Source: Ranitomeya imitator (taxonomy: Eukaryota). From it: a stretch of 64,000 bases of DNA. The stretch is taken from positions 1,129,516,001 to 1,129,580,000 of the forward strand of contig NC_091282.1 in assembly GCF_032444005.1 (NCBI RefSeq). Direction: 5' to 3'. The notes beneath the pieces are model-generated. The model worked only from the letters and a program-made list of their open reading frames with translations. It ran no database searches and had not been told where the DNA came from. Positions 1 through 64,000 of the stretch are shown here, in pieces; within the stretch, counting starts at the first letter, position 1; every line of letters begins with the position of its first letter. The translations under genes were made by a program, and so were the position numbers.

Positions 1-333
1 AGGCAAGCCATACAATGTCCACACAATACTGCCATAGAGTCTTACAATATCCAAATAATGCTCATAATCAAAATCCTGTGTTATACTGCCCGCGGGCAGA
101 CACAGACAGAAGACGGCCCTTGTGGGTCATAATGCACAATTCCTCCTGCTTTGGAGGTGGTGGTGGCCCCCTTACCTCTTGGGCCTTTGTGTGGCTGCAC
201 AGGTTGCACCAGTGGTATATCGGTTCCGGATACTGCCTATCCAAACATATTACCTACTAGCTATTGAACCCGTTCTACGCCCGGGTGGCGAGCATTTATA
301 TTGGTATATGGTCTCCATCCTGGTAGGTGCTAA

Positions 334-1220
334 TCCATCCTGCGTCCCCATCCTGTCATGTGCTGCTCCATCCTGCGTCCCCATCCTGTCATGTGCTGCT
401 CCCATCCTGCGCCCCGTTCTGTCATGTGCTGCTCCCATCCTGCGCCCCCGTTCTGTCATGTGCTGCTCCATCCTGCGCCCCCATTCTGTCATGTGCTGCT
501 CCATCCTGCATCCCCATCCTGTCATGTGCTGCTCCCATCCTGCGCCCCGTTCTGTCATGTGCTGCTCCCATCCTGCGCCCCCGTTCTGTCATGTGCTGCT
601 CCATCCTGCGCCCCCATTCTGTCATGTGCTGCTCCATCCTGCATCCCCATCCTGTCATGTGCTGCTCCCATCCTGCGCCCCGTTCTGTCATGTGCTGCTC
701 CCATCCTGCGCCCCCGTTCTGTCATGTGCTGCTCCCATCCTGCGCCTCCATTCTGTCATTTGCTGCTCCCATCCTGTCATGTGCTGCTCCCATCCTGTGC
801 CCCCGTTCTGTCATGTGCTGCTCTCATCCTGCGCCCCCATTCTGTCATGTGCTGCTCCCATCCTGCGCCCGTTCTGTCATGTGCTGCTGCCATCCTGCGC
901 CCGTTCTGTCATGTGCTGCTCCCATCCTGCGCCCGTTCTGTCATGTGCTGCTGCCATCCTGCGCCCGTTCTGTCATGTGCTGCTGCCATCCTGCGCCCGT
1001 TCTGTCATGTGCTGCTGCCATCCTGCGCCCGTTCTGTCATGTGCTGCTGCCATCCTGCGCCCGTTCTGTCATGTGCTGCTGCCATCCTGGGCCCGTTCTG
1101 TCATGTGCTGCTGCCATCCTGCGCCCGTTCTGTCATGTGCTGCTGCCATCCTGCGCCCGTACTGTCATGTGCTGCTGCCATCCTGCTCCCGTTCTGTCAT
1201 GTGCTGCTCCCATCCTGCGC
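334..1220. repeat. Minisatellite, ~32-bp unit (CCATCCTGCGCCCGTTCTGTCATGTGCTGCTG), roughly 27 copies
   Basis: Directly visible tandem array; units vary 31-34 bp and are more homogeneous toward the right end. Confidence 0.95.
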
Positions 1221-1334
1221 TACCATTGTATTATATGCCCCCCATAAGACGCTCCAGTGTGTATGCCCCCGTATGCTGCTGCCATATAAAAAAAAAAATA
1301 CCATACTCACCTATCGTCCGGCTCCACTGCAGGT

Positions 1335-1447
1335 GTGTCTTCAAGAAAATGGCGCCGGAAAGCGCGGACTGCGCAGGCGCCGATTCCGGCAGCAGGAATC
1401 GGCACCTGCGCAGTCCGCGCTTTCCGGCGCCATTTTCTTGAAGACAC
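1335..1447. repeat. GC-rich inverted repeat: 53-bp arms, 7-nt loop
   Basis: 1335-1387 is the reverse complement of 1395-1447 with one mismatch; loop GGCAGCA. Confidence 0.95.
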
Positions 1448-2928
1448 TCTCCGGCTCCTCTACCTGTGACTGGTAAGTCAGAGGGCGGCACCGGCGCGCA
1501 TTAAGCGCGTCATCGCGCCCTCTGAACTGTCACAGCAGAGGAGCCGGGAGACGAAGCCGCACGCAGCGCTGGAACGGGGAAAGGTGACTATACTTACCCT
1601 CCTGGGGGTCCCTGACTCTCCTGTGGAGATCGGAGATCGCGGTATGCGTTCAGTGTTTACGCATACCGCGATCTCCTGGGAGCGTCACTCTGTGGGGGCC
1701 AGACTGCGCCGGCGCTTGCGCCTGCGCAGTCTATAAAGGCTTCGGACAGAGGGACGCTCCCATCGTTATATTATAGATATAATACCACTTTATCATGTAC
1801 ACGCAATGGCACAATTTTTTTGTAGCACTTTTAGTTTTATTCTGGGAGTTCAATTTTGAGTAAGAAAAAAATGATATGCTAATATTCAGAAAGGACAAAA
1901 AAAATCAATTATGTGGAAATTGCATTACCACACACTAGTTTATTATGACACTGTGTTTACACTGTTTACCCGTGTTCTGAAATGAGGATGTTCTGTGACT
2001 CATCACAAATTAATTCAAGTTCAAAAACACACTTGGGATTAAGCCTCTAAATTACTTTCTAATAAGCAGCAATGCAATGATGCTTCTGGCCTCTTAAATT
2101 TAGGAAATTCAATAAACATGGATTACATGTAGATATGTCTATTATCAAAAGCAGACACAATGTTCAGTACAAACATCAGGTTACTGTAAAGAGGATGTTG
2201 CTCATCAGCGCACATTGATTTGGAACACAACTTCATGTTCCCGCAATATTTTCATCCCTTGGGCCCGAACCCTTCCTTGGACCATAACTTACAGCAGGAC
2301 AGGGTACTGTCAGTGATGAAATTAATAGTGCCATGTGGCTCGCTGCTGTCATTGTGTGCAAGTTTGGTTATTGCTAGAATTAATAGTTTATTGCGTTTAC
2401 TGTCAAAGGGATGAATTCATCATGGATATCATAAAATTAATTAGAAAAATCACACTGTGGTTTTCTGTAAAAATCCCTCCTGTTCCAGAAGCTTTCCGAT
2501 AAAATCCATCATCTGTAGCAGGAAATCAGCTTTACACCTTCTTTGTCATATACTTTTGTCAGTATTGTACAGAGTGTTTTATGATGACCTTTAATCTTAA
2601 CAGTAACGGGCAGGGTCGCCATGAGGACATTACTGTTCTTACTGCTGTATGGGGCCTGATGAGCAGAAGCAAAGAGGGGGGCCCCCTCTTGTGCTTCAGC
2701 TCATCAGGCCACAGGGTATCATGTGCCGGAGCGCTGTTATTCAGGGCACATCTTGGCACAGGGAGGCTTGTAGCTCTCACAGCTGTGCAGCTCCAGGGCT
2801 CTCTCCACCTCTTCTGTGACGCGCTGGTGAATGTAGCCGCCAGGCCAGTCGAGAAGTGGAGCTGCAGGGGATTGTATGAGAGGTAAGTATAGAATTTTTT
2901 TGGGTTGGCCAAATGATAAATTGGGAGT

Positions 2929-3350
2929 GGGGGGGGGGGGGGGGGGGGCAGAGCAAATGATGAATTAGCAGTTGTGGACAAAGCAAATGCTTAATTGGCA
3001 GTGGGGTGGGATACCAAATAATGAATATGGAGTAGGGGGGCAGAGTAGATGATGAATTAGCAGAGGGACACAGAGCAAATGATGAATTGACAGTAGGGGG
3101 AGCAGAACAAATGATAAATTGGGAGTGGGGGTGGAGCAAATGATGAACTGGCAGTGGGGGTAGAGCAAATGATGAATTGACAGTGGGGGAAAGGGGACAG
3201 CAAATTATGAATTGACAGTGGGGGGGGGGGAAAGGGGAGAGCAAATGATGAATTGGCAGTGGGGGGGAACAAATGATGAATTGGCAGTGGGGGCAGAAAA
3301 AATTATGAATTGGGAGTGATGGATAGCAAACGATGAATTAAAGTTGGGGG
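2929..3350. repeat. G20 run followed by a degenerate ~30-bp G-rich minisatellite (GAGCAAATGATGAATTGGCAGTGGGG)
   Basis: Visible tandem units, each with a GCAAATGATGAATT core and a G-tract; right end approximate. Confidence 0.85.
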
Positions 3351-3534
3351 GAGTGTAAATGATGATGAATAGAGGTGGGGGTGGGGGAAAGAGGGGACAT
3401 GGCATAATGATTTGGAGAGGAGGCAGGCATGTACATATAATGAATCGGGAGAGTGAGTGGTACAGAGTGGGGGCCGTTGAGGATGACAGAGTGTGACTGG
3501 CAATGAATTGTGAGAAAGTACAGGTGATACTTAA

Positions 3535-6500
3535 CCCCTTAAGGACCAAGCCACTTTGTAGGTTAATGACCAGGCCTTAATTTTGAAATCTGATCACTGT
3601 CACTTTACGTGGTTATAACTCTGGAACACTTCAACGAATCCCAGTGATTCTGAGAGTGTTTTTTGTGACATATTGTACTTTATGATAATGGTAAAATTTC
3701 TTCAATATGACTTGCGCTTATTTGTGAAAAAAATGTAAATTTCGCAAAAAAATTTAAAATTTCACAGTTTTCAAACTATTATTATTATTTATTATTATTA
3801 TTATTATTATTTATTGTTATAGCGCCATTTATTTAAATTTAAATTTTTTATGCCCCTAAATCAGAGCATTATGTCACACAAAATAGTTAATAAATAACAC
3901 TTTCCACATGTCTACTTTACATCAGCACAATTTTTGAAACATATTTTTTATTTTATTAGGAAGTTATAAGGTTTAAAAGTTGACCAACAAAAGTTTTTCC
4001 AACAAATTTACAAAACCATATTTTAGGGAGCACCTCATATTTGAAGTGAGTTTGGGGGCCTATATGACAGAAAATACCCAAAGTGACACCATTCTGAAAA
4101 CTGCACCTCTCAAAGTGTACAAAATCAAATTCAAGAAGTTTATTAACCCTTCAGGTGCTTCACAAGAACTAAAGCAATGTGGAAGGAAAAAAAAATACCA
4201 TTTCACTTTTTATCACAAAAGTTTTACTTTGGACACATTTTTTTATTTTCTCAATAGTATCAGGAAAAAATGAACCACAATATTTGTTGTACAATTTCTC
4301 CTGAGTACTCTGATACCCCATGTGTAGAGGAAGACTACTCTTTAGGCGCACGGCAGGGCTCAGAAGAGAAGGAGCACCATTTGAGGTTTTGAACGTAAAA
4401 TTGGCTGGAATCAAGAGAGGACGCCATGTCTCGTTTTGAGAGCCCCTGATGTGCCTTAACAGTGGAAACCCCCCACAAGTGACCCCATTTTGGAAACTAG
4501 ACCCCTCAAGGGACTTATCTAGATGTTTGGTGAGCACCAGGTGCTTCACATAAGTTTATAACTTAGAGCCGTGAAAATTAAAAATCACATTTTTCCACAA
4601 AAATCATCTTTTAGCACAATATTTTATATTTCCTCAAGGGTAACAGGAGAAATGGACTCTAAAACTTGTTGTGCAATTTCTCCTGAGTGTGCTAATACCC
4701 CATGTATGGGTGAAAACTACTTTTGAGGCACAGTGCAAAGTTGAAAACGGAAGGAGAGCCATATTAAAGTGCAGATTTTACTATTATGGTTTGAGGGTGC
4801 CATGACCCACTGGGAGAGCCCCTGAGGTGCCATAACAGCAGGACTCCTCATAAGTGGCCCCATTCTACAAAATACACCTCTTGTTGAATTAATCTAGGGG
4901 TGCAATGATCATTTTGACACCATCGCTGGGCCACAGAATTTTATACCATTGGGCAGTGAAGAAAAAATAATAACATTTTTACCACAAAAAAATTGTTTTA
5001 GCCCCAGATTTTACATTTTCACACAAAAAGTGGGTAAAAATGGCACCAAAATTTGTTCCACAATTTCTACTGAATGTGGCAATACCCCATATGTGGCTGT
5101 ACAGTACTACTTAGTCATACGGAGAGTATTGGTAGGGATGGAGAGCCCATACTTGGGGTTTCCATCTAAATCTCAATCAAGTGGAAATTGAGATTCTGGT
5201 TTGGCTTTTATCCTACGTTATGTGACAAGGCTCGTTAAAGGGTCGACATTGACTGTTAGGATTGCTACTTCCTATAGGTGGCACTAGAGTTCTAGTCCTC
5301 TTCCTCTCTGAAGAAACAATTTGCATCTAAATCTCAGAGTGACATGACAGATGAAACCCCGGATAGATCCAATTACTATAATGAGGCAGCAGAGTTACTC
5401 TGGACTCCATCTGGCCCCTGTTCAGCGTTGTCCTTCCTTTCAGAGGTGCACAAAACTATGGTGGACCGTGTTTTTATGCACACCTATAAAGATTGTCACC
5501 GCCGGATCACAGGTCCTTTGGCATTCACAGTTCCTCCATCTGCCTCATTATAGGGAATCTTCCGCCGGCGGTTCTGTCTGAATCATGTATTTCAGAGATT
5601 TACACAGAAACCTCGGTATAAGCCCTCAGTGTAGAGCGCAGTATAAATGTGCGCAGAGCCTTATTGCGATCTTTGGGAGGTAGAATGAACAAATCCACAG
5701 CAGGAAAACAATTGGTTTTATTTATTTTTTATGCCATTCCTTGTGCGGTATAAGTGATTAAAGTGATGAATCAGGTATCACTGTAATTGCACTGACCCAA
5801 AAAATAATGTTGCTTAAAGGGACACTGTCACCTGAATTTGGAGGGAACAATCTTCAGCCATGGAGGCGGGGTTTTGGGGTTTTTGATTCACCCTTTCCTT
5901 ACCCGCTGGCTGCATGCTGGCTGCAATATTGGATTGAAGTTCATTCTCTGTCCTCCGTAGTACATGCCTGCACAAGGCAATCTTGCCTTGCGCAGGCGTG
6001 TACTATGGAGGACAGAGAATGAACTTCAATCCAATATTGCAGGCAGCATGCAGCCAGCGGGTAAGGAAAGGGTGAATCAAAAACCCCGCCTCCATGGCTG
6101 AAGATTGTTCTCTCCAAATTCAGGTGACAGTGTCCCTTTAAGCAACATTATTTTTTGGGTCAGTGCAATTACAGTGATACCTGATTCATATCCTTTTTTT
6201 ATGTTTAGCTGCTGTCACACACTAAAAGACACTTTTATTTGCAAGAAGAAGTTTTTGCAGCACCATATTTTGAGAGCTATAATATTTCGGCCCACAGAGT
6301 CATGTGAGGGCTTGTTTTTTGTGAGACAAGTTGACTTTTTTAATGGTACCATTTTCGGGCACATGACATTTTTTTTTATCACTTTCTATTCCTATTTTTG
6401 TGGAGGCAGAATGAACAAAAAACAGCAATTTAGCAATTGTTTTTTTTTCTTCCTCCTGCGTGTGGTAAAATTGATAAGGTCACTTTATTCTTCGGGTCAG

Positions 6501-7617
6501 TATTTTACAACGATGCCACATTTATTTTTATGTATTGGTGCTTTTACACAATAAAAACTTTAAAGAAAAAAATAATTATTTTTGCATTGCTTTATTTTGA
6601 GAGCTATAACTTTTTTATTTTTCCGCTGATGGCTTGTTTTTTGCAGGAACATGTTGGTATTTTTAGTGATACTCTTTTTATTTACATTCATCTTTTTGAT
6701 CACATTTTATTCCACTTTTTCCAAGCGGTATGATGATAAAGCATAGTTTGCTACTTTTTTTGGTGTTTTTTTTACAGCCTTCACTGAAGCGCTTAACTTC
6801 CATGACTCGTTTATAGATCGGATTGTTCCGGACTCGGCGATACCAAACATATGTGCTTTTTTTTTTTTTACATAAAAATATGTATTTATTAGTGGATTTT
6901 TTTTACATTTTTTATTATTATTATTTTGTAATATTTTTTTTTACATATATATTTTTTTAAATTCCTTTTTTACCTAGTCCCTTTATGGAACTTTTAATTT
7001 TTTTTACTTTGATTGCAGGTAAAATACATAGCAATGCACTAGCATTGCACTGCATTATACCTATACTGAAAGCTTCTAACACCAAGCTTTCTGCACCTTG
7101 GTGACCTGGGGGTCGTCATGCCAACCCCGGCTCACCATGGCAATGATCGGGCCCCCCGGAATGACGTCACGGGCCGCCGATCTGAAGGCAGATGGAGCTT
7201 CTGTTCCTGTGCCTCACTCCTGAATGCTGCGATCGTGCTTTAGGAGGTTAACAGCTAGGGGCGGCGCTGACACCGCTCCTGGCTGTTAGTGCAGATGCTC
7301 AGCCACTGGCAAAGCTGAGCTGCTGCACTGATTGGGCAGGAAGTGCTAATATTTCAGCATCTCCTGCGCGATCATGCTGTGATTGGTCAGTCAGATTGAC
7401 TGATCAATCAAAGCGATCTGGGTGCGGGGACCGATGGCATGGGTCCCTGCACTTCTTCCCGTGCCTCTCAGCTGTCATAGACAGCTGTCGGCACTGAACT
7501 GTCACTGTGTGTTTACACACAGTGACAGATTAAATGCATGATGGGCATAGCCCATCCTGGTGCGGGAACTGACAACTCGGCCATGGTGGGCTATACCTGT
7601 CATTGGACGTTAAGGGG
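3535..7617. mobile_element. Non-autonomous TTAA-targeting (piggyBac-like) element with ~385-bp internal tandem subrepeats
   Basis: TTAA at 3531-3534 and 7618-7621; termini CCCCTTAA.. / ..TTAAGGGG. Internal repeated blocks start ATACCCCAT at ~4313, ~4694 and ~5082. No transposase. Confidence 0.7.
5818..6137. mobile_element. Palindromic T2-type (Kolobok-like) MITE
   Basis: TTAA TSD (5814-5817, 6138-6141); AGGGACAC../..GTGTCCCT termini; almost the whole 320 bp folds back on itself. Confidence 0.85.
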
Positions 7618-8438
7618 TTAATTTATATCTTTATTGGGTAGGGAAAGTGACTTTTTTAGTTAGTGGAGGCGATGTGATGGATTACAATTTATATTTCAAA
7701 TGGTGGGTATAATGGTTGCATAATAACTAGTTATATATATTAGTGGTGGGTCCATGTCTCTATTCAGCTGCGCAGTGTAGTGATTGGGGAAGAAGGGGGG
7801 AATGTGCTCTGGAAGCAATCAGCTATAGAAAACTGTGTGTTGCTTTATGGTTTTATGTAGAGATGAGTCCTGGCTGGGAAAAGTGATGGCGGTCTGTAGT
7901 GGATTAAGAAGAAATGCGAAAATGAAGGAGTTGAACTAGAGACGTCACCGATGAGTCAGTGTGTTATCTGTACAATCACAATATACACTAGATACTGTGC
8001 ACAGAGCTCCTGTGTATAATGTCACTGGTGATCACTATATTACTTGTACACTATATACTATATATAGAGCTTCTGTGTATAATGTCACTGGTGATCACTA
8101 TGACCTGTACACTGACACTATACACTGTATATTATGTACAGAGATCCTGTGTATAGTGGCAGTTATGGTAATATTAGTATTGTGTTTTTTTATTAATGAT
8201 CAGTATTGTACTATTCGGTCACTATGTGGTGGTAATATGTGATTTGGTCATGGTGTGGCAGTATTTCTCTTTTTATATGGTATGATTCAGTCGCTAGGTG
8301 GTGGTAATATGTGGTCTGGACATGATACGGTGGTATTTGTTCCTTGCATTTGGTATTATTCAGCCACTATGTGGTGGTAATATGTGGCTTGGTCATGGTG
8401 TGATGGTATTTTTCCCTTGTATATAGTATTATTGGTCA

Positions 8439-8605
8439 CCTTGTAGATTGTGAGCCCTCACAAGCAGGGTCCTCTCTCCTCCTGTACTATTCATGACTTG
8501 TATTGTTTAAGATTATTGTACTTGTTTTTTTATTATATATACCCCTTTTCACATGTAAAGCACCATGGAATAAATGGTGCTATAATAAATACCGTAATAA
8601 TAATC
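8439..8605 (+). mobile_element. L2 LINE 3'-end fragment
   Basis: Matches the 3' UTR and tail of the L2 at 15353-17436 (CTTGTAGA..TGTGAGCCCTC..CATGTAAAGCACCATGGAATAAATGG..ATAATAAT). Confidence 0.75.
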
Positions 8606-9169
8606 TTTAAAAATGTATGTGACACATTCCCTTAAAGAAAAATAAATAAAACTATACCTAGAAAGAGTATTGGATATTTTAACAAATATTTAATAGGTTA
8701 GAGTAGAGTAGGGACCTGTCAAAGAGTCTCCCTTGTTGTGGTGGCAGCTTAAAAAATCTCTTGGCCAAAACAAAAGTTTCTGGCTATGTATGTGGTACAG
8801 TATGATGATCAATGGGAACTGTTAATGTGTGACTGGTGAGGACGTGGTGCAGAAGTGTAGTATCTCCAAGAGTAGGTGATGGGACTGTGGAAGGTTCGCG
8901 GGGTGGAAGCAGAGCTGGGGTGGAGCCTGGGTGGAGTCTCAAGGGGGTCCAAAAATTTTGCCAGTATGGGACCCTGAAATTCCTGATGGCAGCCCTGGTA
9001 ACGGGTACCATACGACTAGGTATGGAGTTGGTATATGTAAAATCATAACTTTTTTTGATCTTTTTGCAAGTAAGAAGGGCACGGAATACAAGCCCAAATG
9101 GGAATGGAGAGCCACATGACTATGATGCCTGCTAGGCATCAATAAGGTTAAGTATAGGGATAACATTAT

Positions 9170-9696
9170 TGTTACGCACAGTGTGGGAAAGAGTGCAACA
9201 CGAAGGGATGAGGGGAAGGAAGCCCAGACACTAGGGAAAGGATGAGTGGAGACCCCTAGGCAGGAAACCTAAGCCCTGTATCTCCCTAGAGCTAAACCCA
9301 GGATAGAGAGGGGGTGGGATTAGCACTGGTCAGTCTCCATTGTAAACTAAAGACAAAAAGGTAGACAGTCAAGAGGAATGAACTTAGCTTGAGCAGACTC
9401 AGAGAGGTGACACCAAATGTCCTCAAACAGCTCCAGAGAGGAAGTTAGCCGACTGCTATAGCTTCAAGCTTTCACAAGGGAAAAATGTGAATATCACGGA
9501 TGACTCTCTGCAGCAGACTGGGGATTTATAAACACAAAGGACACCCAGGACCAGGTGTGTCAACTTGAGTCGGAGGGAGGTAGCCGCTGGGTCCAAGAGT
9601 CAGAAAGATTAAGGAGGCATCTGTAATACTAAATGCAAAGACCTTTTGCAGCCAGATGCAGAGCGACAGTCTGTTGCATCTGACACACCAGTGACA
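9170..9696. mobile_element. Solo LTR (Gypsy-like) inserted in Ngaro repeat A1
   Basis: TGTTA..GTGACA termini; 5-bp TSD ATTAT/ATTAG (one mismatch). Removing it restores colinearity of A1 with A2. Confidence 0.75.
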
Positions 9697-9889
9697 ATTA
9701 GGAAGGGAAATCTAAGATGGCGGTTTTGATGCTGAGGGGCAGGGTCTCAGGGAAATTTTGGGGTGGGGTCCATAAAGGGATCCTCCCATGGGAGCTTACC
9801 TGATTGAAAGGGGGCTTAGGGAATATACGGCAGCCGGGGGCGGGATAGTCACAGTCAGTTGGTGGATCCACGTTAGAAAACCCATGCTG

Positions 9890-10279
9890 TAATGGAATCC
9901 TTGCTTGAAAGCTGAGGCTTTGGCAGCTGAAAAAGGTCCAGGGTGGCTCCAGCAGCAGTTAAGGATGCTGAGCGACAGGGTCGGCGAGGTGGATGAGTTA
10001 CCGACACCTCCCAAGCGACCTAGTAGATCCCAGGCTCCTGTGCGGCTGAGCTCGGAGATGACCCTGAGAGTGCAACTGAAGGAGAGGAGCCCCACCAAGG
10101 ATCCCACAGAATCAGTAGCGCAAGCTGCTCGGCTGATCTCTCGTCTGGGAGGAATCTGCATCGGAGTGCTGACCCTTCTATGACTGCGTGCATGCACCAG
10201 GATATGCAGACATCACCGCATGATGGCATACTGATGCCACCGTGCAGTGGCGTGGTGACATCATCGCACACCATTGTGC
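9890..10279 (+). pseudogene. Ngaro gag-like ORF, N-terminal part (interrupted by CR1)
   Basis: Lies between repeat A1 and the CR1 insertion; ORF-track peptide KAEALAAEKGPGWLQQQL. Assignment rests mainly on position. Confidence 0.45.
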
Positions 10280-11684
10280 GTAACATAGTAACATAGTAAC
10301 ATAGTAACATAGTTAGTAAGGCCGAAAAAAGACATTTGTCCATCCAGTTCAGCCTATATTCCATCATAATAAATACCCAGATCTACGTCCTTCTACAGAA
10401 CCTAATAATTGTATGATACAATATTGTTCTGCTCCAGGAAGACATCCAGGCCTCTCTTGAACCCCTCGACTGAGTTCGCCATCACCACCTCCTCAGGCAA
10501 GCAATTCCAGATTCTCACTGCCCTAACAGTAAAGAATCCTCTTCTATGTTGGTGGAAAAACCTTCTCTCCTCCAGACGCAAAGAATGCCCCCTTGTGCCC
10601 GTCACCTTCCTTGGTATAAACAGATCCTCAGCGAGATATTTGTATTGTCCCCTTATATACTTATACATGGTTATTAGATCGCCCCTCAGTCGTCTTTTTT
10701 CTAGACTAAATAATCCTAATTTCGCTAATCTATCTGGGTATTGTAGTTCTCCCATCCCCTTTATTAATTTTGTTGCCCTCCTTTGTACTCTCTCTAGTTC
10801 CATTATATCCTTCCTGAGCACCGGTGCCCAAAAGTGGACACAGTACTCCATGTGCGGTCTAACTAGGGATTTGTACAGAGGCAGTATAATGCTCTCATCA
10901 TGTGTATCCAGACCTCTTTTAATGCACCCCATGATCCTGTTTGCCTTGGCAGCTGCTGCCTGGCACTGGCTGCTCCAGGTAAGTTTATCATTAACTAGGA
11001 TCCCCAAGTCCTTCTCCCTGTCAGATTTACCCAGTGGTTTCCCGTTCAGTGTGTAATGGTGATATTGATTCCCTCTTCCCATGTGTATAACCTTACATTT
11101 ATCATTGTTAAACCTCATCTGCCACCTTTCAGCCCAAGTTTCCAACTTATCCAGATCCATCTGTAGCAGAATACTATCTTCTCTTGTATTAACTGCTTTA
11201 CATAGTTTTGTATCATCTGCAAATATCGATATTTTACTGTGTAAACCTTCTACCAGATCATTAATGAATATGTTGAAGAGAACAGGTCCCAATACTGACC
11301 CCTGCGGTACCCCACTGGTCACAGCGACCCAGTTAGAGACTATACCATTTATAACCACCCTCTGCTTTCTATCACTAAGCCAGTTACTAACCCATTTACA
11401 CACATTTTCCCCCAGACCAAGCATTCTCATTTTGTGTACCAACCTCTTGTGCGGCACGGTATCAAACGCTTTGGAAAAATCGAGATATACCACGTCCAAT
11501 GACTCACCGTGGTCCAGCCTATAGCTTACCTCTTCATAAAAACTGATTAGATTGGTTTGACAGGAGCGATTTCTCATAAACCCATGCTGATATGGAGTTA
11601 AACAGTTATTCTCATTGAGATAATCCAGAATAACATCCCTCAGAAACCCTTCAAATATTTTACCAACAATAGAGGTTAGACTTA
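10280..11684 (-). mobile_element. CR1 LINE copy A, 3' part (left arm of palindrome)
   Basis: RT ORF on the minus strand, 3' UTR and (TATGTTAC)4 tail at 10280-10311. Continues in frame with 13116-13386. Confidence 0.95.
10402..11577 (-). CDS. CR1 ORF2 reverse transcriptase, C-terminal 391 aa of a 5'-truncated copy
   Basis: CR1 motifs [43 protein letters not shown]; no internal stops. The start Met is internal because the element is truncated and interrupted. Confidence 0.9.
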   Translation of the reverse strand: MRNRSCQTNLISFYEEVSYRLDHGESLDVVYLDFSKAFDTVPHKRLVHKMRMLGLGENVCKWVSNWLSDRKQRVVINGIVSNWVAVTSGVPQGSVLGPVLFNIFINDLVEGLHSKISIFADDTKLCKAVNTREDSILLQMDLDKLETWAERWQMRFNNDKCKVIHMGRGNQYHHYTLNGKPLGKSDREKDLGILVNDKLTWSSQCQAAAAKANRIMGCIKRGLDTHDESIILPLYKSLVRPHMEYCVHFWAPVLRKDIMELERVQRRATKLIKGMGELQYPDRLAKLGLFSLEKRRLRGDLITMYKYIRGQYKYLAEDLFIPRKVTGTRGHSLRLEERRFFHQHRRGFFTVRAVRIWNCLPEEVVMANSVEGFKRGLDVFLEQNNIVSYNY

Positions 11685-13115
11685 GGCTCTAAAAGTGAAC
11701 CTGGAAATTATAGGCCAGTAAGTCTAACCTCTATTGTTGGTAAAATATTTGAAGGGTTTCTGAGGGATGTTATTCTGGATTATCTCAATGAGAATAACTG
11801 TTTAACTCCATATCAGCATGGGTTTATGAGAAATCGCTCCTGTCAAACCAATCTAATCAGTTTTTATGAAGAGGTAAGCTATAGACTGGACCACGGTGAG
11901 TCATTGGACGTGGTATATCTCGATTTTTCCAAAGCGTTTGATACCGTGCCGCATAAGAGGTTGGTACACAAAATGAGAATGCTTGGTCTGGGGGAAAATG
12001 TGTGTAAATGGGTTAGTAACTGGCTTAGTGATAGAAAGCAGAGGGTGGTTATAAATGGTATAGTCTCTAACTGGGTCGCTGTGACCAGTGGGGTACCGCA
12101 GGGGTCAGTATTTGGACCTGTTCTCTTCAACATATTCATTAATGATCTGGTAGAAGGTTTACACAGTAAAATATCGATATTTGCAGATGATACAAAACTA
12201 TGTAAAGCAGTTAATACAAGAGAAGATAGTATTCTGCTACAGATGGATCTGGATAAGTTGGAAACTTGGGCTGAAAGGTGGCAGATGAGGTTTAACAATG
12301 ATAAATGTAAGGTTATACACATGGGAAGAGGGAATCAATATCACCATTACACACTGAACGGGAAACCACTGGGTAAATCTGACAGGGAGAAGGACTTGGG
12401 GATCCTAGTTAATGATAAACTTACCTGGAGCAGCCAGTGCCAGGCAGCAGCTGCCAAGGCAAACAGGATCATGGGGTGCATTAAAAGAGGTCTGGATACA
12501 CATGATGAGAGTATTATACTGCCTCTGTACAAATCCCTAGTTAGACCGCACATGAAGTACTGTGTCCACTTTTGGGCACCGGTGCTCAGGAAGGATATAA
12601 TGGAACTAGAGAGAGTACAAAGGAGGGCAACAAAATTAATAAAGGGGATGGGAGAACTACAATACCCAGATAGATTAGCGAAATTAGGATTATTTAGTCT
12701 AGAAAAAAGACGACTGAGGGGCGATCTAATAACCATGTATAAGTATATAAGGGGACAATACAAATATCTCGCTGAGGATCTGTTTATACCAAGGAAGGTG
12801 ACGGGCACAAGGGGGCATTCTTTGCGTCTGGAGGAGAGAAGGTTTTTCCACCAACATAGAAGCGGATTCTTTACTGTTAGGGCAGTGAGAATCTGGAATT
12901 GCTTGCCTGAGGAGGTGGTGATGGCGAACTCAGTCGAGGGGTTCAAGAGAGGCCTGGATGTCTTCCTGGAGCATAACAATATTGTATCATACAATTATTA
13001 GGTTCTGTAGAAGGACGTAGATCTGGGTATTTATTATGATGGAATATAGGCTGAACTGGATGGACAAATGTCTTTTTTCGGCCTTACTAACTATGTTACT
13101 ATGTTACTATGTTAC
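11685..13115 (+). mobile_element. CR1 LINE copy B, 5'-truncated, inserted antisense into copy A
   Basis: Begins GGCTCTAAAAGTGAACCTGG (GSKSEPGNYRPV) and ends in a (TATGTTAC)3 tail at 13092-13115. TTA flanks both sides (11682-11684, 13116-13118). Confidence 0.95.
11826..13001 (+). CDS. CR1 ORF2 reverse transcriptase, C-terminal 391 aa of copy B
   Basis: Same motifs as 10402-11577; 4 amino-acid differences (L/F, E/K, R/S, Q/H). Confidence 0.9.
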   Translation: MRNRSCQTNLISFYEEVSYRLDHGESLDVVYLDFSKAFDTVPHKRLVHKMRMLGLGENVCKWVSNWLSDRKQRVVINGIVSNWVAVTSGVPQGSVFGPVLFNIFINDLVEGLHSKISIFADDTKLCKAVNTREDSILLQMDLDKLETWAERWQMRFNNDKCKVIHMGRGNQYHHYTLNGKPLGKSDREKDLGILVNDKLTWSSQCQAAAAKANRIMGCIKRGLDTHDESIILPLYKSLVRPHMKYCVHFWAPVLRKDIMELERVQRRATKLIKGMGELQYPDRLAKLGLFSLEKRRLRGDLITMYKYIRGQYKYLAEDLFIPRKVTGTRGHSLRLEERRFFHQHRSGFFTVRAVRIWNCLPEEVVMANSVEGFKRGLDVFLEHNNIVSYNY

Positions 13116-13386
13116 TTACTGGCCTATAATTTCCAGGTTCACTTTTAGAGCCCTTTTTGAATATTGGCACCACATTTGCTATGCGCCAGTCCTGCGGAAC
13201 AGACCCTGTCGCTATAGAGTCACTAAAAATAAGAAATAATGGTTTATCTATTACATTACTTAGTTCTCTTAGTACTCGTGGGTGTATGCCATCCGGACCC
13301 GGAGATTTATCTATTTTAATCTTATTTAGCCGGTTTCGCACCTCTTCTTGGGTTAGATTGGTGACCCTTAATATAGGGTTTTCACC
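13116..13386 (-). mobile_element. CR1 LINE copy A, 5' part
   Basis: Minus-strand peptide RNRLNKIKIDKSPGPDGIHPRVLRELS..DWRIANVVPIFKKGSKSEPGNYRPV, which precedes the RT core of the left arm. 5' truncation point approximate. Confidence 0.9.
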
Positions 13387-13977
13387 ATGTCACCATGTAT
13401 GTCACCATGTGCAGAAGTGCCAGCAGCTGAAAGGGCATCCAAGTCTAAGGATGCTCCGGAATGGGTAGTCAGGGTTCTCGACCACTCATATGGTCTGGGG
13501 AGTTTGGCTGGCCCCAGAGAGGAAGAGGATTACAGATTGCTTGAACTTGGATGGGGTGGCAAGCAAAAGGAGAAGAGGTCTAGAAAGGACATTTCCAAGA
13601 GGCATATACCACACAAAAAGGGACATGGAAGGGGTACATGGCTGTCATTGGATTGCTGGATGCAGGCGTGCAGTTGAAGTGCCGACCCCTGCTGCTGGAT
13701 GTCATTCAGCAAGACCTGGGGACCACAGTGACAATACAACAGGACCTAAGGGACCACTGGTTGTGGGTGAGCCATCAGACAGCTCGGATGAAGAGGATGG
13801 ACTGCTGTTATCGGATGAAGAGAAAGAGACGGACACACGGGGGACATGCGCAACAGCTGTTCCAAGTTGCCCTCGTAGTCAGCCTGGTAAGAAACATGGT
13901 CACTGTACGTTAGTATGCAAGGAGAGTGTGGTTGGTGCAAGGCAGGCAGCAGATGACAATGAGGTGTCACAATTGTT

Positions 13978-14538
13978 GTGGATGATGAGATAATGGATTG
14001 GTGCTGCGGGAGCCTCCCCAGCAGCTGTGTGGCAGAGGAGAAAGAGGAAAAAGAGTGGCGGATGTATCGCTTGATTCCTCGGACATTTGCTAATTGGTTT
14101 CAGGCATTTGCCATATTGTCTAGTGTGATAGTGGAAAAGGCACCTGAGAACTGCTCGGCACAGTTTAGCTACTTGGACGGAATAGAGGAAGCATACTATA
14201 CTTATGGGGGTGTTGGATGGGTACGCTATGATGAGCAGGTTAGACAGCAGAAGGTGGTACGTCCATATTTGCGGTGGGAACACAAGGAGAACAGTCTACG
14301 GATGGGACTGATGACAACGCTGCGAGCTGCCTTGCAATCATTTCTGGGTCCACCGGGGGTCCTGCCAATTTGGGGGGATCTGTGGCAGGCACCCGGAAGG
14401 GAGTGTGTTGACAATTTAACAAGAAAGAGTTCAGTTTTGGCTCATTATGTAGATTTAGGACCAAATGTTCAGGTTGCAGAGGAAACCAAAGCTTCACAAA
14501 ATGCTTTAAGAAAGGGAAAGGAATGTAGCATCATCTAA
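13978..14538 (+). pseudogene. Ngaro gag-like ORF, conserved C-terminal part
   Basis: Peptide FANWFQAFAILSSVIVEKAPE..YLDGIEEAYYTYGGVGWVRYDEQVRQ resembles vertebrate DIRS/Ngaro ORF1; lies upstream of RT. Confidence 0.7.
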
Positions 14539-14699
14539 ATAGATACCGAGACAAAGAGGCAGACAGTTTTTTTACTGATGGTTTTAGTTACGGTTTTAGA
14601 ATTCTTTCCATAGTAAACAGAGTTTCTATGGAAGTATGTAATTTAAAGTTGGCAAGATTATGGCCCCGTTTTTTGTTTTTTTTTAAAAACTAGCAAAAG

Positions 14700-17600
14700 A
14701 AGTGGAATTGGGGAGAGTAGCGGGCCCCTACAGGGACCACCTTTTACTGAATTTGAGAATTTCTCCTTTGTGGTTGGTCCCAAAGAAGAAACCTAACAAA
14801 TTCTGGATGGCATATCATTTATCGTACCTGGGGGGTAATCAGTAAACGACAAGATAAATCCGAAGTTGTTTCATGGATCATATGTGTCCTTTGATAGAGC
14901 GGCGGGGGAGGAGGGAGTCTCCAGTGTGTGTGGTGCATTTGAACACAATGAAGCAGGTGTCTGGGAATTTTGGTATACTGTTGGCTCCAGAAAAAATGGA
15001 AGGCCCAAGAACAACGTTAACACTTTTTGAAATTTAAATAGATACTATGTTAATGGAATGTTGTCTCCCCGAGCGCAAAAGTAGATGATTTAAAGGCAGT
15101 TATAAGAAAGACATTGCGAGCAAAAAAGATCTGCGCGAATTCCAATTATTATTGGGCAAATTTCATTTTGAAAGTAAGATATTGCCAATGGTTAGAATTT
15201 TTTTCTAGAAGGTTGGCTTGGTCTACTGCGGAGACACGACTCATGCATTTCATATGCTTCAATTCAAATCAGAAGGCAGGCTGCATGTTCTGAAGTTGTA
15301 TAACAGTTGTTCTTTATGGATGGAAGAAATGATTTCCAGTGTGGATTTAGAGATCTGGAAAAGAGATGGAAAAGATCCCACTCCAACGAGCACTTCATCG
15401 CATTCAAACAGTCCCTCACTACTTTCAAAACCACTCTCGCCACAGCAAAACAAACCTACTTCTCATCTCTCATATCCTCCCTGTCTCACAACCCTAAACA
15501 GTTATTCAACACCTTCAACTCTCTCCTCCGTCCCCCAGCACCTCCTCCCTCCCCACTCATCTCAACTGAAGACTTTGCCTCATTTTTCAAGCAGAAGATT
15601 GAGAACATCAGAGACAGTTTTAGGCGACAACCCCAGAGCCCTTCCTCCCAACTACCCAGCCCTCCACCTCCAAAACCAACTTCTCCACCATTACAGAAGC
15701 TCGACTCTCCACTCTACTCTCAAGATCGCATCTCACCACCTGTGCACTTGACCTGATCCCTTCCCACTTCATCCCAAACCTTGCCACAGTCTTCATCCCA
15801 ACCCTAACCCATCTCTTCAACCTATCACTAACAACTGGTGTTTTCCCCTCAAGCTTTAAACATGCCTCAATCACACCTATCCTCAAAAAGCCCTCTCTTA
15901 ACCCATCCTCTGTATCGAGCTATCACTCTATATCACTTCTCCCCTATGCCTCAAAATTACTGGAACAACACGTCCATCTTGAACTGTCCTCCCATCTATC
16001 TTCCTGCTCCCTCTTCGACCACTTACAATCAGGCTTCCGGTCACACCACTCCACTGAAACTGCCCTAACTAAGGTCACCAATGACCTATTAGCCGCCAAG
16101 AGCAAACAACACTACCCTATCCTCCTCCTCCTGGACCTGTCCTCTGCCTTTGACACAGTGGACCATTCCCTGTTGCTGCGGACCCTCTCATCCTTTGGCA
16201 TCACAGATTTGGCCCTATCCAGGATCTCGTTATACCTAACTGACCGGACATTCAGTGTCTCCCACTCACACACCACCTCCTCACCTCGCCATCTATCTAT
16301 CTGTCAGAGTCCTGCAAGGCTCAGTTCTAGGGCCCCTGCTCTTCTCCATTTACACTTTTGGCCTGGGACAGCTCATAGAATCTCACGGTTTTCAGTATCA
16401 TCTCCATGCTGACGACACACAGATCTTCATCTCTGGACCAGATATCACCACCCTACTAGCCAGAATCCCTCAATGTCTATCCACTATTTCATACTTCTTC
16501 TCCGCTAGATTTCTAAAACTTAACATGGACAAAACCGAATTTATCATCTTTCCCCCATCTAATGCGACTCCCTCTCCCCAGTCCCACAAGCTCTCTGTCT
16601 CAGAGTAATCCTTGACACTGACCTCTCCTTCAAACCGCATATCCAAGCCTTTTCCACTTCCTGCCACCTTCAACTCAAAAATATTTCACGGATCTGTACA
16701 TTCCTCAACCAAGAATCTTCAAAAACCCTAGTCCATGCCCTCATCATCTCCCGCCTCGACTACTGTAACCTCCTGCTCTGTGGCCTCCCCTCTAACACTC
16801 TTGCACCCCTCCAATCTATTCTAAACTCTGCTGCTCGACTAATCCACCTGTCCCCCCGCTATTCCCCGGCCTCTCCCCTCTGTCAATCCCTTCACTGGCT
16901 CCTCATTACCCAGAGATTCCAGTGCAAAAGCCTAACCATGACATACAAAGCCATCCACAACTTGTCTCCTCCATACATCTGTGACCTCGTCTCCCGGTAT
17001 TTTCCTGCACGCAACCTCCGATCCTCACAAGATCTCCTTCTCTACTCCCCTCTTACCTCCTCTTCCCACAATCGCATACAAGATTTCTCTCGCGCATCAC
17101 CCCTACTGTGGAACTCTCTACCGCAACATATCAGACTCTTACCTACCATTGAAACCTTCAAAAAGAACCTGAAGAACTACCTCTTCCGGCAAGCCTACAA
17201 CCTGCAGTAATCACCGATCGACCAAACCACTGCATGACCAGCTCTATCCTCACCTACTGTATCCTCATCCATCCCTTGTAGACTGTGAGCCCTCGCGGGC
17301 AGGGTCCTCTCTCCTCCTGTACCAGTCGTGACTTGTATTGTTCAAGATTATTGTACTTGTTTTTATTATGTATACCCCTCCTCACATGTAAAGCACCATG
17401 GAATAAATGGCGCTATAATAATAAATAATAATAATAATTTAGAGTTACTGACGGTAGGGTCACATGCTTTTGGGGCATTCTTTCAAGGAAAATGGTTTGT
17501 GGTGTAATATCCACTTACGTGGAAGTAAAGCAGTTAACCAGGAATTTGGTGGTCCTGGAATTGTTTCCAATTGTTATAGCGGTTGATGTCTGGGGTGAGA

Positions 17601-17850
17601 TAACATGAGTGTGGTACAATGCATCAATAACATGTCAGCTCAATCTCTTCCAGTTTTAAACTTGATGTGGCATTTGGTTTTGAGATGCTTACAACTGAAT
17701 GTTTAGCTGCGGGCATTGCATGTGCCAGGGGTCAATAATTTCTTAGCTGATGCATTTTCTCGGTTTCAGCGTGCACAGTTACGGGAGCTGGCACTGTCAG
17801 CAGAGCAGCATGGATCCAATTGGCCGCATGACCTTTGGAATCTGGTATAA
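14700..17850 (+). pseudogene. Ngaro RT / RNase H, frameshifted and split by the L2 at 15353-17436
   Basis: RT N-terminal remnants (GRVAGPY.., RISPL..VPKK.PNKF, SVND). RNase H reads ..WMEEMISSVDLE | LLTVGSHAFGAFFQGKW across the L2 and ends HVPGVNNFLADAFSRFQ. Ends approximate. Confidence 0.75.
15353..17436 (+). mobile_element. L2 LINE, 5'-truncated, frameshifted ORF2
   Basis: Peptides [57 protein letters not shown]; 3' UTR with (AAT)n tail. Exact 8-bp TSD ATTTAGAG (15345-15352, 17437-17444). Confidence 0.9.
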
Positions 17851-18710
17851 GAGCAGCATTGAGGTGGGTTAGGAGATTTATTGCGCCTGGTATCTGGGCG
17901 AAGTACAAGGTGGTATGGAACTCTTGGCAACATTTGTATGCTTAGACATGAGTTTGCAAATCAGACAAGGAAAGCTTTTGCACACGGTTGGTAGATTATG
18001 CGAAGAATTTGTTTCTATATCAGTATTAAACAGTTGTATTGCAGATTTAGCCTTTTGGTTTAAATTATCAGGAGTCAGGGATGTTACTAAAAAGTATATG
18101 GTCCGGCAAGCTTTAAAGGGTTACAGAAGGGGTCAGACGATGTGGGATTGGAGACACCTGGTTTCTTTTGAGCTGTTGGGCAAGATGTTATGAATTTTGA
18201 ATGAAGTATGTGTGTCAGTTAGTCAGACGGTGTTATTTCAGCTGGCTTTTGTGTTAGCCCTCTTTGGCGCATTCAGGATTAGCGAATTGGTGAGTCATAG
18301 CGGTTTGCAGTATGGTGATGTGGTATGTGAATCAGGGGTTACCAGTTGCTTTTGGAGAAAATCAAAACGGACCAGGGTGATGTTGTGTAATTGAGTTATG
18401 GGCTGTTGAAGGCCTATTTGAATGCCTGGTGTTCTGGACAGCAAAATACATGGCACTGAGGGGGAGAACCCGGGATCTCTTCTGATTCAAGTTAATGGTT
18501 TGGCGTTATCACAGATTCAATTTATATCATTTTTTAGGAGGTGTTTGGTGGCCATCGGTACAGATGGGTCATAATTTGGTTCCAATTCATTTAGAATACA
18601 AGCAGCGACTGAGGCAGCACGTTGGGGGTTGATTGCATTTGTAGTATGCAAGATTGGCCGCTGGGAGTCTGAACGATTTCGGTCTTATGTTCATTTACAG
18701 TGGTTATAAT
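17850..18710 (+). pseudogene. Ngaro tyrosine recombinase (YR), degenerate
   Basis: Box I LAFVLALFGAFRISELV; box II S(N)SFRI(Q)AATEAA (normally HSFRIGAAT); IGRWES.RFRSYV with the catalytic Tyr. Stops and frameshifts present; ends approximate. Confidence 0.8.
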
Positions 18711-18772
18711 TTAGCGAGTAAAGGATGCTAGTGTGCAAGTTTTACAAGTTGAATGTTTATTTTCTTTTGCAG

Positions 18773-19299
18773 GTTTGTATGTAGTATGGGGAGCATTGAG
18801 GGCAGATGTCAGGCCCTCCTGGTGCAAGCTGGGCCTTTTAAAAGAAGAAGTCACAGTCCAATAAATTGAGGTTAGTGTTATGTTGTGGACGAGTCGCATG
18901 CTGGAATTTTATTTCCATTCAAATCTGGACAGACCCCCAGATATTTTAATTATACACGCAGGGGGAAATGACCTGGGTGTGAGGACATCAAGAGACTTGA
19001 TCTGCGATGTCAAATTTGATTGTCTGTGTCTCATGTCCTCATACCTGGGTATGGTGATTGTTTGGTCCACCATTTGCTGTGCTTGCATGGTGCGCATTAA
19101 ACTTAACAGGGAAGTAACCCATTTTCTGGCAAGAAATTAGACTATTATAACGAGGCATCGGGAATTGGAAACTCCATCCAGACAGCATTTGAGATGGGAT
19201 GGGGTTCATTTGTCTCCAATAGGAATTGATCTTTGGGTGCTGGGTTTAAGAGATGGCCTGGAAAGAGCAGTCAAGTTGTGGTGGGACATACACGCATAA
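18773..19299 (+). pseudogene. SGNH/GDSL hydrolase-like ORF of Ngaro, degenerate
   Basis: One frame reads VWGALRADVRP..*..PPDILIIHAGGNDLG..*..DGVHLSPIGIDLW..KLWWDIHA*, containing SGNH block III (GxND) and block V (DxxH). Two in-frame stops; block I (GHS) not seen. Confidence 0.75.
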
Positions 19300-19324
19300 G
19301 TTGTTGTCATGCATGCATGTCATG

Positions 19325-20510
19325 GAGGGAACGGGTCTGTGGAATGTCAACTGGTGGTATGAAAAAGGGTGGAGTAGGTGACCCATTTTGGTGGGGCTAT
19401 TCTCTCCTCCTTTTATAAGTGGTGAGAAAATACTTGGGGTCCCCACTGAGTCAAGGTTTCAGGGGGACAATCTTATGGGGGTGTGCCATTCAGCAGGAGG
19501 GTCCCTGAATCAGTGCGTTGCAGTTGGGGCAGAGAGGAGCAGTTGATGGCACTAAGTTTATTGGCTGAGCTTCCTTAGACCCTTATGTTTTACTTAATAT
19601 GTTAATCTTATTTAATAAAGGCTGCTGTGGCCAATATATGCAAATCCCACAGTGTTTGTCTTTATTATGGGTTAGAGAAGGTGAAGCGTTAACGGAGGGA
19701 TGGCAAATATGGGAAGAGGTTTTTGGTTGGTTGCAGGCTGAAGTCAGCCATTCCTTAGTCAAAAAGGTCACGGAGTGCAAGCCCAAATGGCTAATGGAGG
19801 GCAACATGATTAGGATGCCTGCTAGGTCTCAGTAAAGTTAAGTATAGGGATCACATCAGGTAGGAAAAATCTAAGCTAGCATTTTTGGTGTTGAGGGGTA
19901 GGCTCTCAGGAAACTTTCGGGTTGTAGTCCATAAGAGGGTCCTCCCATGGGAACTTAACTGATGGGAAGAGGGCTCAAGGTATATTGAGTAGCCGGGGGT
20001 GGGATAGGCACAGTCCATTTGTGGATCCAAGTCCCACCCCCTTTGAAATGTTACAAGGATGGTAAGAAGTTAATGTGTATGTTTAGCTGGTGGGCTGCTT
20101 GGGTTAACCCTAATGTTATGGCAGCTGGTGGGAACGGGTCTGTGGAAAGCCAATTGGTTTTATGGAAAAGGAGGACAGTATGTGACCCATTTTGCTGGGG
20201 TCAATCTCATTCCCTCCTCCTTTTATAAGTGGTGAGAAAATACTTGGGGTCCCCTCTGCGATGTGGTTGGGGAAGAGAGGAGCAGCTGATGGCACTAAGT
20301 TCATTGGTTGAGCTACCATAGACACTTCTCCTTATGTTTTACTTAATATGTTAATGTTATTTAATAAATTCTGCAGTGGTCAATTTATCCAAACCCCACA
20401 GTGTTTGTCTTTATTATGGGTTAGGGAAGGCGAGAAGTTAATGGTGGGATGTCAACTTGGTGAAGGGGTTTTTGGTTGGGTGCAGGCTGAAGTCAGCCAT
20501 TCCTTAGTCA
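19325..20510 (+). repeat. Ngaro 3' split direct repeats B1-A2-B2
   Basis: B1 and B2 share the exact stretch CTCCTCCTTTTATAAGTGGTGAGAAAATACTTGGGGTCCCC and the same 3' end. A2 aligns to 9072-9890 after removing the solo LTR (roughly three-quarters identical by eye). Confidence 0.85.
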
Positions 20511-21595
20511 TGATATGTACACACACTTTACATGCTAGAGGAAACATGCAGTTTTAGCACTGTTTTAAGGAGTTGCACGGTCAATGAAAATGTGAAAATA
20601 ATAATGAATATTGATTATAATAAATCTGAATAAAATAAAATAATAAAACACCGATCATTCTGATGCTATCCGTGTCCCTCGCTGGTCCCTGCACTTCTTG
20701 CTCCAATATTCGGTTAATTTTAATTATTATCCACATTTGCATTTGTTTTCCCATCATCGATACTGAAATTAATTTTTATGGACTGTATTAAGGAGTTTTA
20801 ACAGGATTAAGGACAGGAAGTCCACGAACATATCCGGCCCCATGATCGCTATAATTTCTAAATCTGAGAAATGTTTTGCAAAACTGCACGTTGGTGACAT
20901 TGCCATTCCTACAGGTTATGCTTAATGTGACAAGATTGGATTATGAGAAAGTGTCCAAAGGAAGGATCAAAATGATCTCCTATGAACAAACAGGTTGAGA
21001 GATAGCAAAGTGTCATTCCACTAAGAATTGTAATGTAAAGAATAAAGATTGATTGCCTCTTTCTAAAAGTCAACATGCAATGACTTAGCTCACAGTACAC
21101 AATAAAACACAAAAACAAGCCCAAATTGTCACAAAACAAGCAACACATCTGAGCATCATTATAGGATTCTATAAATAGAAGCGAAATCAAATAATAAAAT
21201 AAATAACACCAACACAAAACTACTGGCAAAACAAACTGTCTCAGCCTCCTAATGGTTTAGAACCTGATTGAGCCTGAAAAACAGATGTTTTTTTTCTTGT
21301 ATTTTGTGGTTGTTTGCTATTGTTAGGATATAAATATAGGACAACTTGACATCTGAGCCAGATAATGACCAGATCAACACTGGCCTATTTTAAAGAGAAT
21401 GTTTCATAGATAAAATGACTTATCGTTTAATTCAAAGTTTTTATTTGAAACATTTTTTTTTCTAAATTTATTGTTTGGTTTTATAATTCAAATGTATTGT
21501 TCACTATATTAAAAGGGTGGTCTGAAATTAACCTTAACAGTTTATCTTAAATGTCTATCTTTTCAATGTAATAATCTATTCTCTTTTCTGATATA

Positions 21596-23140
21596 CAGTG
21601 GGGAGAATAAATATTTGATACGCTGAATATTTTACACGTTTTTCCACCTACAAAGGATGGAGAGGTCTGTAATTTTTATCGTAGGTACACTTCACCTGTG
21701 AGAGACAGAATCTAAAAGTAAAAATAAAGAAAATCACATTGTATGATTTTGAAATAATTAAATTGCATTTTATTGCATGAAATAAGCATTTGATCACCTG
21801 CCAGCTAGCAATAATTCTGGTTCTCACAGACCTGTTACATTTTCGTTAAGAAGCCCTCCTCCTCTGCACTCATTACCTTTATTAATTGTACCTGTTTGGA
21901 CTTGTTACCTGTATAAAAGACAACTGTCCACACAATCAATCACTCTCCAACTTCTCCACCATGGCCAAGACCAAAGAGCTGTCTAAGGACACCAGGTACA
22001 AAATTGTAGCCTTACAATAGGCAAGCAGCTTGGTGAGAGGGCAACAACCGTTGGTGCAATTATTAGAAAATGGAAGAAACAAAAGATGACCGTCAATCTT
22101 CCTTGGTCTGGGGCTCCATGCAAGATTTTGCCTCGTGGAGCAAGGATGATTCTGAGGAATGTCAGGAATCAGCTTAGAACTACACGGGAGGACCTGGTAA
22201 ATGACCTAAAGAGAGCTGGGACTACAAGTCTCAAACATTATCATTAGTAACACACTACGCCATCATGGATTAAAATCCTGAAGAGCACAGAAGGTCCTCC
22301 TGCTCACGCCAGCACATGCCCAGGCCCGTTTGAAGTTCACCAATTACCATCTGGATGATCCAGAGTAGGTATGGGAGAATGTCATGTGGTCAGATGAAAC
22401 AAAAAAAAAACTTTTTGGAATCAACTCCACTCCGTGCTTGGAGGAGGAATGTTTCGATGCTTCACCATCCAACAGTGAAGCATGGAGGGGAAACATACTT
22501 TGGGGGTGCTTTTCTGCAAATGAGACAGGATGACTGCATCGCATTGAAGGGAGGGTAGATGGGGTCATGTACTGTAACTCAAGATTTTGGCCAACTACCT
22601 CGTTCTCTCAGTAAGAGCATTGAAGATGGGTCATGGCTGGGTCTTCCAGCATGACAATGACCTGAAACACACTGCCAGCGCAACTAAGAAGTGACTTCAT
22701 AAGAAGCATTTGAAGGTGCTGGAGTGGCCCAGGCAGTCTCCAGACCCGAACCCATTAGAAAATCTTTGGAGGGAGCTGAAACTCAATGTTGCCCAGCAGC
22801 AGTCAAGAAAACCTAAAAGATCTGGAGAAGATCTGTATGGAAAAGCGGGCCAAAATCCCTGCTGCAGGGTGTGCAAACTTGGTCAAAAAACTACATGAAA
22901 CGTCTGACCTCTATAATTGCAAACAAAGTTCTGCTTTTCTATTGTATCAAATATTTAGTTCATGCAATAAAATGCAAATTAATTATGTAAAAATCATATA
23001 ATGTGATTTTCTGGATTTTATTAAGATTCTGTCTTTACAGTTGAAGTGTTCTTGCAATAAAAATTACAGACCTCTTTATTCTTTGTAGGTGGAATAACTT
23101 GCTAAATCAGCAGTGTATCAAATACTTATTTTCCCCATTG
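21596..23140 (+). mobile_element. Tc1-family transposon, full-length but decayed
   Basis: Imperfect TIRs CAGTGGGGAGAATAAATATTTGATAC / GTATCAAATACTTATTTTCCCCATTG; TA on the left, CA on the right (mutated TSD); subterminal inverted match continues inward. Confidence 0.9.
21961..22958 (+). pseudogene. DD34E Tc1 transposase pseudogene
   Basis: Starts [12 protein letters not shown]; motifs WSDETK, FQHDND and [11 protein letters not shown] with 34 residues between D and E; stops, frameshifts and deletions. 3' end approximate. Confidence 0.9.
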
Positions 23141-24041
23141 CACTTTAATTAAAAATTCCTATTATTCCCTCCATCCTCTCTTTAACTGCTTTATTCATTT
23201 TTACTTCCTGTTTGATGATGATTTGTTTGGGAATCTCAGGGCATACTGGGATATACTCAGTGTCATCAGGGGGCAGAGACCAGAGTCACTGCCGCAGTCT
23301 CTGCCTATGCCTGGAAACGAAGTATCATCAGTGATGTATGTTTCTGGGGCTTGGCTAGTCTCTGCTCTACTGAACATGTATTAGAGGTCAATTCCCACTT
23401 ATACTCAGTAGGATCTTGCCACTGTGTAACATGCACAATGACAGTTCACTTGCTCTCCGGCTATGATGAGAAGTGACACGCCCGTAAGAGAGCACACTGT
23501 CAGAGTGCATTGTAAGTAGAAAACCAGGCAAGCAGAAAAAGCAGAGACCAGACCCACTTCCGCAAGTGACATCACTTGCAGCGTTGGTCTTTGCTATTCC
23601 TACACGCTGGATAATCTCCTTACAATGCGCACTGACAGTGCCCTCTCTTGCCAGCTTGTTACTTCTGATCAGAATTACTATTTTTACTGCGCATACATCA
23701 GAATTGACACCTGACATTTGCTCAGTACAGCAAGGACTAGCCCAGTCCCTGAAACAGAATTTAGTGTTGAAACAGTGATGTAAAACTGACCAAATACTGA
23801 TTAATCTAGTATCCAAAACATTGATGTCACTCGTGCCATTTTTTGAGCATGTGAAAAAACACAGATGTCTAAATGATGCTTTAGGAATGATGAGAAGTGT
23901 AAGAAGCTGAACCAAATGGGTCTGGTTCTGTTTTAGAAATTGTCTGTTAAACTCACTGACGAAACTGACATTCACATGACTGATCCATCAAAAAGGAGAC
24001 TTTTTCCTGCCATTAGTATTGGTGGGAGGATTGGTGGTCAG

Positions 24042-24712
24042 TAGTGTTGAGCGATACCTTTCGATATTTGAAAGTATCGGTATCGGATGGTATCGGCCGA
24101 TATCCAAAAAATATCGGATATCGCCGATACCGATACCCTATACCAATGCAAGTCAATGGGGCACAAATATCGGAATGTATCCTGGATGGTTCCCAGGGTC
24201 TGAAGGAGCGGAAACTCTCCTTCAGGCCCTGGGATTCATATTAATGTAAAAAATAAAGAATAAAAATAAAAAATATGGATATACTCACCCCTCCGAAGGA
24301 CCCTGGCTGTCACCGCTGCAAGCGTCTGCCTACATTCATAAGAATGCAGAGAGTGAAGGACCTTCGATGACGTGACCGCGACGTCATCGAAGGTCCTTCA
24401 CTCTCTGCATTCTTATGAACGGAGGCAGACGCTTGCAGCGGTGACAGCCAGGGTTCGTCGGAGGGGTGAGTATATCCATATTTTTTATTTTTATTCTTTA
24501 TTTTTAATATGAATATGGATCCCAGGGCCTGAAGGAGAGTTTGCTCTCCTCCAGACCCTGGGAACCACACGCACCGCACGCGCCGAAGATGACTAGGAAC
24601 TTCCGATTCCGATTTCCGATATCACAAAAATATCGGAACTCGGTATCGGAATTCCGATACAGCAAATATCGGCCGATACCCGATACTTGCAGTATTGGAA
24701 TGCTCAACACTA
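24042..24712. mobile_element. hAT-type MITE with an internal ~330-bp palindrome
   Basis: TIR TAGTGTTGAGC / GCTCAACACTA; exact 8-bp TSD GTGGTCAG (24034-24041, 24713-24720). Same family as 55813-56587. Confidence 0.9.
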
Positions 24713-25083
24713 GTGGTCAGAGCAATTTACAGAAAGGAGTGGCATATGCTGATAAGTCATGTACATGTACATGGAACAACCTCTGGCTCACCAAGCAGGA
24801 CTTAGGGCTACCTCGCCAGGTGGGAGATGTAAACCACATTTGCAATGCAAATTAATCAACCCCTATTGCAAATTAGGCTCATTAAATAATTTTAGAATAT
24901 TTCTGCTGTTTGCAATGAACCAATCAAATGCAAACAATTTATATGTAGCTCAAAACAACTAAACTAACAAGTAGTTTCTCCAAAACCAATACAAAAGCTG
25001 GACATTGAGGAGGAAGATGAGATGAGTGATTTGCTGCATGATGGGACTGGGGAGCGATGTACTGTAGATTGGGAATGTGTATA

Positions 25084-25540
25084 TGTCATGGTATAGGACA
25101 TGGTTCATGTCCTGCTCTCTCAGGGTTAATATTGCTGGCCTCTCTTTGGATCTGCTAGGGGTAATTATACACACTCCAGACTAGGATTCACTGTCAGCTA
25201 TACTTTCGTCTTGTCTGTGTGTCTGAGCCCTTGAGTGTATGCTCGGTTTGCATTGCTTATTTGTTCTGCTGGCTTTCTGACCTTTGGCTTCCTTTTCTGA
25301 CTATCCCTCCATCTCACCCCTTGGTTACCTCGTTATCTCTTGGTTTTGACTTGGCACGTTTAACTACTCTTCAGTGTATATCGTCTCCTCTACACCCAGC
25401 GCCGCCTTCGACCACCTCCTTCCCTGTCATGTGGTTCAGGTCCTGTTTGCTACCTGGTGAGTTCTCCGCCGCTCGGCTCTCAGCTCCCTTGCTGTGGCAT
25501 GCAGCTCTCCCCGCAGTAGTAATACCCGGGAGTCATGACA
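25084..25540. mobile_element. Solo LTR
   Basis: TGTCATG..CATGACA inverted termini; exact 5-bp TSD GTATA (25079-25083, 25541-25545). Confidence 0.85.
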
Positions 25541-26559
25541 GTATATAGGTGGTGATGTACTTGGAGACAAGTACAAAGCCGATTTGCTGTGGGCCGGAAC
25601 TGAGTTCTGGTTGCCCTGGAACCCCTCTTTTATACGGGGGTCAGTCAGGAGAGTTTGGTGTGGTGGAGTTTGCCTCCACGACAAAATATGGTCGTCACCG
25701 ACCAATTTATTACATTAGAATATAAGTAGCAAAAAAACTGTAAATGACAAAGTTCAAACCCTCTTTTCTTCACCCATGAACAATGTCCACGTTTAATCAA
25801 ACTTGGCTGGCCACAAGGAGGGACTGCCCAACTGGAGTGTCTCAGTCCATTTGATGGAGCAACGACCGCCAGTACCAACTGGCTACAACTTTGACAATAG
25901 TGAGTTCCAGAGCCTACACCTCATTGTAGGGCTATTACCCAAAGAACTTGTGGAACCGTTGGCCTATAACTCGACCAACACTGGAACACAGCTCCCGGGA
26001 GAATGATATCACTGGCATTACTTCGTCTTCTCCTTTAATGACACCAGCCAAGTTATGGGGGAAGGAGGATGATCCCGCCTCCAGGGATGGTCAGAATACT
26101 TCTCCTTGGCATGATTCACCTCTGGAACTTCAGTCTCAGCTACCACAACATCATAGAATTGTAGTTTGAGAAAGAAAAATATAGGATCGCCAGACGGGAA
26201 GCTTCAGCACTGAAGCATTTAACTTCTCCGGTCCTATTGGGGTTCAGTATGCTAGCCTGGGTACTTGAGATCAACTCCTTAGTTGACTAGGGTATCTCCG
26301 TCACTCAGAACATCTCTGGGATCGGGGTGTTCCAGCATCCAATGTTCCAGTCAGAGACTTTGGGCATAGCCTGCGGCAGGGGAAAAGGATCAGGGAGCAG
26401 AAAATCCCTGTCCCATTCTTCCTCCTATTCCACTTTTTCAGCCACTTGGAGGGACATGGACGGCCCAGGGGAGTGCACTCACCTTCATGGGGTATGTATT
26501 CTCGGGCAGGTATCTTCTCCCCCCCGATCCAGCTGCAATACACGAGCCGGACCTCGTGC

Positions 26560-26820
26560 TGGATAAGGTGGTCCTTACCACAATTCTCTATGCCAAAGCA
26601 ACCTGGACTGTCTGCAGCTAGAATGCCAAACAGTTCAATCACTTTCTACTAAGCTGCCTCAGCCGCTTCAGGTGGCAAGCCATTGTAACCAACACATCTA
26701 TCCTGGAACCAGCTGCACCCTGTAATGTCTACACTCACATGCTGAAAGTGCAAGCCAGGTGGGCTGGACATGTTATCAGAATGCCAGACAGTCAATTGCC
26801 TAAAAAATTGCTTGTGAAGA
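26560..26820 (+). mobile_element. RTE-clade LINE fragment (post-RT region), decayed
   Basis: Peptide remnants VVLTTILYAKATWT, RWQAIVTNTSILE, QARWAGHVIRMPDSQLPKKLL match the RTE C-terminal pattern (RWAGHV.RM...RLPK). Ends approximate. Confidence 0.7.
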
Positions 26821-27456
26821 ATATTGGAGATATAATTCCATGTCAATCATTTATATCCTATTTGGCATGGGATTATAAAAACCCCTTCAGTGTGCAGTTG
26901 TAATAGAACACAGCAGCAGCAAGGAGAGGGGGAGATTCAAAGGGCTGTGAGTGACAGATCTCATACCTTGACCAGCTCAGAGCAAACTAAAGGCTTCTTC
27001 GCCATGTGGATGCCATGTGGTCAAAAATATTTTGTTAAGTCTGCTATGATTCCATAGCGAGTTATGGAGATACTATACATCCTAACCATACTTCGTGTAT
27101 ATTTCTGAGATTCCCAGACCAGACCGAATACCTTGCGGGGTCTCAATCCATTCTAGCCTCACAGGGTGGGGAAGTACGTAGAATAACTAGTAGGAAACAG
27201 ACAGCAAAGCTGGGTTTGGTCTTAACGTGTAGCCGGTGCTTGTATGGATCTGATGGCACAAGAACCACCACCCTAGGACCGTCCAGAAAGGAGTTATGAT
27301 CTTTCATAGGTTTTGGAGTTTTTAGCTGTAGAGTTAAGGGGAGAGAATTTATGTTCAGCCTAGAGGAGAGGACAGGAGGAGAGTGACCCAGAGGGGTTAA
27401 ATGCTTGCATAACACATGGCCTAGTGCTTTTCTTCTGGGCAGGTCACAAAGACATA

Positions 27457-29150
27457 GGCTGGGGAATAGCGGGGAGACAGGTAGATTAGTCGGGCAGCAG
27501 AGTGTAGGATGGATTGGAGTGGTGCAGAGTGCTAGAGGGGAGGCCAGAGAGTAGGAGGTTGCATTAGTCGAGGTGGGAGATGATAAGGGCATGCACTAGT
27601 GTTTTTGTGGTGTCTTGGTCGAAGAATGCGCGGATCCAGGAAATATTTTTGAGTTTGAGTTGGCAGGAGGAGGCAAGGGGTTGGATATGTGGCTTGAAAG
27701 AGAGATGCAGAGCCAAGGATCACCCCGAGGCACCGAACATGTGGGACTGGGGAAAGTGAGCAGCCATTGACATTGATGGATAGGACTGGTGGAGGGGTAG
27801 AGTGAGATGGGGGAAAGATGATGAATTCACTTTTGTCCATGTTCAATTTTAGAAAGCGAGCAGAAAAGAAGGCTGAGATAGTAGACAAATATTGTGGGAT
27901 TTTGGCACTTAAGGAAGTGAGGTCTGGTTCGGATAGGTAGATCTGCGTGTCATCGGCGTAGAGATGATACTGCAAACCGTGGGATTCTATGAGCTGTCCC
28001 AGGGCAAAGGTGTAGATGTAGAAGAGTAGGGGTCCTAGAACTGAGCCTTGAGGAAAACTGACAGATAAGGGGCGAGGTGAGGAGGTGGTGTGGGAGAGGG
28101 AGACAATGAATGTTCGGTGTTCGGTCTGTTAGATATGACGAGACCCAGGATAGGGCCAAGTCTGTGATGCCAAGAGATGATAGAATCTGTAGCAGGAAGG
28201 AATGGTCCACATGTCAAAGGCAGAAGACAGGTCCAGGAGAAGGAGGACAGAGTAGTGTAGCTTGCTCATGGCGGTTAGTAGGTCATTGGTGACTTTGGTT
28301 AGGGCAGTTTCAGTTGAGTGATGCGGTCGGAAGCCAGATTGTAACCAGTCGAAGAGGGAACAGGAGGAAAGGTGGGAGGACAGTTGAAGATGGACATGCT
28401 GTTCCAGTAGTTTTGAGGCATAAGGGAGAAGAGATATCGGGCCATAGCTAGATACACAGGATGGGTCGAGGGAGGGCTTTTGGAGGCTGAGTGTGATCAA
28501 GGCATGTTTGAAGGATGAGGGAAAGACACCTTTTGTAACTGAGGGATTGAAGAGGTGTGTTAGAGTTGGGTTGAAGACTGTGGCGAAGTTAGGGATGAGG
28601 TGGGACGGGAGTGGGTAAAGCGTGCAAGTGGTGAGGTGTGATCTTGACAGGAGGGTGGAGAGCTGATATTTTGTCATGATGGAGAAGCTGGTTTTGGAAG
28701 AATAGGGCTGAGCAGCTAATAACAATAATAATAATAATAATGTTATTTATATAGCTAAGAGGGGCATTGAGGGCTGCGGGCCAAAGCTTTCTCTGATCAT
28801 ATCAATCTTCTTCTTAAAGAAGGAGGCAAAGTCTTCAGCAGTAATGAGAGGAGAGGGAGGAGGTGCTAGGGGACGGAGTAGAGAATTGAAAGTCTTTAAA
28901 AGCTGTTTATCGTTGTGAGACAGGGAGGATATGAGAGATGAGAAGTAAGATTGTTTTGCGGTAGTGAGTGTGGACTTGAAGATGGCGAGGGACTGCTTGG
29001 ATGCGATGAAGTGCTCGGTAGAGGGGGGATCGTTTTCATCTCCGCTCAGCAACCCTGGAAACCCGTCTCAGTTCTTTGGTCAGGCTGGTCAGCCAGGGCT
29101 GACTGCTGGTTGTTTGAGTTTTGAGCTATTCATGAGGGGACGGCTGAATC
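27457..29150 (-). mobile_element. L2 LINE fragment, decayed, with internal deletion
   Basis: Minus-strand peptides [60 protein letters not shown]; same family as 15353-17436. Ends approximate. Confidence 0.85.
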
Positions 29151-29599
29151 GTGTTGCTGTTATTGTGTTGTTATAAAAACAACATGGCACATATGTCCCA
29201 TATGGAGGCCCACTCATTGCTTGTGAAATGATACTGTTCCGCAGAGCAACTCACCCGTGCGTGCTGCAGCTGAAACTCCACTATTGCCTGCTGCTTGCAG
29301 GCTTGATGTTCACAAGCAGCAACCAATCATCTGTCTGCTGCTTGATCCCCGTCCATTGCTCCTGAGCAATGTGGGATTAGTCCCCCAAATAGATGTGTTT
29401 CAAAACAGCCTGCAGTTGTTTCCCCCTGGCTGTGCAGAAGTTGTTGGTGCTGGTGTGGCCCTGGGGTCCAATCGCCACAGAGATACTGCACCTCATTCAG
29501 AGGTCTGGTATCCCACTCTCAGGTAAGGAGGGAGGACTATCCAGGACTCTAAGTCTTACATCCAACACACACCATTTCAGTCCGGGCACCTGGGCGTAC

Positions 29600-31776
29600 C
29601 CTTAGGGAGGAAGGCCTCATCCCAGGCTGGATAGGAATGGGTGTTGGGGGTGGGGTAGGTAGAGTAGGGGAGGAGCTATTTAGGAGGGCAAGTGAGGAGA
29701 AGGAGGGAGGAAGTGGAGCAGGTCTGCAGCTCCTTACAGACAGAACAGATGAAGTGGAAATAGAGATAGAAAGAAGCTCCCTGAAAGAAAGAAGGGGTCT
29801 GTGAGACCTGCAACCAGATGTGGAGAGACCAAGTCGCAGTCAGGGGACCAGCCCCAAATTAGTGAGAATCTGCAAGTCTAGCTAAGAAACCGGAGGATGT
29901 GGCTTCTGCAAGGGTCACAGTCACATCCACCCATACTTCACCAAAAAGGCAGCCGTACAGAATCCAGGGGACTGAGAGAACGTCGCCTGACCAGGTTCAT
30001 GGATGCTGGCTTGGGACACTGTGGGTAAGGCACTGGGCAGGAGAAGAGGAAAGCCAGCGTAGAGAGACAGCTAAATGAAGGCATATGAAAGGAGTCCTGG
30101 AAAGGTGCATTCCAAACTACCTGGGAGTTTGTTGGGCCACAGACCCGAAGGACACAGCACAACCGGTCTGGAAACTGCACCTTGCTGTGTCCTTTGCCAA
30201 TGGGGCACTCCAACTTGGCATTAGGAACAGGATGAACCGACCCACTACATCGGGTCTTGTGTGCCTATTTTCAACTGTGTTTCTGAAAAGTGCAAAAGCT
30301 GTGCCTGCACGTCAGGAGAATGATGCAGAAAGAAGAGGCCCGTCAGTCAGGGTTATCTGCCTACTGGCCCAGAATGGCGAGAAGAGGAGAAGGAACCGCC
30401 CACCAAGAAAGAGGAACCACCCATGAAGACGGGCAGGGAGAGAGCGGGAAACTGCAAGGATGGAACAGACCCGGGCAATGCCATGGCAGAGGGAGGTAAG
30501 CGAGCACCAGTGCGTGATGTGGAGCAGGAGGACTCCCCCAGCCAGGACTCGCAAAAACTGTACCAGTTGCCTGCAGTTGGCCCGGACCTCCTGGACGCGG
30601 AGGTAGAGGAGCTGACCTGCCAGCTCCTGCAGACTCAGCTGGCGGCAATAGCGGGATGGAAGGAGGCCTTCCTGGAGAACTGATCGGGTGACTGATGGCC
30701 TTGCCACCAACAACATCAACCGCATCGGAGGAGGAGACCGGCACCGTTGAGACACCAGTGGCAGGTACTGTGACCGACCCCACTCCAGCAAACGACCTTG
30801 CCCCGGTAACCGACAGTACTTTCGTAGGCCCACTTCCCACCCCTACAGCCCCTAGGCTTGGCTGGGCGTCAAGAAATGCGTCCTGGGACCAGACGCCAGA
30901 CATCTCAGACGAGATGCCAACCCCACTGACACCAACGATTGGGCCTCAGGAGGTGCACGCTGAGCCGGTGGTATTTAAAGGGGGACCCCAGGAGGAAACC
31001 CTAGCCATCACATGGGAAGAATATCACAGGCAGCAAAATATTATGCAGAAAAGAGATCCCAGCAGGAGGAGAGGGAGAAGAGGAACCTGCAGGCTAAGGC
31101 CCAAGCCCATAAGAGCAAAAGCATTAACCAAAGTCCACTGCTGCAGGGAATAGGGGTGATAGCCTTTCATCAGAAAAGGGGGTGGTATGCCCTGGATGTC
31201 AAACAGTGTGTACCTGCACCAAGAGGTTTAGCAGTTGCAGACCTGGCTGCAACAACAGACCCTGCAGGTGTGGCCCAATCAGTCACTCAGTGCACACAAG
31301 CCACTCAGACACCTGTGGTGGAATCAACCCTCCTGGCACTGTATGATGTACCTGTGGAAAGTTATGATCCTGATCTTCCCCGACCAGGGAGCGGCTGTCA
31401 CCAGGAGCAGCCTTGGTAAAAGAAGTAAATTGTTCCAGAGATTAGTGAGCAAAATGAAAAAAGTTTGAACGTTGCCTTTATTGCTAACCAATTTGAAGGA
31501 CAATAGGATAATGAACGATGAGTGACCCAAAAACTATTATTGTACATAATTAGCACTTCTTAAAGTGCCCCTTATTGGTTTTACCCCACTTGTTTAGTGT
31601 GAATAGAACCGTGCATGTTTAAATTTGTACCACAGAACTAACTGTCTGGTGTGACCGAAGACGTGGTCCTTTGTGGAGATCAGCTATACTCTGCAGTCAC
31701 AGTCAGAGCCTATGTTGGGGTTTTTGGACGGTTCCCCCATAGCACACTTAATGGAGGGATGCCCCAGCTGGGGATC
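29600..31776 (+). mobile_element. Degenerate Gypsy-like LTR element: 5' LTR remnant, PBS-like site and short non-pol ORFs
   Basis: PBS-like TGGCATTAGGAACAGGAT at 30216-30233, followed by fragmentary ORFs (30423-30683, 30695-31153, 31012-31419). Boundaries uncertain. Confidence 0.4.
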
Positions 31777-32500
31777 TGTTATGAATAGGTAATTCAGAAC
31801 CACAATGGACCTTGAAGTTCAGAGCACACAAAGTGACCTGACAATAACCAAAAAACATAGGACGAGCTCTGAGACGTGGGAACTCTGCTGACCGCAATCC
31901 CTAATCCTATCACACCACACTAGAGGTAGCCGTGGATTGCGCCTAACGCTCCCTATGCAACTCGGCACAGCCTGAGAAACTAGCTAGGCCTGAAGACAGA
32001 AAAATAAGCCTACCTTGCCTCAGAGAAATTCCCCAAAGGAAAAGGCAGCCCCCCACATATAATGACTGTGAGTAAGATGAAAACACAAACACAGAGATGA
32101 AATAGATTTAGCAAAGTGAGGCCCGACTTACTGAATAGACCGAGGATAGGAAAGATAGCTTTGCGGTCAACACAAAAACCTACAAACAACCACGCAGAGG
32201 GGCAAAAAGACCTTCCGCACCGACTAACGGTACGGAGGTGCTCCCTCTGCGTCTCAGAGCTTCCAGCAAGCAAGGAAAACCAATAAAGCAAGCTGGACAG
32301 AAAATATAGCAACAAAAGTAACACAAACAGAACTTAGCTTATGCTGAGCAGACAGGCCACAGGAACGATCCAGGAGGAAGCAAGACCAATACTAGAACAT
32401 TGACTGGAGGCCAGGATCAAAGCACTAGGTGGAGTTAAATAGAGCAGCACCTAACGACTTAACCTCATCACCTGAGGAAGGAAACTCAGAAGCCGCAGTA
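31777..32500. mobile_element. Gypsy-like LTR, truncated at the right end
   Basis: Begins TGTTATGA; is a reverse-complement relative of the solo LTR at 41161-41956 (e.g. GGGAACTCTGCTGACCGCAA vs TTGCGGTCAGCAGAGTTCCC). Confidence 0.75.
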
Positions 32501-32764
32501 CTCTTCCCTCTACAGCGAGGTCCAAGTAGCGAGACCCTGTAGGGGATGTATTCGAGGACTCCTGTGCATTCATACATGACTTTTGGCACAAAGCTTTAGC
32601 ATGCGATCTGTGAGCATATTGCCCTAAACTAGCAGCACTGTCCCAATTGACATCCTACTGTCTCCTCCCAGAGGACGCACAGGCGCCATGTTGTCATTCC
32701 ATTTTCTTTTCCATCTTTTTGCTGAGGGTCATTGTATTTCAACCACACTGGACCCAAACACTTA

Positions 32765-33056
32765 AGGTATGTTTCCACGTTCAGGAAACGCTGCGTTTTT
32801 AATGCTGCGTTGAGCCGCAGCGTCAAAAACGCAGCGTCCAGATGTTACAGCATAGTGGAGGGGATTTAATGAAATCCCATATCCACTATGCAGTAAAAAA
32901 CGCATGCGGCATACCCGCGAAAACGCACATGCGGTGCGTCTTTTCAGAACGCAGCAGGTGACCTGCCAGTGACCTCAGGTGCAGATTTGGTCAGGATTTT
33001 ACTTGCATAAAATCCTGACCAAATCCTGAAGCAATCCTGAATGTGGAAACATACCC
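32765..33056. mobile_element. Harbinger/PIF-type MITE
   Basis: TIR AGGTATGTTTCCAC / GTGGAAACATACCC; TTA on both sides. Confidence 0.75.
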
Positions 33057-33169
33057 TTATTCCCTCACTGTCCAGGAGAGATAGGGCAACAAAGCGCAGA
33101 AATAAATATGGGTTTTTTGAAGGATAACTTCTCAGGATTCCAGAAGCTAAACACAAACACATCCTCTTA

Positions 33170-34184
33170 GGCCAGTTTCACACGTCAGTGGCTCCGCTAC
33201 GTGAGGTGACAGTTTCCTCACGTACCGGAGCCACTGACACACGTAGACACATTCAAATCAATGCATCTGTGCAGATGTCATTGATTTTTTGCAGTCCGTG
33301 TCTCCGTGTGCCAAACACGGAGACATGTCAGTGTTCGTGGGAGCGCACGGATTACACAGACCCATTAAAGTCAATGGGTCCGTGTAAAACATGTACCGCA
33401 CATGGACGTTGTCCGTGTGCAGTCCGTGTGCCATGCAGGAGACAGCTCTACAGTAAGCGCTGTCCCCCCACGTGGTGCTGAAGCCGCAATTCATATCTTC
33501 TCTGCAGCAGCGTTTGCTGTAAAGAAGATATGATAAATCCTTTTTTTTTTTGCTTCTCGTGTTTAACATAAAGATCCATGTCCCCACCCCCCTCCCACCC
33601 CCTGTGCGCCCGCCCGCTGTTATTAAAATACTCACCCGGCTCCCTCGCTGGCTGGCGCTGCTTCCTGTCCTGGCCGCACCTTCTACTGTATGAGCGGTCA
33701 CGTGGGGCCGCTCATTTACAGTAATGAATATGCGGCTCCACCCCTATGGGAGGTGGAGTCGCATATTCATGACTGTAATCGGCAGCCCCACGTGACCGCT
33801 CATACAGTAGAAGGTGCGGCCAGGACAGGAAGCAGCGCCAGCCAGCAAGGGAGCCGGGTGAGTATTTTAATAACAGCGGGCGGGCACACAGGGGGTGGGT
33901 ACATGGATCTTTATGTTAAACACGAGAAACAAAAAAAAAAAGGATTTATCACATCTTCTTTACAGCAAACACTGCTGCAGAGAAGATATGAATCGCGGCT
34001 TCAGCACCAGATGCAGGGGACAGCGCTAAACTTTAGCGCTGTCTCCTGCACGGTGCGTGTGGTACCCAGTGGGCACATGGGCAGCACACGTGTGCCGCAC
34101 GTGTGCCACACTGATGTGCCACAGAAACACACGGGCACACGGATAATTCCGGTACCGGAATTATCTGGACGTGTGGGACTGCCC
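33170..34184. mobile_element. Harbinger/PIF-type MITE with a ~600-bp internal palindrome
   Basis: TIR GGCCAGTTTCACAC / GTGTGGGACTGCCC; TTA TSD (33167-33169, 34185-34187); arms centred near 33746. Same family as 36271-37265. Confidence 0.85.
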
Positions 34185-34823
34185 TTAGCACAGGAGCATT
34201 CCCACACCCCCAGTTTCAGGTCTATTAGAATCCTTCTTCATGGCAGCTGGGCGCTGCAATTTCAATGTTGAGATTTATATTATTAGAAAGCCTTAGACAT
34301 GTATGTATCACTGACCATATGTATTGAATCAGGCACATCACGGGTGCTTATAATGTAGCTTATTTGCTGCCTGAGACAAAAAGTAAAATAGTTCCCCAAC
34401 TTTAGCTTTTGTATATGGGAAAGATGAACAAATGTGCTGGATATGAGTAGGCAGGGCCGTATTTAGAGTTTCTGCTGTCCTAGGCACTTTTAGGCTAGTT
34501 TCACATTTGCGTTAGAATCCGCAGTGTTTAATCCGCATCCGCAAGTACAGGAGAAAATGCATATAAACACGTACAAATGCGGCATTTTTTTAGACGCATG
34601 CGGGAACGCATGCGGTAAAAAAACACCGCGTTTGCATGCTTCTCAATGCGCTTTTTCCTGCGTTTGTGTTTTTGGTGCGCATGGTGACAAATTTTACTGG
34701 AGAAAAATCTAGATAACCAGACACTGCCAATGTGACTACAGAGGGCGTGTATTATGGGATATCTTTATATAGACCCTTGAACAGCTGAAATCTTCAGATT
34801 TTGCTCCTGTTTCCTGTGTCATA

Positions 34824-36171
34824 ATGGATCTTCGCATGGAGAGCTTTTACTTCAACCTGGAATTAAGCATCAAGCTGTTTCTTACCTGTGCGTTTGCTTG
34901 GGAGCAAGACAGAAATCAAGAAAGACGGAGAAGGAGACGTTGTAGGCGTTTTTGGAGACACCTCATTATTGAACTACGTGAGAGCCGTGTAGCATATCAC
35001 ACGCTGTATGGCGAGCTTAATGCCAACTCGAACAAATTTCCGGAATATACAAGGATGTTGCAAGACTCGTTCCGGGATTTGCTTGCTCGTGTCCAAGGAG
35101 CCATACGAAGACAGGACACCCAGCTCCGTAGAGCGATTCCACCAGAAGAATGTCTGCTGATTATATTAAGGTACGTAACAAATCTAAACCAATGGCAGTG
35201 CAAATTTTGGGTGTTCTGACATGTATTTTTGGGGTATTTACCTTTATGTCTTTAGCATAACCACACCATAAATAGAATTGATTGTAATTTTTTTTTTTTT
35301 CCTCCAGATTTCTGGCAACCGGAGAGAGTTTATCATCCCTCCACTTCCAATACCGGCTTGGAATATCCACCCTGTCCGGCATAGTTGCGGACACCTGCTG
35401 GGCTTTGTGGAATGTACTCCGGGATGAGTTTATACCCATACCCACCGCAGACATGTGGATTGGAATTGCGGAAAAATTCTGGAGTGTGTGTGATTTCCCC
35501 AACTGTTTGGGAGCAGTTGATGGAAAGCACATCCGCATTATCAAACCAGCCAGAACAGGATCGGAGTACTTCAATTGTAAAAAATATTTTTCTGTTGTGC
35601 TCATGGCAATAGCCGACGCGGACTGTCGCTTCATCTGCCGTGGCAACAATTCCCAGACTTTTAAGAACTCTGATATGGGCCGCCGTGTGTATGGCAAAAA
35701 TTTTAACTTTCCTCGGCCACGACTGCTCCCCAACACTCAAGGTCCACCAATGCCATTTGTTGTGGTTGGTGATGAGGCCTTTCATATGTATGAAAACCTA
35801 CTTGAGCCATATTCCAGTCGGGACTTGAACCACACTAAAAGGATCTTTAACTACAGACTGACCAGGGCTCGAAGAACAGTAGAGTGTACCTTTGGGATTC
35901 TAGTATCAAAATGCTGCATTCTTGCATCAGCCATTAATCTAAAAATGGAGACAGTCGACGAGGTGGTCAAAGCCTGTGTGGTTCTGCACAATTACATAAT
36001 GGCTAAGGAGCGGCCCAACATTGAACTGGATGAACCAGTTGCACACCCACTGCCCGATTACCAGCATCACCCGCTGCGGTCAACAGCTGAAGTTGGCCAC
36101 ATGCGGGAACAATTTGCTGCCTTTTTTATTCGGATATTGGACGTGTGTCATGGCAGGACAATGTTGTGTAA
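34824..36171 (+). pseudogene. Harbinger (HARBI1-like DDE) transposase, two exons (34824-35170, 35308-36171), damaged
   Basis: GT..AG intron 35171-35307 (GTACGT donor, poly-T+CCTCCAG acceptor) joins ..LLIILR to FLATGESLSSL. Catalytic motifs GAVDGKHI, VVVGDEAF, RRTVECTFGIL. Short in-frame deletion after DCRFI; apparent frameshift just before the stop at 36169-36171. Confidence 0.85.
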
Positions 36172-36270
36172 ATGTCCTGTTGTTATTTTATCTGTACCAG
36201 TTATTTTCTTACATGTTACTAATGTTTCTCGTTAATAAACTTTATTTTTTGGTGTCTTGACCGTGTCTCA

Positions 36271-37265
36271 GGCCGGTTTCACACGTCAGTGGCTCCGCTA
36301 CGTGAGGTGACAGTTTCCTCACGTACCGGAGACACTGACTCACGTAGACACATTAAAATCAATTTGTCCCTGCACATGTCAGCGTGTTTTCACGGACCGT
36401 GTGTCCGTTGTAAAAACACGGAGACATGTCAGTGTTCGTGGGAGCGCACGTATTACACGGACCCATTAAAGTCAATGGGTCTGTGTAAAACACGTACCGC
36501 ACACGGATGCTGTCTGTGTGCAGTCCGTGTGCCGTGCAGGAGACAGCGCTACTGTAAACGCTGTTCCCCCCGCGTGTGGTGCTGAAGCCCCATTCATTTA
36601 TTCTCTCCAGCAGCGTTTGCTGGAAAGAAGGAATGAATAATCTTTTTTTTTAATTTATTTTTGTTTTTAAAATAAAGTTGTCGGTAATCTACTTACCCAG
36701 CTCCCTCGGCGCTTACATCCTCTCAACGCCGCTGCTTGTCCTGTATGAGCGGTCACGTGGTGCCGCACATTACAGTGATGAATATGCGGCTCCACCTCCC
36801 ATAGGGGTGGAGCCGCATATTCATTACTGTAATAAGCGGCACCATGTGACCGCTCATACAAGACAAGCAGCGACGCTGAGAGGATGTAAGCGCCGAGGGT
36901 GCTGGGTAAGAATTTTAATGCCAGCGGGGGGGCGCACAGGGGGTGGGAGGGGGCAGATTACCGGCAACTTTATTTTAAAAACAAAAATAAATAAAAAAAA
37001 AATATTATTCATTCCTTCTTTCCAGCGAACGCTGCAGGGAAGAAGGGATGAATACTGGCTCCAGCACCGCATGCAGGGGACAGCGCTTAACTCTAGCGCT
37101 GTCTCCTGCACGGTCCATGTGGTCCTCAGTCGGCACACGGGTGGCACACAGCTGCGGCACGTGTGCCACACTGATGTTCAACGTAAGCACACGGACACAC
37201 GGACATGGATAATTCCGGTACCGATTTTTCCGGTACCGGAATTATCTGGACGTGTGAGACTGGCC
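36271..37265. mobile_element. Harbinger-type palindromic MITE (family of 33170-34184)
   Basis: Starts GGCCGGTTTCACACGTCAGTGGCTCCGCTACG, as the 33170 copy does apart from one base; flanks TCA / TTA. Confidence 0.8.
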
Positions 37266-37665
37266 TTAGGATTCTCCCTTGCCAGTGGACGGTCATGTCA
37301 GCACAAGCATGAGATTTGTATACTTCTGACCACATTCCGACTAGACGTGCCCGGCCTCGCTCAGTTCATTTTCAATGAGTGAGGCCACACATGTCTAGTC
37401 AGCACGTGACCGCATGTATGTAAATCGCCAGCACAAGAGAATCCTGACAGCGTGCAGTGCACACTGTGAGAACTCAGAAGTCTGCAGTCACAAAGAATGA
37501 CAGCAGACTCATTACAAAGCTGGACATTCCCTTTAATGCTCCTAACATAAATAAAACCATGAGAGTTAGTCAGTATCACAAATAACATTACATCCAGGTA
37601 CCTTATAGATGACGTCGTCTCTGCAGCTATTCTTCTTTTCTTCATCTTGTCCAGACCACCCCTTA

Positions 37666-38690
37666 TGCACTTAATCTTCGGTGTCTTTTGCTCCACTGGA
37701 GCACTTATCACCAGTGTTGGCCTCTGCAGCGCAAGTGAGCGACATCAGTAGCATGATCTTATCACGCTGCTCACGTCACTCTGACCCGGCAGTCAGAGCC
37801 TCAGTTGGACTCACTTCTGAAAGATGCGACTACAATTGATCCCTGGGCAGGGTCAGACACTGACAGCTTGGGGCCCCTGTGCAAGAACAGTGTCTGGGCC
37901 CCCTCCTTTTATGGCGACAAAGCTATATATATATATAGCCACACGCACATACATGTGTATATATTACATACCGTATATACTCGAGTTTAAGCCGACCCGA
38001 GTATAAGCCGAGGCACCTAATTTTGCCATGGAAAAGTGGGTAAGCTTATTGACTCAAATATAAGCCGGATATGCATTGTCCTCTCATTCCTATCCCAGAA
38101 TGTGTGGTTCCCCCATCTTGTCCTGCTCTATGTGGCTCCCCCTGTTGTATGCATGGCTCGGCTCCCCCTCCCATCTTGTATGCATGGCTCTGTTCCCCCC
38201 CAGTCCCATCCTGTATGAATGGCTCTGCTCCCCCCTGTCCCATCTTGTATGCATGGCTCTGCTCCCCCCTGTCCCATCTTGTATGCATGGCTCTGCTCCC
38301 CCCTGTCCCATCTTGTATGCATGGCTCTGTTCCCCCAGTCCCATCTTGTATGCATGGCTCTGTTCCCCCAGTCCCATCTTGCATGCATGGCTCTGTTTCC
38401 CCACAGTCCCATCCTGTATGCATGGCTCTGTTCCCCCCCAATCCCATCTTGTATGCATGGCTCTGTTCCCCCCAGTCCCATCTTGTATGCATGGCTCTGT
38501 TCTCTCCTGTCCCATCTTGTATGCATGGCTCTGTTCCCCCCAAGTCCCATCTTGTATGCATGGCTCTGTCCCCCCCAGTCCCATCCTGTATGCATGGCTC
38601 TGTCCCTCCCTGTCCCATCTTGTATTCATGGCTGATGGCTCTGTTCCTCCCCAAGTCCCATCTTGTATGCATGGCTCCCCATCCATCCCC
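37666..38690 (+). repeat. Copy 1 of an internal direct duplication (copy 2 starts at 40098)
   Basis: Both copies start TGCACTTAATCTTCGGTG (offset 2432 bp) and include a (TA)n, the left end of a pogo/Tc2-like MITE (TA|CCGTATATACTCGAG at 37971 and 40421) and a minisatellite. Confidence 0.9.
38128..38690. repeat. Minisatellite, ~33-bp unit (GTATGCATGGCTCTGTTCCCCCCAGTCCCATCTT)
   Basis: Visible tandem array; the same unit occurs at 40590-41160 and 41957-41993. Confidence 0.95.
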
Positions 38691-39339
38691 CCTCTTCCCC
38701 CTTCGTCCTCCTCCATTCTCCTCTGTTCTCTCTCATACTCACCTTTCTCAGTCACACCGCGCCGAAAGTCCCTCCACCTGTGTCCCGGCACTGCAGCTTC
38801 TTCCTGAGTGAGCGATCATGTGGTACCGCTCATTAAGGTCATGAATATGCATCCATATTCATGACCTTAATGAGCGGTACCATGTAACCGCTCAGCACAG
38901 GAAGAATCTGCCAGCGCTGAGACTCCTCACACTGTCCTCTCACACTGTGTCCCCCCTATAGGGCCCAGTATTTATGCTGTACTCTGTCATCACACTCCCC
39001 CTCCTAGGTATACTGTCCCCTCCTGGCTTTGTCCTTACACTGTCCCCCCATGCTACACCCCCACTACTCAGTTTCTATTCTGTGCCAACTCACTTTTCTC
39101 CCCCATACTGTCTCCTCACACTATTCCCCTCCTTCCTCATACTGTGTCCTCTCACATCCCTCCTGTTCACTTTACTGTCTCCTCCTCATATATTTCCCCC
39201 TCACTTTCTATACTGCCTGCTCACCTGACTCTCCATACTGTGTCTGCACACATCCCATCACCCTCTCTCACCGTACTCTGTACGCATACACTTTTCACAT
39301 CACTACTCATACTGGGTTCACATACATTCGCCTTTCGCT

Positions 39340-39870
39340 CCCCACACTGTCTGCACCCATCCCCCATACTGTTTCCTCAGACATGCCCCCCATTCCCCAG
39401 TACTGTTTCCTCATACATCCCCCCATTCTCCCATATTGTTTTCTTGTATATGCCCCCCATACTGTTTCCTCATACATGCCCCCATTCCCCCATACTGTTT
39501 CCTCATACATGCCCCCATTCCTCCATACTGTTTTCTCGTACATGCCCCCATTCCTCCATACTTTTTCTTGTACATGCCCCCATTCCCCTGTACCGTTTCC
39601 TCATACATGTCCTCCATTCCCCAGTACTGTTTCCTCATATATGCCCTCCATTCCCCAATACTGTTTCCTCATACATGCCCCCCGTTGCCCAGTACTGTTT
39701 CCTCATACATGCCCCTCATTCTTCCATACTGTTTTCTCGTACATTCCCCCATTCCACTGTACTGTTTCCTCATACATGCCCTCCATTCCCGCATATTGTT
39801 TCCTCACACATACCCTCCATTCCCCAGCACTGTTTCCTCATACATGCCCCCCATTCCCAAGTACTGTTTC
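39340..39870. repeat. Degenerate minisatellite, ~31-bp unit (CATACATGCCCCCATTCCCCATACTGTTTCCT)
   Basis: Visible tandem units; ends approximate. Confidence 0.85.
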
Positions 39871-40097
39871 CCCACCTCCCCTTTGCTCTTCATTTTGTGT
39901 CCTCAAATCTCCTCCACACATTAAATCCCCCCATCATCACTACAAATCTCCCCACACACAATAACCCCACCCCCACTCAAATTCTCCACACACATAATAA
40001 ATCTCCCCCATCCCCACACGATAAATCTTCCCATCCCCACTCAAATTCTCCACACATAATAAATCTCCCCATCCCCACTCCAATTCTTCCCCCCCCG

Positions 40098-40354
40098 TGC
40101 ACTTAATCTTCGGTGTCTTTTGCTCCACTGGAGCACTTATCACCAGTGTTGGCCTCTGCAGCGCAAGTGAGTGACATCAGTAGTATGATCTGATCACGCT
40201 GCTCATGTCACTCTGACCCGGCAGTCAGAGCCTCAATAGGACTCACTTCTGAAAGATGCGAGTACAATTGATCCCTGGGCAGGGTCAGACACTGACAGCT
40301 TGGGGCCCCTGTGCAAGAACTGTGTCTGGGCCCCCTCCTTTTATGGCAACAAAG

Positions 40355-40386
<32 letters not shown>

Positions 40387-41993
40387 CCACACACACACAT
40401 ACATGTGTATATATTACATACCGTATATACTCGAGTATAAGCCGACCCAAGTATAAGCCGAGGCACCTAATTTTGCCACGGAAAACTGGGTAAGCTTATT
40501 GACTCAAGTATAAGCCGGATATGCATTGTCCTCTCATTCCTATCCCAGTATGTGTGGTTCCCCCCATCCTGTCCTGCTCTATGTGGCTCCCCCTGTTGAA
40601 TGCATGGCTCGGCTCCCCCATCCCATCTTCTATGCATGGCTCTGTTCCCCCAGTCCCATCCTGTATGCATGGCTCTGCTCCCCCCCTGTCCCATCTTGTA
40701 TGCATGGCTCTGTTCCCCCCAGTCCCATCTTGTATGCATGGCTCTGTTCCCCCCAGTCCCATCTTGTTGTATGCATGGCTCTGTTCCCCCAGTCCCATCT
40801 TGTATGCATGGCTCTGTTCCCCCCCAGTCCCATCTTGTATGCATGGCTCTGTTCCCCCCCAGTCCCATCTTGTATGCATGGCTCTGTTCCCCCTAAGGCC
40901 CATATTCTATGCATGGCTCTCTTCCCCCCAGTCCCATCTTGTAAGCATGGCTCTGTTCCCCCAGTCCCATCTTGTATGCATGGCTCTGTTCCCCCCAGTC
41001 CCATCTTGTATGCATGGCTCAGTTCCCCCCCAGTCCCATCTTGCATGTATGGCTGTGTTCCCCCCAGTCCCATCTTGTATGCATGGCTCTGTTCCCCCCA
41101 ATCCCTTCTTGTATGCATGGCTCTGTTCCCCCCAAGTCCCATCTTGTATGCATGGCTCTGTGTTGTGAATTCTGTTGTCAAGCTCCCTCTTGTGGTCGTG
41201 AATGGTACTTCGGCGAGTTCCGTCTATGGGCTCCCTCTGGTGGCTATGAGTGAAGCTGCGGCTTCTGAGGTTCCTTACACAGGTGACGTGGTTTATCCTT
41301 TGGTTGGCTGTTCTATTTAACTCCTTTCAGATCGTTACTCTAGGCCAGCTGTCAATGTTTTTGCATTCGTTCAGTTCGCTCCTGGATCTCTCTGGTGACC
41401 TGCCTTCTCCTGCAGAAGCTAAGTTCCTTATTGTCTTATTTTGTTCTCTGTTTTCTTGTCCAACTGGTTTTCATGATTTTGTCTTGCTAGCTGGAAGCTC
41501 TGGGATGTAGAGTGGCCCCTCCGCACCGTGAGTCGATGCGGAGGTCTTTTTTGCACACTCTGCGTGGTCTTTGTAGGTTTTTGTGCTGATCGCAAAGTTA
41601 CCTTTCCTATCCTCTGTCTATTTAGTTAGTCTGGCCTCCCTTTGCTGAAAACCTGTTTTCATTTCTGCATTTGTGACTTTCATCTTTACTCACAGTCAAT
41701 ATATGTGGGGGGCTTCCTTTACCTTTGGGGAATTTCTCTGAGGCAAGGTAGGCTTTATTTTCCTTCTCTAGGGCTAGATAGCCCTTAGGCTGTGACGAGG
41801 CGCCTAGGTCTGGTCAGGAGCGCTCCACGGCTATTTCTAGTGTGTGTGATAGGATTAGGGCTTGCGGTCAGCAGAGTTCCCACATCCCAGAGTTCGTCCT
41901 GTATGTGGTTTAACTATCAGGTCATTCCGGGTGCTCCTAACCACCAGGTCATAACAGCTCTGTTCCCCCCTGTCCCATCTTGTTTGCATGGCT
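40098..41993 (+). repeat. Copy 2 of the internal duplication, with a solo LTR in its minisatellite
   Basis: Aligns to 37666 onward; minisatellite 40590-41160 resumes at 41957. Confidence 0.9.
41161..41956. mobile_element. Solo LTR (Gypsy-like)
   Basis: TGTTGTGAATTC..GGTCATAACA termini; GCTCTG on both sides (TSD length 4-6 bp is ambiguous because the target is a repeat). Confidence 0.85.
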
Positions 41994-42354
41994 CCTGGCG
42001 CCCTAGGCACGTGCCCTCAAGTGCATAGTGGCAAATATGGCCCTGTGAGTAGGGCTGGTTTTAGGCAAAGTGTGACCCTAGGCAAAAGTTTAAAATGGGG
42101 CCACAAATGCTAACATATTGCACTTAACACAGAAGCATTTCTGTTGTATTTACATGCGCTGAGCTCAGGCCGCTAAATGAGTGTGATCGACAGTATTGAA
42201 GTCGTTTGCTTGTTTCCCGGTCTTTTTACACCAACTGAGAAAGAATGATGGGAACAGAACAATCACTATTAGATCAATCTGTCCCCATACAGTATCTACA
42301 GTTTACACCGGCGATACGCAGCTGTGAACAAGGATTTTGCTTGTTTAGTATAAT

Positions 42355-43380
42355 ACACCCCATAGTCCTCCACGTAGTATAATGTGCACCACAGTCCTCC
42401 ATATTGTAAAATGCACACCCCATAGTCCTCCATATAATATAATGTGCCCCATGGTCCTCCATATAGTATAATACACTCCCCATAGTCCTCCAGATAGTAT
42501 AATACAAACTGTATAGTATTCCATATACTGTATGAAAATGCACTCCTCAGTCCTCCACATAGTATTATACAATACCCATTAGTCCTCCATATAGTATAAT
42601 ACACTCCTCATAGTCCTTCATATATTAAAATAAGCTGCTCAGTCCTCCATATAGTATAATACTCACCTCATAGTGCTTCATATAACATTATACACTCCCC
42701 ATAGTTTTCCATATAGAATAATACACTCCTCAGTCCTCCATATAGTATAATACACTCCTCAGTTCTCCATATAGTATAATACACTCCTCATAGTCCTTCA
42801 TATAGCATAATACACTTTCATAGTCCTCCATATATTAAAATGCACTTAGTCCTCCATATAGTATAATATACTACTCAGTCCTCCATATAGTATAATACAC
42901 TCCTCATAATCCTCCATTTATTAAAATACACTGGTCAGTCCTCCATATAGTATAATACACTCCTCAGTCCTCCATATATTAAAATACACTCAGTCCTCCA
43001 TATAGTATAATACACTCCCCAGTCCCTCACATAGTATAATACACTCCTCATAGTCCTCCATATATTAAAATACACTGCTCAGTCCTCCATATAGTATAAT
43101 ACACTCCTCAGTCCTCCATATAGTATAATACACTCATCAGTCCTCCATATAGTATAATACATGCCTCAGTCCTCCATATAGTATAATACACTCCTCATAG
43201 TCCTCCATTTCTTAAAATACTCTGCTCAGTCCTCCATATAGAATAATACACTCCCCATAATCCTCCATTTAGTATAATACACTCCTCATAGTCCTCCATA
43301 TATTAAAATACACTCAGTCCTCCATATAGTATAATACACTCCTTATAGTCCTCCATATATTAAAATACCTCCCCATAGAA
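42355..43380. repeat. Minisatellite, ~29-32-bp unit (CAGTCCTCCATATAGTATAATACACTCCT)
   Basis: About 30 visible units with length variants. Confidence 0.95.
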
Positions 43381-43399
43381 TATAATGTAGCCCCATCAA

Positions 43400-43515
43400 A
43401 GAGTATTATTATTATGATTATTATTATTATTATTTATTGTTATAGCGCCATTTATTCCATGGCGCTTTACATGTGAGGAGGGGTATACATAATAAAAACA
43501 AGTACAATAATCTTG
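43400..43515 (-). mobile_element. L2 LINE 3'-end fragment
   Basis: Reverse complement of the L2 3' UTR and (AAT)n tail seen at 17340-17436. Confidence 0.8.
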
Positions 43516-44020
43516 ATGCAAAGTATGATGCAATCCTTCCTCATAAAATCTAATACAGCCCTCCCCCATACAATATAATGTAGCCCCCTCCCAACAATGG
43601 CCCCACAGTCCAGTACTCACTGATATATTTTTTAAAAAAAATACACACAATCCTCACCTCTCCTCGAGCCCCGCGCTGCTCCCGGCTCGGCTCCGGTCTC
43701 AGTGGCTGCAGTCTGCCCAGCACATATCAGGTAAGCGATGAAGTGACGTCATCGCGCACCAGCAGTGTCAGGCCGGCTTCACACTCAGCGTATGAAAATA
43801 CGGTCCGTATATTACGGCCGTAATACGCTGAAAAGTCCCGAAAATAGTGGTCCGTAGCTCCTCCGTAGGCAGGGTGTTTCAGCGTTTTTTGCGCATGGCA
43901 TCCTCCGTATGTAATCCGTATGTCATCCGTACTGCGTGTTTTTATCGCAGGCTTGTAAAACCGACATACGGATATAAAAGGGATCCATGTGTTAAAAAAA
44001 AAAAAAACATATATACTGTC

Positions 44021-44056
<36 letters not shown>

Positions 44057-44059
44057 AAA

Positions 44060-44336
44060 AATTAGAACAGCATCATATTACCAAACTTGTGGTGCAAAGC
44101 TTTCCAAACCAATATTCAAATGGTTCCAATAATATAAGAAAAAAAGGAAAACAGCACACAAAAAAAAAATAGAAAAAAGTGGGCTTTAATGCCTGGACGG
44201 CGTGGCAACGTTTCGGATTTCCAATCCTTTTTCAAGCAGCTGCTTGAAAAAGGATTGGAAATCCGAAACGTTGCCACGCCGTCCAGGCATTAAAGCCCAC
44301 TTTTTTCTATTTTTTTGTGTGCTGTTTTCCTTTTTT

Positions 44337-44342
<6 letters not shown>
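44060..44342. mobile_element. Penelope-like terminal-repeat fragment forming a loop-less ~205-bp palindrome, in (TA)n
   Basis: Palindrome ~44137-44342 centred on CAG|CTG (44239/44240); TTGAAAAAGG..CCGAAACGTT motif typical of Penelope pLTRs; (TA)n on both flanks. Related to 58555-58770. Confidence 0.6.
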
Positions 44343-44375
<33 letters not shown>

Positions 44376-44376
<1 letters not shown>

Positions 44377-44725
44377 TAGATTGTGGCCCGATTCTAACGC
44401 ATCGGGTATTCTAGAATATGCATGTCCCTGTAATATATGGACAATGATGATTCCAGAATTCGCGGCAGACTGTGCCCGTCGCTGATTGGTCAAGGCAACC
44501 TTTATGACGTCATTGTCGCCATGGCAACCATTATGATATCTACGTCGATACTGTGCCCGTCGCTGAATCAGAAACGTGAGATGTCTACGTCCTTTATGAC
44601 ATCATCGTCGCTGTGCCCGTTGCTGATTGGTCGAGGCCTGGCGGCCTCGACCAATCAGAGACGCGGGATTTCTACGTCGATGCTGTGCCTGACGGCCTCG
44701 ACCAATCAGAGAGCCGGGATTTCCA

Positions 44726-44757
<32 letters not shown>

Positions 44758-44788
44758 GGAAAAACCCTTAGACAATTATATATATAGA
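44376..44788 (-). mobile_element. Non-autonomous Helitron
   Basis: Minus strand A|TC start (44788), subterminal hairpin CCCGAT..ATCGGG and CTAG|T end (44376-44379); inserted in (TA)n; internal (GACA)n and CCAAT-containing hairpins. Confidence 0.8.
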
Positions 44789-45665
44789 TATATATGTCAG
44801 TAGACACATATATGTATATATATTAATATTTCATCCAGCGTGATATAGCAGAAAGCCGGTAATTCAATTACCGGCTTTTGCTTTCTCCTTCCTAAACCCG
44901 ACATGATATGAGACCTGGTTTACATACAGTAAACCATCTCATATCACCATTTTTTTTGCATATTCCACACTACTAATGTCAGTAGTGTGTATGTGCAAAA
45001 TTTGGCCGTTCTAACTAGTAAATTAAGGGGTTAAATGGCGGAAAAAATTGGCGTGAGCTCCCGCACAATTTTCTCCACCAGAGTGGTAAAGCCAGTGACT
45101 GAGGGCAGATATTAATAGCCTGGAGAGGGTCCATGGTTATTGGCCCCCCCCTGGCTAAAAACATCTGCCCCCAGCCACCCCAGAAAAGGCACATCTGGAA
45201 GATGCGCCTATTCTGGCACTTGGCCACTCTCTTCCCATTCCCGTGTAGCGGTGGGATATGGGGTAATGAAGGGTTAATGCCACCTTGCTATTGTAAGGTG
45301 ACATTAAGCCAAATTAATAATGGAGAGGCGTCAATTATGACACCTATCCATTATTAATCCAATACTAGTAAAGGGTTAAAAAAATACACAAACACAATAT
45401 TACACATTATTTTAATTAAATAAAAACAAAGGTTGTTTTAATATTTTATTGAAGACCCTCGTTCTGTAACAAAAAAACATAATAAACCAACAATATCCTT
45501 ACCTTCCACAGATCTGTAAAGTCCAACGATGTAAATCCATCTGAAGGGGTTAAAATATTTTGCAGACACGAGCTTTGCTAATGCAACATTGCTCATGTCT
45601 GCAAAACCCCAGAGAATGTAGGTAAAGTAGGTCAGTGACCTATATTTACCTGCATTTGCGGTGAG

Positions 45666-45751
45666 GCGCCCTCTGCTGGTTGTTCCTAGATCGTGGGAAC
45701 TATCCTAGAAAGCTCCCTGGCTCGAGATCATAAGAGGGCGCCCTCTGCTGG
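45666..45751 (-). promoter_or_regulatory. Two tandem CTCF-consensus motifs (CCAGCAGAGGGCGC)
   Basis: GCGCCCTCTGCTGG at 45666-45679 and 45738-45751; the reverse complement fits the CTCF core CCASYAGRKGGCRS. Binding is untested. Confidence 0.45.
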
Positions 45752-45904
45752 TTGTCGTCTAGCCTCGCCGCTTTTCTTTGTATCTTTGTACAGCACCCCC
45801 GGTCGTGAAGATGTTTTTTACCTTGCGTTAATAAAGTTACCCGCACCGGATTTCCAGCGAGTGCGCTCCATTCCTTCTTTGTTTCTCTGGTATATATATA
45901 TATA

Positions 45905-46295
45905 CTAGATTGTGGCCCGATTCTAACGCATCGGGTATTCTAGAATATGCATGTCCCCGTAGTATATGGACAATGATGATTCCAGAATTCGCGGCAGACT
46001 GTGCCCGTCGCTGATTGGTCGAGGCAACCTTTATGACATCATCGTCGCCATGGCAACCATTATGACATCTACATCGATACTGTGCCCGTTGCTGATTGGT
46101 CGAGGCCTGGCGGCCTCGACCAATCAGAGACGCAGGATGTCTACGTCCTTTATGACATCATCGTCGCTGTGCCCGTCGCTGATTGGTCGAGGCCTGGCGG
46201 CCTCGACCAATCAGAGACGCGGGATTTCCAGGACAGACAGACAGACAGACAGACAGACGGAAAAACCCTTAGACAATTATATATATATATATATA
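45905..46295 (-). mobile_element. Second copy of the same Helitron family
   Basis: Same 3' end (CTAGATTGTGGCCCGATTCTAACGCATCGGG on plus); 5' TC end merges into (TA)n, so the right boundary is approximate. Confidence 0.8.
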
Positions 46296-48924
46296 CTGTA
46301 TATATACCTATTCTATGTGTACATATTTATTCTACCTATTCTACTGTAAGCTGTCAGTGTGATTTTACTGTACACCGCACTGAATTACCGGCTTTTCTCT
46401 CTAACAGCGCTGCGTATTTCTCGCAAGTCACACTGCTGGTCCGTGTGTGATCCGTATTTTTGGGGCTTCCATAGACTTTCATTGACGTTTAATTTGCGCA
46501 ATACGGTGACAAACGCAGCATGCTGCGATTTTCTACCGCCGTAGATAGCCGTATAATACTGATCAGTTTAATACGGCAGATAGGAGCAGGGGCATAGAGA
46601 ATAATTGTGCCATACGTTTTGCGAGTTTTATGGACGTAGTTTCTGCGCTGTGTGAAGCCGGCCTCAGAGGCAGAGGTGAATGATGGAAGAGGGACCGTCA
46701 GCTGACGCTCTCTCCTCAATCATTGCTTTGAACTGTACTGACGTCACAGACGCCGGTATAGTTGAATGCATCGGCGTTGGCGGGGGAAGTCAGCGCTGGC
46801 GGGGGGAGTCGGTGCTGGCGGCAGAGGACTGGCTCGGGGCCCCTGGGGGAGCGGGAGCCCTAGGCAGCTGCCTGGTATGCATACCCCTAATGCCAGTCCT
46901 GGATATGAGCCAATGTGATATATGGCCTGATGCTGGTTTACCTCACCATTTCCCTTTGCACTATTTTTCATAAACGTCCTCAAGATAACCCTAACTATTC
47001 GTCGAGAGATAGCAAGAAAAAAAAAAGAGAGAATATCAGCAAGTAAGGATGTCACATGGCTGAATCTGATTTCCTAGTAATGAACTAATAATTCTTACTC
47101 CGACGACTCATAATTGTTTGTGTTGTCATAGCATTAAGAGGATGACACTACTGTATTGTGCCACATTGAATCTTACATTTTATCTGATGTTTGGGTTACT
47201 ATATTACTGTGATCTATTATCTTGCTTTTACAGGAGCAAATATTAATCATTCTTTCTTTTTTTCCATTGTCAGTGTAATAATCCAGCCTTAATGATGTAG
47301 GTTAAGGACACATCTCTGCAAATTATTTTTACTGCACAAACTACAATGGCAGAAAAATGATCTAATATTATTTAATTTATGTTTTCGTTAGCAATGTTGC
47401 TATAGTAATGTATCAGCTGAAGGATCTGTGGGCAGAGAAGACGAATAGTATATGTTAAGATTAGACAAGAGTACAAAAAATTGTCATTTTTTCAGGATAC
47501 AGAACAGATGGTTATTCAACCATATGGTGCTCCGTATGTGCTAAAATCATATCCGCATGTGATCCATCCTTTACATCCATAGTACATTTGTTTTTTTACA
47601 ACAGCACAAAAAAGGGATCATTTACTGTTTTATTTCTGCAGCAGAAGCATTTAAAAACGAATGACACACAGATAGTGTTTTACACGGTCCCTATTTTTTG
47701 TGTATGCACTCATGGAGTTCAATGGGTAAGCCCTTTCCAGAAATTAAATATGAGTAGTATATGCCACTGATGTGTTCACACAGCCACGGTGTCCATGCGG
47801 AAGAATATTACTCTGATTTGTGCCATTGACTTACATTAGTCGTAGTTCTGTCCGTGTGCAGGTTATCGTGCACAGACGGAAATTATGCTCATCTGGACTC
47901 AGCATTGGGCCCCATTCACGTAAATGTTCTATCTGGGATTTTTATGGACAGAACATGTACCTAGAATAGTTTATGGGCAAAAACAAGCTGCAGAAGGTGA
48001 ATGTGGAGGAAGACATAGACTTGGCAAAGGCAGGGAACGAGGCAGAAAGGCAAAGTGAGAATGATGATGATGACGACACACGCCATGATGACCAAGTGGG
48101 TGACAAAAATCAATAGGGGGTGGATGTGCAGTACCTGACTGCTGTCACTATCAGTAGAGGGAGCAGCTCCGTAACTGAGCATTTTTGGTCGCTGCTGGCA
48201 CAGATGACACCCCCACTAATCAGACATTAGAACATCAATCAGACATTTATAGAACATCAATGTTAAAGTTGTGGACAACCTCTTTCAAAACAGTGCACCT
48301 GTTTTGTCTCCCTAAATAAAGGGATCATTTCTGATGGTTTGTAAGAAAGCTATTGGAAAAAGCAAAGCTCTCCGAACAAGAATAATTTGGTACTACCTGT
48401 GTGAAAAAGCCACGACTTCTTCTATTTGCACTGCCCATGTATACAGATCATTTTTGGACTCTTTTTACAATTAAAGGGGAATAACAAATCTGATACTGTG
48501 TATCTGATAGGTTGACGTCACTTGGAAATTAATAAGGCTGTGTCTGCATTATAGAGCTCAAAACAGGGTCAGTATAAACCAAGGAGACCACAGAGTGTTA
48601 TACAACTGTAGACACTTTCAGCAATGTGATTTGCAAAAATTGTGTTCGCCATGACTCAAACGTTTACTAACAATGAAAACTTAGGTTGTGAGGACATGAC
48701 AGCTTTGCCCGTAACATAGGTCACATGGCTAAAGATTGCCATCAGCCACATCACAGCATAAAGCAAGTAGAAGTTGCATTTTGACCAGCAATGCAGCATG
48801 ACAATGACAAGCAAGTCACAAAAGGCCAGAACCAACTGGATTATTTGTCACAGTACTTTCAATTTATTTGTATTAAACTGCAATGTACTAGTAGCATACA
48901 GGGTTCTTTGGCTGCAAGCCTTAA

Positions 48925-50576
48925 AAGGGTTGGCCAATAAAAACAAATTATTAAACAGTTACTATAATCTATCTGCATCTGCTGATTGGCGAGTGTCCCA
49001 CCTCTGGTACCCGCACCGATAAGTAGATGAGGGAACTTTAAGCCCCACTTAGAAATGAAGCAGCAGGTCCCCCGACTTGAGTTCCATTCATACCCTATGG
49101 GCAGGAGCGTGCAGTCCATAGCTGCAAACCTTGCTATGCCATGTGCCCCATAAGCTAGGGGGGCCAGTGCCGCTCAGCAACTGGGCCTTCCTTCCCATCC
49201 ATCATCAAAATTTCACCTGTGTCCACATCTACAGGAGGAGGGCGCCATTGAGTAGAATGATAGATCAGGGCGCCAAAGACTAAGTGATCCACCTTTCATT
49301 CAGAGCCTGTGAGTCTGAAAGTCCATGCACTCGAGGTGCAACAACATCACTCCATCTCAATTACAGTGCGGATTAGTGTTTTTGTTTTAAATGTCAGCAG
49401 CTATAGGGACCCTCACACTGAGTGGAGAGCTGTGGGGATTTCATATTGAGGGGAATTGAGAAGATCCTTACACTGAACTTGGGGTTGTGGAACCATCATA
49501 ATGAATGGGAGACTGTCACCACAGTGGGAGCTTATGGGGCTATCATACTGAGTGGGGGACTGTGGGAACATCATACTGAGTGGGGGACTGTGGGAACATC
49601 ATACTGAGTGGGGGACTGTAGGAACATCATACTGAGTGGGGGACTGTGGGAACATCATACTGAGTGGTGGCTGTGGGGTGAGTCATAATCAGAGGGGACT
49701 TTGGGGTGAATCATACTGAGTGAGGGTCTGTGGAGGGCATCATACTGAGCAGAGGACTACTGTAAGTGGGCAATCTCACTTAGTAAGGGACTGTGGGAGC
49801 ATCAGACCAAGGGGCAATCATACTGTGCAATGGCTGTGAGGGCCATAATACTGAGGGGTGGGCTGTGGGATATCATACTGAGGACTGGGGGAGTGATCAA
49901 ACTGAGGGCTGTGTGGGGATCATACTGAATGGGGGCCATCATATTGAATAGGGGATGTGGGAGCATCATACTGAGGGGCTGTGGGGGCATCATATTAAAG
50001 GGCCATCATACTGTATGGGGACTGTGGAGTGTCTGATATGGTTGTGGGGCATCATACTGACAAGCCATCACACTGTGTGGGGGCCATGATACTATGCGTG
50101 CTTTAGAGCCATCATGCTGTGGAGGTATTATATTGTGTTGGGGACACTGTGGGGACATCATACTTTGCTGGAGGCACAGTGGATTCATCATATTTATGTG
50201 TGAGTGGGCAGTGGAGTGAAATGGGGAGGAATTCACTGTCGGGATATCATACACTTTATGGGTGGGGGGCATTTTGGGAGCATCAAACTCAAGGAAGGAG
50301 ATATGACCCCATCTACTTTGCCAAATATTTGTTTTGGGGATGAGGGGGCGCCACTGCCTATGGGTCTGCCATTAAAAAAAAATAGAGCAGCACCCGATAG
50401 CCTTATGAGGATTGAATGGAGCAGTGCACTGCCGCTCCATTCTAATGTGGATAAAAGTTTCCCGTTCTGCCCATGTGGGTAGTTCACAGCAGTTGCCACC
50501 CCTACCCCTTCACTGATGAACAAGTTATAAGTTTTCCTGTGGGTAATTGATAACTTGTTTTCACTGAGCAACCCCT
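48925..50576. mobile_element. T2-type MITE split by a hAT insertion
   Basis: TTAA at 48921-48924 and 50577-50580; termini AAGGGTTG.. / ..CAACCCCT. Confidence 0.6.
49102..50356. mobile_element. hAT-type MITE carrying a 28-bp minisatellite (CATCATACTGAGTGGGGGACTGTGGGAA)
   Basis: Exact 8-bp TSD CCTATGGG (49094-49101, 50357-50364); weak CAG..CTG termini; array clearest at 49535-49670. Confidence 0.7.
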
Positions 50577-50627
50577 TTAAAGGAAATCTGTTGTCAGGTT
50601 TTTGCCACTTAATCTGAAAGTAGCATA

Positions 50628-52240
50628 CAGGTCCTTCTCAAAAAATTAGCATATAGTGTTAAATTTCATTATTTACCATAATGTAATGATTACAATTAAA
50701 CTTTCATATATTATAGATTCATTATCCACCAACTGAAATTTGTCAGGTCTTTTATTGTTTTAATACTGATGATTTTGGCATACAACTCCTGATAACCCAA
50801 AAAACCTGTCTCAATAAATTAGCATATTTCACCCATCCAATCAAATAAAAGTGTTTTTTTAATAACAAACAAAAAAACCATCAAATAATAATGTTCAGTT
50901 ATGCACTCAATACTTGGTCGGGAATCCTTTTGCAGAAATGACTGCTTCAATGCGGCGTGGCATGGAGGCAATCAGCCTGTGACACTGCTGAGATGTTATG
51001 GAGGCCCAGGATGCTTCAATAGCGGCCTTAAGCTCATCCAGAGTGTTGGGTCTTGCGTCTCTCAACTTTCTCTTCACAATATCCCACAGATTCTCTATGG
51101 GGTTCAGGTCAGGAGAGTTGGCAGGCCAATTGAGCACAGTAATACCATGGTCAGTAAACCATTTACCAGTGGTTTTGGCACTGTGAGCAGGTGCCAGGTC
51201 GTGCTGAAAAATGAAATCTTCATCTCCATAAAGCATTTCAGCCGATGGAAGCATGAAGTGCTCCAAAATCTCCTGATAGCTAGCTGCATTGACCCTGCCC
51301 TTGATGAAACACAGTGGACCAACACCAGCAGCTGACATGGCACCCCACACCATCACTGACTGTGGGTACTTGACACTGGACTTCAGGCATTTTGGCATTT
51401 CCTTCTCAGCAGTCTTCCTCCAGACTCTGGCACCTTGATTTCCGAATGACATGCAAAATTTGCTTTCATCAGAAAAAAGTACTTGGGACCACTTAGCAAC
51501 AGTCCAGTGCTGCTTCTCTGTAGCCCAGGTCAGGCTCCTCTGCCGCTGTTTATGGTTCAAAAGTGGCTTTACCTGGGGAATGCGGCACCTGTAGCCCATT
51601 TCCTGCACACGCCTGTGCACGGTGGCTCTGGATGTTTCCACACCAGACTCAGTCCACTGCTTCCTCAGGTTCCCCAAGGTCTGGAATCGGTCCTTCTCCA
51701 CAATCTTCCTCAGGGTCCGGTCTCCTCTTCTCGTTGTACAGCGTTTTCTGCCACATTGTTTCCTTCCAACAGACTTACCATTGAGGTGCCTTGATACAGC
51801 ACTCTGGGAACAGCCTATTTGTTGAGAAATTTCTTTCTGGGTCTTACCCTCTTGCTTGAGGGTGTCAATGATGGCCTTCTTGACATCTGTCAGGTCGCTA
51901 GTCTTACCCATGATGGGGGTTTTGAGTAATGAACCAGGCAGGGAGTTTATAAAAGCCTCAGGTATCTTTTGCATGTGTTTAGAGTTAATTAGTTGATTCA
52001 GAAGATTAGGGTAATAGGTCATTTAGAGAACCTTTTCTTGATATGCTAATTTATTGAGACAGGTTTTTTGGGTTATCAGGAGTTGTATGCCAAAATCATC
52101 AGTATTAAAACAATAAAAGACCTGACAAATTTCAGTTGGTGGATAATGAATCTATAATATATGAAAGTTTAATTGTAATCATTACATTATGGTAAATAAT
52201 GAAATTTAACACTATATGCTAATTTTTTGAGAAGGACCTG
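50628..52240 (-). mobile_element. Apparently intact Tc1 (DD34E, IR/DR-type) transposon, 1613 bp
   Basis: TA TSD (50626-50627, 52241-52242). 200-bp TIRs (50628-50827, 52041-52240) with no mismatch found by eye; AAATTAGCATAT repeated at the outer and inner ends of each TIR; uninterrupted transposase ORF. Confidence 0.97.
50907..51911 (-). CDS. Tc1 transposase, 334 aa
   Basis: MGKTSDLTDVKK start; paired-like HTH and GRK/NLS-like region (CGRKRCTTRR); catalytic VLFSDESKF, FQHDLAPAH, SPDLNPIENLW with exactly 34 residues between D and E; ends KGFPTKY*. Confidence 0.95.
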   Translation of the reverse strand: MGKTSDLTDVKKAIIDTLKQEGKTQKEISQQIGCSQSAVSRHLNGKSVGRKQCGRKRCTTRRGDRTLRKIVEKDRFQTLGNLRKQWTESGVETSRATVHRRVQEMGYRCRIPQVKPLLNHKQRQRSLTWATEKQHWTVAKWSQVLFSDESKFCMSFGNQGARVWRKTAEKEMPKCLKSSVKYPQSVMVWGAMSAAGVGPLCFIKGRVNAASYQEILEHFMLPSAEMLYGDEDFIFQHDLAPAHSAKTTGKWFTDHGITVLNWPANSPDLNPIENLWDIVKRKLRDARPNTLDELKAAIEASWASITSQQCHRLIASMPRRIEAVISAKGFPTKY

Positions 52241-53433
52241 TAATATGAGACAGAGAGCCTGATTCCAATGATGTGTCATTTAATTATTTGCTTGCTGTAG
52301 TTCTGATAAAAATCATTGTTTTATCAGTAGGAGATTATCACTAGAGGACTAGTAAACCTGCTGTCATGTTGTCATCCATATTCATGAACTCTGTCTAAGT
52401 CTGCCCCCACCACAATTTTCTGCCTATGCACAGTATACACAGAAAGCTGTCAATCAGTGGGGTGGGCAGAGTTCGGCCTTCAGAGAACTGCTATGTCTGC
52501 AGTAGTAAAAACACTGATTTTATCAAAACTGCAGCAAGCAGCACAGTGATACATCAGTGGAATCAAGATCTCTGCCCCTACATTATTCTGCACTCAGAAG
52601 TGGTAGCAAAAACTTAGTGATAAATTCCCTTTATGTTTACCAGGTGTGGGAATAAGTTATTGCAGTATTCAGCACAATTTGTTATGTGCTACCTAGACCC
52701 CTGGGTAATTGATCCTAGAAACAAAATGCTGACTTGATTGCACTGCTTGTAAAGCCTGAGTTCAGTAAGACTGCACTGATTAAGCTAATTTCAGTTCTTT
52801 ATGTGCATTGACTTGTAACCTTTTTGGTTTCATGTATCAGATGATTTAATGTCCTTTCTGTATAAGTAGATTCCAGACCCAGTTTACTGTGCTCTCATAA
52901 AATAAATGAGCGACCATAATACAAGCCCCTGTAGGATTTCAACACATAAAGGACAAGACTTCTACATAAATTTTATTATTTACTGTCAGCAGCAGAATGG
53001 GAGCTGCTCATGAAGACATGAAAGTCTTACAGTGTATTAGTTAAGATGCTACATATGAAAATTGTCTAAAAGCAAAACCAATAACAACCAATCACCGCAC
53101 AGTTTCCATTGTTCATAAAAGATGAAAGCTGCACTGAGATTGGTTGCTATGGGCAACAGTGACAATTTTGGTTTCAGATAGTTTTCTAAAATCTCCAATG
53201 TACCAATCATATGGATTTTTTCTCATTCATGGGACCCATACCTCCCAACTTGGAAGGCCAGGAAACAGGGACCGATAAGCCACATCCTTAAACCATGCAG
53301 TTTATTTTTGTGCGACCATACAAAAATAGTGCCGTTAATGAAGCCCCATAGTGTTTCATACTGTTCATTGTTCCTTTTATGGCCTCCACAAAGTTTAATG
53401 CCGTAGAGATGCTCCCACGTAGACTGATGGTAC

Positions 53434-54051
53434 TGTAACAGGGGCCAGGGCTGTAGTCGTGGCTTTCAATGGTGGCTGCTTTAGCGCACCCTGGCCCTCC
53501 ATCACATGCACACAATTTCCCAGCGGTAGCGTACCTTTTTGTCCGCTTTCCTGTCCATCTTGGTCCTCTCTGGTTCGCTGTGGGTTTCTCTCTTAAGACT
53601 CCATATAAAGAGAGACAGAGTCAAGTTCCAACTTAAAACAAACAATTTTACTTACAGTAGTTCCTTTTTCAGCTCGTCCAGTTCACATTTAGGTACAGCA
53701 CAAGATACTTCACAAGACACGACATTTTCTGTTCCTGTTCTGTCCCTCTCTTCTTTAGGAATACCACAGGGTCGCACCGTTGTTCCCGGTAACTGCAGCA
53801 CTCGGTCTGACCAGTCTGACTAAATGTAGGAGTTCCCGGTCTGTTTCGCACCAGACACGCAGGCGTCTTCTTAAGTAGCTGACCGCCATCATGACAAAGC
53901 TGCCCTGTATTCCTCTGCTTCTTGGCAATCATTACTCCTAGACCCTGGACAAGCTGGGCTCCTTCACTTGAGAAACGTTACATGGCTCAACTGCCCTGCA
54001 CAGGCTCAGAGACCCTTCTCACTAAATGCAGGAAGCTCTCTACACCTTACA
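53434..54051. mobile_element. Possible solo LTR
   Basis: TGTAA..TTACA termini and LTR-like size, but no matching TSD. Confidence 0.35.
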
Positions 54052-54813
54052 CAGATCTGCGGTTTTGCTACGGAGTTGGGTGCGAGAAACGCAGTAGATT
54101 GGGAGGAGGAAGAGTGTGTTGGCGGAGATTGTGTGGGCGGAGAAGATGTGCGTGTTTGTGTGCGGGTGTTTGTGTGTATCTGTGTGTGCCTTCGGGGATC
54201 TGCGGGTGTGTGCGGGGCTGTGTGTGTGTGCAGGGATCTGCAGGTGTGTGCGGAGCTGTGTGTGTGTGCAGGGGTCTGCAGGTGTGTGCAGGGCTGTATG
54301 TGTGTGTGTGCGGGTCTGTATGTAGGTAGGCATCTCCCGATGGGACTACTAGTCCCATCCAGCCATGCCTGCTACAATGACAGCTAGCCAATGATGGGAC
54401 AGCAGTAGTACCATCATCCGGCTACTGTATTCAAGTGTAAAAAAAACAAACACATACACACATATACAGTACATTCATATATACATACATATACATACTC
54501 ACCATACAGCTAATCCCCTACGCCCTCGATCACCTGTAAAAAAAAAAAAATAATAAACCAACAGTATACTCCGTGTTGCGATGTAATCCATTTAATAATG
54601 AGTGTCCCCCTATTTTAATAGCCAGTAAAGGCTAAATATACAGCTGCGGGCTGAGATTCATAGCCTGGGAAGATCCATGGGTATTAACCCCTTCCTAGGC
54701 TATAAACATCGGCCCCCAGTTGCTGGCTTTCCCTCTCTGGCGCAGAAAATTGTGCGGGAGCCCATGCCATTTTTTTTTCAACTTTTTTTTAATTAAACAG
54801 ATATTGCGCTTAA

Positions 54814-55009
54814 GGCCAGGGTCACACTTGCGAGAAACTCGCACAAGTCTCTCGTATCAATACCCGGCACTGCCACAGGCACACAGGACCGGAGTGTGCG
54901 GAAGCATGTATTTCTATGAATCTGAATGCTACGGTCCCAAGTGCCGGTGGCAGTGCCGGGTATTGATACGAGAGACTCATGCGAGTTTCTCACAAGCGTG
55001 ACCCCGGCC
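54814..55009. mobile_element. Harbinger-type hairpin MITE (196 bp)
   Basis: TAA TSD on both sides; GGCCAGGGTCACAC / GCGTGACCCCGGCC termini; folds back along most of its length. Confidence 0.85.
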
Positions 55010-55593
55010 TAATGCAGATTTTGTGCGTGTGTCTTTATTTAACTCTTTAAGTACCATTTTATTATGTTTATTACTAAACATCGGGCTTGGTATTATTTAT
55101 CTATCTGTTCTGGCACCCTCAACTTTGGGCTTAAGAAATGCGAGTTGACAGACAACTAAACTCTTTCATATCGATGCATTGAGGTAGACGCAGGGGGTAC
55201 TTCGCAACTTTTATTGATAGGATCAGTGTAAAACTATAAGAAAAAATGAAAGTACTCAGTACAAGGCATACAACATATCTAAATACATAGCATTATGTAT
55301 GGTACAGGATATTCACAGTTTAATTGCACAACATGGCGGTAGTGTAATATCAAAAGACTACTTTGATATAAAACATGTAGAACAGAGTAGCTACATAATA
55401 CAATACGGTGAGCTCTAACAAGGGGAAAACTGTGCTATGTGGAGGTAAGCAACCAGATGGGCTGAAAATCAGGGAGAGATAATCAGCATGTCAGCATCCA
55501 TGAGGCCAAAATGACTGCTGGAGAAGAAGGAGGGAAGGCTAATGCAGAGGCTGATGGGGAACTACAGAAGCCTTGATGAGCCTTAAATATTAA

Positions 55594-57100
55594 AGGTACT
55601 GTCACACTAGACGATATCGCTAGCGATCCGTGACGTTGCAGCGTCCTCGCTAGCGATATCGTCCAGTGTGACAGGCAGCAGCGATCAGGCCCCTGCTGGG
55701 AGATCGCTGGTCGGGGAAGAAAGTCCAGAACTTTATTTCGTCGCTGGACTCCCCGTAGACATCGCTGAATCGGCGTGTGTGACACCGATTCAGCGATGTC
55801 TTTGCTGGTAACTAGTGTTGAGCATTCCGATACCGCAAGTATCGGGTATCGGCCGATACTTGCGGTATCGGAATTCCGATGCCGAGATCCGATATTTTTG
55901 TGATATCGGGTATCGGTATCGGAAGTGTAAAATAAAGAATTAAAATAAAAAATATTGTTATATTCACCTCTCCGGCGGCCCCTGGACATCAGCGGGAGGA
56001 TCCGGCGTCCGGCACGGCTTCTTTCTTCAAAATGCGCGCCTTCAGGACCTGTGGAATGACGTCCCGGCTTCTGATTGGTCGCGTGCCGCCCATGTGACCG
56101 CCACGCGACCAATCAGAAGCCGCGACGTCATTCCTCAGCTAAAGTCCTAGAATGAGCGCCTTCTAGGACCTGAGGAATGACGTCGCGGCTTCTGATTGGT
56201 CGCGTGGCGGTCACATGGGCGGCACGCGACCAATCAGAAGCCGGGACGTCATTCCACAGGTCCTGAAGGCGCGCATTTTGAAGAAAGAAGCCGTGCCGGA
56301 CGCCGGATCCTCCCGCTGATGTCCAGGGGCCGCCGGAGAGGTGAATATAACAATATTTTTTATTTTAATTCTTTATTTTACACTTTAATATGGATCCCAG
56401 GGCCTGAAGGAGAGTTTCCTCTCCTTCAGACCCTGGGATCCATGAGGATACATTCCGATACTTGATGTCCCATTGACTTGTATTGGTATCGGATATCGGT
56501 ATCGGCGATATCCGATATTTTTCGGGTATCGGCCGATACTATCCGATACCGATACTTTCAAGTATCGGACGGTATCGCTCAACACTACTGGTAACCAGGG
56601 TAAACATCGGGTAACTAAGCGCAGGGCCGCGCTTAGTAACCCGATGTTTACCCTGGTTACCATCCTAAGAGTAAAAAAACAAACAGTACATACTTACCTA
56701 CAGCCGTCTGTCCTCCAGCGCTGTGCTCTGCTCTCCTCCTGCTCTGGCTGTGAGCGTCGGTCAGCCGGAAAGCAGAGCGGTGATGTCACCGCTCTGCTTT
56801 CTGGCTGCCTGGAGCTCACAGCCAGACCAGAGAAGCAGAGCGCCGAGGACAGACAGCGGTAGGTAAGTATGTAGCGTTTGTTTTTTTACTTTTTAGGATG
56901 GTAACCAGGGTAAACATCGGGTTACTAAGCGCGGCCCTGCGCTTAGTTACCCGATGTTTACCCTGGTTACCGGGGACCTCGGGATCGTTGGTCGCTGGAG
57001 AGCTGTCTGTGTGACAGCTCTCCAGCGACCAAACAGCGACGCTGCAGCGATCCGGATCGTTGTCGGTATCGCTGCAGCGTCGCTATGTGTGACGGTACCT
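55594..57100. mobile_element. Harbinger-type palindromic MITE hosting a hAT MITE
   Basis: TAA TSD (55591-55593, 57101-57103); TIR AGGTACTGTCACAC / GTGTGACGGTACCT; internal palindrome ~56596-56975. Confidence 0.85.
55813..56587. mobile_element. hAT-type MITE with a ~460-bp internal palindrome (family of 24042-24712, opposite orientation)
   Basis: TIR TAGTGTTGAGC; exact 8-bp TSD CTGGTAAC (55805-55812, 56588-56595). Confidence 0.9.
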
Positions 57101-57711
57101 TAAATTGCACAGTAAGCAATGAAACAGAAAGTAAGCTGTAATTAGAACATTGTCAATAGATGGTGCTGTTGGATAAGTTATCACAATGCACCACAGTTCA
57201 ATGCAAGCATAGCAAAACTGATTATATGCATTTGTATAAAGGCATGACACTATCTAGCTATAGATCTATCAATCTACCTATCTATCTGTGTGTGTAAACA
57301 TTATTCTTCAATGAAGTATGTAAATGAAGAGGTTGGACAAGAAATGACATCACCATTCTTTTTTTTTGTTAAATAACAGATCTTTATTTAGCCTACAAAA
57401 ATGCATACAAATCCGCATGAAAAAAAACCATGAAAATCCACATCAAAAATGCATCAAATCTGCATGGATTTTTACCAGCGTTTTCTGCCAAGAGATGCAG
57501 AATCTGCGCAGAAAATCCCACAGGCAAATCTGCAACGTGTGCACATAGCCTAACCAAGATCTCAGGAGGAGCAGTATCTCTTTAGACTGCAGGCCCTTCT
57601 GACACATGACTAGGATAGGCTGCTGTTTGATTAACGTGACAGGGGCCATTTTATTATAGTCTTGGAGGATCATTTTAATGTAAATTTTTTGTGCAAATTT
57701 CAACCCTTTAA

Positions 57712-58101
57712 GGCTACTTTCACACTAGCGTCGGATTCGGCCCGTCGCATTGCGTCAGGCCGAGATTCCGACGCTAGCGTTTGATGCGCCGCACAACGGG
57801 TGCAGCGGATGCATTTCTCTGGCGCATCCTCTGCCCCATTGTGAGGTGCGGGGTGGTGGGGGGCGGAGTTCCGGCCGCGCATGCGCGGTCGGAAAAAGCG
57901 GTCCGTCGGCAGCAAAAAACATTACATTTAACGTTTTTTGCTCCCGGCGGTCTGCCACAGCACGGCGCAACCGTCGCAATGCGTCGGTAATGTTACTCTA
58001 TGGGGCAAAAACGCATCCTGCAAACAACCTTGCAGGATGCGTTTTTTCCCCTAAACGGCGCATTGCGACGTATTCAAAAACACGCCAGTGTGAAAGTAGC
58101 C
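57712..58101. mobile_element. Harbinger-type MITE (390 bp)
   Basis: Perfect TIR GGCTACTTTCACACT / AGTGTGAAAGTAGCC; TAA TSD. Confidence 0.88.
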
Positions 58102-58513
58102 TAATGCAAGTTTAAAATGGTGGCAACATAAATTTATTTGTCCAATTACTTTTAAGACAGCTATGACCTGTCCAGAATATATAATTTTTAAGTCTTTTAT
58201 GTAAGCATGCAATTATTAATATTTCATGGAAAAAAGTGATCCATGCCCATTTTCTCTACATTTTTGGTTTTTGGCCCATGTACATAAAAAGGGTTATAAT
58301 TGGTGTAAAACATTAGTACAATTGGTTTAGGCATGTATGACAATAACAAAATTACTATTTATGCAGCAATATAAGTACAAACATAATGATACATTTCCTC
58401 CATTGTGTCTTACGATATTCTGTGGATGGTACAAAAAATATAAGACTAAGAATTATATGCTAAGACTGATATGCTTTCAACACCTGGATCCTTTTACACT
58501 ACATGCATAGGTG

Positions 58514-58554
<41 letters not shown>

Positions 58555-58556
<2 letters not shown>

Positions 58557-58770
58557 GAAAAAATTGGAACAGCATCAAATTACTACCTTACAAGGCATGC
58601 AGAGCTCTCCTGACCAGCAATCCAATGGTCAAAAAGTAATAAACTCAAAAAAAAGGAAAAGCAGCACAAAATAATTGAAAAAAAGCGGACTTTAATGCCT
58701 GAATGGCGTGGCAACGTTTCGGATGTGTTATCCTTTGTGCTGCTTTTCCTTTTTTTTGAGTTTTTTTATA
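58555..58770. mobile_element. Penelope-like terminal fragment in (TA)n, partial inverted structure
   Basis: Shares TTTAATGCCTG..GGCGTGGCAACGTTTCGGAT and AACAGCATCA with 44060-44342; (TA)n at 58517-58551 and 58768-58822. Confidence 0.55.
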
Positions 58771-58786
58771 TATATATATATATATA

Positions 58787-58825
<39 letters not shown>

Positions 58826-59382
58826 ATTTATCTGCACATTATCTATAATCAAAAATTCTATATATCGAAAAGAACAAAAACAGAACTTTGTAACTGATCT
58901 ACAGTTGCTATTGGGATAAAGTCTTCACTGAGTTTCCATTTAAGAAGTCAGTAAGGTTTACTGCACTTGAAAGGAGAGCGGTGGCTTCATGGTATCCAGC
59001 ACTAGCAGTCTGCGGGTTTAATGAGCTTCGTGGGGAGCACGGATCTGAATTACATGTATCAATTTAACCTCTGGCAGCGCCCCGTCATGGTTTGAATTAG
59101 CGACCACTGGGCTTCTCTTTATTTGATGCATTTATAGTGATAGTCATGGTGATGATACAGGTCAGTGAGGTGAAAATCGCCTGCCCATAGAGACTGCTTG
59201 TTACACAGCAGTGTACATGACTCAGCCGTGCTATTCACTGCATTATTGCTCCCAGATGGTAGATGCCCAGCAATGTCAGCCTCTTATATATATTGTGAGT
59301 ATCACATCCGCATTCTTCGCATTCACTGCTAAGCACAGGCCTCACATTTTCCAGCCCTCGATTTAATAATAACATGTCAGGC

Positions 59383-61006
59383 CTTGACTTTTGGATATGG
59401 GATGGACCCCACTCCTTCTTAAAACCACCATAACTACTGTAAACCTAGGTACTAAAATAAATACACAAAACACATTATTTTGGTTGTCAAAATGGCCACA
59501 GCTTTTATTCAAATCACAGGATTAAATAATCACAGTAGGAGTCAGGTGGAGTGCTAGTACATTGGGATTCACAAGTACTGCGATATCCCCAGCTGTCTGA
59601 CATACAGCACCAGGACAGACAGCCATAAAGGGGCGGCACGCACTGGCTTGCCATTCAAGCAGAGCCAGTAAACTTTCAGGGCACCAATGACCCTATTATC
59701 CTCACTCCTGTGCTTAACCACTGTGCCCGCCCCTGATTGATGTTACCATTACAACGTCCTTGAGGCTGGCCACCAAAGCCGAGCCTGCTCACCACCATGA
59801 GGTTTTACATCCTCTATTAGTTAAAATGAGTCCACCTTAACTTGTCTGCAACTTCCACCTGACTCCTAAACCGCAAAGCCGTGACGGGTTATAAATTCCA
59901 AGTCTCATTTGACACTTTTATTTATTTATTTTTTTAATAATTAAATCATTTTTGCAAACTTAAAAATTAGGAGTCCCTGCAAAAGCATTAATGGGACTAA
60001 ACTTGGCAAACCCCCGACTCACAAAGAGTCATCCTACAGCACTCAGGAGAGGAAAAACCCCCTGTGGTGGAAACCTCCAGGGAACCATGGCTGAAGGATT
60101 GCCCTTCCCTTGGGCTTAGAAGGTTACCGCAAATAATAACTCTTTATAGCCAATATACAATTGAACCTGGTACAAGATATACAATGACAAATTCAAAAAT
60201 ACAATAAAGCATTTATCATTATACAAGCAATAATTAAAAAGTTTAAGGACAGAGATTATAAACAGGGCGGGAGGGCGGGTAATGTTTCCTCCTGTCCATC
60301 GTGTGAGAGAAAGAGGGAGAGCCAGAGTTTCCTCCCCTATATAAGCCCCACCCTCCTCACAGTAATACACCAGGCACAAACATCTAAACTCCTTCCTCTT
60401 AAAGCAACATCACTCTTGTTTAAAATCTATACTGCAATACAAACAAAGGCTGCAGGAGTTCTCAGTCCACCCATCCCCAAGTCATGTCCACCTCCATCTA
60501 GTCTCCAGTGGTTTCTTGACTTTTGGATATGGGATGGACCCCACTCCTTCTTAAAACCACCATAACTACTGTAAACCTAGGTACTAAAATAAATACACAA
60601 AACACATTATTTTGGTTGTCAAAATGGCCACAGCTTTTATTCAAATCACAGGATTAAATAATCACAGTAGGAGTCAGGTGGAGTGCTAGTACATTGGGAT
60701 TCACAAGTACTGCGATATCCCCAGCTGTCTGACATACAGCACCAGGACAGACAGCCATAAAGGGGCGGCACACACTGGCTTGCCATTCAAGCAGAGCCAG
60801 TAAACTTTCAGGGCACCAATGACCCTATTATCCTCACTCCTGTGCTTAACCACTGTGCCCGCCCCTGATTGATGTTACCATTACAACATCCTTGAGGCTG
60901 GCCACCAAAGCCGAGCCTGCTCACCACCATGAGGTTTTACATCCTCTATTAGTTAAAATGAGTCCACCTTAAGTTGTCTGCAACTTCCACCTGACTCCTA
61001 AACCGC
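59383..61006. repeat. Two 492-bp direct repeats (59383-59874, 60515-61006) with a 640-bp spacer
   Basis: Three substitutions found by eye; no TG..CA termini. The minus strand has AATAAAAGCTGTGGCC, similar to AATAAAGGCTGCTGTGGCC in Ngaro repeat B1. Confidence 0.9.
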
Positions 61007-61974
61007 CACCAGCGAGGCCATTTGACACCTTGAATGGACTCGACCCCCATCACCCATGCCTAATAAAGTCATCAACCAGATCTGCATGCTATGGAAGGAC
61101 TGTGCATATAAGGAACAAAATTCCAGGACTGCAACAGATTAATTTTAACAATGCAACACTACCAAATTATGATCGATAATATGGTAACTACAGCAAAATA
61201 CCAGCCGCTAAACATCCTGCAATGTGGATCCTATAATAGGGAATGCAGAAACTAAACCATAACAAAGGGGTAGCCACAGTCTGACTATCTGTATAATGAC
61301 ATCTGTGATGCCTCAAAAACTATTATACTGCATGTATTGTAGCCAGCTCTAATAACTCACTAATTCACAGATTTCAGTTCAAGAAACCACCATTACATAC
61401 AGTAGCTGGGCTGTGCAGTAACCAATTCTTAAACCCACTTACTATTACTACCCAAAAAGTGATGAGTGTATGTAAAGAGAAAGATACTATAAACAAAGAG
61501 TAATTAAAAGCCATACACAATATAATATCGACATTATAACCGATCATTAACTAATTTAAATAATTTCTGCAATATTTGGACATGGTAAATGAAATAAGCC
61601 TATAGCAGAAAAGTCTACAAAGACATTATTAATAACCGTGCCACGCCATTGTTAATTGCTTTACAGGCACTTAATAACATATACCATTAACCTTCTGCAA
61701 TTGGGACAAAGGCATTGGGAATAGGCACATTGCCCTTCATGTTAATGCACTTGATGTCTTCACCCCGAGCCGCTCCCACTGGCTCAAGGGCATCGGGATG
61801 CACTTTATTACTTTTCTCTTAGTCACTCCCACTGACTCCAGGGCACCCATATTAGGTACATTGCTCTTCAGTTTAATGCCCCAGATTACTGCATCGTCCA
61901 GACAACAACCTTGAAAGAAATAGGAGTTGGTCAATATAAACAGTCAAAATCTGTGCCTCAGCATTCTCTAGTCA

Positions 61975-62565
61975 CAGGTACTATTCAGGACCTCGTATAT
62001 GACCTGTCCAGGTGCTATTCAGGACGTCAGTCCAACACCCCAGGCATATAACCTGTCCAGGTGCTATTCATGACATCAGTCCAACATCCCAGGCATATGA
62101 CCTGTCCAGGTGCTATTCAGGACGTCAGTCCAATACCCCAGGCATATAACCTGTCCAGGTGCTATTCAGAACGTAGTCCAACACCCCAGGCATATGACCT
62201 GTCCAGGTGTTATTCAGGACCTCGTCCAACACCCCAGGCATATGACCTGTCCAGGTACTATTCAGGACCTCGTCCAACACCCCAGGCATATGACCTGTCC
62301 AGGTACTATTCAGGACCTCGTCCAACACCCCAGGCATATGACCTGTCCAGGTACTATTCAAGACCTCGTCCAACACCCCAGGCATATGACCTGTCCAGGT
62401 ACTATTCAGGACCTCGTCCAACACCCCAGGCATATGACCTGTCCAGGTGCTATTCAGGACCTCGTCCAACACCCCAGGCATATGACCTGTCCAGGTACTA
62501 TTCAGGACCTCGTCCAACACCCCAGGCATATAACCTGTCCAGGTTCTATTCAGGACCTCATCCAA
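61975..62565. repeat. Minisatellite, 48-bp unit (ACCTGTCCAGGTACTATTCAGGACCTCGTCCAACACCCCAGGCATATG), ~12 copies
   Basis: Visible tandem array; followed by a degenerate ~37-bp CCAGGGGG array at ~62655-62870. Confidence 0.95.
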
Positions 62566-62920
62566 AACCCAATTTGTATGCATGTAGAATATGATTGCCA
62601 TGACCACAGGGACTTTACCCTAACAGGGTCTTATAAGATATAAATGCTTCTGGAGACCAGGGGGCCATACCGTGATGGTCACTCCTCCACACCAGGGGGC
62701 CATACCAAAGATGGTTACATCTCCATTCCAGGGGGTCATACTATGATGTACACCCCTCCATCCAGGGGCCACACCCGAGATGTTTACTCCTCCACACAAG
62801 GGGTGATACTATGATGAACACCCCCCCCTAAACAGAGGGTCCATACCTGAGATGGTTACCCCTACTGACCAAATTATAATTAGCTTCAAGGACCCACTAA
62901 AAAAGAAACAAATAAGTGCT

Positions 62921-63420
62921 TTTTTTTTTTTTTTTAAATACACACCTTTATTAATACAAACATACAATAACCCAACAAAGCATAAATAACCTTAGCTAGC
63001 TGGGAGGAGTCCTTGAAGCTCATAAGATCTGGAGATTACCAAGCATAAAGTGAACATAAAATGTACCAACAATTACTCCCAGCCGTTACCCCACTAGCTC
63101 GGGAGCACCAAAACCACAGGGTTCCAATGTTCACTTGAACTTCCTGAGGATTCAACAAACCCTTGCTGAAAATCCCCTTTACCATTCACCAGATCAAGAA
63201 CCAAATTAAATTCCAAAAAGAGGAATCAATATCCCAATGGATCCCCCAGACCAATTTATAACCAACTTCAAGGACCCCCCCCCCTAACTGCACAAGATGT
63301 GGGATAAGTGAAGATGAAAACACCATGTAAGTTTACAACCAAGGCATATTACAGGTTGATACTGGAAAATGTCCCATCATAAGGTCAGATACATTCGATG
63401 ATGGGCAATGCTGTTATATG
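62921..63420 (-). mobile_element. Possible decayed L1/Tx1-type LINE 3' end
   Basis: Minus strand ends AATAAAGGTGTGTATTT(A)n; one frame has CLGC..HLSHILCS resembling the C-terminal CCHC knuckle. Very degenerate. Confidence 0.35.
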
Positions 63421-63779
63421 CTGTAACAATAAAGAAGCCGCCTGCTCCTCTACAGCAGTTACAGACAGGCTCTCTAATCATCAGCTGCACATACATCGTA
63501 AGAAAATATAATATGTAGGTCTAGTATAAGCTGCCTGCAGCCATAAGTGTATGTGCAGAAAACTGCAAGGTCTGTGTCCCCAGTCAGTCACACTACCTAC
63601 ATACAATAGACGAGAGACAGGGCTGAAAACTGGGCCCATGATGTGTTCTCCAGAGCAAGGTGCAGCATCACACTAGGAGTGCCCACTCACTGCCCGCCAT
63701 GTGCTGAGTTATTAGTGCCCACTCACTGCCCCCGCCATGTGCTGAGTTATTAGTGCCCACTCACTGCCCGCCATGTGCT

Positions 63780-64000
63780 CAGTGGCGTAGGAAGGGGGGT
63801 GCGGGGGGGGGGCGGTCCGCCCCGGGCGGCACAATGCGGGGGGCGGCCGGCGCTGCTGGAGAAGAAAAAAAAAAAAAAAGACGCCCCTTTAAATCTTCGG
63901 GCGGCGCCGTCCGCCGCCACGACCAGGGCCAGCTCCCCCCACCACCGGACCCCGCCCCCCGCTCTATACTCACCTCTCCTGGTTCCTGCGGCGCCGGCAG
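63780..64000. mobile_element. Left end of a GC-rich hAT-like MITE, running off the window
   Basis: Starts CAGTGGCGTAGG; GC-rich; TACTCACC motif at 63967-63974. Preceded by three ~36-bp tandem units (~63675-63779). Other end and TSD not visible. Confidence 0.45.

What the first reader, a model, noticed from the sequence alone, without database searches (positions are those of the whole stretch)
10280..13386. CR1 inserted antisense into its own twin at the homologous position, making a 2.8-kb palindrome with a 34-bp spacer
Seen: arms 10280-11684 and 11719-13115 are reverse complements (at least 7 substitutions spotted, 4 non-synonymous), each with an open 391-aa RT frame and a TATGTTAC tail. 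The spacer 11685-11718 is the 5' end of plus copy B. The same 34 nt reappear inverted at 13119-13152 as the continuation of minus copy A, whose 5' part runs to ~13386. B is flanked by TTA/TTA, and the target strand ends ..CAGTAA-3', complementary to the TTACT of the tail. So B's 5' truncation point lies only 34 nt from the position homologous to its own insertion site, which is very unlikely by chance. Inference: homology-guided retrotransposition, where CR1 RNA forms an R-loop on a resident copy, the displaced strand is nicked and primes reverse transcription on the tail, and cDNA synthesis stops just past the nick. The alternative is a fold-back or template-switch duplication of A followed by divergence. 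Either way, read-through would give ~1.4 kb of dsRNA (possible endo-siRNA/piRNA source), and the DNA could extrude a cruciform.
Basis: partly seen in the sequence, partly recalled or inferred. Interest (0 to 1): 0.8.

Follow-up and report, generated by a model that had tools for sequence, protein, structure and literature searches.

The report
Mirror-image nested CR1 retrotransposon pair
In a poison-frog genome, a young CR1 jumping-gene copy carries a second, backwards copy of the same element inserted almost exactly at its own matching position, and this 2.8-kb DNA palindrome is absent as a whole from another chromosome copy of the species, so it comes from retrotransposition (probably two linked events), not from DNA duplication.

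Summary
The arms 10287-11684 and 11719-13116 are 1398 nt long with 7 substitutions, no indels and a 34-nt spacer. Copy B (+, 11685-13115) has its own 8-mer tail and a 3-5-nt target duplication, and it splits minus-strand copy A (10280-11684 plus 13116-13384).

New evidence:
- Contigs of another sample of the same species join 10279 directly to 13397. The whole A+B block is therefore a presence/absence polymorphism.
- All 7 arm differences are B-private. A matches the family majority at each of them (0:7, p=0.016).
- Three of B's four amino-acid changes hit CR1-conserved residues, and none of the 7 is at a CpG.
- Both arms share one rare family variant (Q248H, about 0.2% of family depth).

Fold-back DNA duplication followed by divergence is rejected. 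B was reverse-transcribed from a different RNA of the same small subfamily.

B lands inside a still-polymorphic copy of its own rare subfamily, antisense, and is truncated 34 nt past the homologous point. Chance is an unlikely explanation for that combination. I favour a compound or closely coupled double retrotransposition.

No served run holds the whole structure, so it has no read-level confirmation. The scan lists one other antisense CR1-in-CR1 case in this genome (s1-280677, unchecked).

The parts
10280..11684 (-). Copy A, 3' part: RT C-terminal half, 3' UTR and tail (left palindrome arm)
   Evidence: Identical to contigs of another organism except at 10375 and 10834 (records 23-25).
10280..10313 (-). 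Tail of A: 8-nt microsatellite, 4.2 units, abutting the left flank at 10279
   Evidence: empty-site contig breakpoint at 10279.
11680..11684 (.). Left copy of B's target-site duplication (TTA, or ACTTA if 2 nt of B's tail are counted)
   Evidence: record 25 shows the uninterrupted sequence.
11685..13115 (+). Copy B: 5'-truncated CR1 (1431 nt) with an open RT frame, a 3' UTR hairpin and a tail of 3.4 units; carries all 7 arm differences
11685..11718 (+). Spacer: the first 34 nt of B, which lie upstream of the point homologous to the break in A; identical to the reverse complement of 13119-13152
   Evidence: pair I2, 100%.
13090..13115 (+). Tail of B
13114..13118 (.). Right copy of B's target-site duplication (overlaps the last 2 nt of B's tail)
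13116..13384 (-). Copy A, 5' part (RT N-terminal region up to ..GNYRPV), 5'-truncated
   Evidence: translation. record 28 (0 differences), plus loose ends at 13384 that show the family sequence continuing.
13385..13396 (.). 12-nt filler at A's 5' junction, a near-tandem copy of the first 12 nt of the right flank
   Evidence: 12-nt period x2 at 13387-13410; empty allele has one copy.
10279..13397 (.). Boundaries of the whole insertion: in the empty-site allele 10279 is joined directly to 13397 (3-nt GTA ambiguity)
   Evidence: records 1 (X1) and 8 (X2): a 523-nt contig with 0 differences over 130+154 nt of flank.

Best explanation
Two RNAs of one small, recently active CR1 subfamily were reverse-transcribed into one locus in opposite orientations.

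Copy A was made by target-primed reverse transcription at 10279|13397. It is 5'-truncated, with a 3-nt GTA overlap with its tail and a 12-nt templated filler at its 5' junction.

Copy B was made from a different RNA, about 0.5% diverged and probably from a slightly decayed source copy mobilised in trans. B's cDNA was primed on the sense strand of A at ..CCAGTAA(GT)-3' with 2-3 nt of tail microhomology. It stopped 34 nt beyond the point homologous to the break. It was then joined without microhomology, leaving a 3-5-nt target duplication.

Shown: B is a separate retrotransposition product and not a DNA copy of A, and the A+B block is absent from an alternative allele.

Inferred: the two events were coupled. 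They were either one compound integration or a second round at the fresh integration site by the same or a neighbouring RNP. The complementarity between the incoming sense RNA and the antisense strand of A at the break influenced where B's cDNA ended, in the way a twin-priming junction ends at or just past the second annealing point.

My confidence in the core (nested TPRT from a second RNA) is about 0.85. For the coupling it is about 0.55-0.6.
For: - B has its own tail of different length (3.4 versus 4.2 units), a flanking duplication and a 5' truncation.
- The 7 arm differences are all B-private. Contigs of organism D lie on arm A over 10314-11679 with only 2 differences, both at sites where A equals B. 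No site on arm A shows >=10% other letters at the 7 positions in X1-X3. The split is 0:7, binomial p=0.016.
- B's L96F, E244K and R346S replace residues conserved in frog, turtle, bird and lizard CR1.
- No change is at a CpG, and 7 in 1432 nt is far above known RT error rates (established knowledge). B's template was therefore a different genomic source.
- A and B share H248 where CR1 in general has Q. About 99.8% of family depth has the other base (place 10834). The matching state amounts to about 260 (X1) and 250 (X2) unique-depth equivalents.
- A 523-nt contig in X1 and X2 joins 10279 to 13397 with no mismatch, so A itself is polymorphic and very young.
- By my rough arithmetic, random insertion of one of a few hundred young copies into another in a multi-Gb genome is expected about 0.03 times genome-wide. 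That is before requiring antisense orientation and a truncation within about 40 nt (about 2%).
- Template switching, twin priming with small junction duplications and synchronous double insertions are documented for L1. LINE RTs jump templates and use DNA or RNA templates.
Against: - This is one locus only.
- No read-level confirmation exists: no served run holds more than 0.92 of the words, and the best holders show the empty allele.
- B looks like an ordinary endonuclease-made insertion into duplex DNA, with a short target duplication and direct 5' joining as described for LINEs. Nothing in the sequence itself demands a single event.
- An A-only allele was neither found nor excluded.
- No concrete step explains why the cDNA ended exactly 34 nt past the homologous point.
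- Copy numbers come from contig depths, which the tool warns are not copy numbers.
- The genome's own CR1 target preference is unknown. A strong preference for a motif inside CR1 would raise the chance expectation.
Confidence: 0.6

Rival explanations
1. Two unrelated, independent insertions. A inserted first. Later an ordinary CR1 insertion happened to land in A, antisense, and happened to be truncated 34 nt from the homologous position.
For: B has all the marks of a normal TPRT insertion. With about 1e5 family copies (rough), CR1-in-CR1 nesting must be common. A truncation within +-40 nt has roughly a 2% chance per antisense pair, so some such cases are expected genome-wide. The first-stage scan read many windows, which is a selection effect.
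Against: The host is not a random family member. It is a still-polymorphic copy (empty allele) and carries the same rare H248 variant as the guest (about 0.2% of family depth). Young-in-young nesting is expected about 0.03 times per genome under random insertion (my estimate), before the orientation and truncation coincidences.
Confidence: 0.15
2. One reading: homology-guided retrotransposition. A CR1 RNA forms an R-loop on a resident copy, the displaced sense strand is nicked and primes on the RNA tail, and cDNA synthesis stops where the RNA is still hybridised to the DNA, just past the nick.
For: It explains the antisense orientation (the displaced sense strand is the primer) and the stop 34 nt beyond the break. 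The incoming RNA and the host are 99.5% identical. The scan lists another antisense CR1-in-CR1 case in this genome (s1-280677; unchecked).
Against: It does not explain why, among about 1e5 resident copies, the host is of the guest's own rare subfamily and is still polymorphic. The tail/target pairing is out of register by 4 nt. I know of no precedent for R-loop-guided LINE targeting, and none turned up in the papers read.
Confidence: 0.12
3. The locus is a retro-copy (or DNA copy) of a pre-existing composite. B nested into A's source element elsewhere, and the composite transcript was then retrotransposed here as one unit.
For: It would explain why A+B is present or absent as a unit. The A part ends in a normal tail and a 5' truncation.
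Against: It only moves the coincidence to the source locus. A 1.4-kb hairpin RNA is a poor RT template. There are no A-to-G changes of the kind editing of such a hairpin would leave. X1 and X2 miss about 8% of the stretch's words, which fits absence of the junctions, though this is not decisive.
Confidence: 0.05
4. Assembly artefact: a chimeric or fold-back long read, or mis-joined CR1 copies, created the palindrome.
For: No served run holds the full structure. The best-matching sample shows only the empty site. Contigs of that sample contain many fold-back-like CR1 joints, so fold-back molecules exist at least in libraries (table 5).
Against: Fold-back read artefacts give spacer-less, identical arms that continue as the reverse complement of the upstream flank. 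Here the arms differ at 7 sites, have tails of different length, are flanked by a target duplication, and are followed by the exact continuation of A and then by unique flank that matches the empty allele.
Confidence: 0.05
5. DNA-level fold-back or inverted duplication of A, followed by divergence of the arms.
For: Near-identical arms with a short spacer; one shared rare variant at 10834/12569.
Against: The second arm ends exactly at a CR1 tail with a different unit number and has a target duplication. Differences are 0 on A versus 7 on B relative to the family majority (p=0.016). The 34-nt spacer is B's own upstream sequence and not a loop of A. The shared variant is carried by hundreds of copy-equivalents in a sample that has an empty allele at this locus.
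Confidence: 0.03

Closest known systems
L1 twin priming and its switching variants (5'-inverted L1 insertions)
   Same: An inversion junction inside a LINE insertion. The tail-primed cDNA ends at or slightly beyond the place where the other target end can anneal to the RNA, giving small junction duplications. Here the other target end is perfectly complementary to the RNA at exactly the homologous position, and B overshoots it by 34 nt.
   Different: Twin priming uses one RNA and gives one tail, one target duplication and an inverted segment from the upstream part of the RNA. Here both arms cover the same 3' region, each has its own tail, they come from different RNAs (7 differences), and the second primer was not extended.
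Synchronous or chimeric L1 insertions, L1 template switching and L1-associated foldbacks in tumour and cell models
   Same: Two reverse-transcribed sequences in inverted orientation at one break, explained by two RNAs or by cDNA-mediated tethering.
   Different: Those events are somatic and involve L1, often with translocations or sister-chromatid foldbacks. Here the event is germline and involves CR1, with one element neatly nested in the other and no rearrangement of the flanks.
Head-to-head dimers of Penelope-like elements (frequent in this genome according to earlier scan notes)
   Same: A retroelement palindrome with a short spacer delivered at one site.
   Different: Penelope dimers are reported as letter-identical arms made from one template with a single flanking duplication. 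Here the arms differ at 7 sites, the guest has its own target duplication, and the host continues beyond it.
R2 integration: template jump and homology between the cDNA end and target DNA (4-way junction model)
   Same: Homology between the cDNA/RNA and the target decides where the 5' junction forms; the RT can jump templates and copy DNA.
   Different: In R2 the homology is to upstream target sequence carried on the RNA and gives a seamless join. Here the orientation is antisense, so the cDNA is identical to the adjoining top strand rather than complementary to it, and the join shows no microhomology.
Ordinary nested LINE-in-LINE insertions and inverted LINE pairs that yield hairpin RNAs (own knowledge, not checked here)
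   Same: Structure: a TPRT insertion inside an older copy, with the potential to form long dsRNA if transcribed through.
   Different: Host and guest are of the same rare subfamily, the host is still polymorphic, and the guest's 5' end coincides with the break point.

Membership tests
CR1-clade LINE | Reverse transcriptase most similar to CR1-type RTs | tested here: met
   RVT_1 E=1.3e-33. Best relatives are CR1-type ORFs of birds and turtles (45-56%), Xenopus (65%) and Ranitomeya imitator (93% over 59%). The motif ..PHxEYCVQFW.. is shared.
CR1-clade LINE | 3' end with a hairpin followed by an 8-nt microsatellite (described) | tested here: met
   8-nt unit x4.2 and x3.4. A GGCUGAA..UUCGGCC stem lies directly upstream; the fold z-score of -1.05 is not significant on its own.
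CR1-clade LINE | APE-type endonuclease domain and ORF1 upstream | not testable with these tools
   Both copies are 5'-truncated within the RT, and no full-length copy could be fetched.
Nested target-primed reverse transcription insertion (B in A) | Guest ends in the element's own tail, is 5'-truncated and is flanked by a target duplication; the host is restored by removing guest plus one duplication copy | tested here: met
   An uninterrupted contig of another organism bridges 11679 to 13114 (record 25).
Twin priming (single-RNA 5' inversion) | One RNA; the inverted part comes from upstream of the forward part; a single tail | tested here: not met
   Two tails, the same region in both arms, 7 one-sided differences.
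Snap-back or fold-back copy (Penelope-like dimer or DNA fold-back duplication) | The second arm is templated by the first, so arms are identical at birth and differences accrue symmetrically | tested here: not met
   0:7 asymmetry against the family majority; different tail length; own target duplication.
Insertion polymorphism (young element) | An allele with the exact empty site exists in the species | tested here: met
   A 523-nt contig in X1 and X2 joins 10279 to 13397 with 0 mismatches. One sample only; it may be the other haplotype of the source individual.
Homology-guided (R-loop) retrotransposition | Recurrent antisense self-nests with the guest's 5' end just past the host's break point; an RNA:DNA hybrid intermediate | not testable with these tools
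   It needs a genome-wide census or an experiment. Only one further candidate is listed by the scan (s1-280677), and its sequence could not be read here.

The most novel reading that the evidence does not exclude
CR1 RNPs can be directed to, or re-initiate at, DNA of their own family. Either the incoming RNA pairs with a resident or freshly made copy (R-loop or cDNA hybrid), or the RT that has just finished one integration picks up a second CR1 RNA by its tail and primes on the new second strand. Either route would systematically produce antisense self-nested pairs whose inner 5' end tracks the break point. LINEs would then build long palindromes and hairpin-RNA loci against themselves.
Probability: 0.15. 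Interest if true: 0.8.

Novelty: new variant of a known kind. Interest (0 to 1): 0.5.

Why it matters
If the coupling is real, this locus is a germline, sequence-resolved by-product of CR1 integration. The second half of LINE integration is poorly understood, and almost nothing of it is known for CR1. The locus would show that a second RNA of the family can be reverse-transcribed at a fresh integration site, and that homology with the target shapes the 5' end.

It also creates a 2.8-kb near-perfect palindrome with a 34-nt spacer in a single step. Such a palindrome is a potential fragile site, and it would yield 1.4 kb of dsRNA against an active element if transcribed. Its young age, with the empty allele still segregating, makes it a natural test of how long such palindromes survive.

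If the coupling is not real, the locus is a tidy but ordinary nested insertion.

Tried and rejected
- Other copies in the window: none, so no local outgroup was available.
- Exact-protein look-ups of both 391-aa frames: nothing on record.
- Two protein searches: only distant CR1s plus one Ranitomeya protein at 93%. The second search added nothing.
- Metagenome scan: 80 loci, all 40-56% relatives from another vertebrate. None has a young short-spacer palindrome. This is a weak negative control only.
- Second run search on a 104-nt stretch dense in B-private sites: X1 and X2 hold 4 of 7 sampled words, and other organisms hold 1-4. This is not diagnostic. In a family of about 1e5 copies, any single-variant 31-mer recurs.
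- The 15 best-supported contig joints in X1/X2 link antisense position i to sense position j. In 13 of them |i-j| is at most 43 nt, and 13 have 2-8 nt of microhomology (table 5). I considered using these as evidence that CR1 fold-backs are common. I rejected that because they have the signature of library snap-back chimeras at a very deep repeat, their depths do not scale with unique coverage, and none of the listed ones appears in X3.
- Six of B's 7 changes are at third codon positions (p about 0.007 by my arithmetic). I considered this as a sign of purifying selection and do not rely on it. Three of those six are non-synonymous, two of them (L96F, R346S) at conserved residues, and 6 of the 7 changes overall are simply GC-to-AT.
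- Single-RNA models (twin priming, snap-back of either cDNA) were worked through and rejected on the 7 one-sided differences and the two tails.
- Precise excision as the origin of the empty allele was rejected as far less likely than an ancestral empty site.
Full report
**1. The observation**

The window contains an inverted repeat with arms 10287-11684 and 11719-13116. The arms are 1398 nt long, 99% complementary and 34 nt apart. A second perfect 39-nt inverted pair lies at 11685-11723 / 13114-13152.

An ungapped comparison gives exactly 7 substitutions and no indel. Each arm has an open 391-aa frame with an RVT_1 domain (E=1.3e-33). No other copy of the family lies in the 64-kb window.

The element ends in an 8-nt microsatellite, with 4.2 units at 10280-10313 and 3.4 units at 13090-13116. 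A hairpin precedes the microsatellite. This is the 3' structure described for CR1.

The nearest proteins are CR1-type RTs:
- birds and turtles, 45-56%
- Xenopus, 65%
- Ranitomeya imitator, 93% over 59% of the query

Earlier scan notes call the genome a poison frog.

**2. Anatomy**

On the minus strand, copy A reads from about 13384 down to 13116, ending ..GNYRPV. It resumes at 11684 and runs to its tail at 10280.

Between these two parts lies copy B on the plus strand (11685-13115), flanked by TTA on each side. B's tail ends in AC, so the duplication can also be read as ACTTA. A contig of another organism that carries the uninterrupted family sequence bridges 11679 to 13114 (record 25).

B's first 34 nt (the spacer) lie upstream of the point homologous to the break in A. 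They are identical to the corresponding stretch of A on the other side. The B/A 5' junction shows no microhomology.

At the 3' junction the primer strand ..CCAGTAAGT can pair 2-3 nt with the tail.

**3. New evidence: the empty site**

Contigs of two runs from one sample of the same organism label (X1, X2) were laid on 10150-13550. A single 523-nt contig covers 10150-10279 and continues directly at 13397-13550 without a mismatch. It is the only contig on the flanks.

The whole block 10280-13396 is therefore absent from at least one chromosome of the species. A, and hence B, is very young.

A's own junctions look like TPRT:
- the tail abuts the flank with a 3-nt GTA overlap
- CR1 homology stops at 13384
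- 12 nt that nearly repeat the start of the right flank follow

No served run holds more than 0.92 of the sampled words of the stretch. The structure therefore has no independent read-level confirmation. The sample may even be the source individual carrying the empty site on its other haplotype.

**4. New evidence: polarity of the differences**

Contigs of another organism (X8) lie on arm A across 10314-11679 with only two differences, at 10375 and 10834. A and B agree with each other at both sites. In X1-X3 no position of arm A among the seven shows 10% or more of another letter.

A therefore has the family-majority state at all seven sites, and all seven changes are B's. A 0:7 split has a two-sided binomial p of 0.016.

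B's changes have these properties:
- L96F, E244K and R346S replace residues conserved across frog, turtle, bird and lizard CR1.
- None of the seven is at a CpG, and six are GC-to-AT.
- Seven changes in 1432 nt is far above RT error rates (established knowledge).

B's template was therefore a different, slightly decayed genomic source and not A's RNA or A's DNA. This rejects fold-back duplication followed by divergence, and it rejects every single-RNA model (twin priming, snap-back).

**5. A shared rare variant**

At 10834/12569 both arms have the codon CAC (H248). CR1 RTs generally have Q there, and about 99.8% of the family depth has the other base.

The matching state amounts to 1340 depth units in X1 and 2238 in X2. 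Divided by the flank depths (5.08 and 8.83), this is about 260 and 250 copy-equivalents. This is a rough figure, because the tool warns that depth is not copy number.

The variant is thus a marker of a small subfamily and not a private mutation of this locus. A and B both belong to that subfamily.

**6. Chance or coupling**

Taken alone, a guest 5' end within about 40 nt of the host's break point has roughly a 2% chance per antisense nest. A family of about 1e5 copies must contain some such cases.

Here, however, the host is a still-polymorphic member of the guest's own subfamily of a few hundred copies. Under random insertion in a multi-Gb genome I estimate about 0.03 such young-in-young nests per genome. 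That is before requiring the orientation and the truncation.

I therefore favour coupling. The candidates are:
- one compound integration
- a second round at the fresh site by the same or a neighbouring RNP using another CR1 RNA
- homology between the incoming RNA and the new copy

The coupling is inference. B by itself looks like an ordinary endonuclease-made insertion with a short target duplication and direct 5' joining. Both features are known for LINEs; ZfL2-1 gives 5-bp duplications.

**7. Why 34 nt**

After the second-strand cut, the 3' end of A's antisense strand (..GACTTA-3') is perfectly complementary to the incoming sense RNA at exactly the homologous position. This is the geometry of twin priming. 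There the tail-primed cDNA ends at or a little beyond the second annealing point, giving small junction duplications.

In this locus the second primer was not extended. The analogy is therefore suggestive and not a proof.

It does not explain the choice of host. The R2 work shows that homology between cDNA and target, template jumps and DNA-templated synthesis are within the repertoire of LINE RTs. L1 work documents two RNAs or cDNAs in inverted orientation at one break.

**8. Consequences**

The centre folds as a perfect hairpin (284 nt around the spacer: -151 kcal/mol, z = -36). Cruciform extrusion and, with read-through, 1.4 kb of dsRNA are structurally possible. Expression and small RNAs were not tested.

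**9. Comparison and verdict**

The elements are CR1-clade LINEs by RT similarity and 3' structure. The endonuclease and ORF1 cannot be checked because both copies are truncated.

The structure is a nested TPRT insertion. It is not twin priming, not a snap-back dimer like the Penelope palindromes that earlier notes report in this genome, and not a DNA fold-back.

It is best filed as a new variant of known LINE integration by-products. The scan lists one other antisense CR1-in-CR1 case in this genome (s1-280677, unchecked).

The decisive tests are population genotyping for an A-only allele, a genome-wide census of same-family nests, and long reads across the locus.

Noticed in passing
window 50626-52242: Tc1-type DNA transposon with perfect 202-nt terminal inverted repeats and an open 371-aa transposase (DDE_3 plus HTH_Tnp_Tc3_2). 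It looks young and possibly active.
   Followed up: partly
window 55811-56600 and 24032-24714 (inverted relative to each other): Two copies of a non-coding element with AGTGTTGAGC-type terminal inverted repeats whose core is itself a palindrome. One copy has 216-nt arms, 100% complementary, with a 31-nt spacer (55923-56385). The other has 187-nt arms, 94%, with a 7-nt spacer (24187-24567). The palindrome is a property of the family.
   Followed up: partly
Read laying on window 10150-13550, runs X1/X2 (table 5): Hundreds of contig joints link antisense CR1 to sense CR1. Of the 15 shown, 13 join positions at most 43 nt apart. Microhomology is mostly 4-5 nt, and depth is 0.1-0.6% of the family depth. 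None of the listed ones is in X3. These are probably library snap-back chimeras at a very deep repeat, but real fold-back CR1 copies are not excluded.
   Followed up: partly
runs X3-X20 and X21-X36: The same CR1 family is held almost word for word by runs labelled as at least five to ten different organisms. The consensus-like contigs of organism D differ from arm A at 2 of about 1370 positions. This suggests a very recent common origin of the family across species, very slow divergence, or horizontal spread.
   Followed up: no
window 35405-36232, with repeats between 33165-37203: PIF/Harbinger-type transposase frame (DDE_Tnp_4, E=2.5e-18) inside a region of direct and inverted repeats.
   Followed up: no
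window 737-1312, 38159-41161, 49495-49718, 62080-62666: Tandem arrays with periods of 32, about 34, 28 and 48 nt. The 34-nt array occurs in two blocks 2.4 kb apart within a duplicated segment (37659-38114 / 40091-40564).
   Followed up: no
window 44163-44316: Perfect 77-nt-arm palindrome with no spacer, next to TA-rich and GACA microsatellites.
   Followed up: no
window 13385-13410: A's 5' junction carries a 12-nt near-tandem copy of the adjoining flank instead of a flanking target duplication. This looks like a templated filler from end joining.
   Followed up: partly

Follow-up and report, generated by a model that had tools for sequence, protein, structure and literature searches.

Structure of the element and its insertion site

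The 64-kb stretch of Ranitomeya imitator DNA that we analyzed (the window, in whose coordinates all positions are given) holds a whole Tc1 element of 1613 bp at positions 50628-52240, which runs from CAGGTCC to GGACCTG and carries a single transposase gene on the minus strand. The gene occupies 50907..51911 (334 codons and a stop codon), with the 334-aa protein encoded at 51911-50910, the stop codon at 50909-50907, and a minus-strand frame that is open from 52022 to 50910. The predicted protein starts with MGKTSDLT and ends with FPTKY, and its motifs include an N-terminal paired-like helix-turn-helix (HTH), a GRKR motif, a KPLL linker, and a DDE domain. Two Pfam domains scored above the cut-off: HTH_Tnp_Tc3_2 (PF01498) at amino acids 64-133 (E 1.3e-12) and DDE_3 (PF13358) at amino acids 143-295 (E 1e-17). 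The catalytic half aligned without large gaps to the crystallized catalytic domain of the Sleeping Beauty (SB) transposase SB100X (5CR4; E 5.9e-44), and this alignment placed D148, D238, and E273 opposite SB D153, D244, and E279. Counted on the translation, 34 residues lie between D238 and E273, giving the DD34E spacing. The initial annotation had described an open 334-aa DD34E transposase, and we found the frame open and the HTH, the basic GRKR motif, and the catalytic triad in place. By these sequence features, we assign the element to the Tc1 (DD34E) family of the Tc1/mariner superfamily. An AlphaFold2 model computed from an alignment of 40 sequences was of low quality (mean pLDDT of 58, with the catalytic core below 50); residues 126 and 168, considered below, were therefore located through the sequence alignment to SB100X, and the model was left aside.

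The gene is bordered by a 5' untranslated stretch at 51912..52040 (minus strand), which contains two in-frame upstream ATGs, and by a 3' untranslated stretch at 50828..50906 (minus strand). Beyond these lie the terminal inverted repeats of 200 nt each, at 52041..52240 on the 5' side and 50628..50827 on the 3' side relative to the transposase. A repeat finder paired 50626-50827 with 52041-52242 as arms of 202 nt with 100% complementarity; each arm consists of TA followed by a 200-nt inverted repeat that begins with CAG, and the two repeats match at 200/200 positions, as the initial annotation had judged by eye. The inverted repeat is also identical to an independent 202-nt contig in one public sequencing run (X7). 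Each inverted repeat contains a 19-nt motif twice, 173 nt apart, reading TCTCAAAAAATTAGCATAT in the outer copy and TCTCAATAAATTAGCATAT in the inner copy (95% identical). In the left repeat, the outer and inner copies lie at 50636-50654 and 50809-50827 on the minus strand, and the right repeat mirrors this pair with an inner copy at 52041-52059 and an outer copy at 52214-52232. Judged from this arrangement, the ends of the element have an IR/DR layout of the Sleeping Beauty type.

The element lies within a palindromic, MITE-like repeat at 50550..52660 that measures approximately 495 bp once the Tc1 sequence is subtracted. The left arm of this repeat is split into 50550-50627 and 52243-52322, and the right arm lies at 52508-52660; the two arms show 81% identity across 143 aligned nucleotides. 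Removing the Tc1 element together with one TA joins 50627 to 52243, and the joined sequence is the left arm of the MITE, whose alignment to the reverse complement of 52508-52660 passes uninterrupted over the insertion point. The two copies of the TA target-site duplication stand at 50626..50627 and 52241..52242. The other arm of the MITE has a single TA at the matching place, as does a paralogous contig from run X16 (...AGCATAAC...), so the TA duplication noted in the initial annotation is real. Contig depth over the right part of the MITE is high in runs X1 and X16. These observations indicate that the Tc1 element inserted at a TA within one arm of an older MITE-like element. The initial annotation had placed the element as the innermost layer of a nest, and this stands for one layer, a Tc1 element inside a MITE-like repeat.

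No second copy of this Tc1 family was found within the 64-kb window. The decayed Tc1 that the initial annotation had placed at 21596-23140 is represented in tblastn by two segments at 22372-22781 with 31-39% identity, which lie in different frames as counted from their start coordinates. Because of this low identity and the frameshift between the segments, we regard this stretch as a different, decayed family, in agreement with the earlier description.

The window copy and the master of its family

The best protein match to the window transposase was an annotated R. imitator protein, P0001, which is 99% identical over the transposase part and whose gene model fuses the transposase to a hydrolase-like tail. 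The exact window protein was absent from approximately 15 billion public proteins. Several R. imitator gene models (P0001, P0015, and P0030) are chimeras of this transposase and host exons, which matters for annotation. A Phyllobates terribilis protein named “nucleoplasmin-2” (P0137) was set aside; it is a member of a 90% cluster but has 24% identity and no transposase alignment. As context for the host genome, Tc1-IS630-Pogo elements make up approximately 4.4% in the repeat table of R. imitator (PMC8457190, a paper marked as retracted and used for context only) and 6.6% in Dendrobates tinctorius (bioRxiv 10.1101/2023.11.06.565769).

A near-identical element was present in 18 public runs from 8 studies (P1-P8), representing two coded organisms and two unlabelled runs. 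We examined public runs as contigs only and did not take contig depth as copy number; on these data, the Tc1 family is multicopy, abundant, and little diverged in the reads. The 18 runs hold approximately 0.60 of the words sampled from the element and its flanks. Since this fraction is the one expected from the element alone after loss of the flank words and of those spanning the private variants, no run carries the locus flanks. The exact empty-site joint was not seen in the run contigs, which lacked the locus flanks.

As the master of the family, we took the dominant contigs of runs X1, X7, and X16, which agree with one another and span the whole internal part of the element. Runs X7 and X16 each supply one contig (1225-1272 nt), and differences were read from alignment tables with no consensus built. 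Two codons of the window copy encode replacements relative to these contigs. Codon 126 (51534..51536, minus strand; differing letter 51536) is AGC (Ser) in the window and CGC (Arg) in the dominant contigs, and codon 168 (51408..51410, minus strand; differing letters 51408-51409) is GCT (Ala) in the window and GGG (Gly) in the dominant contigs. At 50931, the window has GCA and the dominant contigs have GCC, a synonymous difference in Ala327; approximately one-fifth of the X1 depth shares the window's letter, so this position marks a subfamily and does not reflect a change after insertion. At 52021, the window has ATG where the dominant contigs have ACG, which creates a new in-frame start at 52022-52020, 37 codons upstream of MGKT, that is private to the window copy. 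The other in-frame upstream ATG, at 51974-51972 and 21 codons upstream, is common to the frog lineage and is CTG in the fish-type lineage. Finally, the window has one extra T in a T run near position 50854, a 1-nt indel in the 3' untranslated stretch.

Both replacements fall at conserved positions. Of 39 relatives, 32 have Arg at position 126 and 38 have Gly at position 168; Sleeping Beauty has the same two residues (R131 and G173), and P0001, another R. imitator copy, has both Arg126 and Gly168. The strands of the clamp loop have been placed at amino acids 169-171 and 174-176, in a hairpin that contacts the linker of the partner subunit (PMC4820933), and the alignment suggests that Gly168 would lie at the turn of this hairpin. 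Two replacement codons against one synonymous change fits neutral decay. Together, these comparisons indicate that the window copy is not the family master. The initial annotation had named inactivating substitutions relative to a family consensus as evidence against a potentially active copy. The two replacements at conserved positions and the private upstream ATG are candidates for such changes and go part of the way toward this refutation.

The approximately five events in 1613 bp correspond to approximately 0.3% divergence from the master. Assuming neutral rates of 0.8-3 x 10^-9 per site per year, this suggests an age of approximately 1-4 million years for the window copy, or a younger age if further differences were already present in its source copy. 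The very recent or ongoing activity that the initial annotation had proposed for this copy is not shown by these data. At this divergence, approximately 1.2 to 1.6 differences are expected in the 400 nt of repeat, and the probability of two perfect arms is approximately 0.2 to 0.3, so the perfect 200-bp arms are unremarkable.

The strongest alternative to a drifted copy is that the window copy is itself autonomous and currently active, with its own 334-aa protein being functional and its insertion recent enough to be polymorphic. Such a copy would be expected to have the open frame, catalytic triad, 200/200 inverted repeats, and intact TA duplication that we observed, and its family is abundant and little diverged in the reads; both replacements are also conservative in size, yet they change residues that most relatives and Sleeping Beauty share, and Gly168 aligns to a turn that contacts the linker of the partner subunit. 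The private upstream ATG could add 37 residues before the DNA-binding domain, the ratio of replacement to synonymous changes is that of neutral decay, and the divergence from the master points to an insertion at least a million years old. No empty allele appeared in the run contigs, which lacked the locus flanks. Considering this evidence, we find it unlikely that the window copy is autonomous and active at present. We favor instead a copy that has drifted from its master through two amino acid replacements, one synonymous change, a new upstream ATG, and a 1-nt indel. Because its ends are perfect, this drifted copy should be mobilizable in trans, probably by transposase from master-type copies.

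Relationship to fish elements and horizontal transfer

The initial annotation had associated the element with Tc1 families of teleost fish and had raised horizontal transfer as worth testing. The likeness is evident at the protein level, as the window transposase is 94% identical to a protein of Labeo rohita, 92-93% identical to proteins of Xenopus tropicalis, 92.5% identical to one of Gadus morhua, 89-91% identical to those of Polypterus senegalus, and 88-90% identical to those of Cyprinus carpio and Leuciscus. The 90%-identity clusters of the nearest matches include Gadus morhua, Nothobranchius furzeri, Cirrhinus mrigala, and Leuciscus. At the nucleotide level, three metagenome contigs (L001-L003) hold whole fish-type elements with the same termini and a flanking TA in AT-rich DNA, and they are 89-91% identical to the window element over its full length, inverted repeats included. 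By part, the inverted repeats are 10-11% diverged and the gene is 2-7% diverged; the untranslated parts are 8.5-16% diverged in the two better-aligned copies and up to 27.5% diverged in the 3' part of L001. Since the L002 protein shares 97.8% identity with one from Cyprinus carpio, we take L001-L003 as cyprinid-type copies, with the host deduced from this match.

Codon-aligned comparisons of the window copy gave a dS of 0.102 with L001 and 0.084 with L002 at an omega of approximately 0.35, and the two fish-type copies compared with each other gave an omega of 1.35. Such a pattern is typical of elements whose active lineages are under selection and whose copies decay neutrally once inserted. 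The lineages of frogs and teleosts split more than 400 million years ago, and neutral sites inherited from that split are expected to be saturated. One published figure for the frog-fish split is 480 million years (PMC6278860). In a maximum-likelihood tree, the window copy and P0001 fell within a 100/100 clade with sequences from Labeo, Cyprinus, Nothobranchius, Polypterus, and X. tropicalis. Branches in this clade are short (≤0.06) and its shape approaches a star; within it, Xenopus groups with Polypterus and Labeo instead of Ranitomeya. The copies from Ranitomeya have 13-14 residue states in common that are specific to them, which indicates that the frog lineage split from the fish and Xenopus cluster before multiplying.

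Because the dS of 0.084-0.102 is far below the host expectation (a baseline taken from general knowledge) and the tree conflicts with species relationships, horizontal transfer of this Tc1 family into the frog lineage is supported, and the dS test that the initial annotation had put forward came out in its favor, with synonymous sites unsaturated between frog and fish-type copies. With assumed rates of 1-4 x 10^-9, a dS of approximately 0.09 places the split between the frog and fish-type lineages roughly 10-45 million years back. We propose that horizontal transfer brought the family into the frog lineage from within a network to which cyprinids, cod, killifish, bichir, and Xenopus belong. 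On this estimate, the frog and fish-type lineages of the element have been separate for no more than some tens of millions of years, against more than 400 million years for their hosts. Transfer of Tc1 elements between fish and frogs has already been published for the poison frog Oophaga pumilio (PMC6278860).

An alternative account of the fish likeness is vertical inheritance with strong conservation. The omega of 0.35 between lineages does place the transposase under selection, but synonymous and noncoding sites are also only approximately 8-11% diverged where the long separation of the hosts should have saturated neutral sites, and the X. tropicalis copies are nearer to bichir and cyprinid copies than to Ranitomeya copies; we regard this explanation as very improbable. 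Contamination of the assembly by foreign DNA (from fish or another source), or an assembly artefact behind the perfect repeats, is similarly hard to credit. Near-identical relatives do occur in metagenome and metatranscriptome data, but the 13-14 Ranitomeya-lineage amino acid states are shared with annotated R. imitator proteins, the surrounding MITE is itself high copy in runs of the same organisms, frog-type sequence is present in 18 runs from 8 studies, and the inverted repeat equals an independently obtained contig.

A scan of viral contigs found no relative of the Tc1 element, and a viral vector is thus not indicated by these data. Two polyA metatranscriptome runs contained the fish-type lineage at approximately 91-98% identity, and this lineage thus occurs in polyA RNA libraries of another organism, a presence that does not show transcription. 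We also considered a mosaic or recombinant origin, as dS was 0.12-0.15 in the first half of the gene and 0.05-0.06 in the second, and rejected it because the difference was not significant (Fisher p 0.07-0.13).

Comparison with known Tc1 systems and significance

The closest functional model for the frog element is Sleeping Beauty. Both have a single transposase gene, inverted repeats of approximately 200 bp with outer and inner direct repeats, a TA target, a DD34E triad, a KPLL linker, and a GR(K/R)R motif, and the catalytic domain can be aligned with that of SB100X over its full length. The two differ in that Sleeping Beauty has a transposase of 340 aa and CAGTT termini, whereas the frog element has 334 aa and CAGGT. 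The frog transposase also lacks the glycine-rich strip GGG of Sleeping Beauty, with KYPQSVMVWG in place of KHGGGSIMLWG. Furthermore, Sleeping Beauty is a reconstructed salmonid Tc1, whereas the frog copy is a natural open copy. By analogy, the frog element may work like Sleeping Beauty. As in Sleeping Beauty and Tc1, the transposase would bind the outer and inner direct repeats through its paired-like HTH, pair both ends, and excise the element with a D148/D238/E273 active site. The excised element would then reinsert at a TA that is duplicated in the process, a cut-and-paste step that at this locus would have led into the MITE arm.

The frog element also resembles ZB (Tc1-8B_DR) and ZB-like elements, which are native, young Tc1/DD34E transposons of approximately 1.6 kb with inverted repeats of approximately 200 bp and a TA duplication. 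ZB and ZB-like elements have many intact copies and have transferred frequently among ray-finned fishes and into anurans (PMC7913693, PMC9777934). ZB differs from the frog element in length (1597 versus 1613 bp), transposase size (341 versus 334 aa), and termini (CAGCG versus CAGGT), and ZB-like elements differ in having 340 aa and CAGTG termini. By tabulated features alone (PMC7913693, PMC9777934), the frog element is neither ZB nor ZB-like. In the published table (PMC9777934), R. imitator has one ZB entry with all structural fields blank and a ZB-like entry with an ORF of 1032 nt and 343 aa, for which no inverted repeats or TA are given. The initial annotation had described naturally intact Tc1 elements as uncommon in vertebrates, a view that is now outdated. 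ZB is native and highly active (PMC7913693), and intact copies have been reported in 105 genomes for ZB, 183 for ZB-like, 26 for SB, and 36 for SB-like elements, with more than 100 intact ZB-like copies in three anurans (PMC9777934).

Among elements of frogs, the Tc1/mariner families of Oophaga pumilio (Rogers et al. 2018, PMC6278860) are most similar in setting, as they combine a dendrobatid host, high copy number, and low divergence with close matches to freshwater fish elements, from which horizontal transfer was concluded. These families were named by their RepBase matches, including Mariner-4_DR, Tc1-3_SSa, TZF28C, and others (PMC6278860). The bullfrog Tc1 transposase P0038 is only 69% identical to the window protein and belongs to another clade. 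Frog Prince/Txr and Passport/PPTN, Tc1-like elements of frogs and flatfish, are the textbook case of fish-frog transfer. These elements are also mentioned in PMC7913693. A search of full-text literature with the terminal sequence and N-terminal peptides of the frog element returned no match.

Considering the structure of the element, its distance from the master, and its relationship to fish-type copies, we think it quite likely that the window holds a young, structurally complete member of a multicopy Tc1 family with IR/DR ends in a dendrobatid genome, which was acquired horizontally and has since drifted from its master. The window element is best viewed as a young and unexceptional example of a transposon type that is already known. 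More tentatively, the family, as distinct from the window copy, may be a naturally intact IR/DR Tc1 that is currently transposing in a tetrapod germline, forming a clade apart from SB, ZB, and ZB-like elements whose movement between fish and frogs would date to the last tens of millions of years; we lean against this broader proposal, while giving it somewhat more credence than activity of the window copy itself. If it is true that the family is transposing, a P0001-type transposase and 200-bp ends would constitute a new native vertebrate transposon system. Master-type copies are also candidates for a native transposon tool that would complement ZB and Sleeping Beauty. The locus further illustrates that a perfect appearance does not guarantee identity with the master, since the window copy departs from it at conserved residues. 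For the biology of these genomes, the element adds a well-dissected example to the known pattern in which Tc1 transposons pass between fishes and frogs and then expand in poison frogs, whose genomes are very large.

Divergence of the young Tc1 element

Divergence between the young Tc1 element (window 50628-52240) and whole-element fish-type copies in metagenome contigs (L001-L003) was uneven along the element. The inverted repeats differed by 10-11%, the first half of the transposase gene by 6-7% and the second half by 2-3%, with 0 differences over the 100 sites at element positions 1101-1200. The drop in divergence toward the second half of the gene suggested a recombinant origin of the young Tc1, which we tested, but the dS values of 0.12-0.15 for the first half and 0.05-0.06 for the second half did not differ significantly (Fisher p 0.07-0.13), and a recombinant origin is no more than possible.

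At transposase residue 168, the young Tc1 copy encodes Ala in place of the Gly found in the dominant contigs, which represent the majority sequence of the family in public sequencing runs. This substitution is due to a tandem two-base change at 51408-51409, where the coding strand reads GCT instead of GGG. Because the two changed bases are adjacent, Gly168Ala suggests a single multi-nucleotide event, with an assembly error being less likely.

Host repeat and other repeats in the window

The young Tc1 is hosted by a palindromic MITE-like repeat of ~495 bp (50550-50627 and 52243-52660), with arms that are ~81% alike. This repeat was present at high copy in contigs from sequencing runs X1 and X16, and contig joints from these runs also revealed numerous variants with internal deletions.

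We also observed an array at 49400-50300 with a unit of ~28 bp (GGGGACTGTGGGAACATCATACTGAGTG), in which core copies share 90-94% likeness that decays outwards. At 55923-56385, a 31-nt spacer separates the arms of a perfect 216-nt inverted repeat, within which smaller palindromes also occur, and a second inverted-repeat pair (90 nt; 96% complementary) lies at 56590-56971. In AT-rich surroundings, 44163-44316 forms a perfect 77-nt palindrome without a spacer; adjoining it, segments within ~44360-44760 are repeated ~1.5 kb downstream within ~45890-46260 at 93-96% identity.

A decayed Tc1-like transposase fragment at 22372-22781 is 31-39% identical to the transposase of the young Tc1, with two match segments in different frames as counted from coordinates. 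This fragment is from a different, older family.

Relatives in gene models and in metagenome and metatranscriptome contigs

Three annotated R. imitator proteins (P0001, P0015, and P0030) are gene models in which the young Tc1 family's transposase is fused to host-like tails, which are a hydrolase-like domain, a domain of the EF-hand/S100 type, or a longer protein without a name. These models are probably annotation chimeras due to intronic Tc1 copies.

The end of another metagenome contig, L007, carries a 213-bp transposon piece (within positions 1-235) that is 96% identical to the young Tc1. The remainder holds an open frame of 327 residues on the opposite strand, which by eye looked like a bacterial transcriptional regulator, and L007 is possibly a chimeric assembly.

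Two polyA metatranscriptomes (X19 and X20) yielded contigs of the fish-type lineage, marked by Glu30, Gln140, and Lys226. These contigs have flanks of their own, placed exactly at 50625 and 52242; polyA RNA libraries of some other organism therefore contain a related element that shares these ends.
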